NCBI GenBank assembly: GCA_963740395.1 | Contig: CAVUEP010000013.1 | Span: forward strand, 7,290-71,289 | DNA from: an uncultured beta proteobacterium | Lineage (GTDB): Bacteria > Pseudomonadota > Gammaproteobacteria > Burkholderiales > Burkholderiaceae_C | Direction: 5' to 3' | Length of the DNA: 64,000 bases | In this document: one piece after another, positions 1 to 64,000 of the stretch | How the letters are laid out: every line of letters starts with the position of its first letter | Numbering within the stretch: the first letter of the stretch is position 1 | Translations under genes and position numbers: made by a program | Notes under the pieces: generated by a model | The model's database searches: none | What the model was told of the DNA's origin: nothing | Seen by the model: only the letters and a program-made list of their open reading frames with translations

Positions 1-524
1 GGCTGGCACCCTTCGTGATGGGCCCCATCAATACCCGCGTCGTGCGCCGCAGCGCGGCCCTGCTGGCGGCACGCGGCCCGTATGCGCCCGATTTCCGCTA
101 CCAGGAATACGCGCGCATCGGCCGCGGCGCGGGCGGCGCGTTGGCGGCAACGGGCCTGGCCGTGGGCATGGCCGCGGGGCGCACCGCGCTCGCCTTGGAG
201 CCGCTGCGCCGCATCGCCCAGCGCCTGGCGCCCGCGCCTGGTGAAGGGCCCTCCGAGCGCACGATGGACCAGGGCTCGTTTCGCTGCGACCTGATCGGCG
301 TCGGCGAACGCGGCAGCGTGCAGCGCGGGCGCATCGCCAGCCGTGGTGACCCGGGCAATCGGGCGACGACGGTGTTCGTCTGCGAAGCGGCGCTGGCCCT
401 GGTGCGCGACGCCAGGAAGCTGCCCGGCGGCGCGCGCCTTGGTGGCGTACTTACCCCGTCGACCGCGTTCGGCGACGTGCTGGCCACACGCCTGCGCGCA
501 GCTGGCATGACCATCGAGCCTTGA
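1..524 (+). CDS. C-terminal fragment of a saccharopine dehydrogenase-like / trans-acting enoyl reductase family protein (5' end outside the window)
   Basis: The ORF is open to the left window edge. The translation GPINTRVVRRSAALLAARGPYAPDFRYQEY matches the recalled C-terminal pattern of this family (PINTRxVRRSxALL...FxYxE). Confidence 0.5.
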   Translation, partial: LAPFVMGPINTRVVRRSAALLAARGPYAPDFRYQEYARIGRGAGGALAATGLAVGMAAGRTALALEPLRRIAQRLAPAPGEGPSERTMDQGSFRCDLIGVGERGSVQRGRIASRGDPGNRATTVFVCEAALALVRDARKLPGGARLGGVLTPSTAFGDVLATRLRAAGMTIEP

Positions 525-553
525 ACTAGCGGCGCTGGCGGGCCGCGCCGCGG

Positions 554-1459
554 CTAGCGCTCGGTCACGCCCAGCTTGTCGAGCAAGCCGTTGAGCTCAT
601 CGAGCGAGCCGAACGAGACGGCGATTTCGCCCTGCTCGCCGCGCTGGGTCTTGCGCAGCACGCGGATCTCGACCGACGCGGTCAGGCGGTCGGCCAGCGC
701 CTCTTCCAGGCGCACGATGTCGCGCGACTTGTTCTGCTTGATGCGCATCAGCGGCGACTGCCGGCCGCTGCTGGCGCCGTTCAGGCGCGCCACGAGCTTT
801 TCGGTCTCGCGCACCGAGAGCTTCTTGCCCGCGACTTCGTTGGCCGACAGGATCTGCTGCGCCGCCTCCAGTCCCAGCAAGGCGCGCGCATGCCCCATCT
901 CGAGGTCGCCGGCGAGCAGCATCTGCTGCACCGGCGCGGCCAGGTTCAGCAGCCGCAGCAGGTTGCTGACCGCGCTGCGCGAGCGCCCGACCGCCTGCGC
1001 GGCCTGCTCGTGGGTCTGCTTGAATTCGTCGATCAAGCGCTGCAGTCCCTGCGCTTCCTCGATCGGATTCAGGTCTTCGCGCTGGATGTTCTCGATCAGC
1101 GCCATCACCGCCGCGGCCTCGTCGGGAACCTCGCGCACCAGCACCGGCACCTCGGCGTGTCCGGCCAGCTTGGCTGCCCGGACACGCCGCTCACCGGCAA
1201 TGATCTCGTAGCGGTTGGCGCCGACCGGTCGCACAAGAATCGGCTGCATCACGCCCTGGCTCTTGATGCTCTCGGCCAGCTCGTAGAGCGAGCCCTCGTC
1301 CATGCGCGTGCGTGGCTGGTACTTGCCGGGCTGCAACTGACTGAGCCTGAGGCTGCTGGGCGCGCCTGCGTCGCGCGGCGTGGCGGGCGCGTCGCTGACC
1401 TTGGGGCCGAGCAATGCTTCGAGGCCCATACCGAGGCCCTTGGGTTTCTTGGTGACCAT
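554..1459 (-). CDS. parB: Chromosome partitioning protein ParB
   Basis: 301-aa ORF with the N-terminal KGLGMGLEALLG motif. It has the ParB-box region GVMQPILVRP..YEIIAGERRVRAAKLAG and the HTH segment HEQAAQAVGRSRSAVSNLLRLL. A parA gene lies in the same neighbourhood. Confidence 0.9.
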   Translation of the reverse strand: MVTKKPKGLGMGLEALLGPKVSDAPATPRDAGAPSSLRLSQLQPGKYQPRTRMDEGSLYELAESIKSQGVMQPILVRPVGANRYEIIAGERRVRAAKLAGHAEVPVLVREVPDEAAAVMALIENIQREDLNPIEEAQGLQRLIDEFKQTHEQAAQAVGRSRSAVSNLLRLLNLAAPVQQMLLAGDLEMGHARALLGLEAAQQILSANEVAGKKLSVRETEKLVARLNGASSGRQSPLMRIKQNKSRDIVRLEEALADRLTASVEIRVLRKTQRGEQGEIAVSFGSLDELNGLLDKLGVTER

Positions 1460-1478
1460 GGGGCGCGATTGTCCGTGA

Positions 1479-2057
1479 TCAGCGGGCGGGCCCGGCTGGC
1501 GCGTCTGAGCGTAACGCGTTGCCGGGCATCAGACCCTCTAGCAAGGCATGCCCTGCCGGCCAGTCATCCAGTCCAGCCTCGGCATTGATGTGGCCGCAGC
1601 GCCCGATGCACACCTGCCGCGCGCCCCAGTCGCGCACCAGGCGCGCGATGGGTTCGACCGCCCCGAAGGGATCGTCCTCGCTCGTGACGGCAATCGCCGC
1701 AAAGGGCAGCGGCTGGCGCACGACCGGCCGCCAGGGGCGCAGATTCGGCGGCATGTCCTCCCGCTCGAGGTCCGGCGGCGCCACCAGCAGCGCCCCCCTG
1801 ACGCGTGCGACCTGCTTCGAATGCGCCGCCCAGGCCGCCACCAGGTGGCAGCCCAGGCTGTGCGCCACCAGCAGCGCGGGCTCGTCGCCATCGAGCAGCA
1901 CCTCCTCCAGCCGCGCCATCCAGTCGCCGCGCTTGGGCCAGAGCCAGTCGCTCTGCACGACCCGGGTGTAGCCGTGGTGGCGCTCCCAGCGGCTCTGCCA
2001 ATGCCCGGCATCGGAGTCGAGCCAGCCGGGCAGCAGCAGCACGCGACAGGGGCTCAT
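1479..2057 (-). CDS. Alpha/beta serine hydrolase, YdeN/RBBP9-like
   Basis: 192-aa ORF. It shows [20 protein letters not shown], the nucleophile elbow AHSLGC, and a C-terminal GHIN motif, as in the small Ser_hydrolase family. Confidence 0.55.
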
Positions 2058-2107
2058 CGGGGTTGCCTTATCCTAGGGTCCGCAGTTGTTGCCATTTTGG
2101 AGCCGAC

Positions 2108-3052
2108 ATGAAGAAGCACACCGTATTCGTCGACGGTCAGGAGGGCACGACCGGTCTGCGCATCCACGAGTACCTGGCCGCGCGCAGCGACATCGAGGTG
2201 CTGAAGATCGACGCCGACAAGCGCAAGGACGCGGCCGAGCGCGCGCGCCTGCTCAATGCGGCCGACGTCGGCTTCCTGTGCCTGCCCGACGCGGCCGCCC
2301 GCGAGGCCGTCGCGCTGGTGACGAACCCCGACACCTGCCTGATCGACGCCAGCACTGCGCACCGCACCAAGCCGGGCTGGGTCTTCGGCCTGCCCGAACT
2401 CGCCTCCGGGCAGCGCGACGCGCTGCGCTCGGGCAAGCGCATCGCCAACCCCGGCTGCCACGCGACGGCCTTCATCCTGTTGCTGCGCCCGCTGATCGAT
2501 GCCGGCATGGTGCCGACCGAGATGGCGCTGTCGGCAACGTCGATCACGGGCTACTCGGGTGGCGGCAAGAAGATGATCGAGCAGTACCAGGCCGGCGGCG
2601 ACAAGAAGCTCGAGTCGCCGCGGCCGTACGGCCTGCAGCTCGGGCACAAGCACATCCCGGAAATGATGGCCCACACGGGCCTGACGACCAAGCCGGTGTT
2701 CATGCCCATCGTCGGCAACTTCTACAAGGGGCTGTCGGTCAGCGTGCCACTGCACCTGGGCCAGCTGGCCCCGGGCATCGACGCGGCAGACCTGCAAAAG
2801 GCCTTCGAGGAGCGCTACGCCAAGGAGCGCTTCATCCGCGTCAAGCCGCTGTCGGACGCCGCCACGCTCGAAGCCGGCTTCTTCGACGTGCAGGGCGCCA
2901 ACGACACCAACCGGGTCGACCTCTTCATCTTCGCCGACGACCAGCAGGCGATCCTGATGGCGCGTGTGGACAACCTCGGCAAGGGCGCCAGCGGCGCGGC
3001 GGTGCAGTGCATGAACCTGCACCTGGGCTGCGACGAGGGGCAGGGGCTCTAG
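2108..3052 (+). CDS. argC: N-acetyl-gamma-glutamyl-phosphate reductase (short type)
   Basis: An internal ATG of the 415-aa track ORF (aa 102) gives [23 protein letters not shown]. The catalytic region [10 protein letters not shown] and the C-terminal [17 protein letters not shown] are present. The upstream extension is Ala/Pro/Arg-rich high-GC read-through. Confidence 0.85.
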
Positions 3053-3093
3053 GGCCCGTTAGCGCCGGCCGGCGCGCGTTGCCGCGCCGCGTC

Positions 3094-3861
3094 TCACTGC
3101 GGGTGCCACTCGAAACAACGCTCGCCGAGCGTGAACACCGCCACCCCCGAGGCCTGGCTCGGCAAGCGAAAGAGCAACTCACCGTCGGGGGCGACGACAC
3201 AGCTGCCCCCACCTTCGACGCTCTCTTCCGGCCGATTGAGTGCGTTGGGCCAGTTGGTTTGCACGACATGCGCCCGGGTCGCGACTGCGAGCCGCTGGAT
3301 GTCGCGCACATACTCGGGTGGATCGGTCCTCGGCGTGTCGGGATCCTGGCGCAGCGCACCCGGTACGAAGATCAGGTCGACGGCCTGCGCTTCGAGTTGG
3401 CCACTTACCAAGTCGAGGTCGCCAACTTCCCGGCAGATGACGGCGGAGCAGCGCAGCCCGTGCAAGATGCCGACCGGCCGGGCGGACCCGCGGGCAAAGA
3501 AGGTCGCCTCCGCTGCGGTCAGACCCTGCTTGGCGATGACGGCGCAAGTACTACCCCGTTCGTCGATCAGCAGATGCGAGTTGTACTTGGCGCCGTCATC
3601 GTCGAAGGTCGGCGCGCCCACCGCAATGCCCAGCGAGAGCTCGGCGCAGTGGGCCTGGAGCTCCTGAACTGCGGGCAGGACCCGCTCGGGGACGGCTTCC
3701 ACCCCGATCTTCTTGTGAAAACCCGTGACGGCCAGTTCCGAGAAGCCGCAAAGACGCGCCTCGCGCGTGCGCGCCAGCGACATCGCGCGGCGGATTGCAG
3801 CCACGTTCTCCGGCGTCGTCCAGTGCATCGCGATTTGAGCGATGGCCACGCGGACCGTCAC
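3094..3861 (-). CDS. Carbon-nitrogen hydrolase (nitrilase superfamily) protein
   Basis: This is the C-terminal 255 aa of the composite 645-aa track ORF, starting VTVRVAIAQIAMHWT. It shows FSELAVTG and the catalytic-Cys region GLRCSAVICRE. The GTG start overlaps the upstream stop as GTGA. Confidence 0.7.
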   Translation of the reverse strand: MTVRVAIAQIAMHWTTPENVAAIRRAMSLARTREARLCGFSELAVTGFHKKIGVEAVPERVLPAVQELQAHCAELSLGIAVGAPTFDDDGAKYNSHLLIDERGSTCAVIAKQGLTAAEATFFARGSARPVGILHGLRCSAVICREVGDLDLVSGQLEAQAVDLIFVPGALRQDPDTPRTDPPEYVRDIQRLAVATRAHVVQTNWPNALNRPEESVEGGGSCVVAPDGELLFRLPSQASGVAVFTLGERCFEWHPQ

Positions 3862-4674
3862 GGTGGCGTGCGTGCCTGTCTTGACACGGGCGCCGTGCGG
3901 TAGTGGTAGGCGTAGCCGTCGCTGAAACCCAACTGGCGATAGAGGGCGCGCGCGGCATGGTTGTCGCCCTCGACCTGCAGGTAGGCGCTGCGCGCGCCTT
4001 CGGCCCGCGCCTGCAGCAGCAGCCGGGTGCACAGGCGGCGGCCCAGGCCCGCGCCGCGTGATGTCGGTGCCGTGAACACGTCGTAGAGCCCGACCAGATC
4101 CGCCTCGCGCGCGAACCTGGCCGCAGGCGAGCAAGGCACCATCGGACTCGCGGCGGATCGCCAGCGCCTGGAACGGCACGGGCGACAGCTCGAGACGCTG
4201 CGCATGGGCCTGGCGCTGCGCCAGCGGCGAACCGCGCATCTGGCCGACGGCCTGGGCAAAGGCGCTGTGGCCCAGCGATTGCCAGACCAGGTCGGATGGC
4301 AGCGGTTCGTCGGCCAGCGCATCGAGCGTCGCGCGCAGCATCACGCGCGTGTCGTCGAGGCGCGGCCACTGCAGCGCATGGAGTTGCTGGTCGAGGTCAG
4401 TCGGCTGGCTGAAGGGCGTGATGCGCACCACCATCGGTAGTTGCGCCTCGGCAAACACCGCCTGCGCCTGCGCCAGCTTGTCCACCAGGGGCAAGCGCCC
4501 CGGCGCAACCGCGTTGACGCAGCGCGCGCGCTTGGCCTTGCCGGGCGAGAAGCGGATCAGCCAGCCGTCGAGCCAGCGTTGTTGCGGTGGCGCACTGGCG
4601 TTGAGGCCGGCGTCCTCGGCGCGTGACAGCAGCAGCGGGTCGAAGGCGGCAGCGGCAGGTGGGTTGCGGGTCAC
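3858..4674 (-). pseudogene. GNAT family N-acetyltransferase interrupted by a +1 frameshift near 4116
   Basis: The N-terminal part (WLDGWLIRFSPGKAKRARCVNAV ... ALLACGQ) lies in the frame of track ORF 3094..5031. The C-terminal acetyl-CoA part (FAREADLVGLYDVFTAPTSRGAGLGRRL ... ARALYRQLGF) lies in the frame of ORF 3858..4322. Total length is 817 nt, which is 3n+1. The GTG start overlaps the parA stop as GTGA. Confidence 0.65.
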
Positions 4675-5444
4675 GCCAGGACCTTGACGCGATCGACCAT
4701 CTCGCGCGCGAACTCGACGTAGGCCACCGCCCCCTTGGACGTCGGGTCGAAGGTCACGCCGGCCTGGCCGTAGCTCGGCGCCTCGGCCAGGCGCACGTTG
4801 CGCGGGATCACGGCCTTGAACACCTTGTCGCCGAAGTGCGCCTCGAGCTGCGAGCTGACCTGCTGCTGCAAGGTGATGCGCGGGTCGAACATCACGCGCA
4901 GCAGGCCGATGATCTGCAGGTCGGGGTTGAGGTTGGCATGCACCTGCTTGATGGTGTTGACCAGGTCCGACAGCCCCTCGAGCGCGAAGTACTCGCACTG
5001 CATCGGCACGATCACGCCCTGTGCGCTGCACAACCCGTTGAGGGTGAGCAGGCTCAGGCTGGGCGGGCAGTCGATGAGGACGAAGTCATACGCGTCGCCC
5101 GCGTCGGCCAGCGCATCGCGTAGGCGCCGGTCGCGCCGTTCCAGGCCGACCAGCTCGACCTCGGCGCCCGAGAGTTCGCGGTTCGCGCCGAGCACGTCGT
5201 AGCCGCCCTTCTCGCTGGCCTGTCGCGCCTCGGCAATGCTGGCCGAACCGAGCAGCACGTCATAGGTGCTGAGCGCAAGCTGGCGCTTGTCGATGCCCGA
5301 GCCCATCGTCGCGTTGCCCTGCGGGTCGAGGTCGACCACCAGCACGCGCTGGCCGACGCGGGCCAGCCCGGCGGCGAGGTTGACCGTGGTGGTGGTCTTG
5401 CCGACCCCGCCCTTTTGGTTGGCGATGCAGAAGATGCGCGTCAT
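4671..5444 (-). CDS. parA: Chromosome partitioning ATPase ParA (Soj-like)
   Basis: The start is MTRIFCIANQKGGVGKTTTTVNLAAGLA, with the deviant Walker A. I chose the ATG 12 codons inside the track ORF. Confidence 0.9.
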   Translation of the reverse strand: MTRIFCIANQKGGVGKTTTTVNLAAGLARVGQRVLVVDLDPQGNATMGSGIDKRQLALSTYDVLLGSASIAEARQASEKGGYDVLGANRELSGAEVELVGLERRDRRLRDALADAGDAYDFVLIDCPPSLSLLTLNGLCSAQGVIVPMQCEYFALEGLSDLVNTIKQVHANLNPDLQIIGLLRVMFDPRITLQQQVSSQLEAHFGDKVFKAVIPRNVRLAEAPSYGQAGVTFDPTSKGAVAYVEFAREMVDRVKVLA

Positions 5445-5536
5445 GTCCGTCCCGAATGCCGCCCCACGGGTGAACCGCACGCCGCGGAGCCCACGAGCGC
5501 AGCGAGCTTTGGGGGCTCCATGGGCTCAGTTTCGCA

Positions 5537-6151
5537 TCAATCGCGGACCAGGCGCCAACCGAAGCCGATCAGGAAAACACCCGCCAGCCGCTCGAGCCAG
5601 CGCGCGGCCGCGCGGTGCGCCCGCACCTTGGCGGCCACCGCGTTGGCAAAGGCACACAGGCTCAGGCAGTACAGCGCCGTGATGACCGCGATCGTCACGG
5701 CCATGGCGGCGAACGTCGGCAGGCCGCGGTGCGTGGCCGGGTCGATGAAGAGCGGAAAGAAAGCCATGTAGAAGACGATCGCCTTCGGGTTCAGCAGCGT
5801 GATGAAGAAGGCCTGGCGCGCATAGTGGCGCGGCTGAATGCGCACCGGCGAGGCACTGCCGTCGCCACGCGAGAACAACAGGCGCAGCCCGATCCAGGCC
5901 AGGTAGGCCGCCCCCGCGACCTGCACCGCCTTGAAAGCCAGAGGGTAGGCCGCGAGCAAGGCCGCGACGCCGGCCACGGCCAGCCACAGCAGGACCTGGT
6001 CACCGACGATCACGCCCAGCGTGGCCGCCGCGCCGGCGCGAAAGCCGCCCTTGCCGGTCGAGGTCAGCAGCGCGAACGTGCCTGGCCCAGGCAGCGCGAG
6101 GAAGATCAGGATGGCGGCGCAGAAGGCCGTGAAGTCGGTGATGCCGAACAT
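5537..6151 (-). CDS. LysE/RhtB family amino-acid exporter
   Basis: 204-aa polytopic membrane ORF. The N-terminal LALPGPGTFALL motif is typical of the LysE family. Confidence 0.8.
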   Translation of the reverse strand: MFGITDFTAFCAAILIFLALPGPGTFALLTSTGKGGFRAGAAATLGVIVGDQVLLWLAVAGVAALLAAYPLAFKAVQVAGAAYLAWIGLRLLFSRGDGSASPVRIQPRHYARQAFFITLLNPKAIVFYMAFFPLFIDPATHRGLPTFAAMAVTIAVITALYCLSLCAFANAVAAKVRAHRAAARWLERLAGVFLIGFGWRLVRD

Positions 6152-6221
6152 GTTGACGCGAGGTTACCGGATCACCGCGCTGCGCGGTCGCTGCGGGCGG
6201 CCTGAAGGACAATCACGCCCC

Positions 6222-7310
6222 ATGAACCCAGAGATTCCTGGCACCCCCACCAGCGCGGAGCCCGACGCAGCGCCCGCCGTGGCTGGCGCCGATGCGCCGC
6301 AGGCTGCCACGACCGAAGCCTCCCCCTTGCCGTCGGGTGACGCCCCCGCGCCCGACGCGGTGCCCGACGATTTGCGCGAGCTGCCACCCGATGCGCCCTC
6401 TGAGGCGACACCCGCTACCCCGGTGGAGGCCGGCGAGAGCGCCGTCGCGCCTGCAGCCGCCGCCGAAGCAGGCAAACCGGGGCTGACGCCGGCTGCCTGC
6501 GCCACCCGCTTGGCCGAGTTGTTCCCCGCGTTGTTCATTGCGCAGGGTGCGCCCGGGCCGGCCAAGCCGATCAAGCTGCGCATCCACGCCGACATCCAGG
6601 CGCGCGCGCCGGGCGTCTTCAGCAAGCGCGTGCTGGGGCTTTTCTTCAGCCGCTACACGACGACGAACGCCTACCTGAAGGCGCTGGCCGCGGCGCCGCA
6701 CCGGTTTGACCTCGACGGCGAGCCCGCGGGCGAGATTGCCGCCGAGCACCGCCAGGCCGCGACCGAGGAACTGGCGCGCCGCCATGCCCTGGCCGCGCAG
6801 CGGCGTGCGGCGCAGCGCCCTCCTGCGCGACGCGAGGCACAGGCACCTGAAGGCGCATCAGCGCCAGGCGAGCGGCGCGAGCCGCGCCCCGCGGGTCAAC
6901 GCGATCCAGGCCAGGACGCCCGCCTCGCCGAGCGTGCGGCCCGGCCACAGCGCCCCCCGCAAGCGCCGCGCATGCGCGACGACCGGCAGCGGCCCGAGCG
7001 TGCAACTGGCGCACGGCCGCCTCGCAGTGGCGAGCAAACAGCGCCGCACCGCCGCGCCGAGCGTGCAACGCCAGTGCGCGACACCGCCCCCCCTGCCGCA
7101 GCCCTGCCCACGGATCCGGCACAGCGCGAACGCGCGATGCTGCTGCGCAGCTTCGAGTCCAGCCCCTTGAGCAAGGCCAATTTCTGCGCCCTCAAAGGCC
7201 TGAGCGAGGCGACGCTGGATGCCGCGCTCGAGCAGGCCCAGGCGGAGCGGGGTGGGCACGACGCAACGTCCCATGCGCCGCCGCCTCAACGACGCAGCGG
7301 CAGACGCTAG
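6222..7310 (+). CDS. ProQ/FinO domain RNA-binding protein with Ala/Pro-rich N-terminal and Arg-rich C-terminal extensions
   Basis: The internal ATG (aa 68 of the track ORF) gives MNPEIPG. The core is LAELFPALF...PIKLRIHADIQARAPGVFSKRVLGLFFSRYTTTNAYLKAL, the ProQ/FinO fold signature. Confidence 0.7.
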   Translation: MNPEIPGTPTSAEPDAAPAVAGADAPQAATTEASPLPSGDAPAPDAVPDDLRELPPDAPSEATPATPVEAGESAVAPAAAAEAGKPGLTPAACATRLAELFPALFIAQGAPGPAKPIKLRIHADIQARAPGVFSKRVLGLFFSRYTTTNAYLKALAAAPHRFDLDGEPAGEIAAEHRQAATEELARRHALAAQRRAAQRPPARREAQAPEGASAPGERREPRPAGQRDPGQDARLAERAARPQRPPQAPRMRDDRQRPERATGARPPRSGEQTAPHRRAERATPVRDTAPPAAALPTDPAQRERAMLLRSFESSPLSKANFCALKGLSEATLDAALEQAQAERGGHDATSHAPPPQRRSGRR

Positions 7311-7362
7311 GCGCCGAGCCTGGTTCCAGCGCATTGCCACACGCCTGTCGCAACCGAACGGG

Positions 7363-8760
7363 TCAAGGCGTCACGCCGGTCGGACAGTCCGCCCAGGCCC
7401 GGGCATGCAGCGCCACGCGGCAGGCGCTTTCGTAGCGGATACCTCCTACCAGAATCTCTCGCTTGCTGATGGTCGTGTTCAGGCAGACACCCAGCCAGTC
7501 GATCGCCACCGAGGCTTCATTGGGCAGCCCGTCTTCCCAGCCGTTGATCGCGGTAACCGCCCCTGCGAGCACGACGACCTCCATAGTGTTCAAGGCGCAC
7601 TGCGGATTGACGCGAACGCTCCTCGGTAGCTGACCGGCTCGGGCCGGATTCGACGTCGAACGCGCATTCACGGCCAGCGCTTGTTCGAAGCGCGGGCCCG
7701 GAAACCAGCGTGACTCGGGCACCTCAACCCGCTCGCGTGCCGCGACGTACTGCGCCTGCACCGCTGGGGTCCTTCTGCCGTCTGCGGCGACCACGGTCAC
7801 CGAGGCCGCATGATCGACCGCACCGCGGATGTCAGCAGGCATGGTCAGCTCGATGTGCGTCATGGTCCATGCCGCGAACGGTGGCTTGAGCTTGCCGCCA
7901 GGAAACTGCCCGATGATCTCGACCGCACCAGGGCGCTCCCCCAGGCACAGGCCGTCAAGCGTCACCGTCTTGCCCGGCCTCAGCGGACCGGACACCTCAC
8001 TGAGCGTCGGCGGTCCCTTGTCGAGACACAGGAGCGCCCGCGCATTCGGCACAGATCCTTTCGAGATCGCGTCCAACCGCAGGGGCGGTTTGATGGATGC
8101 CAACTCCCCGACGCGTGCCTGCGGCGGCGCGGCGACGCCAAGGCGGCTCGCCGGCTCGTTCGACGCCACCTGCGGCATCCGCCGCGACAGCGGTACGCGG
8201 CCCGTATTGGCCTGCGCCAATACGGCAGACTTGCGGGTGCCGGACTTGATGGTCTTGGGTGGGCCGGCGAGCTTCGCAAGTTCGGCCAGGATCTCCTGCT
8301 TGATCTCTCCCGCAGGCACCGGTTTGCCGCCAACAATGATGATCGCGCGATCGTCCAGTTGCAGCAGGTCGTTTGGCGCTGGCGCCTGCGCAGCAGACGG
8401 CGGTATCGTCGGAGGTCGCTCCGTAAGTGTGGCGGGTGTGTCGCGTCTCACAGGCGTGGTCGGTACCTTCGGCGGCAGCGGTTGCGGGTTCAGCGCGCGG
8501 CGATCGAGCGGACTGGCCGAAGACTTCGGCGGCAGCGGTTGCGGATTCAGCGCGCGACGATCGAGCGGACTGGCCGAAGACTTCGGCGGCAGCGGTTGCG
8601 GATTCAGCGCACGACGCTCGAGCGGACTCGCCAAAGACTTCGGCGGCAGTGGTTGCGGATTCAGCGCACGTTGGTCGGCTGGGCTGACTGGCGCCTGCGC
8701 GCTGGCTGCGGCAATGGCCAGCGCGGCAATGATGCCTACGATGACGGGGCTCGGATTCAT
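7363..8760 (-). CDS. Secreted protein with four tandem 19-aa Pro-rich repeats and an IPT/TIG-like C-terminal region
   Basis: The start is at aa 52 of the track ORF: MNPSPVIVGIIAALAIAAASAQA, a signal peptide. The repeats read RALNPQPLPPKS(L/S)ASPL(E/D)R. I recognised no enzymatic motif. Confidence 0.5.
   Translation of the reverse strand: MNPSPVIVGIIAALAIAAASAQAPVSPADQRALNPQPLPPKSLASPLERRALNPQPLPPKSSASPLDRRALNPQPLPPKSSASPLDRRALNPQPLPPKVPTTPVRRDTPATLTERPPTIPPSAAQAPAPNDLLQLDDRAIIIVGGKPVPAGEIKQEILAELAKLAGPPKTIKSGTRKSAVLAQANTGRVPLSRRMPQVASNEPASRLGVAAPPQARVGELASIKPPLRLDAISKGSVPNARALLCLDKGPPTLSEVSGPLRPGKTVTLDGLCLGERPGAVEIIGQFPGGKLKPPFAAWTMTHIELTMPADIRGAVDHAASVTVVAADGRRTPAVQAQYVAARERVEVPESRWFPGPRFEQALAVNARSTSNPARAGQLPRSVRVNPQCALNTMEVVVLAGAVTAINGWEDGLPNEASVAIDWLGVCLNTTISKREILVGGIRYESACRVALHARAWADCPTGVTP
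8467..8670 (-). repeat. About 3.6 copies of a 57-bp in-frame tandem repeat inside the 7363..8760 CDS
   Basis: Plus-strand unit: cttcggcggcagcggttgcggattcagcgcgcgacgatcgagcggactggccgaaga. Copies start near 8467, 8524 and 8581, with a partial copy at 8638, and are nearly identical. Confidence 0.85.
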
Positions 8761-8933
8761 TGCGTTTCCTTCGGCGTAGGTAGACGAGAAGTGGCCGTCG
8801 CGCGTGGACCTCTGATCGCAATATGCGTGGACAGCCTCACCGTGCCGGCTTGAAGGGCAACAGGGTTGCCTTGCACAAGGCACGGCGTCATCGCACTCTC
8901 GGCAGACGCGCATGCCGCCGGCCCTGACAGCGG

Positions 8934-9533
8934 CTACAGGCGATTGGCCGCCGCACGGGCAAGTTCTTCGAGCGCCTTGAGCGCCTCGGCTCTGTCGCGC
9001 TGCGACAACTGACTCGAGAACAACCGCACCTGGCGCTGTCCCACCTGAACCACGACCTGTGCCACGTCGTTCAGGATCCCGCGCGCCTCGTCCTTGCGTT
9101 CGACGATCGCCATGGCGCGATCCCCGACGCCGCTGAGCGGCTCGAAGCGCACTGCCTGCTTCGCACTCGGCCGCATCGGGTCGATAGCGCCGTCAACCAT
9201 GCCGCGCGACTCGTCCGCCCAGGACGCCAGTTCGTGGTTCGAGTACTGCACGTAGAACGTGCCGCCAGGATGACCCCGAACGCAGGTCACGATGCCATGC
9301 TTTTCAAGGTTGCGGTCGAGCTGGCCGGGCTTGGCCTGCGCGAACACCTTGCGCACCTGCGCGTCAGAGACCAACGTGCAAGGGTTGCTTATGTCGCCCT
9401 TGCCGGCCTGGGCCACTGCAGTCGGCGCCACCGCGGGCTGCGAGGTCGAAGTCGGCGCCTCTTGCTTCGAGCACGCGGCCGCAATGAACGCCGTGACCAG
9501 TGCGGCGAAGAGATGAAGGCGAATCGAATCCAT
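8934..9533 (-). CDS. Hypothetical lipoprotein
   Basis: The start is at aa 131 of the track ORF: MDSIRLHLFAALVTAFIAAACSK, a lipobox of type IAAAC. 199 aa with no recognisable domain. Confidence 0.55.
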   Translation of the reverse strand: MDSIRLHLFAALVTAFIAAACSKQEAPTSTSQPAVAPTAVAQAGKGDISNPCTLVSDAQVRKVFAQAKPGQLDRNLEKHGIVTCVRGHPGGTFYVQYSNHELASWADESRGMVDGAIDPMRPSAKQAVRFEPLSGVGDRAMAIVERKDEARGILNDVAQVVVQVGQRQVRLFSSQLSQRDRAEALKALEELARAAANRL

Positions 9534-9601
9534 TTGAATCTCCAGATGGGCTGACTCCTTGGGCCTGTGCGGCAACCCCGCTCGCACCGTGTGCCGTCGG
9601 T

Positions 9602-11218
9602 TCATTGCTTGGGGCGCAAAGACGACGGCGCCGTCGTTGCGGCGTTCGACCATGTGCGTACCGGCATCTCGGCAGCGCTTGGCGTGCGCACACGATCCAT
9701 GACACGCTGCTCGGGTGATGCGCCCGGCGCGCCTGCCACGGCAAATGCGATCCATGCACCCGGCTCCGCCTGGACAGGCACCATTGCGCGCGCGCGCACC
9801 CGCCACTCGCCGGCTACGGCAGTCATCTGCCCCGGCGTTCCCGGTGCATGGCCCCCCCAGCCGGTATAGCCGACACCCTCGATGGCTGCGGCGCCCACGG
9901 GAACGCTGGTGACGAACACCCACGCGCCCGCTGGGTTCCGGCGCTGGAACTGGAGCTCGTACGAAGTCACGGCACTGCCCCCGGGCGGCGCAACGCGAAT
10001 CTTCATTGCCGTCTGCGGCGCGTGTGTGCTGCCGGCCCTCGGCTCGACGATGCTGGGGGCCCCGATGACCGCTGATTGACCTGTGCCAGCGACATTCGCG
10101 GCCACGGCCGCGGGCGCTCGCACCGTTGCAGGAGGGCTCGGCGCTGTGAAGGCGGGCTCCTGGCTTGCACGGGAGTGCCCAGAAGATTTGGTTGGCGCCT
10201 TGAATGCACGCTCTGGCGTTGCGCTCGCCTGTGCAGCGCTCCTGCCCTGAACCGCAGCGAGCACCTCCACAGCACAGGTCGGTCCGGCATCATTAACGGC
10301 GCAGACGCGGAAGGCATGCGGTCGGCGCGGATCGAGCGGCGCCGACTTGAACTGGAATGCAAGGCGGGTCTTGCCGGCCTGTGCGCCCTTCGGACCGGGC
10401 AGTGATCCTTCGACAAGCCATGGGCGACCGGGCCCGGGCGGGCTCTGGCGCTCGACCGTGTAGGAGTCGACCGGCCTTGATTGCGACTGGTCCGGTGTGT
10501 TCCACTCGATCAGGATCGGTGTGAGTTCCGCATCCAGTTTCGCCGGCGCGCGCGCGGCCACATCCAGAGGCGCTCGCGGCGGCGTCAACGAGGCCGGCGT
10601 GCCGCATATCAGGCCGACCTTCTCCAGCCACCAGCCCGCATGGCCGTGGATGCCGACGGCCACCAGGCCCGGCGGGCATGTTTGCGATTCGCGTTTTTGG
10701 GAGCCGCCCGGAAAGATCGGGGCCTCGAACCTCGCGTCTGGATAGTCGCCGCGGCCACTCTGCCCAGCGCCAGCCGCGCCGCAGAAGATCTCGATCGCGT
10801 TGACGGCGGGGTTCCCACTGGTACCAGGTGACACTTCCGAGACCACGGTCACGCCCAGGACGATCGGCCTGACTTGCGTGCAGTTCAGGCGCCCTACATT
10901 CATTCCGCGTGCACTGCCCCCGGCGGTCGGGACAGCGACTGCCTGGCCGACGCGGCCGGCGCCGAGTGCGGTCGCGCACAGGGGCCAGAGCGAGTTCACG
11001 TCATCGCCCGAGCGCAGGCCGAAGCCGACCACCTGCTGCTCTGCGGCGCAGCGCGCGGTGAACGGGGCTCCCTTGCCTGCCAATCCGAGTGCGGGCAGCA
11101 CGCTGTCCGCAGACACGGATCCCAGCGCCGTGCCGGCGAGTGCAAACACCAGGCTCACCCTGCCGCGCACCGCGTGACCCGATACTTTCTGGCCGACACG
11201 CTGACGGTGGCGCGCCAA
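9602..11218 (-). CDS. Secreted hypothetical protein with two fibronectin-III-like beta modules
   Basis: An N-terminal hydrophobic signal-like stretch (VSLVFALAGTALGSVSA) is present. FN3-like segments include DSYTVERQ...FRVCAVNDAG and TSYELQFQRRN...WRVRARA. The start codon is uncertain. Confidence 0.45.
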   Translation of the reverse strand: MARHRQRVGQKVSGHAVRGRVSLVFALAGTALGSVSADSVLPALGLAGKGAPFTARCAAEQQVVGFGLRSGDDVNSLWPLCATALGAGRVGQAVAVPTAGGSARGMNVGRLNCTQVRPIVLGVTVVSEVSPGTSGNPAVNAIEIFCGAAGAGQSGRGDYPDARFEAPIFPGGSQKRESQTCPPGLVAVGIHGHAGWWLEKVGLICGTPASLTPPRAPLDVAARAPAKLDAELTPILIEWNTPDQSQSRPVDSYTVERQSPPGPGRPWLVEGSLPGPKGAQAGKTRLAFQFKSAPLDPRRPHAFRVCAVNDAGPTCAVEVLAAVQGRSAAQASATPERAFKAPTKSSGHSRASQEPAFTAPSPPATVRAPAAVAANVAGTGQSAVIGAPSIVEPRAGSTHAPQTAMKIRVAPPGGSAVTSYELQFQRRNPAGAWVFVTSVPVGAAAIEGVGYTGWGGHAPGTPGQMTAVAGEWRVRARAMVPVQAEPGAWIAFAVAGAPGASPEQRVMDRVRTPSAAEMPVRTWSNAATTAPSSLRPKQ

Positions 11219-11303
11219 TGCATTTGCGACGGGGAACTCGGCGACAGCGTCGTTTTCGGTGCGGTGCGTGATTCACTTGCTCCTGTTCAGGGCCTTGTTG
11301 CGC

Positions 11304-12065
11304 TCACGGTTGGAATCGCTTCGACAGCTCCAGCACTGCGTCGTTGATCGCCGCGCGCAACGCCGAGTCGACGCCCTCGCGCCGCGTCTGCGACGCCTGC
11401 ACGTCCGGGGTGAATGTCGAACTACGGCCCCGTGGCGCCATGACGTTGCTGATCAGGTTGCCGATGCCGCTGATGCTGGATGCGTCGCCCTTCATCGACC
11501 TGCTGATCGTGATCGCGTCGACGATGTCGCCGCTGCCGGCATCGACGACGCGCACGTCGATTGCGATCGAGTCACGGTTGGTGGCACCACCGACTTGCAT
11601 GCCCGCGATTCCCACGCTTGCCGAGCGCTGCACCTCGCCGACATTGGCTTCCGATACGGTGCCTTCGAATATGTACTGCGCCGGCCGTAGTCGTCGATTG
11701 GCGACGTTTGCGGTCGCCAGACCCTGGGCACCGATTTGCTTCTCGTGGATCACGCCCTCGTTGAGGCGTGCGCGCTCAACGACGCGGAACTGCCCGCTCT
11801 GAACCAGGGCGGTCTTGAACATGTCGGTCGCGGCACGGCCATTGACTTCGTTCACACTCGAGCGGAACTCGTAGATCGTGACGGCCACGCGCTCGCCCTG
11901 CTTGCGCGGCAGCTTCTTCAGTGTCTGCGTCGTTGGTGCCGCGTCGGCGCGTGGCGCCTCGTATGGCATCCCCGCACAACCTGCCAGGCCCAGCGCCGAC
12001 AGCGCCGCCGCAAGCACACCGTCCCGGACTACGGCCAGGTCCAGCAGACTATGTTTCGCTCTCAT
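11304..12065 (-). CDS. CsgG/HfaB family outer-membrane secretion-channel lipoprotein
   Basis: The start is at aa 124 of the track ORF: MRAKHSLL...LGLAGCAG, a lipobox. By eye it aligns to E. coli CsgG blocks: VAVTIYEFRS..., TALVQSGQFRVVERARLNEGVIHEKQI, YIFEGTVSE...IAIDVRVVDAGSGDIVDAITISRSM. Confidence 0.75.
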   Translation of the reverse strand: MRAKHSLLDLAVVRDGVLAAALSALGLAGCAGMPYEAPRADAAPTTQTLKKLPRKQGERVAVTIYEFRSSVNEVNGRAATDMFKTALVQSGQFRVVERARLNEGVIHEKQIGAQGLATANVANRRLRPAQYIFEGTVSEANVGEVQRSASVGIAGMQVGGATNRDSIAIDVRVVDAGSGDIVDAITISRSMKGDASSISGIGNLISNVMAPRGRSSTFTPDVQASQTRREGVDSALRAAINDAVLELSKRFQP

Positions 12066-12132
12066 CTCGGCCTCCAGTGGACGCAGGCAACGGTTGTCGA
12101 CGCGATGTGGACGCTGACGGCTGCGCGCATCG

Positions 12133-12480
12133 TCACCGCCCGTCCGCGATCCCTGGCGCAGAGGCATCCGGCACGACCAGCGTCTGCCGCGCCGTCCGGA
12201 TCCAGATGTAGCCCGGCGGTTCCACGTCGACATCGAGGTAGAGGACTTCGCGGCGTCGCAGCATTTCCAGCAATGTCGACAGCGCCGAGGGCCGTAGAAA
12301 GCCGCGCGCGCCCTCACTGCCGTGCAGCCGAGGCGGGGGTACCGCTGCCGCTTCGGCGACGAACCCGAACTGGGCCAAGCGGCGACCCGCGCCATCCCAC
12401 AGCTCGAGCCGGCCGGGCTGGCCCGTGCCGCCATCGATCGAGTACTGGAAATGCGCGATGCGCTGGGTGCTGACCGCCAT
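12133..12480 (-). CDS. Hypothetical 115-aa protein between the regulator and the CsgG-like gene
   Basis: This is the C-terminal part of track ORF 12133..12993, from MAVSTQRIAHFQYSIDGG. Codon bias is plausible, but there is no signal peptide and no recognised domain. Confidence 0.35.
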   Translation of the reverse strand: MAVSTQRIAHFQYSIDGGTGQPGRLELWDGAGRRLAQFGFVAEAAAVPPPRLHGSEGARGFLRPSALSTLLEMLRRREVLYLDVDVEPPGYIWIRTARQTLVVPDASAPGIADGR

Positions 12481-12545
12481 GCGCACAGCTTCCGCCCGGC
12501 GATCTGACACCGGACTCACAGAACGCTGAAATGGCCCGCCGGCGC

Positions 12546-15500
12546 TCAGCCGGCCAGGTGAAGCGCCTCGCGCATCAGTGTTTCGAGGGCTGCACCGGGC
12601 TTGCGGCCGATCAGGATCGACAGCACCTCGCGGCATCGGCGGAACACCTGCACCGCCTCCGCGGGTCGATTCTGTTGCAACAGACAGCGCATCAGGCTGC
12701 AGTAGGCGTCCTCGGCCAGGTTGTCGTGCTCCAAGGCCAACCGGTAGACGCGTTCGGCATCGGCCCAGCAGCTCAACGCTTCGAGACGCTGGCCCGCCCG
12801 ACGCATGGCACGCAGAAACTGACTGCTGCACCGATCGGCAATGCCAACCGCCCACGGTTCGGCTGGATTGGCACCGGCAAACCCACCGCGGTAAGTACTG
12901 CAAAGTGCGGCGCTGAGTTCTGAGACCTGGTCCGCGTCGAGGTGATCCAGCGTCTCGCTGTCGATGCGTTGCACCAGCGCGGCCAACGCCCACACATCGG
13001 CCCAGACCAGCTGTCGATCGAAGCCGAGTTGGCCCTCGCGCAGCACGAGCGCATCGTGGCGTCCGAGCAACTTGCGAAGCCGGTAGAGCGTCGTATCGAA
13101 CGCCGCGCGCGCCGCGTCGCCATCGGCCTCAGGCCATAAGCTGTCGGCCAGCAGACTCACGTCAACGGCGATCGATCCCGAGCCGACAAGCAGCTTGACC
13201 AGGTCCATCGGTTTGCGGTTGCCGCGCTGCGCAACGGGCAGCGGCGCATCGTTGATCAGTATCTCGAAATCGCCGAGGGCCCGCACCCGAACCGGCCACG
13301 GCCACTCAGCCTGCGAGTTGTCTGGCGCCGCCAGTGCACGGCGAGAAATCGCCTCGCGCACGAACTCGGTTTCGATGCCGCGCGCAAGCGCTTCGGCGCA
13401 CAGTTGCGCGGCAAGGCGCGGCAAATGGTTCGCAAAGGCCCACCAGTTGTGCTCACGGCTGCGCGTCAGCACGCGCGCGAGCAAGGCCATGTCGAGTGGA
13501 TGTCGCCGGCGGATCTGCTCGGCGAGCGGCGCCATGTCGGCGAGTATCTCCAGAAAATCGCGTCGCATCGCCTGCAGCGGCGCCGCGTGCGCGAGTGCGA
13601 CGCTGCGCGCCTCGTTCTCGCGACCGAGCGCGATCAGCACCTGCACACGCTGCAAATCGAAGATCCAGCGCTCTGCTGGTGGGAACTCACCGTCGCGCGC
13701 TGCCTCCAGCGCGAGATCGGATGCGACCAAGGCCTGCTGTGGCTTGCCGGCCAGCAGCAGCTGCCGCGCTTCGAATTGCAGCAATCCCGCCCGCTGAGTC
13801 GGCAGCCGGGTGTCTGTGACCTCGCGCATGCTGCGCAGGTACTTCTCTGCGGCGGCGATATCTCCGCGCGAGAACATTGACGCGACAAGGTAGCTCAACG
13901 CGGCGTATGCGAGCGCGTCGATCGCGTTGCTGCGTGCGATGTCGACGGCATGTTCGAACAATTGCACCGCGTCGCCCTCCAGCACGCCGTGGCGGCGCAC
14001 GGGCATGCGCGGGGCAACTGCCGCCAGCGCGATGTACCAGCCCGCCAGCGCGCCGGCACTCAATTCGTTGCTCGCCAACCACGGCAGCGACAGATCGACC
14101 GATCGCTCGAGCAGTTCGCGATCACCCCCTCGGGAGGAAAACTCGATCAACGCGATGCCGGCCTCGACAGCATCGTTGGCCTCGATGGACTGGTCGCCGT
14201 TCGGCGCCTCGGTTCCAGCCGCCAGCGTCTCGATGATCGAAGCAACCGCGTCGCGAGCACGGGCATCGTCGGCAGCGAAACTGAACGAAACCTCGTTCGC
14301 GCGCAGCCACACGAACGCAACGCGCAAGCGCTCGGTCGCGGAAGTCGGGCGCAAGCCGAGCGCCATCAGCTCGCTCATGCGTGACTGCCAGAGCTCTCGT
14401 CCGTGAAACACGGACCACCCAGAAATCATGGTGCCGAGCGCGGTCGCGCACGTGACCAGGGCGCGCTCCTTGTCATTGCGCGAAACGAAGCCAACGTAGG
14501 CACGCTCGAAATGAGTCAGTGCCGTTCCAGATGTGCGCCGCGCCATCGCTCGACCAATGACTTCCTGCATCGCGGGCTCGCTGGCAGCAAGCGCGGGCGG
14601 CAAGAGTCGCGCGGCTTGCAACAGCTCACCTTCACGGCGTGCACGCAGCAGCCCCGCGGCCTGCCCGATGCAGCCGTGCATCGCCGACGAGACATCGCCT
14701 GCCCGCACGAACACACTGACTGCGGTCTCCAGATAGCCACAATGCAACGCGAAGTCCGCCACGCGCAATTGCGCTGCGTGTCGCCAGGCGGCGTCACCCA
14801 TCTGGTCGAACACGACGCGTAGCGCGGCCCGGAACAGGTCGTGCAGGCGCCACATGGGCGGCCGCGTTGCCAGCAATGTGATAAACAGATGCCGTCGTTG
14901 CAGATCCCGAATCCACGCTACCGCTTCGGCGTCGTCGCTGAAGGCCGCGCATGCGTCGGCGCCAAACTGCGGCAGCCAGCTCAGCATCGCCAGCAACTCG
15001 CGCTGGCGCAGGGGCAACGGATTCACGAAGCGCAACGCCAGGTATTCAAGCAGGTCGTCGCGCATGGCCTCCGGCGCCTGGCGTGTAGCGACTCCGGTGC
15101 GCCCGAGCAGGACCAGCCCAGCCGCCCAGCCGCCGGTGTCGGCGTACACGGCCGCGAGCGACTCATCGTCCCCCTTGGCGCCTATCAACTCGCGCGCTTC
15201 CTGCGGCGTGAAGGCCAAGCTTGCGCCATCAACAGTGGCAAGGCGTCCGGCAGAAACGAGTTCGAGCCAATCCGTTGGTGGATCACGATGACCCAGCACG
15301 AGCACATGGCTGCCAACGGGAGCCTCCTCGATTGCCTTGCGCAACGCCGTGGCGAAGGCAGAACTCTGGGCGGCCTGGGTATCGTCGAAAACGAGGACGC
15401 TTCCCGTGCGCAGTCGATCCCAAAACACACGAAAGAACGACTGCCAGAAGAGCTCAAGCCGCCCGGCCCACACTTCACCCCAGGCAACAGGCTCGGCGCG

Positions 15501-15860
15501 CGTAGCCCGCCGTCGCGGCCGCGGCGTGAGGGCGGCGGCCAAGTACGACGAGACCACCCCTGGATCGTCATCACCGGCGTCAACGCGATAGAACACCGTA
15601 TTGCCTGGCCGCGTCTGCGTCCACGTCGCTGCAAGCAAGGTCTTGCCGCTGCCTGGCGCCGCGGCCAGCCATAGTCCTGCCGACTCGGCGGCCAAGGAGT
15701 CGAGCATTTGATGGAGCCGCGGGCGCACGACGGCACGCCCAGCGCGTGGCCGCGCCAATTTCGCCAAGGTTGGCACAGTCGCGGTCGCGGCGGCAGGCGC
15801 CATGGACATGGGTTCGACTTCGCGTCCGACGACGCGTGTGAGACGAGGATTAGCCATCAT
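12546..15860 (-). CDS. Large STAND-type regulator: N-terminal P-loop ATPase (MalT-like), helical/TPR middle, C-terminal winged-helix plus BTAD (SARP-like) module
   Basis: Walker A is AAAPGSGKTLLA. The C-terminus reads VRVRALGDFEILINDAPLP...MDLVKLLV...LWPEADGDAARAAFDTTLYRLRKLLG, followed by BTAD-like helices. I placed the start at MMANPRL (aa 108 of the track ORF). The upstream extension runs into the proQ remnant. Alternative starts are 15809 and 15803. Confidence 0.7.
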   Translation of the reverse strand: MMANPRLTRVVGREVEPMSMAPAAATATVPTLAKLARPRAGRAVVRPRLHQMLDSLAAESAGLWLAAAPGSGKTLLAATWTQTRPGNTVFYRVDAGDDDPGVVSSYLAAALTPRPRRRATRAEPVAWGEVWAGRLELFWQSFFRVFWDRLRTGSVLVFDDTQAAQSSAFATALRKAIEEAPVGSHVLVLGHRDPPTDWLELVSAGRLATVDGASLAFTPQEARELIGAKGDDESLAAVYADTGGWAAGLVLLGRTGVATRQAPEAMRDDLLEYLALRFVNPLPLRQRELLAMLSWLPQFGADACAAFSDDAEAVAWIRDLQRRHLFITLLATRPPMWRLHDLFRAALRVVFDQMGDAAWRHAAQLRVADFALHCGYLETAVSVFVRAGDVSSAMHGCIGQAAGLLRARREGELLQAARLLPPALAASEPAMQEVIGRAMARRTSGTALTHFERAYVGFVSRNDKERALVTCATALGTMISGWSVFHGRELWQSRMSELMALGLRPTSATERLRVAFVWLRANEVSFSFAADDARARDAVASIIETLAAGTEAPNGDQSIEANDAVEAGIALIEFSSRGGDRELLERSVDLSLPWLASNELSAGALAGWYIALAAVAPRMPVRRHGVLEGDAVQLFEHAVDIARSNAIDALAYAALSYLVASMFSRGDIAAAEKYLRSMREVTDTRLPTQRAGLLQFEARQLLLAGKPQQALVASDLALEAARDGEFPPAERWIFDLQRVQVLIALGRENEARSVALAHAAPLQAMRRDFLEILADMAPLAEQIRRRHPLDMALLARVLTRSREHNWWAFANHLPRLAAQLCAEALARGIETEFVREAISRRALAAPDNSQAEWPWPVRVRALGDFEILINDAPLPVAQRGNRKPMDLVKLLVGSGSIAVDVSLLADSLWPEADGDAARAAFDTTLYRLRKLLGRHDALVLREGQLGFDRQLVWADVWALAALVQRIDSETLDHLDADQVSELSAALCSTYRGGFAGANPAEPWAVGIADRCSSQFLRAMRRAGQRLEALSCWADAERVYRLALEHDNLAEDAYCSLMRCLLQQNRPAEAVQVFRRCREVLSILIGRKPGAALETLMREALHLAG

Positions 15861-16136
15861 CGGGCAAGAACGGCTCCCTGTCTGCCGAGAACGGGACCAC
15901 AGACCGAGGCGAAGTGGCCAGCCTGCGGCGTCGGTACCTTCGCCATTGTCACGATGGCGCAGCCACTTGGGGGCTTGGTCGTCTCCGTCGAGCGCCCGGG
16001 GCCTTCGGCCGCGGTTGACCACGTAAGCGTCGCGAATCGGAGTGGGGGTTGCCGCCCAATCCCGCGGCAGCAGTCCCGTCAGACGAGGGCGAGAGCGCCG
16101 TCCAGTCTGAGGTCGAACCCAACGCCGGCACAGCAA

Positions 16137-16326
16137 ATGCGCCGGGCCGGCCAAGCCGATCAAGCTGCGCATCCATGCCAAACCCCGGACGCACGCGCCG
16201 GGCGCTTATGCCAGACCCGTACTCAGCCCTCTATTCAGTCGCGACAGGAAGCTGCGCGCCCACTTGACGGCGTTGCCTGCCGCGCTCGAGCAGGCCCAGG
16301 CGGAGCGCCGCGGCAACGGCCGCTAG
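16137..16326 (+). pseudogene. Decayed, internally deleted partial copy of the ProQ/FinO gene at 6222..7310
   Basis: 16142..16175 is identical over 34 nt to 6553..6586, the PIKLRIH coding block. 16278..16307 is identical over 30 nt to 7220..7249, the proQ 3' end. Both are in the same orientation, and the sequence between them is divergent or deleted. Confidence 0.6.
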
Positions 16327-16419
16327 ACTGCATCGGGCGCTCGCATTGCGAGCGTGGTGGTGTGCGCGTCCACGTCGGATGCGCCGACCTGCGAGCTTTC
16401 CAGAAGGAGGGAGTGCACC

Positions 16420-18399
16420 TTGTCCGACTCTGGCCTGTCCGATCTTGACGCGACCCCGCCCTCCAGCCGCGAGCAACTCGCGTTCTCGCTCTATGAGGCG
16501 GCGGAACTCGAACACTGCATCCTCTGCACCTACCTCTACGCCGCGTTCAGCCTCAAGCAAGGCATCGCCGAGGGCTTGACGGCACAAGAGAGCGAGGCGG
16601 TCGCGCGCTGGCGCCGCGTGTTGCTCGGCGTCGCGCTCGAAGAGATGGGCCACGCGGTGGCGGTGTGGAACATCACCAGCGCGCTGGGCTTGTCGCCGCG
16701 CGTCGGGCGCATGAACTTTCCCCTCGATCCCGGGTACCTGCCCGCCGACATCGTGCTCAAGCTGGCGCCCTTCGGCACGGCGTCGCTGCAGCACTTCATT
16801 CATCTTGAGCGGCCGGTGGGGTCCACCGAGCCCGATGGCGAGGGGTTTGCGCCCGTGAATCGCTATCTGCGCGGCGGCGCGGCGGGCGAGTGGTTGACGC
16901 CCACGCCGCTCAACTTCGATACCGTCGGTGACTTCTACGCCATGCTCGCGGCCGAGCTGCAGCGCTTCGTCGCCTCGGTGGGCGAGGCACAGGCGTTTTG
17001 CGGCGACCCGGCGTTGCAGATCTTGCCGACCGAGGTCCCTCTGGAAGACGCGCAGCGTGTCGTTTGCATGAAGAGCGCGGCCGCGGTCTGTGCCGCCATC
17101 GTGGAGCAGGGCGAGGGCGCACCCGACCACATGGAGGGCTCGCACTTCCAGCAGTTCACGGCCATCCGCGATGAGTATGCCCAGCTGTTGGCGCAGAACC
17201 CGGCCTTCGTGCCGGCGCATCCGGCCGCCGTCAACCCGGTCCTGCGCCGACCGCCGCGGCCCGAAGGGCGGGTCTGGCTCGAGGGCCCCGACACGGTGGC
17301 CACGGTCGATCTGGCCAACGCCTGCTACGGCCTGATGCAACGCCTGCTGGCGCATGCCTACCGCGTACCCACGGGCGCGGAAAAGTCGCTCTGCGTTGAC
17401 GTCGCGGTGGGCTTGATGCGTGCCATGACGCCCCTGGGCGAACGCGCCGCGCGCCTGCCCGCAGGGCCGTCGAATCCGCAGCTCAATGCCGGTGTGACGT
17501 TCGCGACACTGCGCGACACCGCCGCGTTGCCCGCGGGGCCTGGCGCGTGGCAATTCTTCAATGAGCGGCTGCGCGACTTTGCAGCGGCCAGCGCAAGAAT
17601 GGCCCAGGGCGGGGACGCCCGCGCGAGTGCCGCGGCACGGGTTCTGGCCGACCTTGCCGCACGGGCCGCCAACGGGGCCGATCTGGTTGCCAGCGCCGCC
17701 ACGGCCCCGCCAGTCGCAGCCAAGGCCAGCCCCATCGCCGCCGCGCCCGCATCGACGACAGTTGCCGGTGTCGAAACCGTCAAAGGCTCCGCGCTGACCT
17801 TGATGTTCGAGGCCAAGCGCTGCATTCACGCGCGCTTTTGCGTGACGGGTGCGCCGAATGTTTTCCTGGGCAACGTCAAAGGCGCGTGGCTGCATCCGGA
17901 TGCGATGGACGCCGAGCGCCTGGCCGACATTGCCCATGCCTGCCCATCGGGCGCCATTCGCTACCGACGCAACGACGGCCGGCCCGACGAAGCGCCGCCG
18001 CCGGTGAACCTGGCGGCCGTGCGGGAGGCCGGACCCTACGCCTTTCGCGGTGAACTGATGCTCGACGGCGCCCCGGCCGGTACGCGCGCGACCCTGTGCC
18101 GCTGCGGCGCGTCGAAGAACAAGCCGTTTTGCGACAACTCGCACCGCAAGATCGACTTCAATGCCAGCGGCGAGCCCCCCAGCGGCCAAACGGCCGCGCT
18201 CGTGGAGCGCAACGGACCCTTGCGGATCGATCCGCAACTCGACGGGCCGCTGCAGGTGCGCGGCAATCTCGAGATCACCAGCGGCACGGGCCGCGTTGTG
18301 GCGCGCGTGAACTCAGCGCGACTGTGCCGCTGCGGCGCCAGCGCCAACAAGCCCTTCTGCGACAACAGCCACGCCCGCATCGGGTTTCGCTCGACCTGA
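16420..18399 (+). CDS. Fusion protein: ferritin-like domain + divergent 4Fe-4S mono-cluster-like segment + two CDGSH iron-sulfur domains
   Basis: The N-terminus is LAFSLYEAAELEHCILCTYLYAAFSLK ... LEEMGHAVAVWN, the ferritin-like family. The middle is KRCIHARFCVTGAPNVF...AHACPSGAIRY. Two C-terminal motifs read CRCGASKNKPFCDNSH and CRCGASANKPFCDNSH. I preferred the TTG start at 16420, 9 nt after AGGAGG. A GTG at 16354 is an alternative. Confidence 0.7.
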   Translation: MSDSGLSDLDATPPSSREQLAFSLYEAAELEHCILCTYLYAAFSLKQGIAEGLTAQESEAVARWRRVLLGVALEEMGHAVAVWNITSALGLSPRVGRMNFPLDPGYLPADIVLKLAPFGTASLQHFIHLERPVGSTEPDGEGFAPVNRYLRGGAAGEWLTPTPLNFDTVGDFYAMLAAELQRFVASVGEAQAFCGDPALQILPTEVPLEDAQRVVCMKSAAAVCAAIVEQGEGAPDHMEGSHFQQFTAIRDEYAQLLAQNPAFVPAHPAAVNPVLRRPPRPEGRVWLEGPDTVATVDLANACYGLMQRLLAHAYRVPTGAEKSLCVDVAVGLMRAMTPLGERAARLPAGPSNPQLNAGVTFATLRDTAALPAGPGAWQFFNERLRDFAAASARMAQGGDARASAAARVLADLAARAANGADLVASAATAPPVAAKASPIAAAPASTTVAGVETVKGSALTLMFEAKRCIHARFCVTGAPNVFLGNVKGAWLHPDAMDAERLADIAHACPSGAIRYRRNDGRPDEAPPPVNLAAVREAGPYAFRGELMLDGAPAGTRATLCRCGASKNKPFCDNSHRKIDFNASGEPPSGQTAALVERNGPLRIDPQLDGPLQVRGNLEITSGTGRVVARVNSARLCRCGASANKPFCDNSHARIGFRST

Positions 18400-18457
18400 T
18401 CCGCCATGGTCTGCCGCTGGCCGCACGCCGAGCCGGCGCGACTATGCGGCCGCGGCG

Positions 18458-19585
18458 CTATGCCGCAATGTAGGTGTACGCCGTGGGCAGCGGCTTGGTC
18501 TCGACGAGGCAGGCCGTCTCGGCCTCGAACGCGCCGCCGTCGCGCAGCGCGGCGATGAGCCGGTCCAGCTTGTCCGGCCCGATGCCCAGGTCGACGATCT
18601 CGCGCGCCGGGGAGACGGCGAACTCGGTGCCGCTCGGCGAAAAGAGCTTGGCCTTCGTGATCGTCGCGCCGCCGGCGCCGGCCCCCATCGCTGTGGCGAC
18701 GAGGCGATCGGCGCTGCCTTCATTGCAGTTCAGCGTGACATTGACCAAGCCGGTCAGCCAGCGCCTCTGCTGTCGCGGCGCTGCGGCGGCGGCGCCGGCG
18801 CGTTGCCGCCATTCGGTGCCCGCCTTCAACTCGTCGATGGCCGCGATGAGCTGGTCCATCGTCGCACTGTGGCGCTGCCGGCCGCGGAATGACTTCGGGT
18901 TGGCCACACCGGCGCTGACCGGGTAGGCGCCGATGAAGCCGCGGCCCGGCAGGTCGAGCCGGCCCGCGTCGATGAGGCTGTCCAGGGTCGTCGCGGTTTC
19001 GTGCGGCTCGACGAGCAGCGAGACGATCTCCTTCTCGGCGGGGATCGCGATGCGCAACAACCCGAGCCGGTCGCGCACGCCGGTGCCGACACCGAAGTTG
19101 ATCGACGGCACGTTCGATCCCGACTCGATCGCGCTGCGGGCCACGCCGTTGCCGTAGTCGCGCTGGACGACGCAGTTGATCAGGGTCAGGGGCGCGAGTC
19201 GCTCCCCCGCCTGTTGCGCGCCATCAGGAACGGTGAGGTGCGCGGCGCAGAAGTCGATGCCCGGCGGGTTGAGGATGTCGACCTCCTCGGCGTAGATCGA
19301 GCCACGCCCGGGCGTGAACAAGTCAAGCGCCCGGGCCCACGCCAGCAACGTGGCGCGGGCCTGCGCCCTGGGCAGGTAGACCTCGAAGACCTCGACCGGA
19401 TCCTCGTCCAGGCGCGTGGTCGGCGGCAGGAACGGCAGCACGGCGCGCTCGCTCAGCGCCACCACGCGGCGCGGGTGCACCTGCGCGAGATCGAAGTGCA
19501 GGCCCTCGAGCGCGGACTGGGCCTGGGCCGACAGGCTCTTGTCGACTTCGCACGTGATCCGGGCCGTCGGCGTCGTCATGGGCAT
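18458..19585 (-). CDS. Triple P-II-like (GlnB-fold) repeat protein, partner of the DUF1538 membrane protein
   Basis: 375 aa. Two segments fit the P-II-like pattern often seen next to DUF1538 genes. They are LINCVVQRDYGNGVARSAIESGS...EKEIVSLLVEP...GRGFIGAYPV and LNCNEGSADRLVATAMGAGAGGATIT...REIVDLGIGPDKLDRLIAAL. A third, weaker N-terminal repeat is present. This is by-eye inference only. Confidence 0.45.
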   Translation of the reverse strand: MPMTTPTARITCEVDKSLSAQAQSALEGLHFDLAQVHPRRVVALSERAVLPFLPPTTRLDEDPVEVFEVYLPRAQARATLLAWARALDLFTPGRGSIYAEEVDILNPPGIDFCAAHLTVPDGAQQAGERLAPLTLINCVVQRDYGNGVARSAIESGSNVPSINFGVGTGVRDRLGLLRIAIPAEKEIVSLLVEPHETATTLDSLIDAGRLDLPGRGFIGAYPVSAGVANPKSFRGRQRHSATMDQLIAAIDELKAGTEWRQRAGAAAAAPRQQRRWLTGLVNVTLNCNEGSADRLVATAMGAGAGGATITKAKLFSPSGTEFAVSPAREIVDLGIGPDKLDRLIAALRDGGAFEAETACLVETKPLPTAYTYIAA

Positions 19586-19656
19586 GGCTGCAGGGTTCCT
19601 GGCTGGCTGCGCGAATCACGAAGTCGGGAATGGGGACGACGCATGGCCTGCTCTCG

Positions 19657-21747
19657 TCATGCCGGTGCCGCGTCATGCGCCAGCGCGGCCCGCCGACGCC
19701 GGGTCACCCACAGGCTGACGCCGAGCACGGTGACGATCGGGTACACGGAGGCCATCGCCAGGATGCCGAAGCCCTCGACGACGCCCACCTGGCCGCCGAT
19801 ACCCAGGCCCATGGCCAGCACCAGCGGCACCGTGATCGGCCCGGTCGTCACGCCGGCGCTGTCCCAGCCGATGTTGACGAACTCCTCGCTCGAGACATGG
19901 GTCAGGTACAGCAGCAGCAGGTACGGCGGCGCCAGCAGCCAGATCAGCGGAATGCCCCAGACGATCTTGGCCACGCCGAACAACATGCCCAGTCCGACGC
20001 CCAGGGCCACGGCCTGCATCAGCAGCGACTTCCTGAAGGTGCCGACCGTGAGCTCCTCGACGGTGCGGCCCAGGGCGTTGAGCGCCGGCTCGGCCAGCGT
20101 GGCGCCGTACCCCATGACGAAGGCGAACAGCAGCACGACGATGATCCCGGCCAGTTGCCCCGGGCGCCCGAACAGCGGGCCCTTCTGCGGCGTGAAGGTG
20201 TAGGTGCGCGTGCTGGCGTCGAAGTTGGCCTCGTCGAACGGCAGGGCCACGTAATCGGCACCCTGCTTGAAGTGGAAGAACTTCGCCTCGGTCCCGTCCG
20301 CGGCAACCGATGTGCGCGCAACTTCCGGGTTGAAGTTGCGGATGACCTGGCGCTGGTCGGTGAGCTCGATCGACTTGAATGCCACCGGCAGCTTCTCGCC
20401 GACCTGGCCGCCGAGCCGCGACAGGCCGAGCTCGATGCCCATGCTGAAGATGGCCATGCCGATGACGGCGAAGCCAACGCCGAGCAGCAACTCGCTGAGG
20501 CGGGCCACGCGCTCGCGCAGGAGCAGCCACAGCACGAGGAAGAACAGGATCGTCAGCGGAATGATCGCCTGCAGCGCCGCGACCACGTTCCGCGCCGTGA
20601 TCTCGACGAGATTCATCGGTTCGCTGGCGGCGCCGACCGCGACCGCCGTCTGTGCGTCGCCTGCCGCCAACCGGCCCTGGAACGCGGTCATCGCCTCGCG
20701 GTTGCCGCCAAAGTAGGCCAGTTGACCCGTGGGGCCGGCCTGCTGCATCGCGTAGCTGGCCAGCTGGGCCTCGGACTCGAACAGCGCCACCGCCTTGGCG
20801 CGGTTCTGCGGCCCGAGGAACTCGGCCTCGTTCATCGGCTTGGGCACGCTGGACAGGAACAGCAGCCCCAAGCCGAGCACGAAGACGATCGGAAAGGCCG
20901 AGGCCAGGGTCACGACGCCAAAGCCGCCGCCGCCCGATTCGCCTTCCCGCGCGACCACGCGGCACACCCCGATACCCAGTGCGAGCACCAGCGGCACCGT
21001 CACCGGGCCGGTGGTCACGCCGCCGCAGTCCCATGCCAGCCCGGTCAGGAAGATCATGTTGGGCTCGAAGGCGCTCCAGATCGACAGGCCGAGCAACAGC
21101 GGGATCAGGATGTAGATGAAGGGTTTGAGCGACCAGCCGAACAGGAACCTGAGCATGCCGAAGACGACGGCGATGCCCACGCCCATGCCGATGGCGTAGA
21201 CGAGGTAGTCGGAGTGCCGATTGAGCAGCAGGAACAGCAGCGGCGCGTCCCAGGCCTTGACGGTCGAGCCCGCGACCTTGAGCACACCCACCGCCGGCTC
21301 GGCGAAGGTCGCACCGACGCCCAGGATGAAGGCGAACAGGAGGATGGTCGGCAGGCGCGACTTCTGCGGCAGCCGGATGCCGATCAGTTCCCCGAGCGGC
21401 ATCAGACCCAGCAGCAGCCCTTCCATGAAGAAGGTCAGGCCGACGACGACGAGCACGACGCCGACGGCGATCACGGCCGCACCGAAGATCGGGATCTCGA
21501 GCAGCAGCGTCTGGAAGGCGATCAGGTACAGCACGATCAGCCACACCGCCTTGACCTGCTCGGTCAGCCGCTTGCGCAGATAGGGCCCGAGGATGCCGAG
21601 CACCTGCCGCAGCGGCAGCTTTACCTTTGCCGGCGCGTGGCTGGCCGCTGTTTCCACGTCGGTCCCCTCCTCAGTGTCTGCCGCAGGCGCAGCCCCGTCT
21701 TCGAGATGCGCGGGCGAGTGCGGGCGATTCTCGCAGAGCGCAGGCAC
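19657..21747 (-). CDS. Membrane protein with two fused DUF1538 domains
   Basis: 696 aa and polytopic. The signature is duplicated as GLAWDCGGVTTGPVTVPLVLALGIG and NIGWDSAGVTTGPITVPLVLAMGLG. Confidence 0.7.
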   Translation of the reverse strand: MPALCENRPHSPAHLEDGAAPAADTEEGTDVETAASHAPAKVKLPLRQVLGILGPYLRKRLTEQVKAVWLIVLYLIAFQTLLLEIPIFGAAVIAVGVVLVVVGLTFFMEGLLLGLMPLGELIGIRLPQKSRLPTILLFAFILGVGATFAEPAVGVLKVAGSTVKAWDAPLLFLLLNRHSDYLVYAIGMGVGIAVVFGMLRFLFGWSLKPFIYILIPLLLGLSIWSAFEPNMIFLTGLAWDCGGVTTGPVTVPLVLALGIGVCRVVAREGESGGGGFGVVTLASAFPIVFVLGLGLLFLSSVPKPMNEAEFLGPQNRAKAVALFESEAQLASYAMQQAGPTGQLAYFGGNREAMTAFQGRLAAGDAQTAVAVGAASEPMNLVEITARNVVAALQAIIPLTILFFLVLWLLLRERVARLSELLLGVGFAVIGMAIFSMGIELGLSRLGGQVGEKLPVAFKSIELTDQRQVIRNFNPEVARTSVAADGTEAKFFHFKQGADYVALPFDEANFDASTRTYTFTPQKGPLFGRPGQLAGIIVVLLFAFVMGYGATLAEPALNALGRTVEELTVGTFRKSLLMQAVALGVGLGMLFGVAKIVWGIPLIWLLAPPYLLLLYLTHVSSEEFVNIGWDSAGVTTGPITVPLVLAMGLGIGGQVGVVEGFGILAMASVYPIVTVLGVSLWVTRRRRAALAHDAAPA

Positions 21748-21824
21748 GCCGCGATGCCATCTTCGCTCGGTTGCCGAACGGGGGTGCGCCTATAGTCGTT
21801 GCCAGCCTGTCTGGAGTCTGATGC

Positions 21825-22721
21825 ATGCTCGATCAGGAGACCGACGACCGAGTCCGCGCGTTGCCGTGCTGGTCTGGCAATGTCGAGTTGTCGCTGCTGG
21901 GCGGGGGCATGACCAACCGCAACGTCCTCGTTGCCGACGCGCGCGGTCAGCGTTTCGTGGTGCGCCTCGGGCGCGACATTCCGGCGCATGGCGTGCTGCG
22001 CTTCAATGAGCTGGCGGCGGCGCGCGCCGCACATGCGGTGGGCATTTCGCCCGAAGTGGTCTTGGCTGACGAAGGTTTGATGGTCAGCCGCTTCCTCGAG
22101 GGCCGGACCCTGACGCCCGAGGACGTGCGCGATCCGCGCACGCTCGCGCGGATCATCGACCTGGTTCGGCGCTGCCACCACGACATCCCGCGCCACCTGC
22201 AGCAGGGTCCCGCGATCCTGTTCTGGGTCTTCCACGTCATCCGCCACTACCTGCGGCTGCTGCGCGAACACGCGTCGAACCCCTTCGATGTCGAACTCGA
22301 CGCCCTCGCCGCGAAGAGTGAAGCACTGGAGGCGGCGCTCGGCCCGGTGACGATCGTGTTCGGCCACAACGACCTGCTCGCCGCCAACCTGATCGACGAC
22401 GGCAAGCGGCTGTGGCTGATCGACTGGGACTACGCCGGGTTCAACACCCCGCTGTTCGATCTGGCCAACCTGGCGTCGAACAACGAACTCACGCCCGAGC
22501 TCGAAGACGCCTTGCTCCACGGCTACTTCAACGGTCGCGTCAGTGCCGAACTTCGCCGCGGCTACACGGCAATGAAGTGCGCCTCATTGCTGCGCGAGGC
22601 GCTGTGGGGCGCGGTCTCGCAATTCAGCTCGGACATCGACTTCGAATATGCAGCCTACGCCCGCAACCACCTCGCGCGCTTCGATCGCCTGTGGTCAACG
22701 TCCGAGGCCGGCACGGGCTGA
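21825..22721 (+). CDS. Choline/ethanolamine kinase-like phosphotransferase (APH/ChoK fold)
   Basis: GGGMTNRNVLV is present, with the catalytic region FGHNDLLAANLIDDGKRLWLIDWDYAGFN. Confidence 0.65.
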   Translation: MLDQETDDRVRALPCWSGNVELSLLGGGMTNRNVLVADARGQRFVVRLGRDIPAHGVLRFNELAAARAAHAVGISPEVVLADEGLMVSRFLEGRTLTPEDVRDPRTLARIIDLVRRCHHDIPRHLQQGPAILFWVFHVIRHYLRLLREHASNPFDVELDALAAKSEALEAALGPVTIVFGHNDLLAANLIDDGKRLWLIDWDYAGFNTPLFDLANLASNNELTPELEDALLHGYFNGRVSAELRRGYTAMKCASLLREALWGAVSQFSSDIDFEYAAYARNHLARFDRLWSTSEAGTG

Positions 22722-22975
22722 TTCTTCACCACCGCGGCTGCAGGGAGTGGTGGCTGCGAGCGTTTCCAGTCCTTGATGCACGTCGCGTCGAGCGACAACC
22801 CTGAGTGTCAGACACGGGCCGCGGCCGATAATCGTTCACTTCACATTGGAGCGACCGATCTGTCCAACCGACGTCGAAGTCGAACAAGAACAGAAGAATG
22901 TCGGGTTTGCCCCGATGAAGTGCCGGTGCAAGGCACATTGCAATCCAAACTTCCTTTCAATCGCCGGAGTCCCGC

Positions 22976-24172
22976 ATGCATCCTCGTCTTCTGATCCCCG
23001 CCGTCGTCGCCCTGGCGGCCGTTCTGGCCGTGCCGCTGGCCGGCGCCCAGAGCAAGGAAATCCGCATCGCCCATGTGCACAGCCTGACCGGGCCGCTCGA
23101 AGCCTACGGCAAGCAGACCACCATCGGCTTCATGCTGGGTCTGGACTACGCCACCGGCGGCACCATGATGGTGGCGGGCAAGAAGCTGGTCGTGATCGAG
23201 AAGGACGACCAGGGCAAGCCCGATGTGGGCAAGAGCCTGCTGGCTGCCGCCTATGCCGACGACAAGGCCGACATCGCGGTCGGCCCCACCAGCAGCGGCG
23301 TTGCGCTGGCCATGCTGCCGGTGGCCGAGGAGTACAAGAAGATCCTCGTCGTCGAACCGGCGGTGGCCGACAGCATCACCGGCGACAAGTGGAACAAGTA
23401 CATCTTTCGCACCGGCCGCAATTCCACCCAGGACGCGCTGAGCAATGCCGTCGCCGCCGACGCCGACGGCGTCTCGATCGTCACGCTGGCGCAGGACTAC
23501 GCCTTCGGCCGCGACGGCGTCAAGGCCTTCAAGGAGGTGCTGAAGAAGTCCAAGGTCGTGCACGAGGAGTACCTGCCGCAGGCCACGACCGACTTCACGG
23601 CCGGCATCCAGCGCGCGATCGACGCGCTCAAGGACAGGCCGGGGCGCAAGTTCATCGCCGTCATCTGGGCCGGCGGCACGTCGCCCTTCAACGCGCTGGC
23701 CGCCGCCGACCTGGACAAGCGCTTTGGCATCAAGGTCAGCAGCGGCGGCAACATCCTGCCGGCGATGGTGGCCTACAAGCAGTTCCCGGGCCTGGAAGGC
23801 TCCATCTACTATTACTTCGGCATCCCGCAGAACCCGGTCAACTCGTGGCTGGTGGCCAGCCACTACAGCAAGTACAAGGCGCCGCCCGACTTCTTCACCG
23901 CCGGCGGCATGAGCGCGGCCATCGCGGTCGTCGAGGCGCTGAAGAAGACCAAGGGCGACACCGGCACCAACAAGCTCATCAGCGCCATGGAGGGCATGAG
24001 CTTCGAAACGCCCAAGGGCAAGATGACCTTCCGCAAGGAAGACCATCAGGCGATGCAGTCGATGTACCACTTCCGGATCAAGGTCGACCCCGCGTTTGCC
24101 TGGGGCGTGCCCGAACTGGTGCGCGAGATCAAGCCTGAAGACATGCAGGTGCCGATCAGAAACAAGCGCTGA
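22976..24172 (+). CDS. ABC transporter periplasmic substrate-binding protein (Liv/HAAT family type)
   Basis: The signal peptide is MHPRLLIPAVVALAAVLAVPLAGAQS. This is a 398-aa type I periplasmic binding fold, followed by two ATPase and two permease genes. Confidence 0.8.
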   Translation: MHPRLLIPAVVALAAVLAVPLAGAQSKEIRIAHVHSLTGPLEAYGKQTTIGFMLGLDYATGGTMMVAGKKLVVIEKDDQGKPDVGKSLLAAAYADDKADIAVGPTSSGVALAMLPVAEEYKKILVVEPAVADSITGDKWNKYIFRTGRNSTQDALSNAVAADADGVSIVTLAQDYAFGRDGVKAFKEVLKKSKVVHEEYLPQATTDFTAGIQRAIDALKDRPGRKFIAVIWAGGTSPFNALAAADLDKRFGIKVSSGGNILPAMVAYKQFPGLEGSIYYYFGIPQNPVNSWLVASHYSKYKAPPDFFTAGGMSAAIAVVEALKKTKGDTGTNKLISAMEGMSFETPKGKMTFRKEDHQAMQSMYHFRIKVDPAFAWGVPELVREIKPEDMQVPIRNKR

Positions 24173-24179
24173 TCGCACC

Positions 24180-24938
24180 TTGCTCGAGACCCGCGACCTC
24201 ACGGTCCGCTTCGGCGGGCACGTGGCGGTGGACCATGTGTCATGCCGCTTTGAAGCCGGCACCCTGACCTCCATCGTCGGCCCCAACGGCGCGGGCAAGA
24301 CGACCTACTTCAACCTCATCTCGGGCCAGCTGCCGGCCAGCGAGGGCCAGGTGTTGTTGGCCGGCGAGGACATCGGCTCGCTGCCGGCGCCGCTGCGCAC
24401 GCGCAAGGGCATGGGCCGCGCGTTCCAGTTGACCCAGCTGTTCCCGCGCCTGAGCGTGCAGGAGAACGTGCGCCTGGCGGTGCAGGCGCGCCACCGCGGC
24501 GGGCTCGATCTGCTGCGCATCTGGCTCGACCATCGCGGCTGGATCGACGAAGCGGTGGCCATCCTCGAGCAGGTCCAACTCGGCGACAAGCTCGACGTCG
24601 TGGCCGCCGCGCTGCCGCACGGCGACCAGCGCAAGCTCGAAGTGGCCCTGCTGATGGCGCTCGACCCCAAGGTCTACATGTTCGACGAACCCACCGCCGG
24701 CATGAGCGGCGACGACGTGCCGGTGGTGCTGGACCTGATCCGCAAGCTCAAGCAGCGCAGCGACCGCGTCATCCTGCTCGTCGAGCACAAGATGGACGTG
24801 GTGCGCGAGCTCTCCGACCGCATCGTCGTGCTGCACAACGGCCGCCTCGTCGCCGACGGCGATCCGGCCGCGGTGATCGCCAGCCCGGCGGTGCAGAACG
24901 CCTACCTCGGCCTGGGCGTCGAAGAGGAATCGGCGTGA
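24180..24938 (+). CDS. ABC transporter ATP-binding protein (LivG-like)
   Basis: The TTG start lies 8 nt after the SBP stop. Walker A is GPNGAGKTT, the signature region is LPHGDQRKLE, and Walker B is VYMFDEPTAG. Confidence 0.85.
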   Translation: MLETRDLTVRFGGHVAVDHVSCRFEAGTLTSIVGPNGAGKTTYFNLISGQLPASEGQVLLAGEDIGSLPAPLRTRKGMGRAFQLTQLFPRLSVQENVRLAVQARHRGGLDLLRIWLDHRGWIDEAVAILEQVQLGDKLDVVAAALPHGDQRKLEVALLMALDPKVYMFDEPTAGMSGDDVPVVLDLIRKLKQRSDRVILLVEHKMDVVRELSDRIVVLHNGRLVADGDPAAVIASPAVQNAYLGLGVEEESA

Positions 24939-25669
24939 GCAACCTGCTGCAACTGCAGGGCGTGCACACGCACATCGGCGCGTACCACATCCTGCACGGC
25001 GTCGACCTCGACGTGCCCGAGGGCCAGGTGACGATGCTGCTGGGCCGCAATGGCGCCGGCAAGACGACGACGCTGCGCACCATCATGGGCCTGTGGCCGG
25101 CGTCGAGCGGCAGCGTGACGATCAGAGGCGAAGACCTCAAGGGCCAGTCCACGCCCGAGATCGCCCAACGCGGCGTGGCCTACGTGCCCGAGAGCATGGG
25201 CATCTTCGGCGACCTCACGGTGGCCGAGAACATGCTGCTGGCGGCGCGCGCGGCCTCGCGCGTCGAGACCATCGACCGCGCGCGGCTGGACTGGATCTTC
25301 GGCCTCTTTCCGGCGCTGCAGAAGTTCTGGCTCTACCCGGCCGGCAAGCTCAGCGGCGGCCAGAAGCAGATGCTGGCGGTGGCGCGCGCCATCGTCGAGC
25401 CGCGCGCGCTGCTGCTGATCGACGAACCCAGCAAGGGGCTGGCGCCGTCGATCGTGGCCAACCTGATCACGGCGCTGCGCGAACTCAAGGCGCAGCGCTG
25501 CACGATCCTGCTCGTCGAGCAGAACTTCGCCATGGCCAAGGCGCTGGGCGACCGGGTCGCCGTGATGGACGACGGCCGTGTCGTGCACGCCGGTGCGATG
25601 GCCGAGCTGGTCGAGGACGAGGCGCTGCAGCAGCGCCTGCTCGGCCTGTCGCTGGGGGCGCACGCATGA
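24935..25669 (+). CDS. ABC transporter ATP-binding protein (LivF-like)
   Basis: It shows GRNGAGKTT, LSGGQKQMLAVARA and LLLIDEPSKGL. The start overlaps the upstream stop. Confidence 0.85.
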   Translation: MSNLLQLQGVHTHIGAYHILHGVDLDVPEGQVTMLLGRNGAGKTTTLRTIMGLWPASSGSVTIRGEDLKGQSTPEIAQRGVAYVPESMGIFGDLTVAENMLLAARAASRVETIDRARLDWIFGLFPALQKFWLYPAGKLSGGQKQMLAVARAIVEPRALLLIDEPSKGLAPSIVANLITALRELKAQRCTILLVEQNFAMAKALGDRVAVMDDGRVVHAGAMAELVEDEALQQRLLGLSLGAHA

Positions 25670-26671
25670 AGGCCGCGGCGAACGCGATCCCGAAGGCGGC
25701 CTTCGACTGGATTCCGCTGCTGCTGCTGCTGGGGCTGGCCGGCATCGCGCTGCCGCTGGTCGGGTCGCCATCGACCTGGCTCACGCTCACGGTCGCCGGG
25801 CTGGCGATGGGCCTGATCGTCTTTGTCATCGCCTCGGGCCTGACGCTGGTGTTCGGGCTCATGGACGTGCTCAATTTCGGCCATGGCGTCTTCATCGCCT
25901 TCGGCGCCTTCGTCGCCACCAGCGTGATGGCCGGCATGGTGGACTGGACGGCGCACCGACTCGTTGGCGCTCAACCTGGGCGCCATCGGCCTGGCGATGT
26001 TGGCCGCGATGCTCGTTGCGGCGGCGCTGGGCTGGTTCTTCGAGCGTGTCATCGTGCGCCCGGTCTACGGCCAGCACCTCAAGCAGATCCTGATCACGAT
26101 GGGCGGCATGATCGTCGGCGAGGAGATCATCAAGGTCATCTGGGGTCCGCAGCAGATTGCGCTGCTGCTGCCGGCGATGTTGCGCGGGTCGTTCCTGATC
26201 GGCGACGCGGCGATCGAGAAGTACCGCGTGCTGGCGGTCGTGATCGGCCTGCTGGTCTTCGCGGCGCTGAGCTGGACGCTGGCGCGCACCAAGGTCGGCC
26301 TGCTGGTGCGCGCCGGCGTGCAGGACCGCGAGATGGTCGAAGCGCTGGGCTACCGCATCAGCCGCCTGTTCGTCGGCGTGTTCGTCGCCGGCTCGGCCCT
26401 GGCCGGCCTGGGCGGTGCGCTGTGGGGCCTGTACCAGCAGAGCGTGACGCCGCAGATCGGCAGCCACATCAACGTGCTGCTGTTCATCGTCATCATCATC
26501 GGCGGCCTCGGTTCGACCCTGGGCTGCTTCGTCGGCGCGCTGGCCATCGGGCTGCTCGCCAACTACACCGGCTTCCTGGCGCCCAAGCTGGCCCTGTTCT
26601 CGAACATCGCGCTGATGGCGGCCGTGCTGCTGTGGCGTCCGCGCGGCCTTTACCCCGTGACCAGCCGGTGA
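25666..26671 (+). pseudogene. LivH-like branched-chain-type ABC permease with one +1 frameshift near 25950-25958
   Basis: The N-terminal 95 aa (MKAAANAIPK...ATSVMAGMVDWT) lie in the frame of track ORF 25093..26682. The rest (LALNLGAIGLAML...LLWRPRGLYPV) lies in ORF 25964..26671. Total length is 1006 nt, which is 3n+1. The start overlaps the livF-like stop as ATGA. Confidence 0.7.
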
Positions 26672-26678
26672 CGTCGCG

Positions 26679-27751
26679 ATGAGCCGCCTCTTGTCGCACG
26701 ACGGGCCGCGCAGCCGCTGGCTGGCCGGCGCCTTGATCCTGCTCGTGCTGGCGCTGGCGCTGGCGCCGTTCGTGTTCCCCGGCGCCAAGGCGCTGGCGGT
26801 GGCGTCCAAGACTGCTGGTCTTCGTGCTGCTGGTGGCCAGCTTCGACCTGCTGCTGGGTTACACCGGCATCGTCAGCTTTGCGCACACGATGTTCTTCGG
26901 CGTCGGCGCCTACGGCGTGGCGATCGCCAGCACGCGGCTGGGCGAAGGCTGGGCCGCGGTCGGCCTCGGCGTGGTCGCCGCATTGCTGGTGTCGCTGGTG
27001 CTGTCGCTGCTCATCGGCCTGTTCAGCCTGCGCGTCAAGGCCATCTTCTTCGCCATGATCACGCTCGCCGTGGCCAGCGCGTTCCAGACCGGCGTCTCGC
27101 AGCTCAGCGACTTCACGGGCGGCGAGGACGGCCTGAGCTTCAAGAACCCCGAATGGCTGAGCCCTTCCTTCGAGCCTTTCGAGAGCGAGATCTTCGGCGT
27201 GCATGATCGACGGCAAGCTGATCGCCTACTGGCTGATCTTCGTCGTCGTCGTGCTGTGTTTCCTGCTGCTGCTGCGCATCGTCAATTCGCCCTTCGGCCG
27301 CGTGCTGCAGGCGATTCGCGAGAACGACTTCCGCGCCGAGGCCATCGGCTACCGCACCGTGGTCTACCGCACGCTGGCCAGCGTGCTGTCGGCGCTGTTC
27401 GCCACCGTCGCCGGTGCGCTGCTGGCGCTGTCGCTGCGCTATGTCGGGCCCGATACCGCGCTGTCCTTCGAGATCATGCTCGACGTGCTGCTGATCGTCG
27501 TCATCGGCGGCATGGGCACGCTGTACGGCGCAGCAATCGGTGCGGCGCTGTTCGTGCTGGCGCAGAACTACCTGCAGGACCTGCTCAAGGTCGCGGCCGG
27601 TATCTTCGAAGGGGTGCCGTTGCTCGGTGCCATCCTGACGCCCGAGCGTTGGCTGCTCTGGCTGGGGGTGCTGTTCGTGCTCTCCGTCTACCACTTCCCC
27701 AGCGGCATCGTCGGCCGCCTGCGCGCGCGTCGCGACAAGGGCTCGACATGA
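26679..27751 (+). pseudogene. LivM-like ABC permease split by two +1 frameshifts, near 26811 and 27202
   Basis: There are three consecutive frame segments. The first is MSRLLSHDG...AVASK. The second is LLVFVLLVASFDLLLGYTGIVSFAH...SEIFGV. The third is MIDGKLIAYWLIF...GIVGRLRARRD. Total length is 1073 nt, which is 3n+2. Confidence 0.7.
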
Positions 27752-27880
27752 ATGGGCCGCGCTCGCGTGGCCGCGTCTGCAATAGCCGCAAGACCGCGCT
27801 GCGCCAACCGCGGCCAGCGTGTCGCCCGGGCACAGCATTCCGCACTACCGATTCAGGATCATTTAACAGAGGAGAATGAC

Positions 27881-28432
27881 ATGCGCAGCACCGCTCTGAA
27901 AACGCTCGCCACTCTTGGCCCGCTCGCCGCAGCCGGTCTACTTTCCTGCGGCGCACTTGCCGCCGACATGAATAAGGCCGTGCTGACACCGCCGGCTGCC
28001 TTCGGGACGCCAAGCACCGCGCAACCTGGTTTCACGCCACCCGCCGCGTTGACGCCGCCCGCCGCTAAGACCGCGCCCAGTCCAAGCGTCACGCCAACAC
28101 AAGGTCCGCAGCCACTACGCCCCAGTCTCAATGCGCAGGACAAGGCGCAACAGGTGGGTATCGACAAGTCTTATGCGGTCAACATCCGTGTTCTCGAACA
28201 ACGGGTGAGCGATCTGGAACAGAAGTTGGAGAAACTTCAACGGTCGGCTACGACGCAGACCGCACATACGCACTCGTACCGAGCTCCGATGTGCCAGACG
28301 TTTGTTACCCTGCCCAACCTGCAGACGGCACTCGGCGATACCGGCCGCTACCCGTCCGGAACTGGCGTCTGTTTGAATCGCTTCTCCACGGCGGGCGTTC
28401 CCGATGCTCAGACGTCTGTACCGGGAAAGTAG
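27881..28432 (+). CDS. Secreted or lipo-protein of unknown function with Pro/Ala-rich and coiled-coil segments
   Basis: The ATG is preceded by GAGGAG. The signal reads MRSTALKTLATLGPLAAAGLLSCGALA. A coiled-coil-like stretch reads RVLEQRVSDLEQKLEKLQ. Confidence 0.45.
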   Translation: MRSTALKTLATLGPLAAAGLLSCGALAADMNKAVLTPPAAFGTPSTAQPGFTPPAALTPPAAKTAPSPSVTPTQGPQPLRPSLNAQDKAQQVGIDKSYAVNIRVLEQRVSDLEQKLEKLQRSATTQTAHTHSYRAPMCQTFVTLPNLQTALGDTGRYPSGTGVCLNRFSTAGVPDAQTSVPGK

Positions 28433-28523
28433 GGCCTGATCGGACCGGGTAGGCCCGGACGATCGGGCGTCATCGCGCGCAGGAGGGTCTGCCGCGCAAT
28501 GTCTTGCACGCGACGCTCCCGCG

Positions 28524-28594
28524 GAGACTGGCGGGCCAGCCACGACGCTCAATGAATGTCCCTCGAACCGATCGCCAGGTTGCCCAGCCACGGC
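28524..28594 (-). repeat. Orphan copy of the dnaE2 3' end plus downstream sequence; direct repeat of 36597..36658
   Basis: 28549..28594 versus 36613..36658 gives 41 of 46 identical positions by hand alignment, including the TGA stop. In the dnaE2 frame it encodes PWLGNLAIGSRDIH*, compared with the intact PWLGSLATSSRDFH*. A shared gagactgg lies just beyond the stop in both copies. Confidence 0.6.
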
Positions 28595-28716
28595 CAACAG
28601 GCGCGTGCAAAGCAGTTGGGCTGTCTGGTGCTCGCCATGGGCCCCCTTCATGCCGACGCCTCCCACGCGCTGGCCGGGGGCAGTGCTCGTTGTTGAAGCC
28701 TTACCATGCCTCAGAC

Positions 28717-45144: not shown

Positions 45145-47307
45145 TCAGACGCGCCCGCCGCTCGTCGGCACCGAGCGCAGGTCCTGGGCCACGCGCCCTT
45201 CGCCGAGCACGATCACGCGCGACGCGCTGGCGATCGTCTCGGGCCGGTGCGCGACGATCACGCGCGTCAGCGAAAGCTGCCGCACCTGCTGATTGACGAT
45301 GCGCTCACGGTCGACGTCGAGCGCGCTCGTCGCCTCATCGAGCAGCAGGATGCGGGGGCGCTTGTACAGGGCGCGCGCCAACAGCAGCCGTTGCTTCTGG
45401 CCGCCCGAGAGGCTGGCGCCCATGTCGCCGACCAGCGTGTGGTAACCCATCGGCATGGCCTCGATCTCGTCATGCACCGCGGCCATCTGAGCACATTCCG
45501 TGATCCATTCGCTGTCGGGCGCATCATCGAAGAAGCAGATGTTCTCGGCCACGGAACCGGCCAGCAGCGCGTCCTCCTGCATCACCGTGCCGACCATCGC
45601 GCGCCAGCGCGCCAGCCCGAGTTGGCGCAGCGGCACGCCGCCCACGCGAAACTCACCGGTGTCCGGCGCGTGAATGCCCAGCATCAATTTCAGGAGCGTC
45701 GTCTTGCCGCAGCCCGAGGGGCCGACGATGGCCACCGACTCGCCCGGCTCGATCGTGAAATTGATGCCCTTCAGCACCTCGGGCTCGCCGTCGGCATAGC
45801 GAAAGCTCACGCCGCTGACTTCGATGCGCGGCGGCGCCAGCGCCTCGGCGGCCAAGTCGCCCCCCTGCCGCGGCAGCCCCTCGTCCTCGGGCGCAGCCAG
45901 CACGATGTCGGCAAGCCGCTCGCCCTGCAGGCGCAGCATGCGCAACTCGACCGCCTTGTCGATCAAGGCGCTGATGCGCTGCGCAAACTGCTCCTTGAAC
46001 GCGATGAACGCGAACAGCATGCCGACCGACAACTGCTGATCCATCACCAGCAACGCCCCCAGCCAGACCACCGCAATGCGCTCGACGCCGAACAGCAGCC
46101 GGTGCAGAACGGAGAACATCAACTCGAGCTTGCGCGTGGCCAGGTCGGCATTCATGGTGTCGACGACACGGTTCATGAAGCGCGCCTGGCGATCGGCTTG
46201 GCGGTTGAACAGCTTGATCGACTGCACACCGCGCAGCGATTCGAGAAAGTGGCTCGACTGCCGAGCCTCGTGCACCAGCGCCTCCTCGGTGGCCTCGCGC
46301 AGCGGCCTGAAGAAAGCCCAGCGCAGGGCGGCATAAGCCGCCACCGCCGCCATCACCACCGCCGCCAACGCCACGCTGTAGATCAGCATCATCGCCAGCG
46401 TGACGACGACCAGCAGGCCATCGAGCACGGCTTCGATGAAGTGCGTGGTCAATGTCTTCTGGATCTGCTGTACGGTCGCGAAGCGAGACCAGACGTCGCC
46501 GGTGTGCCGCTTCTCGAACCAGGCCATCGGCAGGCGCAGCAGGTGCGCAAACACGTTCGACAGCCACTGCAGGTTGAGTGTGGCCGACAGATGCAGAACC
46601 GACCAGGACCGGATCGCCGCGGCGCCGACCTGCAGCAAGACCAGAAGACCGAAACCCAGCACCAACGTCAACAGCAGGTCGCGGTCGGCGCTGACGAGCA
46701 CCCCGTCGACGACCCACTGCAGGAAGAACGGGCTCAACAGAACGAAGGCCTCGAGGCCCGCCGCGACCAGGAAGATCTGCGCCAGCGAGCGCTTGAGGCC
46801 GCGCACCGGCCCGAGCAGTTGCTTGAGCGTGACCGTCTGCCGCTCGGTCTTGGCCTTGAAGTCCGCTGCCGGCGTCAGCTCGAGCGCAATGCCGGTGAAG
46901 TGGCGCGACAGCTCGGTCAGCTTCATGCGCCGCACGCCACGCGCGGGGTCGTGCAGCGTGACTCGGTTGCCCCGCACTTCGGTCAGTACGACGAAGTGAT
47001 TCAGGTCCCAATGCAGGACGCACGGCAAGGCCAGTTGGGCCAACTGCTCGGGTTCGGCGCGCAATGCGCGAGGGTTGAAATTCAACTGTCCGGCCATGCG
47101 CACCAGGTCGGCCATCGTGGCGCCCTTGAGCGACAACGAAAAGCGCCGGCGCAGCGTCGGCAGGTCGGTGCGGTAGCCATGCGCCGCCGACACCATCGCG
47201 AGACACGCCAGCGTGCACTCGGCCGCCTCGGTCTGCAGGATCATCGGCGCGCTGTGCCCGCCGAGCCAGCCAGCCAGCGACAGATCCAGCGAATCCGGGC
47301 TCGCCAT
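45145..47307 (-). CDS. Peptidase C39 domain-containing ABC exporter (bacteriocin/peptide processing and export, CvaB/RaxB-like)
   Basis: The N-terminal C39 domain shows ILQTEAAECTLACLAMV (catalytic Cys) and HWDLNHFVVL (His). A six-TM domain follows. Walker A is GPSGCGKTT, the signature is LSGGQKQRLLLARA, and Walker B is ILLLDEATSALD. The ATG overlaps the HlyD stop as TGATG. Confidence 0.85.
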   Translation of the reverse strand: MASPDSLDLSLAGWLGGHSAPMILQTEAAECTLACLAMVSAAHGYRTDLPTLRRRFSLSLKGATMADLVRMAGQLNFNPRALRAEPEQLAQLALPCVLHWDLNHFVVLTEVRGNRVTLHDPARGVRRMKLTELSRHFTGIALELTPAADFKAKTERQTVTLKQLLGPVRGLKRSLAQIFLVAAGLEAFVLLSPFFLQWVVDGVLVSADRDLLLTLVLGFGLLVLLQVGAAAIRSWSVLHLSATLNLQWLSNVFAHLLRLPMAWFEKRHTGDVWSRFATVQQIQKTLTTHFIEAVLDGLLVVVTLAMMLIYSVALAAVVMAAVAAYAALRWAFFRPLREATEEALVHEARQSSHFLESLRGVQSIKLFNRQADRQARFMNRVVDTMNADLATRKLELMFSVLHRLLFGVERIAVVWLGALLVMDQQLSVGMLFAFIAFKEQFAQRISALIDKAVELRMLRLQGERLADIVLAAPEDEGLPRQGGDLAAEALAPPRIEVSGVSFRYADGEPEVLKGINFTIEPGESVAIVGPSGCGKTTLLKLMLGIHAPDTGEFRVGGVPLRQLGLARWRAMVGTVMQEDALLAGSVAENICFFDDAPDSEWITECAQMAAVHDEIEAMPMGYHTLVGDMGASLSGGQKQRLLLARALYKRPRILLLDEATSALDVDRERIVNQQVRQLSLTRVIVAHRPETIASASRVIVLGEGRVAQDLRSVPTSGGRV

Positions 47308-48554
47308 CACACGCGAGCGGCCATGCCCAGCAGGGGCTCGATCAACCACTCGTAGAGCTTGCGCCGCTCCACGGGCACGTCGGCGTCGAGCTGCATGCCG
47401 GGCGCCAGCGGTTGCAAGACCCCGTAGGCCGACACCTGCTGGCGCTCCAGCGCCACCGTGATGCGGTACATCGGCTCGCGCGCCGACCCCGCCCAGGGCT
47501 GCCCAGCCAGTTCGGCCGGCTGCAGCGGCGCCAGCGACACCTGCTCGATGCGCCCATGCTGATGGCCGAATTTCTGGTAGGCGAAGGCGTGGTAACGCAG
47601 CAACACCGACTGCTCCGCGCGCAGGAAGCCCACGGCACTCGACGGCGCGTACAGGTGCGCCTGCAGCGCCGAGCCCGCGGGCACCAAGCTGGCCAGCGTG
47701 GAGGCCGCAGCGACCGTTTGCCCTGCAGAGACCAGCACCGCGCTGACGACGCCGTCCTGTGGCGCGCGCACCACCAAACTGCGGCGCGCTTCGCTCTCTG
47801 CCTTCATTTGCGCCAGTTCGGCCCGTTCGCGCTCGATCTCGCCCTGCCTCGCGCCGGACTGCAGGGGCAGGTCGCGAAGCTGCGCTTGCGCAGCGGCGAT
47901 CTCGCGCTCGTGCGCGCTGCGCTGACGCAGCTGCGCCTGGCGTTGCGTGCGCAGCCCCAGCAACTCCTCGGTCTTGGCCTGGACTTGGGCCGACGAGACG
48001 AAGTTGTCGCTGCGCAGCGACTCGAGCCGCGCCAACGCCTGTTCGGCCAGCGCGATCCGCTGCGTCAACAGGGCCGACTCGGCATCGAGGCTACCGCGCT
48101 CCTGCTGCAGGTCGGCACGACGGCGCACCAATGCGGCCTCCTGGCTGCTGAGCAAGGCCTGCTGTTGCTGCGCCGCAGCGCGCAAGCTCGACTCGCGGTC
48201 CGCCAAGGTGCGTTGCACCGCGGCCTGCGTGTCGCCGCCGGCGGCGGCGCGGTCGAGCGACAGCACGAAGAGCACGTCGCCGGCACGCACGCTGGCGCCT
48301 TCGGCCACGCGCCGCTCCAGCACCAGTGCATCCTGGGGCGGCGACAGACGGATCACGCCGCTGTCGGGCACCAGCACGCCACTGACGCGCACCTTGCGCG
48401 TGTACTCGCCGAGCGCCAGGAAGGCGCCCACGGCCAGCACCGCAACGACCACCGCGGTGGTCAGCACGGTCAGCGAGAGCGGGCGAACCAGCTGAATCTC
48501 ACCGACCCACGAGGTCTGCTGGGCGTCCAGCGCCTCGCGGCGGAAGATGTTCAC
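47307..48554 (-). CDS. HlyD-family membrane fusion / secretion adaptor protein (CvaA-like)
   Basis: It starts MNIFRREALDAQQTSWVGEIQLVRPLSLTVLT, followed by a single TM segment, a long coiled-coil and a beta-barrel C-terminus. The GTG start overlaps the small-ORF stop as GTGA. Confidence 0.8.
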   Translation of the reverse strand: MNIFRREALDAQQTSWVGEIQLVRPLSLTVLTTAVVVAVLAVGAFLALGEYTRKVRVSGVLVPDSGVIRLSPPQDALVLERRVAEGASVRAGDVLFVLSLDRAAAGGDTQAAVQRTLADRESSLRAAAQQQQALLSSQEAALVRRRADLQQERGSLDAESALLTQRIALAEQALARLESLRSDNFVSSAQVQAKTEELLGLRTQRQAQLRQRSAHEREIAAAQAQLRDLPLQSGARQGEIERERAELAQMKAESEARRSLVVRAPQDGVVSAVLVSAGQTVAAASTLASLVPAGSALQAHLYAPSSAVGFLRAEQSVLLRYHAFAYQKFGHQHGRIEQVSLAPLQPAELAGQPWAGSAREPMYRITVALERQQVSAYGVLQPLAPGMQLDADVPVERRKLYEWLIEPLLGMAARV

Positions 48555-48712
48555 CAGCCCTTGGTTGGCAGCGACGTGCCGCCGCTGACTTGGCGCAATG
48601 CCGGTGCGTCGAGCTCAATCGGCTGGCGCACTGGCTGAGCTGGCGACTCGGCGCGAGTCTTGCCGACGATGCGTTGAACCCAAAGCCCGACAGTCTTTTG
48701 TACCTTGTTCAT
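48551..48712 (-). CDS. 53-aa double-glycine-leader precursor peptide (predicted 8-aa mature product TSLPTKGW)
   Basis: It is absent from the ORF track because it is under 60 aa. I translated it base by base: MNKVQKTVGLWVQRIVGKTRAESPAQPVRQPIELDAPALRQVSGGTSLPTKGW*. GGAG lies 5 nt upstream of the ATG. The stop is coupled to the HlyD start as GTGA. The leader has hydrophobic residues at -4, -7 and -12 relative to the GG. Confidence 0.6.
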   Translation of the reverse strand: MNKVQKTVGLWVQRIVGKTRAESPAQPVRQPIELDAPALRQVSGGTSLPTKGW

Positions 48713-48781
48713 ATGCGCTCCTGATTGGCTGGCGTCGTGGAATCGACACCGGATTCCAGCAGCCTTCGGGCGCGCACGTAA

Positions 48782-48797
48782 CTGTCAACCTTTACAG
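48782..48797. promoter_or_regulatory. CTGT-N8-ACAG inverted repeat (lux-box-like or LexA-box-like) upstream of the peptide gene
   Basis: ctgtcaacctttacag lies 5 nt after the luxR-type stop and 70 nt upstream of the peptide ATG. On the minus strand it contains TTGACA. Its 12-nt core recurs at 49546..49557. Confidence 0.4.
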
Positions 48798-48802
48798 GGT
48801 CC

Positions 48803-49516
48803 TCAATGAAGGAGCCCGAGCCTCAGGGCCTTTACCACGGCAACATGTTTCGAATTGCAGTTCAGCTTCTGCATGGCGTTCTGCAGGTGGAACACCGCCG
48901 TGCGGTCGCCGATGCCCAGGATCGTGCTGATCGCGCTCGTCGTCTTGCCGTCCATGGTCCAGCGCAGGACTTCGAGCTCGCGCGGCGTCAAGGCCGGCAG
49001 CTCGGGGCGGGCACCCTCGGACACCAGCACCCGCATGGCCGTGTCCTGGGCGTGCACGGCAAATAGCTGCAAGTCCGCAACGATCCGTGTCAGTTCGGCT
49101 CCGTCGGACGGCAGCGCCTGATCTCGCTCAACGCCCAAGAGAAAGTGTCGCCCCTCGGGTAGATGCAGCGCCATCGCGATGCCGTTCCGGTACCCGAACT
49201 GGGCCTGACGCTCCCACAACTCCGCGGAGTTGGCGTTCACGTAATTCCGTTGTCCCCAGATGATGGGCACCGTGTGGCGCTTGCAATGCTGTGCGATCGG
49301 ATCGCGCTTGCTGATGCTCAGGTCGTCGAATGTCTCAACGTACGCAGCAGGTGCGTTATGTATCGAAACGAACTCAGGCTCACGGCCCAGGCGGTCGACC
49401 GCAACCGTCGACGCGACCCTGTCGAAACCCAGGCGCTGGGCAAAGCGAATCACCACCGACCTGAACTGGTCCTGGTTCTGCGCTTCCAACACGGATTGGT
49501 AGTCGCCTTGCAGCAT
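48803..49516 (-). CDS. LuxR-family regulator with an N-terminal autoinducer-binding-type domain and a C-terminal GerE HTH (LuxR solo; no luxI in the window)
   Basis: The HTH reads LTPRELEVLRWTMDGKTTSAISTILGIGDRTAVFHLQNAMQKL. The ligand-domain block PAAYVETFDDLSISKRDPIAQHCKRHTVPIIW has exactly the TraR spacing for positions 57/61/70/71/85, which read Y, F, D, P, W. Confidence 0.8.
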   Translation of the reverse strand: MLQGDYQSVLEAQNQDQFRSVVIRFAQRLGFDRVASTVAVDRLGREPEFVSIHNAPAAYVETFDDLSISKRDPIAQHCKRHTVPIIWGQRNYVNANSAELWERQAQFGYRNGIAMALHLPEGRHFLLGVERDQALPSDGAELTRIVADLQLFAVHAQDTAMRVLVSEGARPELPALTPRELEVLRWTMDGKTTSAISTILGIGDRTAVFHLQNAMQKLNCNSKHVAVVKALRLGLLH

Positions 49517-49541
49517 TACTTCGCAGTTTCGCCTGGGTTAC

Positions 49542-49557
49542 CCGGCAACCTTTACAG
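49542..49557. promoter_or_regulatory. Second copy of the CAACCTTTACAG half-motif, between the luxR-type gene and the divergent 124-aa gene
   Basis: ccggcaacctttacag shares 12 of 12 nt with 48786..48797, but the left arm is CCGG rather than CTGT. It lies 26 nt upstream of the luxR-type ATG. Confidence 0.3.
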
Positions 49558-49637
49558 CTATCGGCGGGCCTGATCTTTGTCCACACTCTTTGCCATCGGA
49601 GCCACTCGGTTCCGTTTTCCAACGGCAAGGAGTGCAC

Positions 49638-50012
49638 ATGAATTCATCCTGGACTGTTCGCGCGTGGCCGGCCCTATTGTGGCAGGCCGGTAACCCCTCG
49701 CAACTGCAATTCGATCACGTTGACACGCAGGTCTTCCCGTCCGACCGGGACGATGCACCGGTCTGCGGCCAAACTGTCTGGGCCGGCCCGCTGGACGACG
49801 GCCAGGTTGGCGTGGCCTGGGATTGGGTGCAGGTGTCCCAAGGCGTGGTCGCGATGGCCGACCCGATGTGCGTCGTCAGCAATCTGCGCCTGATCGGCCC
49901 GCAGGGTGAGGTGCTGACGGCCTGGGAGTCCGCGCGGCACCTGAACCAGATCGTCTACGGCCTGCCCTGGCAAGGCGAGGTGCAACGCGCCCTGCACCAC
50001 CTGAACGACTGA
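49638..50012 (+). CDS. Hypothetical 124-aa cytoplasmic protein, divergent from the LuxR-type gene
   Basis: The ATG is preceded by AAGGAG and gives MNSSWTVRAWPALLWQAG. The protein is Trp-rich, with no signal peptide and no recognised domain. Confidence 0.4.
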   Translation: MNSSWTVRAWPALLWQAGNPSQLQFDHVDTQVFPSDRDDAPVCGQTVWAGPLDDGQVGVAWDWVQVSQGVVAMADPMCVVSNLRLIGPQGEVLTAWESARHLNQIVYGLPWQGEVQRALHHLND

Positions 50013-50051
50013 GCGTGCGTCGGCGCGCGGGGCCGCAGGCCGCGGGCGCCC

Positions 50052-51218
50052 TCACTTCAATGCGGCTGTGCGCAGCTGGCGTGACACGAAGGTCAGGCCG
50101 GCCGCGACGACCAGCCCGCACACCAGCAGCGGCACCGCCATGTCAGGCACGCCGATGGCCTCGCCCTTGAGTACACGGTTCATCAGCGTCACCTGGCCAA
50201 GCGCCGGCACGGCCAGATGCCAGGGCGCCTCGCCGCTCTGGTTGAACACGCTCACCAAGGGCAGCAGTGACACGCCCAGAATGACCACGGTGTTGTTGGC
50301 CTGCGCCTCCTTGAAGGTTCTACAGCGAATCGCAATGGCCATCATCAGCGCAGCCAATGCGGCCGCCAGCGGGGCCAGCAGCGCCAGCATCAGGCCCACC
50401 TCGCGCAGTCCGAACTGGAACATCGCGGCCAGCGTCTCGCTACGCAACAGGTACTGCGCGGGCAGGAACGAGAAGCAGCTGAGCAAGGCGATCAGCATGC
50501 CCACCGACGAGACGGCGCCCCATTTGCCGAGCACCAGCGACAGCCGGGACGCCGGGTTCATCAGCAGCGGCTCGAGCGAACCGCGTTCGCGCTCGCCGGC
50601 CGTGGTGTCCAGGGCCGCATTCAAGGCCCCGTACAGCACCGCCATCAGGACGAAGAAGGGCAAGATGCTGGTCAGGCGCGCGGCGCGCGACTGCGGATTG
50701 GCCAGGTCGCGGTCCTGCACGTCCAGCACCTCCAGTGTCGCGGGGGCCACCCCGCGCAGTGCCAACCGCAGCACCGCTTGCTCGTTGGAGAAGCCACGCA
50801 GCAGCCGCGTGAGCCGGCCGACGCTGCCGCTGGCGCGTTGGTTGGCGCTGCTGGAGACAATCTCGACCAGCGGCGCCTCGCCACGCGCCAACTCCGCTTC
50901 GAAGTCCTGGCCGACGACGAGCACCGGGTCGCCCAGCGATTGGTTGGTCAGCCGCTGCTCGTAGTCGGCGGGTGCCGCATTGACGCGATAGGTCTGGCGC
51001 AACAGGTAGTTCTGCAAAGTAGGCGCCTGCTCGACGCCCGCGACGAGCACGGTGCGTTCCTCGGCGCGCTTCTCGATGCCGGCAACGAGCGCCGACAACG
51101 CGATCAGCACCAAGGGCCCGATCGCCACCGACGACAGCAGCACCACGACCAGCGTGCGCCGGTCGCGCAGGGCGTCGAGCAGCTCCTTGCGAAAGACGAT
51201 CCACGCGTTCATGACCAT
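50052..51218 (-). CDS. ABC-2 type transporter permease (NatB-like)
   Basis: It starts MVMNAWIVFRKELLDALRDRRTLVVVLL. It has a large extracytoplasmic loop and then five C-terminal TM segments. An alternative ATG at 51212 overlaps the ATPase stop as ATGA. Confidence 0.7.
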   Translation of the reverse strand: MVMNAWIVFRKELLDALRDRRTLVVVLLSSVAIGPLVLIALSALVAGIEKRAEERTVLVAGVEQAPTLQNYLLRQTYRVNAAPADYEQRLTNQSLGDPVLVVGQDFEAELARGEAPLVEIVSSSANQRASGSVGRLTRLLRGFSNEQAVLRLALRGVAPATLEVLDVQDRDLANPQSRAARLTSILPFFVLMAVLYGALNAALDTTAGERERGSLEPLLMNPASRLSLVLGKWGAVSSVGMLIALLSCFSFLPAQYLLRSETLAAMFQFGLREVGLMLALLAPLAAALAALMMAIAIRCRTFKEAQANNTVVILGVSLLPLVSVFNQSGEAPWHLAVPALGQVTLMNRVLKGEAIGVPDMAVPLLVCGLVVAAGLTFVSRQLRTAALK

Positions 51219-52048
51219 GTTTGCTCCCTGGCGCTGCGCGCGGTCCCTCCGAGAGGGACGCCACCTTCCTTGGGACGGCCCTGCGAAAGGTTCGCTCCTG
51301 GGTCGGCATTGAACGCCAGCTTGACGAAGGTCTCTTCGAAGTCTTGTTCGCCACAGGACGCGTTGAGATCGGCGACGCTGCCTTGCGCCACGGTGCGGCC
51401 GTGCGAGACGACGATGACGTGGTCGCACAGGCGCTCCACCTCCTGCATGATGTGGGTCGAGAACACGATGCACTTGCCCTCGACGTCGCGCAGGCGCCGC
51501 AGCGATTCGCGCAGCGCGCGCGTGGCCAGCACATCCAGGCCATTGGTCGGCTCGTCCAGGACGATGTTCGGCGGGTTGTGCACGAGGGCGCGCGCGAGAG
51601 CGGTCTTCATGCGCTCGCCCTGGCTGAAGCCCTCCGTTCGCCGCTCCAGCAGCGGCTGCATGTCCAGCATATGCGCCAGTGCATCGGCACGCTGCGACGC
51701 GGCGACATCACTCATGCCGTGCAAGCGACCGTAGTAGACGATGTTCTCGCGCGCCGTCAGTCGCGCATACAGCCCCCGCGCATCGCTGAGCACGCCCATG
51801 CGCGCAAGCGCAGCCCGCGGCGCGCTGCGCACATCGATGCCGTCCACACGCAACTCGCCCGCATCGGGCGCCAGCAGCGCTGCGAGCAGGCGCAGGGTCG
51901 TGGTCTTGCCGGCCCCATTGGGCCCGAGCAGGCCGGTAATGCGGCCGTCCGCTGCCTGGAAACTCACGCCGTCGACGGCTTGCACCGTGCGCGCCTTCTT
52001 GCCGCGGCCCTGCGAGAAGCGCTTGGCCAAGCGCTGGACTTCGATCAT
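51209..52048 (-). CDS. ABC transporter ATP-binding protein (NatA-like)
   Basis: It starts MIEVQRLAKRF. It shows GPNGAGKTT, FSQGERMKTALARA and NIVLDEPTNGLD. The ATG overlaps the upstream stop as ATGA. Confidence 0.85.
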   Translation of the reverse strand: MIEVQRLAKRFSQGRGKKARTVQAVDGVSFQAADGRITGLLGPNGAGKTTTLRLLAALLAPDAGELRVDGIDVRSAPRAALARMGVLSDARGLYARLTARENIVYYGRLHGMSDVAASQRADALAHMLDMQPLLERRTEGFSQGERMKTALARALVHNPPNIVLDEPTNGLDVLATRALRESLRRLRDVEGKCIVFSTHIMQEVERLCDHVIVVSHGRTVAQGSVADLNASCGEQDFEETFVKLAFNADPGANLSQGRPKEGGVPLGGTARSAREQTWS

Positions 52049-53529
52049 CGTGCGGCTCCGGGCAAGGCAAACATCGGCGGCCTGGGGATGCCGGTCACGC
52101 AACTCGCATCCACCGCGAGCGCCTCCTCGTCGGTCTGCGCATCGACAAAGCGGAACAACACGTCGCGCATGCACCCGATGGCCATCACGCCGTGGCCGGC
52201 ATGGGGCACCACCGTGTGGCGCGCCTTGGCGCCCAGCGCCGTCGCCGTTCGTTCGCCATGCCGAGGCGGCGTCACCGGGTCGATGCCGCCCGACAGCACC
52301 AGGGTGGCCGCGGGCGCCGGCGGCAGCGTGTAGAAGGCCGCCGGCACGTCCCCGCGAGGCCACGGCGCGCAGACCTCGCGGTACAGAGCAAGGAAACTGT
52401 CACCGAAGTCAGCGCCCGGCCGGTCCGTCGATTGCGCGATGCGCGGCATGTCCTCTGCGCAGACGACCGAGAAGTGCATGCCGGCGGCCATGCGCATGCC
52501 GCGTCGCCCGACCAGCGCCTGCGCCAGCGCAGCCAGGCCGTCGAAGCGCCCCTGTGTGGCTTCGCCGATCGCTGCGGGCAGCGCCGAGCTCAATGCCGGT
52601 ACGTACAGCGGGCCGCGAACCAGGCCCAGCAGCATGTCGCGCGTCAGCGTCAGCCGCTCGCTTCGGTGGGTCAGCGGGTGGCGCAGCTCGACCGAGCGCG
52701 GCAATGAGGCCAGCAAGGCCTGCCAGCGTTCGCGCAGCCGCGGCTCGCGCGCCGCGCAGCCGGGGTCTTTGGAGCAGGCGTCGAAGAGTGCATCGAGTGC
52801 GGCCTGGTTGTCGGTCGAGAACGCGGCCGGCAGCACCATGTCGGGCGGGGCCACGCCGTCGATCACGGCGCGCCGCACGCGGTCGGGGAACAGGCGCTGG
52901 TATTCGAGCGCGGCGCGGGTGCCGTACGAGCCACCGACGAGGTTGATACGCGGCGCGCCCAGGGCCGCGCGCACCGCCTCGACATCCTGCATCGCCAGCG
53001 TGGTCGTGAAGAAGCGCAGGTCGCCGTAGGGCAACGCCTTCAACTCGACCAGACAGGCGGCAAGCCGCTCGCGCTGGCGCTCGAGGCTGAACAACTCCGC
53101 CAGCGGCAGCGCGGGGTCGTCGGCATCGCAATGCAGTGGCGCACTGCGTCCGGTACCGCGCTGGTCGATCAGGACGATGTCGCGGCGATTGGCGAATCGC
53201 GACAGCATGGCCGACACGGCAGGCGCGATCTCGATCGCGCTCTGCCCCGGACCGCCGGCGAAGAAGAAGACCGGGTCCGGCTGCTTGTTGCGCGCCAGCG
53301 CGGGCAGCACGGCATAGTGGACCGCGATCTGCGTCGCCTGCGGTCGTGCCGGGTCGAGCGGGCGCTCCACCGTGCCGCAGAGTGCCTGGTGTTCGATGCC
53401 GCGCAGGCGGCAGGGTGTGGGTCCGGCGTCTGTGGCCAACGCCCGGCTTGGCGCACTTGCCGTCGCGCAGGCGAGCGCGAACAGGCACAGGGCGCGGCCG
53501 ATCAGGGAGGGGATTTGCATGGCACGCAT
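52045..53529 (-). CDS. Secreted alpha/beta hydrolase (tripeptidyl aminopeptidase / TAP-like)
   Basis: A signal peptide is present. It shows PVFFFAGGPGQSAI, IVLIDQRGTGRS and the nucleophile motif GGSYGT. The C-terminal region is TAP-like and contains HAGHG. Confidence 0.7.
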   Translation of the reverse strand: MRAMQIPSLIGRALCLFALACATASAPSRALATDAGPTPCRLRGIEHQALCGTVERPLDPARPQATQIAVHYAVLPALARNKQPDPVFFFAGGPGQSAIEIAPAVSAMLSRFANRRDIVLIDQRGTGRSAPLHCDADDPALPLAELFSLERQRERLAACLVELKALPYGDLRFFTTTLAMQDVEAVRAALGAPRINLVGGSYGTRAALEYQRLFPDRVRRAVIDGVAPPDMVLPAAFSTDNQAALDALFDACSKDPGCAAREPRLRERWQALLASLPRSVELRHPLTHRSERLTLTRDMLLGLVRGPLYVPALSSALPAAIGEATQGRFDGLAALAQALVGRRGMRMAAGMHFSVVCAEDMPRIAQSTDRPGADFGDSFLALYREVCAPWPRGDVPAAFYTLPPAPAATLVLSGGIDPVTPPRHGERTATALGAKARHTVVPHAGHGVMAIGCMRDVLFRFVDAQTDEEALAVDASCVTGIPRPPMFALPGAAR

Positions 53530-53620
53530 TGTTGACGCGCTGGCGGCGTGTCGGCGCGTGCTCGCGATGAATCACGCGCCTGCCTGCACAAATCAGCGCC
53601 GGCCGCAGCTGAGTGGCGCC

Positions 53621-64000: not shown

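Follow-up and report, generated by a model that had tools for sequence, protein, structure and literature searches.

Insertions that occupy the 3' end of a housekeeping gene have several described counterparts. Prophage e14 and phage 21 reportedly reside in the icd gene of E. coli. As at the proQ locus reported here, the 3' end of a housekeeping protein gene is hit, an end supplied by the element keeps the gene intact, and the far edge of the element bears the native end as a stranded pseudogene fragment. However, e14 and phage 21 are phages with an integrase of their own, whereas the proQ island carries neither a recombinase nor a phage gene; its substitute end measures only 19 codons, and target-like sequence is also present upstream of the crossover site. 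The CIMEs, integrase-less islands with flanking att sites (ICESt1/ICESt3 family at fda), share with the proQ island the lack of a recombinase, the direct repeats as bounds and the position at a gene 3' end; unlike for them, neither a cognate integrative element nor a cognate integrase was seen for the proQ island in this genome or at the site in relatives.

A Campbell-type single crossover integrates a non-replicating circle that carries a chromosomal gene fragment (the suicide-plasmid situation). It resembles the present case in its circularly permuted homology, in the order of intact gene, insert and 5'-truncated copy, and in requiring no dedicated recombinase; the proQ island differs in being natural, in having a badly decayed homology arm with only about 30 bp for exchange, and in that its circle is presumed. 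C-terminal displacement in rhs, cdiA and T6SS effector genes likewise yields a gene with a new 3' end, cargo and a displaced older 3' piece. Unlike these genes, proQ does not encode a polymorphic toxin, and the swapped tail is a short, unconserved extension, in contrast to a functional module paired with an immunity gene. Hotspots that lack an integrase and whose content is turned over through homologous recombination have been documented (PMC5635113, 2017), with variable content between conserved genes and without mobility genes, as in the proQ-dnaE2 zone, where the content differs from species to species. The model put forward there invokes double crossovers in both flanks with no duplicated target or fossil, whereas both junctions of the proQ island fall within one 30-bp site. 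The event is a known, ordinary kind of strain-specific gene gain, in an uncommon variant with unusually clean documentation.

The occupied proQ locus and its empty alleles

The window (the whole stretch of 64,000 nucleotides that was analysed) contains both an intact proQ gene and a proQ-derived fragment (16138-16326, plus strand). The product of the intact gene has a FinO-type RNA-binding domain (PF04352, residues 92-196, E=9.5e-25); its NCBIfam ProQ match (E=2e-15) is under the equivalog cut-off. The features of the locus are:

5537-6151, minus strand: LysE-type exporter gene (Pfam LysE, E=4e-35), the conserved left neighbour of proQ
6222-7310, plus strand: proQ, intact but chimeric, 362 aa (Pfam ProQ, E=9.5e-25); 6222-7249 native, 7250-7310 island-supplied
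6553-6586, plus strand: 34-nt run, intact-gene copy, FinO-domain codons GPAKPIKLRIH; 34/34 identical to 16142-16175
7220-7249, plus strand: 30-nt direct repeat, left copy (TGCCGCGCTCGAGCAGGCCCAGGCGGAGCG), 30/30 identical to 16278-16307; left island junction
7250-16277, no strand assigned: inserted island, 9028 nt, G+C 66-68%; absent from L029, L045/L046 and L030-L034
16138-16277, plus strand: island-borne proQ fossil with the 34-nt run, about 110 nt of decayed FinO-domain sequence and the junction of a 531-nt in-frame deletion
16142-16175, plus strand: 34-nt run, fossil copy, 34/34 identical to 6553-6586; contig L047 stops within it
16278-16307, plus strand: 30-nt direct repeat, right copy, 30/30 identical to 7220-7249; right island junction
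16308-16326, plus strand: displaced native proQ 3' end (RGNGR and stop), with the same sequence as the functional end of the gene in L029 and L045
16327-16419, plus strand: native spacer between proQ and the ferritin-like gene, containing a GCTCGC-N3-GCGAGC hairpin and the ribosome-binding site for ferritin; it aligns collinearly with L029 and L045
16420-18399, plus strand: ferritin-like/Fer4_19/CDGSH fusion gene (profile search), the clade's native right neighbour of proQ

Two contigs of conspecific strains (L029; L045/L046), whose flanks are 99% identical to those of the window, fuse position 7249 to position 16278, with the 30-nt run present just once at the joint. Hence, the insert comprises 7250-16277, and the island lies within the proQ 3' end with a perfect 30-bp direct repeat at both edges. 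The insertion is strain-specific: the site is occupied in one strain and empty in sister strains. The G+C content of the island compares with 70-74% in the flanks. A sister species (L030-L034) has the LysE-proQ-ferritin order and a short native-type ProQ tail; the ferritin-like fusion gene directly follows proQ in L029-L034 and L045, and the LysE gene adjoins proQ in relatives from the genus (83-93% amino acid identity). The earlier note had read the locus as a bounded island in the order of intact gene, cargo and displaced remnant, with LysE-proQ followed directly by the ferritin-like gene as the arrangement to be sought in relatives; this arrangement exists in the conspecific and the sister-species contigs, and both the bounded island and the proposed order are supported.

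Up to position 7249, proQ is 99.0-99.3% identical to the empty-site contigs, and past it the sequences are unrelated. The left end of the island (7250-7310) provides an in-frame tail of 19 codons plus a stop (GGHDATSHAPPPQRRSGRR) that resembles long ProQ tails of other lineages (e.g., AERGGASNTPAQRSGGRR). The intact gene is native as far as 7249, its foreign part being only the last 19 codons. Both empty-site contigs have an ancestral CTG in the 30-nt run, and both copies in the window have CTC. Flank divergence stays at strain level (0-1.8%) all the way to the repeat and thus gives no sign of a long donor tract. On the left, the flank is clean; on the right, it has a cluster of nine mismatches in 52 nt against L029/L045 (intergenic positions 16345-16396) and, apart from that, a divergent patch at 18.5-20 kb.

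The cargo is made up of foreign genes for the cell envelope and a regulator, all five on the minus strand:

7363-8760, minus strand: secreted protein with a signal peptide and four to five 19-aa repeats (RRALNPQPLPPKSSASPLD)
8934-9533, minus strand: lipoprotein, DUF3558-like (lipobox IAAAC; weak DUF3558 match, E=8e-6, under the cut-off)
9602-11218, minus strand: fn3-like protein with an uncertain start codon (weak fibronectin-III match, fn3 E=8e-5, under the cut-off; 556 aa as called in assembly L047)
11304-12065, minus strand: CsgG-like outer-membrane lipoprotein, 253 aa (Pfam CsgG, E=9e-20; lipobox LAGC)
12546-15860, minus strand: STAND regulator with a MalT-like P-loop ATPase, TPR and a C-terminal BTAD

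Profile searches thus uphold the earlier description of the cargo as secreted proteins, lipoproteins, a CsgG-like gene and a STAND/SARP regulator. The product of 7363-8760 had no Pfam or NCBIfam match and no homologue among 400 sampled genomes of the order, and the nearest homologues of the CsgG-like lipoprotein are at most 71% identical. In the rest of the genus, nothing matched the island except for a 70-71% match to the CsgG-like gene, and the searches, which went beyond the genus, did not turn up the island and its fossil a second time.

Composition and age of the proQ remnant

A repeat search of the window paired 6553-6696 with 16142-16285 (144 nt, 73%) and 7210-7260 with 16268-16318 (51 nt, 82%). 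Local alignment of 16080-16360 to the proQ gene scored 120 (39 +/- 6 for 200 shuffles, maximum 64.5), which makes the similarity significant, and the shared perfect runs of 34 and 30 nt are far above chance. The 110 nt next to the 34-nt run match at 71 positions; in-frame coding segments gave a null of 34 +/- 5. Because the two homology registers are offset by 531 nt (177 codons), the fragment represents an in-frame internal deletion of proQ. Its homology begins at 16138, a 1-nt deletion precedes 16142, and its reading frame is open as far as a TAG at 16324-16326 and lacks an ATG, GTG or TTG start. The degenerate, internally deleted proQ fragment with 34 and 30 identical nucleotides that the earlier note had recognized is therefore present, with the repeats where it had placed them. 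Apart from the intact gene and this fragment, the 3.3-Mb assembly contains no further proQ-like sequence.

The remnant is composite, with an imported fossil (16138-16277) on one side and the displaced native end, confined to 16308-16326, on the other. The empty site lacks the fossil, whose divergence amounts to about 35%; the differences over the 110 nt are spread evenly across codon positions (13/14/12), and conserved Tyr codons are lost. By comparison, the 67 nt that begin with the 30-nt run match sister strain L029 at 66 positions and outgroup L042 at 54 (81%), the divergence expected of functional sequence. Collectively, these observations indicate that the fossil predates the insertion and arrived with the island, as an old, neutrally decayed, internally deleted piece of proQ. 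It is nearest to proQ from the clade to which the host belongs (71/110 matches with the resident gene, L029, L045 and L030). The earlier note had suggested a mechanism of acquisition in which part of the target gene is duplicated; this does not hold beyond the 30-bp run, the larger fragment (16138-16277) being older and island-borne.

Mode of insertion

Profile searches detected no integrase, resolvase or transposase family in the island ORFs. PF00589 and PF00239 were absent from these ORFs and from the rest of the contig; the whole assembly (86% complete) has only two PF00589 loci, both on other contigs, and no PF00239, and neither an integrase near proQ in five relatives nor recA in this assembly was found. 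A transposon or insertion sequence was rejected, since there is no transposase, the repeat is 30 bp long, and the ends are target-derived and not inverted repeats. As regards an integrative element, the 30/30 repeats, the single-copy empty site and the restored gene end are all present, and a site-specific recombinase of its own is not.

With moderate confidence, we propose that a single reciprocal (Campbell-type) crossover in the 30-bp stretch brought the 9.0-kb recombinase-free island into the last codons of proQ, and that a proQ pseudogene carried by the island probably guided this insertion. A circular intermediate would have integrated through recombination between the chromosomal proQ and the old, internally deleted pseudogene, most likely by the host homologous-recombination machinery, and the island may have passed through proQ repeatedly within this clade. 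The crossover would have split the pseudogene in two: its long tail and stop would have become the new end of the working proQ, and its decayed front part would have been joined to the native last six codons, now stranded beside the ferritin-like gene. The homology is circularly permuted accordingly; namely, the fossil at the right end of the island (16138-16277) matches 6548-6696 and 7204-7219, left of the crossover, and the tail at the left end (7250-7310) has its homologues in the long ProQ tails that other lineages carry right of the run. This is the geometry of a single reciprocal crossover. A perfect run of about 30 bp is reportedly near the minimum for efficient RecA-type exchange in E. 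coli, and the junction, with 30 perfectly identical nucleotides, reaches this literature threshold. Against a single crossover speaks the perfect 34-nt run in a fossil that elsewhere is 35% diverged (Fisher p=4e-6): situated at the far left of the fossil and not at the crossover site, it is left unexplained by a single event. Moreover, an identical 30-bp repeat at both ends is equally a signature of site-specific integration.

The main competing reading is import of the occupied haplotype as a whole (long tail, cargo, fossil and repeat) from a conspecific donor by a double crossover in proQ and in the intergenic/ferritin flanks. The proQ-dnaE2 interval is variable across the genus, integrase-free hotspots set a precedent (PMC5635113), and the divergent patch at 18.5-20 kb differs by 10-15% against a background of about 1%; the nine mismatches right of the junction could be a short donor tract fitting such an import. 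However, both junctions fall within the same 30 nt, the gene left of 7220 is 99% identical to the empty-site strains and shows no donor tract, and no island-bearing donor was found in the genomes searched. We regard this import as unlikely, though it covers the spread of the island and not its origin and is to that extent compatible with a single crossover. Rather improbable is a site-specific recombinase acting in trans, e.g., from an element targeting the proQ 3' end, on an integrase-less, cis-mobilisable island with the 30-bp run as att core and the island-borne tail as replacement 3' end. The perfect direct repeats, their reduction to one copy where the site is empty and the element-supplied gene end would all suit it, as would the terminal inverted pentamers of the run (CGCTC...GAGCG, read from the sequence). 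It is opposed by the absence of tyrosine and serine recombinases from the island, from the surroundings of proQ in five relatives and, the two tyrosine-recombinase loci aside, from the assembly; by target homology that continues for about 140 nt upstream of the core, unlike what an attP arm would be expected to show; and by the lack of any other proQ-end insertion with this repeat among 17 loci examined.

A partial duplication of the resident proQ (6548 to the stop) that arose in situ long ago together with the cargo and then decayed, its 34- and 30-nt runs kept identical by gene conversion, would agree with the closeness of the fossil to the host clade's proQ, and deletion between the 30-nt repeats would recreate the empty site exactly, making the 'empty' strains recent revertants. 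Yet the native tail and intergenic start match L042 at 54 of 67 positions, where about 55% would be expected after comparable decay; the ancestral CTG of both empty-site contigs contrasts with the CTC of both window copies; and the long tail is foreign to this clade. We therefore consider a duplication of this kind very unlikely. That the island owes its position to a chimeric join in the assembly, a MAG of 86% completeness and 5.8% contamination, is exceedingly improbable: an independent Logan assembly of another run (L047) repeats 8581-16171 at 99.97% identity and ends inside the 34-nt run, so that the island-fossil junction is not an artefact; the new tail is in frame and plausible as a ProQ tail; and the 30-nt repeat is below the usual assembly k-mer length.

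On the most far-reaching reading, the decayed proQ might be more than a scar, namely a working 'homing arm' with which the recombinase-free island repeatedly enters and leaves proQ within the clade by host recombination. Exchanges would keep the 34- and 30-nt patches, each near the RecA minimum, identical while the rest decays, and each visit would swap the ProQ C-terminal tail. We hold this to be quite doubtful; such circulation is unsupported, given that no second island copy with the fossil was found.

The proQ-dnaE2 interval and its implications

The proQ-dnaE2 interval spans 29 kb here and 2-12 kb, with differing content, in relatives from the genus; conserved core genes thus flank variable content free of mobility genes between LysE-proQ and dnaE2. 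A common mechanism had been suggested for the proQ island and a second one bounded by dnaE2. The type of mechanism may be common, but the two did not arise in one event, since a 440-kb conspecific contig has the dnaE2-side island and lacks the proQ-side island. The dnaE2 repeat measures 49 nt at 88% identity and has no extended fossil.

With both the occupied and the empty allele at hand, for a recombinase-free island at a base-pair-precise site with a fossil of its target gene, homology-guided, integrase-free insertion becomes directly testable. The insertion gives ProQ, a global RNA chaperone, a different C-terminal tail and parts proQ from the downstream ferritin-like gene; strain pairs could reveal any effect of either change. 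It also identifies the proQ-dnaE2 interval as a gene-gain hotspot of the genus.

The proQ locus, its empty site and the limits of the island

The metagenome-assembled genome from which the window was taken has a size of 3.3 Mb and is 86% complete; the G+C content of the window lies between 66 and 74%. Directly ahead of proQ lies a divergently oriented LysE gene, while the genes of the island behind proQ are all transcribed from the minus strand and are hence convergent with it:

6222-7310: proQ, 362 aa (Pfam ProQ, E=9.5e-25)
Island, minus strand: secreted protein with 19-aa repeats
Island, minus strand: DUF3558-like lipoprotein
Island, minus strand: fn3-like protein
Island, minus strand: CsgG-like lipoprotein
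Island, minus strand: STAND regulator (MalT-like/TPR/BTAD)

A repeat search paired 6553-6696 with 16142-16285 (73%) and 7210-7260 with 16268-16318 (82%). The alignment of the downstream fragment with proQ scored 120 (shuffled sequences: 39 ± 6), and the two share perfect runs of 34 nt (6553-6586/16142-16175) and 30 nt (7220-7249/16278-16307), so that the decayed proQ copy proposed in the earlier note is borne out. The fragment corresponds to a proQ gene from which 531 internal nt have been deleted in frame; it lacks a start codon, and its reading frame stays open as far as the TAG codon at 16324-16326. No further proQ-like sequence was found when the entire 3.3-Mb assembly was searched.

Two contigs from conspecific strains represent the empty site. 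One is the Logan contig L029 (1665 nt), which matches 5750-7249 of the window at 99.3% identity and whose next segment corresponds to 16278-16472; the other is the 440-kb ENA contig L045/L046, which shares 99.0% identity with 1-7249 and is thereafter collinear with 16278-34942. In each contig, the two segments share the 30-nt run (TGCCGCGCTCGAGCAGGCCCAGGCGGAGCG) as their overlap, in exactly one copy. Because the flanks are thus joined through a single copy of this run, the insert comprises 7250-16277 (9028 nt), bordered at both ends by a perfect 30-bp direct repeat situated within the last proQ codons. In a sister species (L030-L034), the gene order is LysE, proQ, ferritin-like gene and P-II-like gene with nothing intervening, and the ferritin-like protein is 84% identical to that of the window. 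The direct succession of LysE-proQ and the ferritin-like gene that the earlier note suggested looking for in relatives is therefore present in L029, L045/L046 and L030-L034; its bounded-island reading is supported and can now be given exact boundaries from the empty-site contigs.

The stretch 8581-16171 recurs with 99.97% identity in an independent Logan assembly from a different run (L047), which rules out a binning or assembly artefact as the source of the occupied structure. Its end falls within the 34-nt run, as expected of a k=31 assembly graph. In L045 (13074-16211), gene calling breaks the P-II-like and DUF1538 genes into pieces, and the alignment with the window contains 37-47 gap openings, a pattern that suggests indel errors of a long-read assembly.

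An imported ProQ tail and an older proQ fossil

The ProQ protein of the empty-site strains terminates with ...AQAERRGNGR*, exactly the end of the remnant in the window, and the genes of the sister species and the outgroup likewise encode short tails (GGSGR*, AGNSR*, RGPGR*). ProQ of the window ends with ...AQAERGGHDATSHAPPPQRRSGRR*; these 19 codons fall inside the insert and resemble long ProQ tails from other lineages (e.g., AERGGASNTPAQRSGGRR and AERGALPNAPAQRRSGR). Since the empty-site ending is that of the remnant and the tail of the window lies within the insert, the working proQ gene is a chimera with an imported tail, and the displaced native sequence is restricted to 16308-16326. Across the group (7250-7310; homologues P0002-P0121), ProQ tails occur in a short form (ER-R/G-x-x-R or plain ERR) and a long form (G..S/T..P.QRSGGRR), with conservation ending exactly past the AQAER motif.

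The larger piece of the fragment (16138-16277, the fossil) is missing in the empty-site strains and hence arrived with the island. The duplication of part of the target gene envisaged in the earlier note is consequently replaced by a 30-bp repeat and a fossil brought in with the island. Beyond the 34-nt run, 71 of 110 positions of the fossil match the resident proQ, with differences distributed evenly over the codon positions (13/14/12); RDRKLRAHL stands in place of the conserved RYTxxxxYL motif, and the G+C content is a little lower. This pattern is that of neutral decay; functional orthologues from the whole genus show 83-92% identity in the same segment. A distant functional FinO homologue as the origin of the decayed part was rejected in view of the even codon-position differences and the loss of conserved Tyr codons. 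At variable sites, the proQ genes that the fossil resembles most are those of the host's own clade (71/110 also to L029, L045 and L030); it matches the others at 53-68 of the 110 positions and has a few states in common with related lineages.

The 67 nt that start at the 30-nt run match both L029 and L045 at 66 positions and the outgroup L042 at 54, an ordinary functional level of divergence indicating that this stretch belonged to a working gene until recently. The fossil is therefore much older than the insertion. Its left tip is formed by the perfect 34-nt run (Fisher p=4e-6 versus the adjoining 110 nt). The idea that this run is simply the best-conserved part of proQ was rejected, since it holds true for functional orthologues but cannot protect a pseudogene. 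It is not the site of the latest crossover; our best guess is that its identity stems from gene conversion, or from exchanges at earlier times that were confined to patches of the minimal length for exchange. CTG or TTG is found in both empty-site contigs and all outgroups at a place where the two window copies of the 30-nt run have CTC, which fits descent of both copies from one molecule or homogenization between them.

Possible routes of integration

The right end of the insert is homologous to the part of proQ left of the 30-nt run, and its left end to the ProQ tail right of it; placed head to tail, these ends yield one in-frame, internally deleted proQ pseudogene. Such circularly permuted homology would result if a circle and the chromosome underwent one reciprocal crossover (Campbell-type integration), with host homologous recombination acting at the sole remaining stretch long enough to support exchange. 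We favor host recombination at the 30-nt run, with a confidence slightly above even, because of the circular permutation, the lack of recombinase evidence and flanks whose divergence stays at the normal strain level right up to the repeat. A profile search matched no island ORF to integrase, resolvase or transposase families; serine recombinases are absent from the assembly, its only two tyrosine-recombinase loci lie on other contigs, and no integrases were found near proQ in five relatives. A recombinase provided in trans and acting on a 30-bp att core is accordingly rather improbable. recA (PF00154) gave nothing above the cut-off in the 86%-complete genome and presumably resides in its unassembled part.

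The import of a pre-formed haplotype through a double crossover, which would account for the spread of the island and not for its origin, is unlikely, if somewhat less so than a recombinase in trans. It is hinted at by nine mismatches within 52 nt (16345-16396) relative to both empty-site contigs, located in the proQ-ferritin intergenic region 38 nt right of the island junction; this cluster could stem from a donor tract, from repair synthesis or from fast drift. An in-situ duplication of proQ with later reversion in the empty strains has very little probability, as the 67-nt stretch beginning at the 30-nt run shows functional divergence (66/67 to L029/L045, 54/67 to L042). Neither a promoter nor a terminator consensus was present in 15800-16450, nor were known RNA families between positions 5 kb and 20 kb of the window.

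Searches were made for a donor and for further copies of the island. Across the genus, the sole match to island DNA was the CsgG-like gene (70-71%), and a protein search with its product gave no match above 71% identity; the settings of related CsgG clusters are unrelated and lack proQ. No match to the 516-aa cargo protein occurred among 400 genomes of the order, none to the island among PLSDB plasmids, and exact-pattern scans of JGI metagenomes found neither the fossil junction nor the new tail. In 16 other loci, no proQ remnant but only weak chance matches were found 3' of proQ, and our literature search on proQ as an island target found nothing relevant.

Cargo and genomic setting of the island

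The secreted cargo protein contains four to five tandem 57-nt (19-aa) repeats (8410-8694; RRALNPQPLPPKSSASPLD), at which the independent Logan contig breaks; a sample of 400 genomes of the order contained no homologue of this protein. CsgG-centered clusters with different regulators exist in unrelated contexts in other Burkholderiales (top CsgG identity 71%). The cargo is likely an envelope or export module with its own regulator.

The block of CN-hydrolase/acetyltransferase, LysE and proQ genes is kept in all 24 genus relatives searched. In relatives, the convergent dnaE2 block is reached 2-12 kb downstream of proQ, with differing content in between; in the window, this gap amounts to 29 kb (7311-36615). 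The states of the locus are nested: proQ is followed by a choline-kinase-like gene; by P-II-like, DUF1538 and choline-kinase-like genes; by the latter order with an inserted ferritin-like gene; or, as in the window, by the ferritin-like arrangement plus the 9-kb island. The proQ-dnaE2 interval is an integrase-free hotspot such as Oliveira et al. describe (PMC5635113).

The ferritin-like/Fer4_19/CDGSH fusion gene (16420-18399) is itself an insertion beside proQ; it is missing here in the close relatives L042 and L044, present in 2 of 24 genus genomes, and has its next-best named homologues in Dyella and Rhodanobacter (62-70%). The stretch 18500-20000, which takes in the P-II-like gene and the first part of DUF1538, is 10-15% diverged from the 440-kb conspecific contig (about 1% elsewhere) and resembles the product of a separate import by recombination.

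At the dnaE2-side island (28546-34942; L046 12300-20759), the repeat comprises 49 nt only (88%; 36610-36658 versus 28546-28594). The conspecific strain without the proQ-side island has this one, with 97% identity; it is therefore older or independently fixed, and the two were separate events.

The kind of event described here is already known, but the variant is uncommon: it combines the lack of a recombinase, a homology arm derived from the target, a swapped chaperone tail and an empty site in hand.

Follow-up and report, generated by a model that had tools for sequence, protein, structure and literature searches.

A rare accessory island of an uncultured beta proteobacterium carries a CsgG-family lipoprotein gene without curli partners and genes for three exported proteins that recur with it at other loci

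The window analyzed here, a 64,000-nucleotide stretch of DNA from an uncultured beta proteobacterium, carries a block of six genes at positions 7363-15860, which splits into two modules, a regulatory pair and a four-gene envelope set. The four families of the envelope set, namely a CsgG-like lipoprotein, two Sec-exported proteins termed p538 and p465, and a second lipoprotein termed lip199, recur as a set at no fewer than four independent metagenomic loci. No description of this set was found in the libraries or literature searched. Our leading reading of its function, at somewhat less than an even chance, is that proteins are exported or put on surface display at a CsgG-like ring, and a non-pore ring facing the periplasm is a close rival.

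The six genes had been described as co-oriented in the first-pass annotation, and this was confirmed, as all of them lie on the minus strand and each gene call was reproduced, with intergenic gaps of 65-173 nt. The promoter scan of the block returned no promoter, and the terminator scan returned two terminator-like sites, fewer than the shuffled expectation. An anti-phage defence system was rejected, since none of the six proteins was matched in PADLOC. Two pairs of direct repeats bracket the six genes, one at 6553-6696 and 16142-16285 (73%) and the other at 7210-7260 and 16268-16318 (82%), and the repeats mark a decayed second copy of proQ-gene sequence at the far edge (16142-16318, plus strand). 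The six genes have a lower GC3 than the neighbouring genes, and the block is missing from most genomes of the genus. The 9-kb block is thus a rare, horizontally acquired accessory island with proQ repeats at its flanks. In the empty-site check in relatives, the ferritin-like flanking gene was found in just 3 of the 29 genus genomes. The p465 family was found in none of 400 order-level and none of 120 family-level genomes, and tblastn with the CsgG-like protein gave no match among 72,556 plasmids; its 641 relatives at E ≤ 1e-10 are almost all metagenomic.

The CsgG-family outer-membrane lipoprotein (253 aa; 11304-12065, minus strand) belongs to a divergent non-curli clade. It matches PF03783 with 73 bits against a cut-off of 20.8, over model positions 30-199 of 210, and the genome-wide scan returned the same match. 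The lipobox reads LAGC, and at least 90% of 55 relatives share its cysteine, Cys30. Foldseek searches with the AlphaFold monomer (pLDDT 81.5) yielded E. coli CsgG for all of the top 25 matches, the best being 6l7c/4uv3 with a TM-score of about 0.55, and the second tier consisted of PelC, GNA1162 and HpaA. The E values are about 1e-13 to 3e-13 for CsgG versus about 1e-6 to 6e-6 for PelC. The initial assignment to the CsgG family therefore passes both the profile search and the fold search. In addition, the model is nearer to the membrane form of CsgG (TM 0.54) than to the pre-pore form (0.42).

Differences from CsgG were found in the elements that build the pore. The constriction loop of CsgG carries Tyr51, Asn55 and Phe56 (PMC6957492), and two transmembrane β-hairpins per subunit make up a 36-stranded barrel (PMC13631591). 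Profile-to-CsgG alignment revealed an 11-residue deletion in the clade exactly at the constriction loop. The TM1 segment aligns with that of CsgG and is modelled as a long, conserved hairpin, which is hydrophobic just at its tip, at positions 151, 153, 156 and 158 only, making about three rungs with conserved Arg, Glu and Asp on either side. For the TM2 region the model shows a helix (residues 201-212), and the periodicity is helical rather than β (μH of 1.47 at 100° versus 0.13 at 170°), so that an amphipathic helix is predicted in place of the second hairpin. The deleted constriction loop, the helical TM2 and the tip-restricted hydrophobicity of TM1 together make a canonical 36-stranded pore unlikely. 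On the alignment and model, the clade appears to have lost the gate and probably the second hairpin, and it is doubtful whether this CsgG relative acts as a secretion pore at all. The cluster encodes no other outer-membrane barrel.

All envelope partners carry Sec or lipoprotein signals. The modular protein p538 (9602-11218, minus strand) has 538 residues, or 522 in the database copy, which begins 16 codons later. It consists of a cysteine-containing N-terminal repeat domain followed by two fn3-like β modules, the fn3 match reaching 23.2 bits, under the 25-bit cut-off, and just 8 relatives were found among 5.8 billion proteins. The lipoprotein lip199 (199 aa; 8934-9533, minus strand; lipobox AAAC) matches DUF3558 (PF12079) with 27.9 bits versus a cut-off of 34.1, and its relatives at the sister loci L017 and L056 likewise match only weakly; it is therefore DUF3558-like and not a filed member of that family. 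Sequence searches of the PDB with lip199 and the p538 family found nothing.

The protein p465 (465 aa; 7363-8760, minus strand) comprises a proline-rich disordered N-terminus with four LNPQPLPPK repeats, a small α/β domain, a linker, an IPT/TIG-like domain and a second β-sandwich with conserved cysteines. Residues 245-465 were modelled by AlphaFold with a pLDDT of about 95, and residues 1-130 are disordered. Foldseek matched cyclodextrin glucanotransferase (CGTase) domains D-E and IPT/TIG domains (E of 4e-5 to 8e-5), and a PDB profile search yielded CGTase domain D (E of 0.0075) and an IPT/TIG protein (E of 0.022). The family, made up of 76 clusters, lacks a Pfam domain; IPT/TIG (PF01833) was matched in one of 47 members (E of 0.008), below threshold. 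An IPT/TIG-like fold in p465 is supported by these models, and membership by sequence remains sub-threshold. The cysteines C272, C388, C426, C447 and C459 are invariant, as expected for an extracytoplasmic protein.

The repeats of p465 are encoded by four 57-bp tandem copies (8410-8694, minus strand), in register and 69-95% identical, each specifying RRALNPQPLPPKSxASPLx. The LNPQPLPPK motif was found nowhere else in this genome. The core LNPQPLPP is also present in peptides with a double-glycine leader, within the mature part. The genes of these peptides adjoin those for C39-ABC/HlyD exporters, by which the peptides are presumably exported, suggesting that the motif acts outside the cell. Recognition of a short linear cargo peptide by CsgG, the N6 segment of CsgA (PMC6957492), is a precedent for motif-based docking. 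However, the idea that LNPQPLPP serves for docking to the CsgG-like protein in particular was weakened by the presence of the motif in 9 sampled genomes without the clade, in double-glycine peptides and in other proteins (G001 served as the positive control).

The envelope families recur together at loci that differ in layout. All four occur in L017, and also in L030 and L033, where p538 is represented by its C-terminal module alone; three of the four occur in L056, and the CsgG-like protein and p465 in L032 and L014. Homologues of p538 adjoin CsgG-like genes in L017 (58%) and L056 (59%), and homologues of lip199 are always clustered with a CsgG-like gene, in L056 (75%), L017 (50%), L033 (38%) and L030 (34%). 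A p465 gene lies within 10 kb of the CsgG-like gene in L014, L017, L028, L030, L032 and L033, and in a search seeded with p465 this was the case for 3 of the 4 long contigs. Since the four families are shared despite a shuffled gene order and different regulators, a functional link is indicated rather than recent common descent. By contrast, no CsgG-like gene lies near a p465 relative in L031, a distant p465 relative in L041 or an F23 relative in L040, and the nearly complete genomes that carry the latter two (G224 and G164, respectively) have no CsgG-like gene of this clade at all. The gene content around the clade is highly variable, and a dedicated large regulator almost always adjoins it. 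Sister envelope loci are usually headed by an ECF sigma factor (PF07638) and a Ser/Thr kinase in which a predicted transmembrane segment precedes a long TPR region that is predicted to face the periplasm, and they further carry M48-like peptidase, LemA and Lnt genes.

The regulatory pair at the head of the block is conserved separately. The regulator (1104 aa; 12546-15860, minus strand) is a STAND-type transcriptional activator, in which a MalT-like P-loop NTPase (partial match to NF003420, 89.6 bits, residues 33-391) is followed by a helical/TPR region and a C-terminal winged helix plus BTAD (62.1 bits against a cut-off of 22.1, residues 955-1098). With BTAD, an adjacent winged helix and a P-loop NTPase it qualifies as a SARP/BTAD-type STAND protein, although the NTPase comes first and the BTAD last, the reverse of the domain order in classical SARPs. 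The 115-aa protein u115 (12133-12480, minus strand) is cytoplasmic and belongs to a rare unnamed family, with 19 distant homologues of similar size among 1.8 billion representative proteins; its GC by codon position (0.74/0.54/0.82) is typical of coding sequence, no signal peptide was found, and profile searches gave no family match. A homologous regulator (32% identity, E of 6e-44) showing TPR_MalT, Trans_reg_C and BTAD adjoins a u115 relative in L062, the u115 homologue of G167 lying directly downstream of a homologous BTAD regulator; a homologous regulator also adjoins the p465 relative in L031. At the other CsgG-like loci fetched, u115 was not present. Therefore, the regulator and u115 are a separate conserved pair that recurs in an unrelated genome, and u115 was rejected as a part of the envelope system. 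The proposal of a single six-gene cluster holds for the four envelope genes, which recur elsewhere, and does not extend to this pair. We propose that the regulator, with its small partner, most likely activates the downstream envelope genes.

We tentatively propose that the CsgG-like lipoprotein would assemble into a ring that either spans the outer membrane or lies against its inner face, and that p465 and p538 would be exported or docked by this ring so as to reach the cell surface. There p465 would act as a binding protein on a stalk, its IPT/TIG head tethered by the proline-rich segment, and p538 would likewise be exposed. Folds of the IPT/TIG, fn3-like and CBM-like kinds are characteristic of surface proteins. 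Curli CsgG exports unfolded substrates, however, whereas the predictions for p465 and p538 are of folded, disulfide-bonded proteins, which counts against export. The first-pass annotation had regarded the neighbours as candidate cargos or accessory factors of a CsgG-like pore; the family, the fold and the co-conservation of four genes speak for this, but the pore features are partly missing, and relatives of the cargos as well as LNPQPLPP also occur in genomes without this CsgG clade, so that the cargo reading is possible at most. In its most elaborate form it is improbable, namely that an ungated CsgG-derived outer-membrane ring, to which each subunit contributes a single hairpin and a single amphipathic helix, exports folded disulfide-bonded β-sandwich proteins or holds them at the surface under a dedicated sigma/kinase or STAND switch, with the exactly conserved LNPQPLPP as an extracellular recognition motif shared with exported double-glycine peptides.

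Alternatively, the CsgG-like protein may be a periplasm-facing lipoprotein ring or scaffold of the PelC, PqiC or LpoB type that does not cross the outer membrane, a doubtful possibility but one with real weight. The four proteins would then make up an envelope complex, located in the periplasm or at the inner leaflet, that serves in maintenance or remodelling or senses stress, and the proline-rich segment of p465 a periplasm-spanning tether. The lost constriction loop, the amphipathic helix at TM2 and a hairpin hydrophobic at its tip alone agree with such a ring, as do the second-tier fold matches, and lipoproteins sharing the α/β core include rings without membrane-spanning segments (PMC13631591, PMC12141448). 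The ECF sigma factor and TM/TPR kinase of the sister loci are moreover a typical envelope-signalling layout (PMC8999054, PMC13147305), and the peptidase, LemA and Lnt genes point the same way. On the other hand, the far better match to membrane-form CsgG than to PelC and the retention of a long conserved TM1 hairpin argue against a purely periplasmic ring, and the IPT/TIG, fn3 and CBM-like folds together with the exported-peptide motif fit an extracellular destination better.

It is unlikely that the six genes are mere neighbours in an island, with the exported proteins taking general pathways (Sec together with T2SS or Lol) and the CsgG-like lipoprotein serving an unrelated function. The p465-like and F23-like proteins in genomes without a CsgG-like gene, the variable surroundings of the clade, and the regulator and u115, which are not conserved with the envelope genes, would fit this explanation, but it leaves the joint occurrence of four families despite rearranged order, and the pairing of two extremely rare families, p465 and p538, with this one CsgG clade, hard to understand.

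The curli and holdfast partners, reported missing from the cluster at the outset, were not found anywhere in the 86%-complete genome, where PF07012 (Curlin_rpt), PF10627 and PF10614 gave no match (E. coli control positive), nor did HfaA and HfaD (NF037934 and NF037936; Caulobacter control positive). The NCBIfam equivalog models likewise failed, with 24.1 bits versus a cut-off of 505 for CsgG (NF011731) and 14.9 versus 300 for HfaB (NF037935), so a curli or holdfast system was rejected. As neither curlin-like nor Hfa-like repeats were found, a fibre is not indicated. A curli-type or holdfast-anchor-type amyloid system with diverged subunits is highly improbable, since the CsgG/HfaB family membership of the lipoprotein is all that favours it, whereas CsgA, CsgE, CsgF, HfaA and HfaD were not found and the neighbours are large globular β-sandwich proteins instead of Gln/Asn-rich repeat subunits.

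CsgG is the gated channel of curli secretion and is also used as a sequencing nanopore; many CsgG-family proteins lack curli partners and, to our knowledge, very little is known about them. The present analysis defines a populous clade that appears to have lost the gate and probably one hairpin and is nearly always linked to a dedicated regulator; in one sub-type of the clade, the same three exported partner proteins accompany it. Should the CsgG-like protein prove to be a channel, the cargo range of type VIII-like secretion would be widened and a wide-bore nanopore scaffold might be gained; if not, the clade would represent an intermediate between CsgG as a pore former and peripheral rings of the PelC kind. 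Apart from this, the LNPQPLPP motif offers a testable lead on how exported proteins and peptides are recognized in Burkholderiales.

Among known systems, curli CsgG shares with the CsgG-like protein the PF03783 domain, the N-terminal lipobox, the α/β core and the aligned TM1 hairpin and is its best structural match, but the two are about 20% identical, with the constriction loop removed from the CsgG-like protein and its TM2 turned, by prediction, into an amphipathic helix. CsgA, B, E and F were not found here, the neighbours are folded β-sandwich proteins, and the place of CsgD in control is taken by a STAND/BTAD activator or, in sister loci, by an ECF sigma factor with a kinase. Similar to HfaA-HfaB-HfaD of Caulobacter, a CsgG-family lipoprotein gene lies beside genes for non-curli exported proteins; HfaA and HfaD end up at the cell surface, yet the HfaB model scores far below its cut-off here and neither HfaA nor HfaD was found. 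The type A loci (L005, L006, L009, L018, L020, L021, L024 and L026) carry the same CsgG-like clade (50-67% identical), also without the gate, with a large BTAD-type STAND regulator at the head and exported proteins lacking Pfam domains around it. Their partner families are entirely different, however, comprising a 58-aa cytoplasmic, a 4-TM, a roughly 900-aa Cys-rich and a 210-aa secreted protein, none of which occurs in the window.

PelC and PqiC have the lipoprotein α/β core in common with the CsgG-like protein, whose reduced membrane-active elements make a peripheral ring plausible. The docking partner of PelC is the PelB porin and that of PqiC is an MCE tube (PMC12141448, PMC13631591), whereas porin and MCE genes are not in this cluster, and these rings are without the long CsgG-type hairpin that the CsgG-like protein keeps. 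ECF sigma factors under Hanks-type Ser/Thr kinases are exemplified by EcfP/PknT and EcfK/PknS (PMC8999054, PMC13147305). The sister loci resemble them in that genes for an ECF sigma factor and for a TPR-containing membrane Ser/Thr kinase stand at the head, whereas the window uses a cytoplasmic STAND/BTAD activator with a 115-aa partner.

The six ORFs of the block fill 7363-15860 on the minus strand, with gaps of 65-173 nt between them, in a window of about 68% GC on contig C13; the metagenome-assembled genome (3.3 Mb, 86% complete) is placed among uncultured Burkholderiales by its closest relatives. Each of the six gene calls of the first-pass annotation was reproduced. The 1104-aa regulator (12546-15860) carries a MalT-like P-loop at the N-terminus and a BTAD domain at the C-terminus (62 bits), and is followed by u115 (12133-12480), a 115-aa ORF with a coding-type GC by codon position and without a family match. 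Next come the 253-aa CsgG-like lipoprotein (11304-12065), the 538-aa secreted p538 (9602-11218) with an fn3 match below threshold, the 199-aa lipoprotein lip199 (8934-9533) with a DUF3558 match below threshold, and the 465-aa secreted p465 (7363-8760), in which four 57-bp repeats encode RRALNPQPLPPKSxASPLx.

The earlier assignment of the lipoprotein to the CsgG family is confirmed by a Pfam CsgG score of 73 bits, against a cut-off of 20.8, and by Foldseek, in which the top 25 matches to its AlphaFold model (pLDDT 81.5) are all CsgG (E 3e-13), followed by PelC, GNA1162 and HpaA at about 1e-6. The model yields a TM score of 0.54 against the membrane form of CsgG and 0.42 against the pre-pore form. 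The protein belongs to an unnamed clade of 641 proteins (E<=1e-10), 50-71% identical and nearly all metagenomic, and a 55-member profile of the clade matches E. coli CsgG in a PDB search (E 1e-13). The curli CsgG and HfaB models score 24 bits against a cut-off of 505 and 15 bits against 300, respectively; judged by sequence, the protein is not orthologous to either. The absence of curli or Hfa partners, already noticed in the window, extends to the whole 86%-complete genome, where the curlin repeat, CsgE, CsgF, HfaA and HfaD were not found while controls gave matches. Two close relatives of the CsgG-like gene (L008 and L010; 55% and 74% identity) come from contigs that binning assigned to Thermoanaerobaculia and Gemmatimonadota, reflecting either cross-phylum horizontal transfer or binning errors.

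We gathered 29 loci with a clade gene, from 7 species genomes and 22 metagenome contigs (about 20 distinct loci once near-duplicates are removed), and clustered their proteins. A large dedicated regulator stands beside the CsgG-like gene in nearly every locus of sufficient length, and two cluster types were found. Type A (L018, L020, L021, L024, L026, L005, L006 and L009) has a BTAD-AAA_16 regulator and then a fixed series of proteins without Pfam domain, including a 58-aa cytoplasmic protein with the motif WHVV.E..GQR..LGG..ELIR, a 4-TM protein, a Cys-rich secreted protein of about 900 aa ending in LRF.C...G..RCE......V.QC, and a 210-aa secreted protein. Type B opens with an ECF sigma factor and a TPR-containing membrane Ser/Thr kinase; the CsgG-like gene follows, then often a protein of about 550 aa, and p465 relatives. 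The window locus is of type B, the sigma/kinase pair being replaced by a MalT/BTAD-type regulator there and in locus L031. On contig C8 the source genome carries a second paralogue of the CsgG-like gene (38585-39283; 42% identity), and 2 kb away stands a SARP-type regulator of 1117 aa bearing a winged helix at the N-terminus (41171-44524); the source genome therefore has two regulator-linked CsgG-like modules. Next to the module, the type B loci L030 (2738-4360), L017 (15110-16564) and L056 (6400-7830) add a gene for an apolipoprotein N-acyltransferase (Lnt) homologue, for LemA or for an M48-like membrane peptidase, a hint that lipoproteins are processed or envelope quality is controlled there.

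The window genes were sought in these loci by tblastn and HMM. The CsgG-like gene, p538, lip199 and p465 all recur in L017 (67, 58, 50 and 38% identity, respectively), and again in L033 (53, 46, 38 and 43%) and L030 (47, 42 and 34%, with two p465 copies at 52 and 38%), p538 being represented by its C-terminal module in the latter two. L056 has the first three (62, 59 and 75%) and p465 was not found; in L032 (CsgG-like 58%, p465 44%) and in L014 of the same genus (CsgG-like 57%, p465 present), p538 and lip199 were not found. Since regulators and gene order vary from locus to locus, the association is more than the shared ancestry of one contig. Both partners are rare, p538 with just 8 relatives among 5.8 billion proteins and the p465 family with 76 clusters, which makes their repeated company with one CsgG clade meaningful. 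There are exceptions to the association. In L031 a p465 relative and a window-like regulator are present, yet a CsgG-like gene is lacking within 10 kb, and the clade was found in neither of the nearly complete genomes carrying a distant p465-like protein (L041) and a 550-aa family relative (L040).

The six genes had been put forward as one possible system, a view that co-conservation supports for the four envelope genes and not for u115, of which no homologue occurs in any other CsgG-like locus. Only 19 distant homologues of u115 were found among 1.8 billion representative proteins. In a genome of a different family, G167, a u115 homologue (locus L062, 9167-9457) comes immediately after a 701-aa regulator homologue (9548-11653) with TPR_MalT, winged-helix and BTAD domains, which matches the last 470 residues of the window regulator at 32% identity (E 6e-44). 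Because of this pairing and the absence of u115 from other CsgG-like loci, the regulator and u115 are a module apart, joined in the window to the envelope set. The next gene in L062 encodes a 125-aa secreted protein.

The island boundary of the first-pass annotation was recovered: the six genes are bracketed by an intact proQ-like gene on one side (two segments, window 6553-7260) and decayed copies of both segments on the other (16142-16318; 73% and 82% identity). GC3 of the six genes is 0.76-0.82, against 0.85-0.92 in window genes slightly further along. Of 29 other genomes in the genus, only 3 have the CsgG-like gene, and all 31 further relatives lack it; p538 is absent from 60 relatives' genomes, and the p465 family from 400 order-level and 120 family-level species genomes. 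Based on the proQ repeats, the lower GC3 and this sparse occurrence, the block is an island acquired in one piece and seldom present in sequenced species.

In the model of p465, residues 1-130 are disordered and are followed by a small, highly conserved alpha/beta unit (DRAIIIVGGK...GPPKT), a linker and two beta domains (pLDDT about 95), the first IPT/TIG-like and the pair aligning with CGTase domains D-E. Five cysteines are invariant or nearly so in the family, as is the C-terminal CPxG(I/V)xP (residues 459-465), which the distant relative in L041 retains (ECPAGVVP) and which may serve as a tail for recognition or sorting. p538 combines two fn3-like modules with a repeated, Cys-containing domain at its N-terminus. 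Both are predicted to be folded, extracytoplasmic proteins of a binding type rather than amyloid subunits.

The repeat core LNPQPLPP is exact in 24 of 76 p465-family members, within otherwise variable disordered regions, and also lies C-terminally in the 550-aa family (L017, L040); variants are LNPQPEVPSK, in a secreted 108-aa protein that type A loci encode (L005, L006), and LVPQPLPPK, in a p538 relative. In the source genome it is confined to p465. A degenerate DNA pattern matched 18 of 400 other Burkholderiales genomes, versus 9 with a reversed control pattern; 9 of the 18 matches read LNPQPLPP, 7 of them with K or R directly after. Four of the 18 fall within the mature region of small double-glycine-leader peptides (L047, 8835-9095; L048, 6629-6985, minus strand; L049, 181-438; L050, 2142-2387; for example, ...ETVNGG/WCGTPWPG...ALNPQPLPPKSLAAFEIQM), encoded in four other genomes of Burkholderiales next to HlyD-like genes and genes of C39-peptidase ABC exporters. 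These peptides are an unnamed exported family sharing the motif with p465. We conclude that LNPQPLPP, not found in the literature searched, is a genuine short linear motif shared by exported proteins and peptides and that it probably acts extracellularly. A role as private address label for the CsgG relative is disfavoured, as none of nine sampled motif-bearing genomes has the clade.

The results establish a regulator pair, a CsgG-fold lipoprotein and three exported partners, with their co-conservation and mobility. As a tentative best inference, the CsgG-like lipoprotein would form a ring associated with the outer membrane, where export or display of p465 and p538 might take place. A close rival, possible though somewhat doubtful, is a non-pore periplasmic ring within an envelope-maintenance or signalling complex, in line with the degraded pore features of the clade and with the sigma/kinase pairs that head sister loci (PMC8999054, PMC13147305). 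Chance juxtaposition of the genes is improbable in view of the recurrent partners. The surface-fibre idea in its curli or Hfa form can practically be set aside, as its partner genes were not found and the neighbours are predicted binding-type proteins.

The cluster is named nowhere in Pfam, NCBIfam, PADLOC, PDB or the literature searched; its central protein is a recognisable CsgG-family member, and the cluster around it is otherwise undescribed in these sources. The CsgG loop bearing Tyr51, Asn55 and Phe56 forms the constriction (PMC6957492), and the clade alignment has an 11-residue deletion at this loop. The TM1 hairpin is kept and is uniformly hydrophobic only at positions 151, 153, 156 and 158, flanked by near-invariant E144, Q146, R147 and N163, invariant D165 and R/K at 164; about three lipid-facing rungs would remain, where the aligned E. 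coli sequence, as we read it, has five. In the model a helix (residues 201-212) takes up the TM2 region, whose periodicity is helical rather than strand-like (muH 1.47 at 100 degrees vs 0.13 at 170 degrees). In CsgG, four strands per subunit build a 36-stranded barrel, whereas related lipoprotein rings, PelC and PqiC among them, lack any part that spans the membrane (PMC13631591). Predicted to differ from curli CsgG in the missing constriction loop, the fewer TM1 rungs and a TM2 helix instead of strands, the clade looks midway between the 36-stranded CsgG barrel and the PelC/PqiC-type rings.

Follow-up and report, generated by a model that had tools for sequence, protein, structure and literature searches.

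A LuxR/RsaM locus with a double-glycine peptide and its exporter in Burkholderiales: a candidate peptide-signalling circuit

RsaM proteins are dedicated modulators of LuxI/LuxR circuits, and the AHL circuits that combine LuxI, LuxR and RsaM are represented by CepI/CepR-BcRsaM in Burkholderia, PfsI/PfsR-RsaM in Pseudomonas fuscovaginae and TofI/TofR-TofM. The locus presented here, which lies in a 64-kb stretch of DNA (the window), shares with them a two-domain LuxR receptor/activator, an adjoining and separately transcribed RsaM-fold protein, and CTG-N10-CAG lux boxes placed before the (here putative) signal-production gene and in the intergenic region of the regulator. In contrast to the AHL circuits, LuxI is missing from the locus, and the genes behind a lux box encode a ribosomal peptide with a double-glycine (GG) leader and an exporter made up of a peptidase-containing ABC transporter (PCAT) and an HlyD protein. 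The accessible portion of a review (PMC10710839) states that RsaM always adjoins luxI and/or luxR, and describes 'Type 6a' rsaM-LuxR solo pairs from Pelomonas, Kinneretia, Albitalea, Xenophilus and Thauera. These pairs resemble the present locus in the divergent arrangement of rsaM and luxR, in having no luxI nearby and in a taxonomy that overlaps Roseateles/Pelomonas and relatives; that portion of the review treats them as LuxR solos, without mention of a downstream peptide/exporter operon or lux box.

Peptide systems offer further likenesses. As in Gram-positive ComC/ComAB and BlpC/BlpAB, a short GG-leader precursor is paired with a C39-ABC transporter of the kind that cuts and exports it, and, as in Gram-positive double-glycine pheromones, the core differs between strains while the leader is conserved. 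Rgg/RNPP systems (SHP/Rgg, PapR/PlcR, ComS/ComR) are comparable in that their cytoplasmic transcription factor is the target of a short C-terminal peptide, some precursors having no GG leader. In contrast to the histidine kinase or TPR-type regulator of these Gram-positive systems, the receptor here would be LuxR; a Gram-negative envelope needing an HlyD adaptor, the presence of RsaM and the multiple core-motif copies per precursor also set the locus apart. In RaxX-RaxA/RaxB of Xanthomonas (with RaxST), too, a PCAT and an HlyD-type adaptor export a GG-leader peptide from a Gram-negative cell. RaxST, however, sulfates a Tyr of RaxX, which imitates the plant PSY hormone and is not LuxR-regulated, whereas the present locus has no sulfotransferase and the window core has no Tyr. 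PatS/HetC/HetR of Nostoc (HetC: PMC10986499) is also Gram-negative and combines a short precursor bearing an active C-terminal pentapeptide, a PCAT-type exporter and a receptor that is a cytoplasmic DNA-binding protein, but its receptor family is unrelated, its motif (RGSGR) and its role in heterocyst patterning differ, and it has no LuxR, RsaM or lux box.

Positions 45145-50012 contain five genes, all at the coordinates given in an initial annotation of the window. Two encode a C39-peptidase ABC exporter and an HlyD adaptor, one a double-glycine peptide of 53 aa and one a LuxR-family regulator; the fifth, oriented divergently, encodes a protein of 124 aa. The features are as follows.

45145..47307, minus strand: PCAT, 720 aa, with C39 peptidase, transmembrane domain and ATPase (Pfam, NCBIfam)
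47307..48554, minus strand: HlyD-family membrane-fusion (periplasmic adaptor) protein, 415 aa (Pfam HlyD_3 and Biotin_lipoyl_2)
48551..48577, minus strand: core peptide TSLPTKGW plus stop codon, family motif x-P-x-x-x-W (motif conservation)
48578..48712, minus strand: double-glycine leader, 45 aa, MNKVQ...IELDAPALRQVSGG (hydrophobic pattern; conservation)
48780..48799, minus strand: lux box 2, CCCTGTAAAGGTTGACAGTT, CTG-N10-CAG (unique match in the window; conserved spacing)
48803..49516, minus strand: luxR-family regulator, 237 aa, autoinducer-binding and GerE HTH domains (Pfam)
49540..49559, minus strand: lux-box-like element 1, AGCTGTAAAGGTTGCCGGGT, rsaM-luxR intergenic (shared 12-mer; box in related loci)
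49638..50012, plus strand: rsaM homologue, 124 aa, divergent from luxR (profile and fold matches)

The stop/start overlaps previously claimed among the peptide, HlyD and C39-ABC genes are borne out by the sequence. The peptide stop and the GTG start of HlyD overlap by 4 nt, and the HlyD stop shares 1 nt with the ABC ATG, given the 720-aa start at 47307 that the public gene call of the exporter also uses. Pfam recovered every domain that had been proposed (Peptidase_C39, ABC_membrane, ABC_tran, HlyD_3, Autoind_bind and GerE). Matches across 45145-47349 (minus strand) are to Peptidase_C39 (7e-34), ABC_membrane (5e-38) and ABC_tran (1.5e-32), the catalytic Q/C/H/D residues of C39 are kept in 64 of 64 PCAT orthologues, and NCBIfam type_I_hlyD matches the adaptor at 1e-35.

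The LuxR protein matches Autoind_bind at 3.4e-22 and GerE at 1.4e-16, its nearest solved structures are RhlR, LasR and QscR, and seven of nine hallmark residues are retained. Comparison of its pocket with that of LasR indicates that the equivalents of D73, P74, W88 and G are retained and that two AHL head-group contacts are substituted (Y56 to A/T, W60 to Y/F), as is Y64 (to F/Y). The locus thereby differs from AHL circuits at the equivalents of W57 and Y61 (TraR numbering) and of LasR Y56. Plant-associated LuxR solos (PipR, OryR, XccR, PsoR) are also substituted at the W57 and Y61 positions and have a non-AHL ligand; a further likeness lies in an S33-family peptidase gene nearby and in the peptide-type ABC importers of their response. 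Their substitutions are, however, W57M/Y61W as against Y/F and F/Y here, they lack RsaM, GG peptide and exporter, and their ligand is a plant-derived ethanolamine derivative. To our knowledge, peptide binding by LuxR pockets is not known.

The divergent gene, previously recorded as a Trp-rich unknown, proves by profile and fold to encode an RsaM homologue. While the window protein matches DUF4902 (PF16245) below threshold, 19 of 20 orthologues match it (best E 2.3e-5), and the top PDB sequence match of the orthologue profile is 4o2h (BCAM1869; E 0.011). Foldseek searches of the PDB with an AF2 model (pLDDT 84.9, 38-sequence alignment) return the same RsaM homologue, 4o2h, as the sole significant match (TM 0.72, probability 1.00, E 1.9e-6).

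Two lux-box-like elements, absent from the initial annotation, flank luxR. Element 1 stands 43 nt ahead of the luxR start and has a right half that is degenerate in this clade; most related loci carry a full CTG-N10-CAG box (AGCTGTAAACCCTGTCAGGG) at its position. The 12-mer CTGTAAAGGTTG has exactly two copies in the 64 kb, in element 1 and before the peptide, versus 0.04 expected. Lux box 2 lies 7 nt past the luxR stop and 85 nt ahead of the peptide ATG, and is the sole copy of CTGTAA-N7-CAG in the window, versus 0.03 expected. A lux box precedes the peptide in about 70 of 81 loci; in 60 loci 85-99 nt separate it from the start codon (median 93), and an SD is present in 57 of these 60. That the box is conserved, and stands at a constant spacing ahead of the peptide gene, argues for predicted LuxR control of the peptide operon.

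The 53-aa precursor (48551-48712, minus strand), which independent gene calls in public assemblies include as well, is preceded by an AGGAG ribosome-binding site at 6 nt from its ATG and ends …LRQVSGG/TSLPTKGW, where the slash marks the leader boundary. Leader hydrophobics, as read from the sequence, precede GG at -4 (V), -7 (L) and -12 (L). The leader is kept in close relatives P0121-P0134 and across loci, and in close relatives it is constant while the core varies except at its P/K/G/W anchors. Across loci, cores comprise 7-15 residues or hexapeptide-motif repeats, contain no Cys, and terminate in a short conserved motif, [L/A/S/G]-P-[K/R/N]-x-x-W, the remainder being variable; of the 66 precursors tallied, 20 hold 2-5 copies of the motif. 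The residue following Pro is K, R or N, W stands at P+3 to P+6, and a small subclade has Trp-less cores (LPRVG/LPRVS), such that Trp is not universal. Six exporter-less loci carry leaderless 10-19-aa peptides ending LPR(N/A)GW behind the same lux box at the same spacing, with two tandem copies in one exporter-less locus.

Dozens of Burkholderiales from fresh water and soil conserve the layout; 80 loci were fetched, and 67 related species-level genomes/loci had enough flank. An RsaM orthologue adjoins luxR in 67 of the 67, HlyD and C39-ABC lie directly downstream of luxR in 57, and a GG-leader peptide sits between luxR and the exporter pair in 56 of these 57; LuxR and exporter, on whose joint conservation the initial proposal chiefly depended, are thus co-conserved. 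Part of this is vertical inheritance, because the region is near oriC (dnaN and gyrB inside the window, mnmG/rsmG also near) and broadly syntenic, with syntenic flanks in 40 loci. The module, whose neighbours are an ABC-2 transporter, a hydrolase, a Yej-like importer and mnmG, is intact in several differing flank contexts, including loci that have neither the ABC-2 nor the mnmG flank. Ten loci lost the exporter yet retain LuxR and RsaM, and LuxR can therefore function without the exporter; peptide and exporter are retained or lost together, save where leaderless peptides substitute. In none of the 80 fetched loci does a luxI lie within 8 kb of luxR, and tblastn found no LuxI homologue in the 64-kb window, as had been claimed. 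The only tblastn match in the window, a weak one (E 0.012), is to a secreted Ala/Pro-rich ORF.

We lean, at a little better than even, towards a quorum-sensing-type circuit of LuxR/RsaM parts in which a ribosomal peptide and its own exporter replace the AHL synthase gene and the exported peptide signals. Conserved boxes and fixed spacing suggest that the LuxR-family activator would bind the lux box just downstream of luxR to turn on the peptide-hlyD-PCAT operon, and would probably act also at the second box between rsaM and luxR. The C39 domain would cut the precursor after Gly-Gly, and the product would leave through the PCAT/HlyD pair and an outer-membrane channel encoded elsewhere, a step that we infer from the domains present, the conservation of catalytic residues and the mechanism established for the transporter family. 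The released product would be a very short peptide bearing the conserved motif and may act as a diffusible signal; since many precursors hold several motif copies with variable spacers, it is probably shortened to about the size of a hexapeptide. RsaM may damp or tune the loop, by analogy with AHL systems. Reception is the least certain step: the peptide or a derivative may be taken up and bind the atypical LuxR pocket (no uptake system was found within the module in the window), or LuxR may answer to another ligand while an unlinked receptor reads the peptide. Literature searches gave no description of a LuxR/RsaM and exported-peptide arrangement, in agreement with the initial annotation, which did not recognise a described system.

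A possible but rather unlikely alternative is that the LuxR solo is an eavesdropper or pathway regulator that responds to an AHL or small molecule from elsewhere, or acts ligand-independently, with the peptide as output and not as its own signal. The peptide would then be a small secreted effector, for example a toxin of the microcin type, an interference peptide or a mimic directed at a host or partner. Retention in LuxR of D70, P71, W85, G113 and all three DNA-binding hallmark residues agrees with such a role, as do the ten exporter-less loci. Receptor-peptide pairing is not visible: near-identical cores (TSLP[T/V/N]KGW) pair with LuxR proteins only 68-93% identical to that of the window, and partial-Mantel tests for covariation of the core motif with pocket segments of LuxR show no specificity against sliding-window controls. 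Colicin V-type microcins are exported by the same type of machinery, and colicin V/class II microcin export (CvaC-CvaAB-TolC) shares the three-part logic and GG-leader cleavage. Such toxins, however, are tens of residues in length and come with their own immunity gene, whereas the short cores here, unmodified and Cys-free or arrays of one hexapeptide, are far below known unmodified bacteriocins in size. The five-gene module contains no immunity gene, at least eight intact modules have no neighbouring ABC-2 transporter, and the substituted head-group contacts and lack of a nearby luxI also weigh against this alternative. The initial annotation had proposed peptide signalling or a mini-bacteriocin; co-conservation and lux-box spacing support it in part, the fifth gene required renaming, and core size together with the missing immunity gene lead us to disfavor the mini-bacteriocin and infer signalling.

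We regard as improbable that the peptide is a RiPP precursor, with P-x-x-x-W recognised and modified by enzymes whose genes lie elsewhere (by cross-linking, prenylation or hydroxylation of Trp, for instance), the modified product exported and LuxR acting as cluster regulator. A constant leader, variable core, fixed anchors and multi-core precursors are the typical RiPP pattern, and the top NCBIfam model for the PCAT is the NHLP bacteriocin export peptidase/permease/ATPase (504 bits, under the equivalog cut-off). Neither the window nor the 80 loci, however, showed a modifying enzyme in or beside the module, and the variable residue after Pro and variable position of W argue against a single fixed cross-link, as the Trp-less subclade argues against the reading overall. 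That the genes are neighbours solely through family-wide synteny of the origin-proximal region, as the location and the 40 syntenic flanks might suggest, is very improbable given modules intact where both flanks differ, the lux box at fixed spacing, the overlapping codons and the joint retention or loss of peptide and exporter, leaderless replacements aside.

If the quorum-sensing-type circuit is true, LuxR-type components may serve a peptide signal in Gram-negative bacteria. That is to say, a LuxR and RsaM pair normally partnered by a homoserine-lactone synthase would here be wired to a ribosomal peptide and the exporter that cleaves it.

The module at window positions 45145–50012 is a conserved five-gene unit that, as read from sequence, carries the regulatory parts of a quorum-sensing system (a LuxR, an RsaM homologue and two lux boxes). 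Five co-localised genes had been described in the initial annotation, and their Peptidase_C39, ABC_membrane, ABC_tran, HlyD_3, Autoind_bind and GerE domains were borne out by Pfam.

Table. Genes of the module and its right-hand border (window coordinates).
43070–45118, mnmG, right-hand border of the minus-strand run of four genes, which has the ABC-2 transporter at its other border
45145–47307/47349, minus strand, ABC exporter (peptidase-containing ABC transporter, PCAT), 720/734 aa, Pfam Peptidase_C39, ABC_membrane and ABC_tran
47307–48554, minus strand, HlyD-family adaptor, 415 aa, Pfam HlyD_3
48551–48712, minus strand, 53-aa peptide ORF
48803–49516, minus strand, LuxR-type regulator, 237 aa, Pfam Autoind_bind and GerE
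49638–50012, plus strand, rsaM homologue, 124 aa, divergent from luxR

One genome per GTDB species was scanned with a LuxR alignment as query, which returned 362 relatives, and the best 80 of these (58–91% identity) were fetched with their flanks. All of these best 80 belong to the Burkholderiales, in the Rubrivivax, Methylibium, Piscinibacter, Roseateles, Aquincola and Rhizobacter group. Inspection of the loci with enough flank reveals an RsaM homologue in 67 of 67 and HlyD plus PCAT directly past luxR in 57 of 67, with a GG- or GA-leader peptide between luxR and HlyD in 56 of these 57. The initial annotation had made its reading depend on co-conservation of LuxR and exporter, which these counts support.

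In the window exporter, Pfam places the C39 peptidase, ABC transmembrane and ATPase domains on one chain. The nearest NCBIfam models are the NHLP-type bacteriocin peptidase/permease/ATPase family for the exporter and type_I_hlyD for the adaptor, each match falling below the equivalog cut-off. The catalytic Cys/His/Asp and the oxyanion Gln (Q39/C45/H118/D134, numbered on the 734-aa ORF) are kept in 64/64 orthologues, and by these residues the PCAT is predicted to be an active-site-intact peptidase, as opposed to a C39-like domain. The substrate gene and HlyD lie directly upstream with overlapping codons: the peptide stop and the GTG start of HlyD share 4 nt, and one base is common to the HlyD stop and the exporter ATG at the exporter start used in public gene calls. 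Stop/start overlaps linking peptide, HlyD and exporter had been noted previously and are found here. In Gram-negative bacteria such exporters work with a HlyD adaptor and a TolC-type channel; no outer-membrane channel gene was noticed beside the module, and the channel would be encoded elsewhere. The 53-aa peptide gene is also called in the public 440-kb metagenomic contig to which the window belongs (ENA ERZ25039603 contig_26605). A scan of 45000–50200 gave no sigma-70 consensus promoters and terminators at chance level, and was uninformative.

The window peptide reads MNKVQKTVGLWVQRIVGKTRAESPAQPVRQPIELDAPALRQVSGG followed by TSLPTKGW, with V, L and L at -4, -7 and -12 ahead of Gly-Gly; the leader reads …IELDAPALRQVSGG directly before the core. 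A ribosome-binding site, AGGAG, lies 6 nt ahead of its ATG, and no Pfam or NCBIfam family is matched by the 53 residues. Leaders across the loci follow the double-glycine pattern …ELDxxxLxxVxGG, and the combination of G-G/A/S at -2/-1 with hydrophobic residues at -4, -7 and -12 is shared by 56/57 exporter-bearing loci. Single cores are just 7–15 residues long and nearly all terminate in x-P-x-x-x-W, as in LPTKGW, LPKGGW, LPRGGW, APRGGW, SPKGTW, GPNGGW and GPNKYW. Longer cores are repeats of one hexapeptide motif, present in 2–5 copies with unrelated spacers in 20 of the 66 precursors tallied; among the related loci fetched around LuxR relatives (L-numbers), L069 encodes LPKGTW-ASRSTS-LPKGTW-SATDGRGAETD-LPKGTW, L074 four copies of GPNGGW, and L065 and L066 four copies of SPKGTW. 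A hexapeptide-sized motif is conserved in the predicted cores, often in multiple copies, and the multi-copy precursors imply an active product of about motif size. Metagenomic close relatives have leaders that are 80–90% conserved and cores in which P, K, G and W are anchored and the other positions vary (TSLPTKGW, TSLPVKGW, TTESPNKGW, TTESPFKGW, DGSPQTPTKGW). Five loci (L034, L045, L048, L076, L077) form a subclade without Trp, in which LPRVG or LPRVS repeats follow a GG leader in ORFs ~90 nt past the lux box; these repeats are related to the LPRVGGW of L021 and L063. Because this subclade exists, Pro and Arg/Lys are more constant than Trp.

Six loci (L035, L039, L042, L043, L052, L062) have lost HlyD and PCAT and keep leaderless peptides of 10–19 residues that finish in LPR(N/A)GW, such as MQATHQTQTTTLLPRNGW and MQTMLPRAGW. 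These ORFs have a ribosome-binding site and follow the same lux box with unchanged spacing, and in L039 the ORF is duplicated in tandem. Leaderless and GG peptides both retain the short C-terminal motif, and therefore selection acts on the motif itself. In Roseateles subflavus APW6 (L066) and its relative L065, the four-repeat GG peptide adjoins an apparent C39-domain remnant with no transporter, which suggests that the module there is decaying or has been re-wired.

Table. Peptide ORFs of loci without the exporter.
L035, 5869–5925, leaderless peptide ORF
L043, 3499–3555, leaderless peptide ORF
L052, 8863–8919, leaderless peptide ORF
L039, about 6268–6324 and about 6324–6380, leaderless peptide ORFs
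L042, about 8855–8887, leaderless peptide ORF
L062, about 8890–8950, leaderless peptide ORF
L065/L066, 8822–9022, four-repeat GG peptide
L065/L066, 9094–9549, 150-aa ORF resembling a C39 remnant

The putative operon of GG-leader peptide and active-site-intact PCAT/HlyD exporter is preceded by a lux box. This element between luxR and the peptide gene (box 2, CCCTGTAAAGGTTGACAGTT, 48780–48799) lies 7 nt past the luxR stop, contains a CTG-N10-CAG dyad and is very close to a classical lux box; it is a candidate operator. It is the sole CTGTAA-N7-CAG in 64 kb, where 0.03 are expected. Its left half, CTGTAAAGGTTG, recurs exactly once, 43 nt ahead of the luxR start, so that this 12-mer occurs twice in the window versus 0.04 expected by chance. 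Across the loci, the box 2 consensus (A/C)CCTGTAAGAGCTGACAGT is present in about 70 of 81, and most loci have a full lux-box-like element (box 1, AGCTGTAAACCCTGTCAGGG) between rsaM and luxR. The distance from box 2 to the peptide start codon is 85–99 nt (median 93, interquartile range 91–95, 60 loci), and a Shine-Dalgarno motif precedes the peptide start in 57/60 loci.

The window LuxR matches PF03472 (3.4e-22) and PF00196 (1.4e-16), both over the cut-off, and its closest solved relatives are RhlR, LasR and QscR. Seven of nine hallmark residues (TraR W57, Y61, D70, P71, W85, G113; E178, L182, G188) are kept, with family-wide swaps of W57 to Y/F and Y61 to F/Y. When aligned to LasR, RhlR and the family, and in LasR numbering, D73, P74, W88, the conserved Gly and three DNA-binding hallmark residues are kept, with swaps of Y56 to A/T, W60 to Y/F and Y64 to F/Y. 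In TraR and LasR structures, the head group of the AHL accepts hydrogen bonds from Y56 and W60. This residue pattern fits a non-AHL ligand, naming none. Residues 61–70, between the W60 and D73 equivalents, are the most variable part of LuxR, and 104–160 are almost invariant. Covariation of segment 61–70 with the core motif initially seemed significant (partial Mantel r 0.19, p 0.001); it was discounted because, in sliding-window controls, many windows reached similar 'significance' with the leader or RsaM, traits that are unrelated. In close-relative pairs, similar cores accompany LuxR proteins 68–93% identical to that of the window.

Whereas a cognate luxI adjoins luxR in a canonical LuxR pair, tblastn with LasI, TraI and CepI query sequences, which detect one another at 1e-17 to 1e-26, gave no LuxI match (E<0.1) in the 8 kb on either side of luxR in the 80 loci. 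The same search gave no credible match in the 64-kb window, consistent with the earlier reading that it holds no AHL synthase. One window match to LasI (E 0.012) was rejected as a coiled-coil stretch of a secreted Ala/Pro-rich ORF. This 226-aa ORF and the 1037-aa ORF that follows it (27752–31617, plus strand), the latter resembling a SARP/BTAD-AAA-TPR type regulator by a reading of its sequence, are apparently not tied to the module.

The fifth gene, whose 124-aa Trp-rich product the initial annotation had left as an unknown, is an RsaM homologue by fold, profile and sub-threshold family matches. The window protein scores 16.8 bits against DUF4902 (PF16245), below the gathering cut-off of 25, and 19/20 orthologues likewise match sub-threshold (best E 2.3e-5); some database homologues carry a precomputed PF16245 match, and one is named DUF4902 in UniRef. 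The best solved relative of the orthologue profile is BCAM1869 (PDB 4o2h). A single-sequence AF2 model (pLDDT 50) was discarded in favor of one built from a 38-homologue alignment (pLDDT 84.9), for which 4o2h_A is the sole significant Foldseek match in the PDB (TM 0.72/0.66, prob 1.00, E 1.9e-6; next E 0.3). The rsaM gene is its own transcription unit, divergent from luxR across 73–206 nt in all 67 loci with enough flank. In its relevant passages, a 2023 review equates DUF4902/PF16245 with RsaM, describes RsaM as a regulator of unknown mechanism always adjacent to luxI and/or luxR, and includes an uncommon topology, 'type 6a', that pairs a LuxR solo with a divergent rsaM (Pelomonas, Kinneretia, Albitalea, Xenophilus, Thauera); these passages make no mention of a peptide or exporter beside such pairs (PMC10710839). 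Conservation of RsaM with no AHL synthase nearby argues that its partner is LuxR, as opposed to LuxI or AHL.

In textbooks, acyl-homoserine lactones are sensed by LuxR-type receptors, and peptide pheromones exported by C39-ABC proteins are the Gram-positive system. On its regulatory side the module corresponds to a LuxI/LuxR/RsaM circuit that lacks the synthase, and its production side is like those of ComC/ComAB-type pheromones, RaxX-RaxAB and CvaC-CvaAB. The proposed likeness to RaxX-RaxAB holds for the GG peptide with PCAT/HlyD export and does not extend to sulfation: no raxST-type sulfotransferase was found by Pfam of the module genes and three left-flank neighbors or in public gene calls around the module, and the window core TSLPTKGW contains no Tyr, hence no sulfatable site as in RaxX. 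Regulators in the cytoplasm that are targeted by a short C-terminal peptide have precedents in SHP/Rgg, PapR/PlcR and PatS/HetR, the last with HetC alongside (PMC10986499). RNPP/Rgg systems use a TPR-type cytoplasmic receptor for the re-imported peptide, whereas the sole regulator here is LuxR-type; the circuit could nevertheless work along the same lines, with the peptide taken back into the cell to act on a regulator there. None of these families accounts for the module in full, each having at least one defining feature that the module lacks. Full-text literature searches gave no description of LuxR solos with double-glycine peptides, C39/PCAT exporters or RiPPs, or in these genera, in keeping with the initial annotation, which recognized no described system.

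Together, these parts lead us to favor, with somewhat better than even confidence, a signaling peptide that is exported under LuxR/RsaM control. LuxR would activate the peptide-exporter operon, and the precursor would be cleaved after GG by the PCAT, exported and trimmed. Trimming from the N-terminus could plausibly stall one residue before Pro, and the C-terminus would result either from the stop codon or from a cut behind Trp. The peptide would act as a diffusible signal, with RsaM tuning the loop. A more tentative proposal, which we rate as less likely than not, is that the module LuxR has as its cognate autoinducer the exported P-x-x-x-W peptide, either as such or after trimming or derivatisation.

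We consider it rather unlikely that the regulator is instead a LuxR solo whose output is a small effector or toxin. The antimicrobial cores of class II bacteriocins and microcins run to tens of residues and come with a linked immunity gene, whereas the cores here are 7–15 aa or hexapeptide repeats and no small membrane immunity ORF is present in the module. A RiPP precursor modified by unlinked enzymes is less probable still; no leader-dependent RiPP modifying enzyme was found among the module genes of the window or the genes flanking related loci. A Lys-Trp cross-link of the streptide/tryglysin type was rejected, as K, R, N and T all occur at the 'K' position, the spacing is not constant and there is no radical-SAM gene nearby.

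Mere synteny is very improbable, although much of the flanking synteny arises because the window covers the chromosomal origin region. The module sits in that region, as indicated by dnaN and gyrB at 60–64 kb (60223–63907, minus strand; mnmG/rsmG at 42384–45118). An ABC-2 transporter and hydrolase lie on the left in 48 of 63 intact modules scored, at least 8 of the 63 have other left-hand genes, some of them a YejABEF-like peptide importer, and mnmG is missing on the right in 8. The module stays intact despite these differing flanks, and the five genes therefore travel as a unit that is more than a syntenic block.

In the window, the genes adjoining rsaM (50052–53529, minus strand) encode a secreted alpha/beta hydrolase, whose C-terminal domain is TAP-like (S33 peptidase family), together with an ABC ATPase and an ABC-2 permease. 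Their absence from at least 8 intact modules makes them neighbors only and not module members; a part in peptide trimming or self-protection is conceivable. Past the hydrolase (53621–56618), a glutaredoxin-like ORF, a 574-aa thioredoxin-domain protein and a pirin gene are apparently ordinary housekeeping. In L004 (1630–7440), and similarly in L018, L024, L025 and L026, the transporter and hydrolase beside rsaM are replaced by the YejABEF-like importer (SBP_bac_5, two permeases and a double ATPase with oligo_HPY), possibly a peptide uptake route or a coincidence.

The locus, kept in dozens of species-level genomes that carry no luxI close to it, joins LuxR, lux boxes and RsaM with a GG-leader peptide and its cleaving exporter. 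From the multi-copy precursors and the leaderless variants, a small, defined product of about hexapeptide size is predicted, which is open to synthesis and direct testing in cultured carriers. If the peptide is a signal, it would represent peptide communication in environmental Betaproteobacteria of the Rubrivivax, Methylibium, Roseateles, Aquincola and Piscinibacter group. If it is also the LuxR autoinducer, RsaM would have its point of action at LuxR's side of the circuit rather than at the synthesis of AHL. Should LuxR sense the peptide, a ribosomal peptide and PCAT exporter would have replaced the AHL synthase of a LuxR/RsaM circuit in this lineage, and the known ligand range of LuxR receptors would extend to peptides. 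This would be the first peptide-sensing LuxR-type receptor and true peptide quorum sensing in Proteobacteria, a new kind of quorum sensing.

Follow-up and report, generated by a model that had tools for sequence, protein, structure and literature searches.

Among the described systems closest to the locus reported here is the "type 6a" arrangement, in which a LuxR-solo gene and rsaM form a divergent pair; this topology has been published for Pelomonas, Thauera, Kinneretia and Albitalea as well as Xenophilus (PMC10710839). Our locus has the same divergent pair, likewise has no adjacent luxI and occurs in the same Burkholderiales lineages. Whereas that review includes no peptide or PCAT (C39 peptidase plus ABC transporter) output, luxR is followed here by a lux-box-like site, a double-glycine (GG) peptide gene and, often, PCAT and HlyD genes. 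Classic AHL circuits with RsaM (CepI–BCAM1869–CepR of B. cenocepacia; PfsI–RsaM–PfsR of P. fuscovaginae) also place RsaM beside a LuxR-type regulator and share the RsaM fold; the module differs from them in lacking LuxI and the canonical AHL-binding Trp and in carrying a peptide gene downstream of luxR.

The peptide and its exporter have parallels of their own. Class II microcin export, as in microcin V (CvaC, with the PCAT CvaB and the membrane fusion protein CvaA), likewise combines a GG leader, a C39 PCAT and a HlyD-type membrane fusion protein in one operon, but in the module the core is much shorter (8 aa), there is no immunity gene, a LuxR solo and RsaM are present, and the exporter is absent from some homologous loci. 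Gram-positive GG signalling (ComC/ComAB/ComDE; BlpC) shares a PCAT-processed and exported GG peptide with hypervariable, pherotype-like mature sequences; its regulator, however, is a membrane histidine kinase, whereas that of the module is a cytoplasmic LuxR-type protein with an autoinducer-binding domain (ABD) and HTH, and the host is Gram-negative. RaxX of Xanthomonas, with RaxB/RaxC and RaxST, is another small peptide exported by a PCAT and a membrane fusion protein in a Gram-negative bacterium, but the module has neither a tyrosine sulfotransferase nor a conserved Tyr, and a LuxR solo serves as its regulator in place of PhoPQ/RaxRH. An earlier note on this DNA had likened the locus to RaxX-RaxAB secretion. 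The likeness fails on these defining features, and a RaxX-like sulfated peptide was rejected: no sulfotransferase is encoded in the module and no conserved Tyr was found in the cores across the peptide family.

The locus lies in a window of 64,000 nucleotides (the whole stretch of DNA analysed) from a 3.3-Mb draft genome that is 86% complete. Five co-localised genes between mnmG and an ABC-2 transporter gene had been reported there, and all were found about where they had been placed; they encode a PCAT, a HlyD protein, a GG-leader peptide, a LuxR-type regulator and a divergent RsaM. The features are as follows.

45043 to 50069, no strand: approximate extent of the accessory insertion, by empty-site comparison with a LuxR-less genus relative
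45145 to 47307, minus strand: PCAT (C39 peptidase and ABC transporter), by Pfam Peptidase_C39, ABC_membrane and ABC_tran and alignment to PCAT1 (4ry2)
47307 to 48554, minus strand: HlyD-family membrane fusion protein (type I secretion adaptor), by HlyD_3 and TIGR01843 type_I_hlyD
48551 to 48712, minus strand: double-glycine-leader precursor peptide of 53 aa, by its sequence and by hypervariable homologs with a conserved leader in 80 loci
48554 to 48577, minus strand: predicted mature core TSLPTKGW, by GG cleavage through the PCAT/C39 mechanism and motif conservation in the family
48782 to 48797, no strand: lux-box-like palindrome CTGTAAAGGTTGACAG (CTG-N10-CAG), the sole copy in the window and conserved across loci
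48803 to 49516, minus strand: LuxR solo (ABD and HTH) with a non-canonical pocket, by Pfam, LasR alignment and 90 homologs
49638 to 50012, plus strand: RsaM (DUF4902) quorum-sensing (QS) regulator, divergent from luxR, by AF2 model, Foldseek, DUF4902 in homologs and a Trp quartet

The arrangement is far beyond chance, since the same gene order was found again in 80 loci of other Burkholderiales genomes. The lineage that carries the module includes Rubrivivax, Roseateles, Mitsuaria, Piscinibacter and related genera. In a genus relative without the LuxR, mnmG directly adjoins the ABC-2 permease gene, and the five-gene block is therefore accessory. The ABC-2 transporter was rejected as a component of the system because it also occurs, adjoining mnmG, in LuxR-less relatives; with this flanking gene set aside, the insertion holds no candidate immunity gene. 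A scan of the region for sigma-70 promoters and terminators returned no promoter above chance, as expected because the genome is GC-rich.

The divergent gene encodes, from an ATG at 49638, a Trp-rich protein of 124 aa. Listed before as an unknown, it is RsaM, a known regulator of AHL quorum sensing. The top Foldseek match of its AF2 model (pLDDT 72) is the RsaM homolog BCAM1869 (4o2h; TM 0.60, probability 1.00), and a Trp quartet is invariant in the RsaM alignment. DUF4902 (PF16245) was matched in 24 of 28 homologs, with a best E of 2.1e-5 that is below the Pfam gathering cut-off. The idea of a novel partner was rejected on the strength of the fold match and of DUF4902 in the homologs; a search of the ESM Atlas with the protein gave no match. 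In all 80 loci rsaM is divergent from the LuxR-solo gene, and the pair in the window matches the type 6a arrangement of PMC10710839. The earlier note had judged the locus closer to Gram-positive peptide signalling than to AHL circuits. This must be revised: because the Trp-rich protein is RsaM and its pairing with a LuxR solo has already been described as type 6a, the module is a rewired AHL-QS regulatory cassette and not a Gram-positive-like design. The note had not recognised the locus as a described system; for the peptide module, no description was found in the literature. What is already known is the type 6a pair; what is new is what follows luxR, namely the palindrome, a hypervariable peptide and often an exporter.

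As had been observed, the peptide, HlyD and PCAT genes are joined by stop/start overlaps. The GTG start of HlyD overlaps the stop of the peptide (GTGA), and PCAT begins, as a check of its start showed, with the ATG at 47307, which overlaps the stop of HlyD (TGATG). The Pfam domains anticipated for the locus (Peptidase_C39, ABC_membrane, ABC_tran, HlyD_3, Autoind_bind, GerE) were all matched. In PCAT, Peptidase_C39 was matched at E=7e-34, together with ABC_membrane and ABC_tran, and the catalytic Cys, His and Asp are retained in the alignment to PCAT1. The best NCBIfam match of PCAT is NHLM_micro_ABC1 of the NHLP family, under the cut-off; an NHLP/Nif11 bacteriocin system was rejected on this ground and because no match to NHLP/Nif11 was obtained for the 45-aa leader. 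LuxR proved to be co-conserved with the peptide system, as the note's own test required, but not with the exporter. Palindrome and peptide gene follow luxR in nearly all 80 loci, exporter-less ones included, while the PCAT/HlyD exporter is present in approximately two thirds and missing in approximately one third. In its place, some exporter-less loci carry a C39 peptidase that stands alone, together with a MerR regulator and an epimerase, and others have no exporter of any kind; the peptide of such loci would need a different export route, or may have another mode of action.

The LuxR gene lies directly upstream of the GG peptide gene, and the adjacent PCAT/HlyD pair would be predicted to cleave and export the product, as proposed before. 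The peptide gene has a Shine-Dalgarno sequence. The leader (aa 1-45; ...ELDAPALRQVSGG) ends in ...LRQVSGG, and its pattern ELxxxxLxxVxGG is kept across a family of otherwise hypervariable peptides, one clade of which has no GG leader. Judging from the PCAT/C39 mechanism, cleavage after GG would give TSLPTKGW, a core of 8 aa with a computed monoisotopic mass of 888.47 Da ([M+H]+ m/z 889.48). A homolog search with the peptide returned only 14 close relatives, all unannotated. Across the 80 Burkholderiales loci, the family has a conserved C-terminal P-x-[KRN]-G-x-W motif, often in 2–4 repeats, a hypervariable N-terminal part of the core and core lengths of 6-35 aa. The conserved P-x-K-G-x-W end, together with the hypervariable N-terminal part and the tandem repeats, suggests a specific role outside the cell, either in signalling or as a microcin-like effector of narrow spectrum.

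It is possible, though we would not expect it, that the peptide is a QS-controlled microcin: the LuxR solo would answer AHLs of neighbours or another environmental signal and switch on a PCAT/HlyD-exported antibacterial peptide, as in class II microcin systems. The GG leader does resemble those of the microcin V type, PCAT and HlyD occur together as in microcin export, core hypervariability is a typical mark of arms races between bacteriocins, and LuxR solos frequently detect foreign signals (PMC4338825). However, characterised class II microcins have tens of residues, compared with the very short cores of this family, and the PCAT match to the NHLP family falls below the cut-off, with a leader that is not of the NHLP type. 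The lack of an evident immunity gene in the module also weakens a bacteriocin reading, and leaves a signal reading unaffected.

The regulator itself bears on the second alternative. It was matched to Autoind_bind (E=3e-22) and the GerE HTH (E=1e-16) and is the sole ABD-containing LuxR match in the genome, the remaining matches having the HTH domain only. As the earlier note had found for the window, there is no AHL synthase: LuxI (PF00765) had no match there or in the whole 3.3-Mb genome (86% complete), and the regulator, with ABD and HTH and no luxI adjacent or elsewhere, is a LuxR solo. Aligned to LasR, its pocket carries W60->Y, Y56->A, Y64->F and T75->I. Among 90 homologs, W60 is replaced by Y or F in every one, Y64 is variable and Y56 is replaced by T, A or C, and D73, P74 and W88 (LasR numbering) are retained. 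The module LuxR does not carry the canonical contact set of AHL receptors (TraR W57, Y61, D70, P71, W85, G113; LasR W60 and others). As the pocket lacks the canonical AHL-binding Trp, the ligand is probably something other than an AHL.

We consider it improbable, in spite of this pocket and the missing LuxI, that the secreted core is itself the autoinducer, a ribosomal peptide pheromone of a Gram-negative bacterium that would be taken back up or sensed, bound by the LuxR ABD and tuned in its response by RsaM. The peptide gene would then stand in for luxI in a LuxI/RsaM/LuxR cassette, with the hypervariable cores acting as pherotypes like the streptococcal ComC/ComD groups. The peptide gene does occupy a frequent luxI position relative to rsaM and luxR, with the palindrome between. 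Classes of LuxR pocket residues also co-cluster with classes of the peptide C-terminal motif, but this co-variation is confounded by shared ancestry. Peptide binding is not known for any LuxR-type ABD; moreover, 8 aa make a large ligand for a pocket of AHL size, and peptide uptake by a Gram-negative bacterium would need a transporter, none of which was seen in the module.

The palindrome lies 6 bp past the LuxR stop and precedes the ATG of the peptide gene by approximately 85 bp. CTGTAAAGGTTGACAG has one further exact copy in the genome, outside the window. Across loci the arms of CTGTAA-N4-TGACAG are conserved and the centre is variable. A lux box is a dyad of approximately 20 bp that lies upstream of the target promoter and has CTG/CTGT...ACAG arms, and CTGTAAAGGTTGACAG, conserved after luxR, is a candidate for such a site. 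Its arms also fit the LexA consensus CTGT-N8-ACAG, and colicin and microcin genes are often under SOS control; the peptide operon could in that case be induced by DNA damage and the link to LuxR be incidental. This is very unlikely. The draft genome yielded no RecA, and the SOS box was therefore checked at lexA, where it reads CTGGATAAAAATACAG with an AT-rich centre, in contrast to the GC-containing, variable centre in the module; the palindrome is also conserved specifically right after luxR. Least credible is a decaying remnant, with peptide ORF and exporter unexpressed and the block persisting by chance: many loci lack the exporter and the peptide repertoire varies, but domains and catalytic residues are intact, translational coupling is tight, leader and C-terminal motif are conserved, and the candidate regulatory site is kept across many genera.

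On balance, we favour reading the block as an accessory module in which a LuxR-solo/RsaM switch drives a secreted peptide, be it a signal or a microcin. The module is an insertion, in a Burkholderiales lineage, at a hotspot that lies between mnmG and the ABC-2 transporter gene. The LuxR solo, paired with the divergent RsaM-family modulator, most likely binds CTGTAA-N4-TGACAG immediately downstream of luxR and would from there activate the translationally coupled operon in the order peptide, HlyD, PCAT. The C39 domain of PCAT would cleave the ribosomally made GG-leader peptide after GG, and export of the short core (TSLPTKGW, 888.5 Da) would fall to PCAT, HlyD and a chromosomal TolC.

LuxR solos and RsaM are both widespread, and the block gives type 6a pairs a concrete, conserved candidate output: a family of secreted GG peptides behind a conserved putative binding site. 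This makes both the targets of type 6a LuxR solos and the action of RsaM testable. As an inhibitor, the peptide would represent an unusually short microcin-like family of the Burkholderiales whose C-terminal Trp motif is conserved. If it is the ligand, a LuxR-type autoinducer-binding domain would for the first time be found to sense a peptide, and the module would be the Gram-negative equivalent of the peptide pheromone systems in Gram-positive bacteria.

The five genes named in the earlier note are all present at 45145-50012 and lie between mnmG and an ABC-2 transporter with the peptidase-transporter fusion at the mnmG side. The stop-start overlaps described there between the peptide, HlyD and PCAT genes are likewise seen.

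Features of the module (window positions)
45145-47307, minus strand: PCAT (C39 peptidase domain fused to an ABC transporter); ATG start at 47307, TGATG overlap with the HlyD stop
47307-48554, minus strand: HlyD-family membrane-fusion protein; GTG start overlaps the peptide stop (GTGA)
48551-48712, minus strand: gene for a 53-aa peptide with a double-glycine leader; has a Shine-Dalgarno sequence
48782-48797: palindrome CTGTAAAGGTTGACAG, 6 bp past the LuxR stop; the peptide ATG lies about 85 bp downstream
48803-49516, minus strand: LuxR-type regulator; Autoind_bind (E=3e-22) and GerE HTH
49638-50012, plus strand: RsaM, 124 aa, divergent from the LuxR gene

The regulator is a LuxR solo. It is the only LuxR in the genome that contains an autoinducer-binding domain (ABD), and LuxI-family genes were found neither in the window, as noted earlier, nor in the whole genome (3.3 Mb, 86% complete). 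The divergent 124-aa protein, previously set down as a Trp-rich unknown, is identified as RsaM. Modelled with AlphaFold2 from a 28-sequence alignment (mean pLDDT 72), it has strands wrapped around helices, as in the described RsaM architecture, and its top PDB match is BCAM1869, the RsaM homolog of Burkholderia cenocepacia (4o2h, TM 0.60, prob 1.00). The RsaM domain DUF4902 (PF16245) is matched by 24 of the 28 homologs, just under the gathering cut-off. Invariant tryptophans in the homologs also agree with the “conserved quartet of tryptophan residues” of RsaM (PMC10710839). Fold and topology are those of RsaM, with the Pfam match below cut-off. The LuxR–RsaM pair is exactly a published arrangement, the divergent rsaM–luxR-solo pair of ‘type 6a’ topology (PMC10710839). 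This pair is already known, which narrows the earlier remark that the module was not recognised as a described system. In the literature searched, no description turned up of LuxR–RsaM linked to a double-glycine peptide family, conserved yet hypervariable, that lies behind a lux-box-like site.

Scanning genome contigs for the LuxR yielded 80 loci, all from Burkholderiales (Rubrivivax, Roseateles, Mitsuaria, Piscinibacter, Aquincola, Paucibacter and MAGs). They share the gene order mnmG, PCAT, HlyD, peptide, LuxR, RsaM, ABC-2 permease and ATPase, in which PCAT and HlyD are not everywhere present. The module is an accessory block. In a LuxR-less genus relative (G006, locus L096), mnmG adjoins the ABC-2 permease with 176 bp between them, so about 5 kb has been inserted (window ~45043-50069); the insertion site is an mnmG/ABC-2 transporter hotspot close to the replication origin. 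GC content of the LuxR/RsaM stretch (48500-50000) is about 0.63, slightly under that of the flanks (0.66-0.72). The ABC-2 permease is a flanking gene, found in LuxR-less relatives too. Its ORF as called (50052-51473, minus strand) has a long Arg-rich N-terminus, and translation probably begins around residue 87 (MVMNAWIVF...), in overlap with the ATPase gene.

The double-glycine leader of the peptide ends ...ELDAPALRQVSGG, leaving TSLPTKGW as the predicted core (888.47 Da monoisotopic). The earlier note had made its proposal depend on co-conservation of the LuxR gene and the exporter. These two do not always occur together: in nearly all loci a short peptide gene lies downstream of luxR, but PCAT/HlyD is present in only about two thirds. 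Across loci, the double-glycine motif of the leaders is preserved, as is an N-terminal ...RW... region. The cores are hypervariable (TSLPTKGW, GGGSTGLPTKGW, APKGTW...APKGTW, GPNATWGPNATW) but share a conserved P-x-[KRN]-G-x-W motif at their C-terminal end, which is often present in 2-4 repeats. This combination of variable core and conserved C-terminal motif makes the peptide look, in sequence, like a specificity element. In Roseateles loci L047, L048, L059, L061 and L064, the peptide carries four tandem xDPSPKGTW repeats (4x PSPKGTW), and a standalone C39 peptidase, a MerR regulator and an NAD-dependent epimerase replace PCAT/HlyD. In the clade of L035, L038, L039, L042 and L060, the exporter is absent, mnmG lies about 500 bp downstream, and the LuxR gene is followed by a 43-aa peptide that ends LLPRNGW and has no double-glycine motif.

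We put forward a joint reading that we consider slightly likelier to be right than wrong. RsaM would modulate the LuxR solo; the most likely binding site of the latter is the conserved box, from which it would activate the translationally coupled operon of peptide, HlyD and PCAT. PCAT would cleave after the GG of the leader, and the short core would be exported by PCAT, HlyD and a chromosomal TolC, to serve as an extracellular signal or effector. Export of double-glycine peptides works alike in Gram-positive systems; their sensor, however, is a histidine kinase, whereas in the module a cytoplasmic LuxR-type solo, together with RsaM, takes that place. The defining features of the RaxX system, to which the module had also been likened, are not found in it, nor are those of the NHLP system. 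Class II microcins share the PCAT/MFP export machinery, and a microcin under quorum-sensing control is a possible, if rather unlikely, alternative; the 8-aa core is far shorter than in class II microcins and, in contrast to those systems, no immunity gene was found for the module.

By its pocket sequence, the regulator falls outside the canonical AHL receptors. Alignment with LasR shows that it retains D73, P74, W88 and Y93 and carries the changes Y56->A, W60->Y, Y64->F and T75->I. The W60 position is near-invariant among AHL receptors and is Y or F in 90/90 homologs of this LuxR, which, by analogy with other solos with diverged pockets, points to a non-AHL ligand. That the peptide is itself a pheromone sensed by the ABD strikes us as improbable, though it would be new, if true. 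Classes of LuxR pocket co-cluster with peptide motif classes, but because this is confounded by kinship it is no evidence of co-evolution.

In most loci the LuxR stop is immediately followed by a conserved palindrome, CTGTAA-N4-TGACAG, whose CTG-N10-CAG pattern resembles a lux box. If the peptide were under SOS control, this palindrome would be a LexA box. We think this quite unlikely: the box upstream of lexA in the source genome, CTGGATAAAAATACAG (L095, contig C19 around 33300), is SOS-like with an AT-rich centre, unlike the module palindrome, a difference that speaks against an SOS box. A PF00154 search of the draft genome did not find RecA, probably owing to an assembly gap. The genome has one other exact 16-bp copy of the palindrome (contig C17, 11469-11484; L092:1501-1516), with no further similarity to the window. 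Near it are a Gp49/HigB-like toxin and HI1420-like antidote (L092:2134-2726), which form a toxin–antitoxin pair of Gp49/HI1420 type, as well as two duplicated AIRS_C-like fragments. LuxR may have a second target in this copy, or the match may be due to chance. It is very improbable that the module is a non-functional remnant; the catalytic Cys, His and Asp of PCAT1 (4ry2) are all kept in the aligned C39 domain. The peptide combines a hypervariable N-terminal part with a C-terminal W motif that is conserved; within the joint reading, this suggests a role in extracellular recognition, which may be that of a signal or of a narrow-spectrum microcin-like effector.

Follow-up and report, generated by a model that had tools for sequence, protein, structure and literature searches.

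The window analysed here, a stretch of 64,000 nucleotides, carries five co-localised genes between mnmG and an ABC-2 transporter pair (50052-52048), all of them found where a sequence-only reading of this DNA had placed them (Table 1). Both the open reading frames and the Pfam matches (Peptidase_C39, ABC_membrane, ABC_tran, HlyD_3, Autoind_bind and GerE) agree with its gene list, and the flanking genes are those that it named. The C39-ABC protein matches Peptidase_C39 (E 7e-34), ABC_membrane (5e-38) and ABC_tran (1.5e-32), and in NCBIfam it scores best against the NHLP-type bacteriocin exporter. Its N-terminal domain finds the double-glycine protease LahT as best PDB match (6MPZ, E 1.8e-21), keeps the catalytic residues (Cys in QTEAAEC, His in NHFVVL) and also matches ComA (8HF4, E 4e-10). 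Translation likely begins at position 47307 (ATG), which makes the protein 720 aa long; the GTG at 47349 opens the longest ORF. The HlyD protein matches HlyD_3 (2.8e-13) and Biotin_lipoyl_2 in Pfam, and type_I_hlyD (1e-35) in NCBIfam. The stop/start overlaps described for the precursor, hlyD and exporter genes are real: the first two share GTGA at 48551-48554, while hlyD and the exporter gene overlap by one base at 47307, or by 43 nt with the GTG start. By these overlapping coordinates, hlyD is translationally coupled to both of its neighbours.

Table 1. Coordinates of the module and its neighbours in the window
Feature	Position	Strand	Basis
mnmG	43070-45118		
C39-peptidase ABC exporter (PCAT/AMS type)	45145..47349	-	Pfam, NCBIfam, PDB matches
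HlyD-family membrane-fusion (periplasmic adaptor) protein	47307..48554	-	Pfam, NCBIfam
Precursor, 53 aa, ending ...LRQVSGG/TSLPTKGW (predicted cut at /)	48551-48712	-	ORF
Precursor core TSLPTKGW and stop codon	48551..48577	-	Sequence, alignment
Double-glycine leader, 45 aa, ending ELDAPALRQVSGG	48578..48712	-	Sequence, alignment
cep-box-type lux box CCCTGTAAAGGTTGACAGTT	48780..48799	-	Sequence; conservation; cep-box likeness
LuxR-family regulator	48803..49516	-	Pfam (Autoind_bind 3.4e-22, GerE 1.4e-16)
Degenerate second box AGCTGTAAAGGTTGCCGGGT	49540..49559	-	Sequence; rsaM-luxR divergent promoter region
Predicted RsaM homologue, 124 aa, 8 Trp	49638..50012	+	Fold match; divergent from luxR
ABC-2 permease	50052-51218	-	Pfam
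ABC-2 ATPase	51209-52048	-	Pfam
Secreted S33/TAP-like alpha/beta hydrolase	52045-53529	-	Pfam

The precursor ATG is preceded, 7 nt upstream, by an AGGAG Shine-Dalgarno sequence. In an alignment of 14 close precursors (A3), L39, G44 and G45 of the leader and P49 and W53 of the core are invariant. A small ORF follows luxR in 78/78 loci with readable downstream sequence, and a GG or GA leader was found in every locus that has the C39-ABC gene. The sequence-only reading missed that what is conserved is not the 8-mer but a C-terminal hexapeptide unit, xPxxxW (LPTKGW in the window), present in 72 of 77 complete precursors, with the terminal Trp missing in five (LPRVG or LPRVS). Around 21 precursors repeat the unit 2-5 times, the copies being identical and the spacers unconserved, and sister loci can have wholly different spacers (L040 and L041, or L039 and L049). 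Units that are identical within a precursor, spacers that drift and the 40 variants of xPxxxW counted across species together argue that selection acts on the unit.

Relatives of the module were found in 294 species genomes, with many carriers among the Burkholderiales of freshwater and soil; cultured carriers include Methylibium sp. Root1272 and Aquincola tertiaricarbonis. Within the window's family, 66 of the 301 genomes sampled have orthologues, which cover 45 of 201 genera. The sequence-only reading had staked its idea on the LuxR gene and the exporter being conserved together, and a neighbourhood survey found that they are: among 68 related loci from different species with enough downstream sequence, the genes for the RsaM-like protein, LuxR, HlyD and C39-ABC are syntenic in 58-59, the C39-ABC orthologues (65-92% identity) being present in 59, and the RsaM-like gene lies in 57/57 loci with enough upstream flank. 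This arrangement far exceeds chance. Most loci share a single neighbourhood near the origin that is passed on vertically (mnmG lies downstream in 40/48), so that much of the synteny is not independent evidence. The module's conserved neighbours include no importer, modifying enzyme or immunity-like small membrane ORF.

A LuxI-family search, which detects LuxI in other genomes, found no match in the window, as had been claimed, nor anywhere else in the MAG that contains it (86% complete), where this LuxR is the only Autoind_bind gene. No LuxI match was found in 58 of the 66 module-bearing genomes either, and LuxI is never adjacent in the others; three of five isolates likewise have none in their genomes. 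In most carriers, then, the LuxR is a true solo. Aligned with LasR and RhlR, its ligand pocket has A/T for LasR Y56, Y/F for W60 (W in five loci) and variable residues for Y64, while the equivalents of LasR D73, P74 and W88 and of G113 are invariant among the module LuxRs. The canonical AHL contacts W57 and Y61 (TraR numbering) are thus replaced and variable in a domain that is otherwise highly conserved, and the range seen at the Y61 equivalent (F/Y/I/M/L/S/A/H) would be unusual for AHL receptors.

The divergently encoded 124-aa protein had been described as a Trp-rich unknown, and only the first half of that description holds. Its AF2 model (pLDDT 85.8) has as Foldseek top match 4O2H (BCAM1869, RsaM; E 3.4e-6, TM 0.72), with no other significant match in that search. 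DUF4902 is the sole real Pfam match in 17/17 RsaM-like homologues (one has an additional match at E 0.095, chance level) and falls below the cut-off for the window protein. On its predicted fold, it is an RsaM homologue, of the negative regulator type of CepIR/TofIR-type AHL circuits. [quoted passage not shown]

The lux box, which the sequence-only reading had missed, begins 4 nt beyond the stop codon of luxR, its centre lying about 77 bp upstream of the precursor ATG. It agrees at 18/20 positions with the mutagenesis-defined cep box of cepI, which is functional and located 72 bp upstream of that gene (PMC1766932). Of 80 loci, 76-80 have this element at the corresponding site, and ~1 Mb of sequence gave almost no matches elsewhere; neither a sigma-70 consensus promoter nor a terminator was found at its site in the window. 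The second box retains only its left half in the window, and in ~42/80 related loci this position holds a full palindrome scoring at least 10 bits. Elsewhere in the same genome, a box 19/20 identical to the lux box precedes an HlyB/HlyD/RTX-lipase operon.

A clade of seven loci lacks HlyD and C39-ABC, and its precursor ORFs are leaderless, 10-22 aa long and end in LPRNGW or LPRAGW; RsaM, LuxR, the box and a small ORF ending in the unit are all still there. LuxR orthologues of 42-49% identity, in unrelated neighbourhoods, likewise keep RsaM and a unit-bearing small ORF, ending in SPRNGW at L096 and in IPRIGPW at L095, and containing FPVGGW at L098 (where the ORF end was not read). That the leader is lost together with HlyD and C39-ABC argues that the precursor is the exporter's substrate, and that the unit is kept without an exporter, also in unrelated contexts, argues that its function is tied to LuxR and RsaM and not to the exporter.

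We propose, with a probability of roughly 0.5, that the module is a LuxR-driven, positive-feedback autoinduction circuit on an AHL-type chassis, with a ribosomal peptide plus exporter in place of LuxI and the AHL. LuxR would bind the cep-type box that immediately follows luxR, as the box and its conservation suggest, and activate the precursor-hlyD-C39-ABC operon. As in their families, the C39 domain would cleave the precursor after the double glycine, and the ABC/HlyD pair would export the product through an outer-membrane channel encoded elsewhere. TSLPTKGW would probably be trimmed to LPTKGW, aminopeptidases being expected to stall at X-Pro, and in multi-unit precursors extra cleavage after Trp would free several copies. 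The peptide would then re-enter the cell and, in the weakest step of the scheme, be sensed, most likely by the remodelled autoinducer-binding domain of LuxR; we infer that LuxR itself is the sensor, which would close the positive feedback loop. The RsaM homologue may damp this loop, as RsaM does in CepIR/TofIR-type systems, and the regulon in this genome probably includes the RTX-lipase type I secretion operon with its near-identical box. Several points speak against the circuit: a peptide of 6-8 residues far exceeds an AHL in size, and canonical LuxR pockets are buried; the retained D70, W85 and G113 equivalents are compatible with an AHL or another small ligand; the module has no conserved importer; leaderless variants with no exporter beside them could act inside the cell just as well as serve as an extracellular signal; five precursors are without the terminal Trp; and enzymes encoded away from the module may modify the peptide.

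Peptide signalling and a mini-bacteriocin had both been suggested for the locus. Signalling is favoured and a bacteriocin disfavoured, because (i) no more than a hexapeptide unit is conserved in the product; (ii) precursors carry identical repeats of it between drifting spacers; (iii) the unit is species-specific; and (iv) it is kept beside LuxR and RsaM without leader or exporter. The arrangement suggests that Gram-negative bacteria have a peptide-based signalling circuit of a kind not yet described, and we found no prior description of the module in the searchable literature.

Among the alternatives, the one that survives best, although we consider it unlikely, is that the peptide is an output: LuxR would be a class-B-type solo sensing exogenous AHLs or another small molecule, and the peptide would act elsewhere, on another receptor, organism or surface. 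Eavesdropping on foreign AHLs is well documented for LuxR solos (PMC10134790), and the invariant AHL-pocket residues equivalent to D70, P71, W85 and G113, the conservative Y/F at the W57 equivalent (W in five loci) and a module without importer would all suit such a role. However, the RsaM-LuxR-peptide trio persists in unrelated contexts where LuxR identity is down to 42-49%, and also with exporter and leader gone, and so behaves more as a signal-receptor pair (cf. luxI-luxR) than as a regulator with its target; the unit also diversifies between species, as pherotypes do, and the highly variable Y61 equivalent is not what AHL receptors usually show. It is less probable still, and in our view improbable, that the peptide is an intracellular co-regulator binding LuxR or RsaM (stabilising the former or neutralising the latter, for example), its export being removal or a secondary signalling layer. 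The leaderless ORFs that persist with RsaM, LuxR and the box, and an RsaM whose ligand and target are not known and which binds neither DNA nor AHLs (PMC10710839), are consistent with this role; the dedicated processing exporter of 59/68 loci, its translational coupling to the precursor, and the multi-copy precursors, which suit a released, diffusible product, speak against it. Leaderless peptides can, moreover, exit cells via other ABC systems.

The genes for the hydrolase, the ABC-2 ATPase and the ABC-2 permease (50052..53529) have overlapping stop/start codons and form an operon that adjoins the module in 39 of the 48 loci for which both flanks are available, is not beside it in nine loci and in L096, and at L095 (a 42%-identity orthologue) is still linked, in a different arrangement. 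This operon is possibly accessory to the module; no lux box was found upstream of it. ABC-2 pumps are immunity systems for some bacteriocins, and this frequent neighbour, together with the NHLP-type exporter match, could be read as pointing to a mini-bacteriocin with the ABC-2 pair as self-immunity, or to a RiPP natural product made with unlinked modifying enzymes. We regard either as very unlikely: the conserved neighbours include neither a modifying enzyme nor an immunity-like small membrane ORF, the conserved element has six residues and none of the Cys, Ser or Thr patterns usually seen in RiPP chemistry, nine loci and L096 carry the module without the ABC-2 and hydrolase genes beside it, leaderless and exporter-less versions are kept, and the ABC-2 operon has no preceding lux box. 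That the palindrome is a LexA (SOS) box, with the operon damage-induced like many colicins and microcins, is hardly credible. The element does fit CTGT-N8-ACAG, the core of the beta-/gamma-proteobacterial LexA box, and a typical LexA-type box lies elsewhere in the window (42299-42318), but several orthologous boxes keep CTG-N10-CAG and break ACAG (...TTACCAG, ...TTTCCAG, ...TTTTCAG), the conserved spacer (AAGAGCTG or AAAGGTTG) contains G+C whereas the LexA spacers seen in this genome are AT-rich, and the 18/20 cep-box match always stands beside luxR.

The likeness first noted was to Gram-positive peptide quorum sensing or to RaxX-RaxAB; the RsaM fold and the cep-box-like operator place the chassis nearer to a CepIR/RsaM-type AHL circuit. 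RaxX-RaxSTAB of Xanthomonas oryzae does share a GG-leader peptide, a C39-ABC (RaxB) and an MFP (RaxA) in a proteobacterium, but its sulfated ~20-aa peptide needs the RaxST sulfotransferase and a Tyr, whereas the module has neither a sulfotransferase nor a conserved Tyr, and the Rax system has no LuxR or RsaM link. The streptococcal ComC/ComAB (CSP) pheromones combine a short GG-leader precursor with a C39-ABC (ComA) and an accessory protein, with pherotype diversification and with autoinduced production, which the module would have by our proposal; they differ in their membrane histidine kinase receptor (ComD), where the module has a cytoplasmic LuxR-type protein, in their Gram-positive hosts without RsaM, and in a mature peptide of ~17 aa against a unit of 6-8 aa. 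In heterocystous cyanobacteria, PatS/PatX-HetC-HetR resembles the module in its very short ribosomal peptide, active through a conserved C-terminal penta-/hexapeptide, its Gram-negative host, its C39-ABC link and a cytoplasmic transcription factor as target. There, however, the peptide inhibits HetR, which is not a LuxR, and is a developmental patterning signal and not an autoinducer; we know of no lux box or RsaM in that system.

Among LuxR solos, the class C proteins of PluR/PpyS (pyrones) and PauR/DarABC (dialkylresorcinols) also have a substituted WYDPWG motif and lie beside genes for a non-AHL product, but their signals are enzyme-made small metabolites whose synthase genes are reported to be outside LuxR control, without autoinduction (PMC10134790), whereas the module's candidate signal is gene-encoded and its promoter has a lux box. 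PipR and the plant-associated OryR, XccR and PsoR respond to peptide-like ligands, need peptide ABC import and are linked to peptide-transporter genes and to an S33-family peptidase (proline iminopeptidase) gene (PMC10134790, Table 1), and an S33/TAP-like hydrolase gene lies near the module; they sense an exogenous ligand from the plant (HEHEAA for PipR), with no self-encoded precursor, C39-ABC or RsaM. A review that mentions no peptide or exporter already lists the divergent arrangement of rsaM and a luxR solo as its 'type 6', found in Pelomonas, Kinneretia, Thauera, Albitalea and Xenophilus (PMC10710839). The closest relative remains CepI/CepR with RsaM (BCAM1869) of Burkholderia cenocepacia, and with it TofI-TofM-TofR, BtaI1-RsaM1-BtaR1, PfsI-RsaM-PfsR and AbaI-AbaM-AbaR: unlike CepI/CepR, the module has no LuxI/AHL synthase, carries a ribosomal precursor, HlyD and C39-ABC downstream of its box, and has the AHL-contact W57 and Y61 of its LuxR replaced, but both pair a LuxR-family activator with an RsaM-fold protein, and in both, for the module by our proposal, a cep-box-type operator before the signal-production gene would give positive feedback.

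The five genes that the sequence-only reading had delineated agree in position with our ORF calls and in their guessed domains with Pfam (see the table), and they lie, as it had stated, between mnmG and an ABC-2 pair. Judged from the sequence, the precursor, hlyD and the C39-ABC gene are three translationally coupled genes: the overlaps already noted between the precursor stop and the HlyD start (GTGA), and between the HlyD stop and the likeliest ABC start, were found again, and an AGGAG Shine-Dalgarno sequence lies upstream of the precursor ATG. The C39 domain of the exporter, whose closest structural relative is the LahT double-glycine protease, keeps the catalytic Cys and His in alignment to LahT (6MPZ) and PCAT1 (4RY2); TMD and NBD are present and, as in the PCAT/AMS transporters, there is a neighbouring double-glycine-leader substrate (leader end ELDAPALRQVSGG) and a membrane-fusion protein as partner. 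An Rfam search of the whole window returned no family at threshold.

Features of the module, of its surroundings and of a second operon in the same genome (window positions unless a contig is named)
Feature	Position	Strand	Content or basis
ParB-like and ParA-like ORFs	~554-5480		N-terminal sequences
Large ORFs, including 36613-38244	36613-42274		layout looks like imuA-imuB-dnaE2
ORF downstream of LexA-type box	41336-42274	-	
LexA-type box	42299-42318		CTGTATAAACATACAG
rsmG and mnmG	42384-45118		N-terminal sequences
C39-ABC exporter	45145-47349	-	Peptidase_C39, ABC_membrane, ABC_tran (Pfam)
HlyD-family adaptor	47307-48554	-	Pfam
Precursor, 53 aa	48551-48712	-	ends in ...ELDAPALRQVSGG, then TSLPTKGW
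Lux box (putative LuxR site)	48780-48799		CCCTGTAAAGGTTGACAGTT
LuxR-family regulator	48803-49516	-	Autoind_bind and GerE (Pfam)
Second, intergenic box site	49540-49559		degenerate
Trp-rich protein, 124 aa, divergent	49638-50012	+	ORF call
S33/TAP-like secreted alpha/beta hydrolase and ABC-2 ATPase/permease operon	50052-53529		overlapping stop/start codons
gyrB- and dnaN-like ORFs	60223-63907		N-terminal sequences
Secretion operon (L092)	G000 C17:3347-11486		HlyB-like ABC with C39-like domain; HlyD; small GerE/RTX protein; 956-aa RTX protein with Lipase_3

Two components of the module had been overlooked. The first is the identity of the Trp-rich protein, which is an RsaM homologue. Its AF2 model (pLDDT 85.8) was matched by Foldseek to 4O2H, the RsaM of B. 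cenocepacia (BCAM1869), with an E of 3.4e-6, a probability of 1.00 and TM scores of 0.72/0.66, and Foldseek returned no other significant match (next E 0.15). DUF4902 (PF16245) scores the window protein at 16.3-16.8 bits, below the curated threshold of 25, and is the sole family match at E < 0.09 in 17 of 17 homologues (best E 2.1e-5); searched against the PDB, the family profile matched only 4O2H (E 0.034). Six tryptophans (W5, W10, W48, W61, W63 and W111) are invariant in the alignment of the homologues, and the WDW motif lines up with the WDW of 4O2H. By tblastn, which was used for all gene-presence counts at the loci, the gene is present and divergent from luxR in each of the 57 loci with enough upstream flank. 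RsaM is a negative modulator whose gene lies between luxI and luxR in AHL circuits of the CepIR, TofIR, PfsIR and AbaIR type; it binds neither DNA nor AHLs, and its mechanism is unknown (PMC10710839). The same paper lists a 'type 6' topology, with divergent rsaM and a luxR solo, in Pelomonas, Kinneretia, Thauera, Albitalea and Xenophilus, and mentions no peptide or exporter in that listing. Because RsaM is strictly retained here without LuxI or AHL, we argue that it acts on LuxR or the promoter rather than on a synthase or a signal. Three relatives of the LuxR protein (P0129, P0144 and P0237; 388-401 aa) are extended by ~170 N-terminal residues, with the LuxR part at the C-terminal end, and may be RsaM-LuxR fusions ('type 8' of the RsaM review).

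The second overlooked component is a lux box, which begins 4 nt past the luxR stop and is centred ~77 bp upstream of the precursor ATG. It is a CTG-N10-CAG palindrome, making it a putative LuxR site, and matches, at 18 of 20 positions, the cep box that mutagenesis defined 72 bp upstream of cepI (PMC1766932). Over ~1 Mb of loci, the box matrix matched essentially two sites only: one directly after luxR and upstream of the precursor, in 76-80 of the 80 loci, and one in the rsaM-luxR intergenic region, in ~42 of the 80. A scan of the luxR-precursor interval for sigma-70 promoters and terminators found neither; the missing sigma-70 site is compatible with an activator-dependent promoter, and we count it as no evidence. 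We rejected the palindrome as a LexA box, since several orthologues lose ACAG yet keep CTG-N10-CAG; the conserved, G+C-containing spacer also speaks against that assignment. The window does carry a typical LexA-type box elsewhere, just upstream of a minus-strand ORF in a stretch of large ORFs whose arrangement resembles that of an imuA-imuB-dnaE2 SOS mutagenesis cassette. Elsewhere in the genome that holds the window, the closest match to the lux box, identical at 19 of 20 positions, lies ~74 bp upstream of a secretion operon (L092), which probably belongs to the regulon of the module's LuxR; its RTX lipase is plausibly a quorum-controlled exoenzyme. The ABC gene of this operon is read as two overlapping ORFs, which may reflect a frameshift or an assembly error.

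The module is widespread. Homologues of its LuxR with 70-91% identity are plentiful in metagenomes, with the same five genes on their contigs. Relatives turned up in 294 genomes when one was scanned per species, and the 80 loci fetched belong to Rubrivivax, Methylibium, Piscinibacter, Rhizobacter, Aquincola, Roseateles, Ideonella, Aquabacterium and many other Burkholderiales, isolates included. Of the 68 loci whose downstream flank suffices, 58-59 have HlyD and C39-ABC. Across the window's family, sampled evenly (301 genomes, 201 genera), 66 genomes and 45 genera have an orthologue. The gene combination is found in about one in five genomes sampled from this large family, whose Burkholderiales live in fresh water, soil and activated sludge. 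Most loci share one neighbourhood near the origin (mnmG lies downstream in 40 of 48), and much of the synteny is therefore inherited and not independent. The only conserved neighbours are RsaM, LuxR, HlyD, ABC, the S33 hydrolase, the ABC-2 pair and mnmG; an Opp-type importer, which adjoins some loci and not the window, is not among them and was dropped as a part of the module. The window itself appears origin-proximal from the N-terminal sequences of its ParB/ParA-like, rsmG, mnmG, gyrB-like and dnaN-like ORFs.

What selection has held constant in the precursor is short. In each of the 78 loci that are readable downstream, luxR is followed by a small ORF; the precursor matched no family in Pfam or NCBIfam. 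The leaders vary, yet at each exporter-bearing locus they end in a classical double-glycine motif, and the conserved part of the core is a six-residue unit, xPxxxW: LPTKGW in the window, and LPKGGW, LPRGGW, APRNGW, APKHGW, GPNSTW or SPKGTW among others, with 40 variants in 67 loci. It is present in 72 of 77 complete precursors, the other five carrying LPRVG or LPRVS, without the Trp. Some 21 precursors are multi-copy, with 2-5 units; copies are identical inside one precursor, and the spacers are unrelated even between sister loci (L040 and L041, L039 and L049). By analogy with multi-copy pheromone precursors, identical copies among drifting spacers bear the mark of selection acting on a short peptide that is released.

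The behaviour of the unit when the exporter is lost is informative. In a clade of seven loci without HlyD and C39-ABC the double-glycine leader has gone too, and the box, LuxR and RsaM are kept; the remaining ORFs have 10-22 aa, one for instance ending in ...TTLLPRNGW and another reading MQTMLPRAGW in full. Since the leader is lost along with the exporter, the precursor is the exporter's substrate. LuxR orthologues of 42-49% identity, in unrelated neighbourhoods, also keep a divergent RsaM homologue and a small downstream unit ORF, ending in SPRNGW (L096) or IPRIGPW (L095) or, in L098, with FPVGGW near its start and its end unread. The unit, kept in both the exporter-less clade and these distant loci, therefore goes with LuxR and RsaM. 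At one exporter-less locus (L047:6065-6585) two tandem leaderless minigenes each end in LLPRNGW, which is a gene duplication of the unit and not a within-precursor repeat.

The regulator matches PF03472 (3.4e-22; 79 bits, cut-off 23) and PF00196 (1.4e-16), and aligns full-length to the RhlR, LasR and QscR structures. The six-residue ligand set of the family (W57, Y61, D70, P71, W85 and G113, TraR numbering) is kept only in part: the equivalents of D70, P71, W85 and G113 are invariant among the related LuxRs, that of W57 is Y or F (W in 5 of 81), that of Y61 ranges widely (F/Y/I/M/L/S/A/H), and A or T stands for Y53 (LasR Y56). Outside those contact positions the ligand domain is strongly conserved. 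At the level of sequence, the altered positions fit a changed, diversifying ligand, without proving it. An AHL synthase is scarce in these genomes. The earlier statement that there is no luxI extends from the window to its whole 86%-complete MAG (3.3 Mb), in which PF00765 was unmatched and the module's LuxR is the one Autoind_bind gene; the same search recovered LuxI in other genomes. LuxI was not found in three of the five isolate genomes, nor in 58 of the 66 carriers, the remaining eight having one that never adjoins the module; the regulator is therefore a genuine solo in ~88% of carriers. Across the family sample, only 26 of 301 genomes have LuxI. Two loci, L093 (G149:C21:404000-420000) and L094 (G103:C143:181000-197000, with two exporter sets), hold five-LuxR tandem arrays between the RsaM/precursor genes and HlyD/C39-ABC; these paralogues are 44-59% identical to the window's LuxR and could serve multi-pherotype sensing or eavesdropping.

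We propose, tentatively and with a probability of roughly 40%, that this is the first LuxR-family receptor with a ribosomal, exported hexapeptide (xPxxxW) as its autoinducer, that is, a peptide quorum sensing native to the Proteobacteria in which LuxI has been replaced within a CepIR/RsaM-type circuit. The circuit topology has the box ahead of the precursor; box-bound LuxR would switch on the precursor-hlyD-ABC operon, and the C39 domain would strip the leader during export. The product would be trimmed to the unit, whose X-Pro N-terminus would act as a natural aminopeptidase stop, and a cut after Trp would release the repeats. The peptide would then re-enter the cell and, as we infer above all, be sensed by LuxR, acting back on it, with RsaM damping the loop.

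Other readings have to be weighed against this one. The LuxR may sense something else, with the peptide as an output. A complex prediction of the LuxR ligand domain (residues 1-170 of the LuxR alignment) with the precursor alignment scored 0.00 in a run without controls and speaks neither for nor against peptide sensing. Co-evolution of unit positions 3 (K vs R) and 1 (L vs other) with LuxR positions 59, 60 and 63 yielded only 2-4 independent pairs on supported branches, too few to give the test any power; visual inspection gives a phylogenetically confounded lead, in which Y or W at LuxR 59 tends to accompany R-type units, and F more often K-type ones. The peptide may also act intracellularly on LuxR or RsaM, which the leaderless forms permit. 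Disfavoured is a RiPP or mini-bacteriocin, the latter an option of the sequence-only reading: the adjoining ABC-2 pair may play a role in bacteriocin-type immunity, but the conserved unit has just 6 residues (the core 8) against ~20 or more in class II bacteriocins and microcins, the module has no modifying or immunity genes (no RiPP modifying enzyme among the conserved neighbours of the precursor, no small immunity-like ORF conserved in the neighbour survey of the loci), and it persists without the exporter. The S33 hydrolase/ABC-2 operon is the module's neighbour in 39 of 48 loci, with the linkage kept in the rearranged, distant L095; it has no box and is missing at some loci. It may serve processing, export of leaderless forms, turnover or immunity, or be there by mere synteny.

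If peptide sensing by this LuxR is true, the circuit would come with species-specific pherotypes, multi-copy precursors and, in some genomes, tandem receptor-paralogue arrays, and RsaM would act on LuxR or its promoter and not on AHL or LuxI. The ligand range of the LuxR family would extend to peptides, a large group of "orphan" LuxR solos would be explained and, were binding shown, a new class of proteobacterial quorum sensing would be established. Direct tests are within reach: as hexapeptides, the candidate signals are cheap to synthesise, and there are cultured carriers (among them Methylibium sp. Root1272, Aquincola tertiaricarbonis, A. agrisoli, Rubrivivax sp. RP6-9 and Roseateles subflavus).

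Textbook quorum sensing keeps the Gram-negative AHL/LuxR systems apart from the peptide systems of Gram-positive bacteria. The module mixes these worlds, taking its receptor, its RsaM modulator and its operator from the AHL side, and its putative signal and export machinery from the peptide side. A full-text search of an incomplete literature collection found no paper on a LuxR/RsaM locus with a ribosomal peptide and a C39-ABC exporter, and the first impression that this is not a described system stands for the searchable literature. The module is not a RaxX-RaxSTAB system, to whose secretion logic it was first likened: the RaxST sulfotransferase and a sulfated core Tyr are features of RaxX-RaxSTAB, whereas the unit has no conserved Tyr and no sulfotransferase is found among the neighbours. 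The chassis is that of a CepIR/RsaM-type circuit, and the signal side resembles ComC/ComAB. PipR is a LuxR homologue that responds to a peptide-like ligand (PMC10134790). PluR/PpyS and PauR/DarABC, which are without autoinduction (PMC10134790), pair, as the module does, a LuxR solo with a self-made product other than an AHL.
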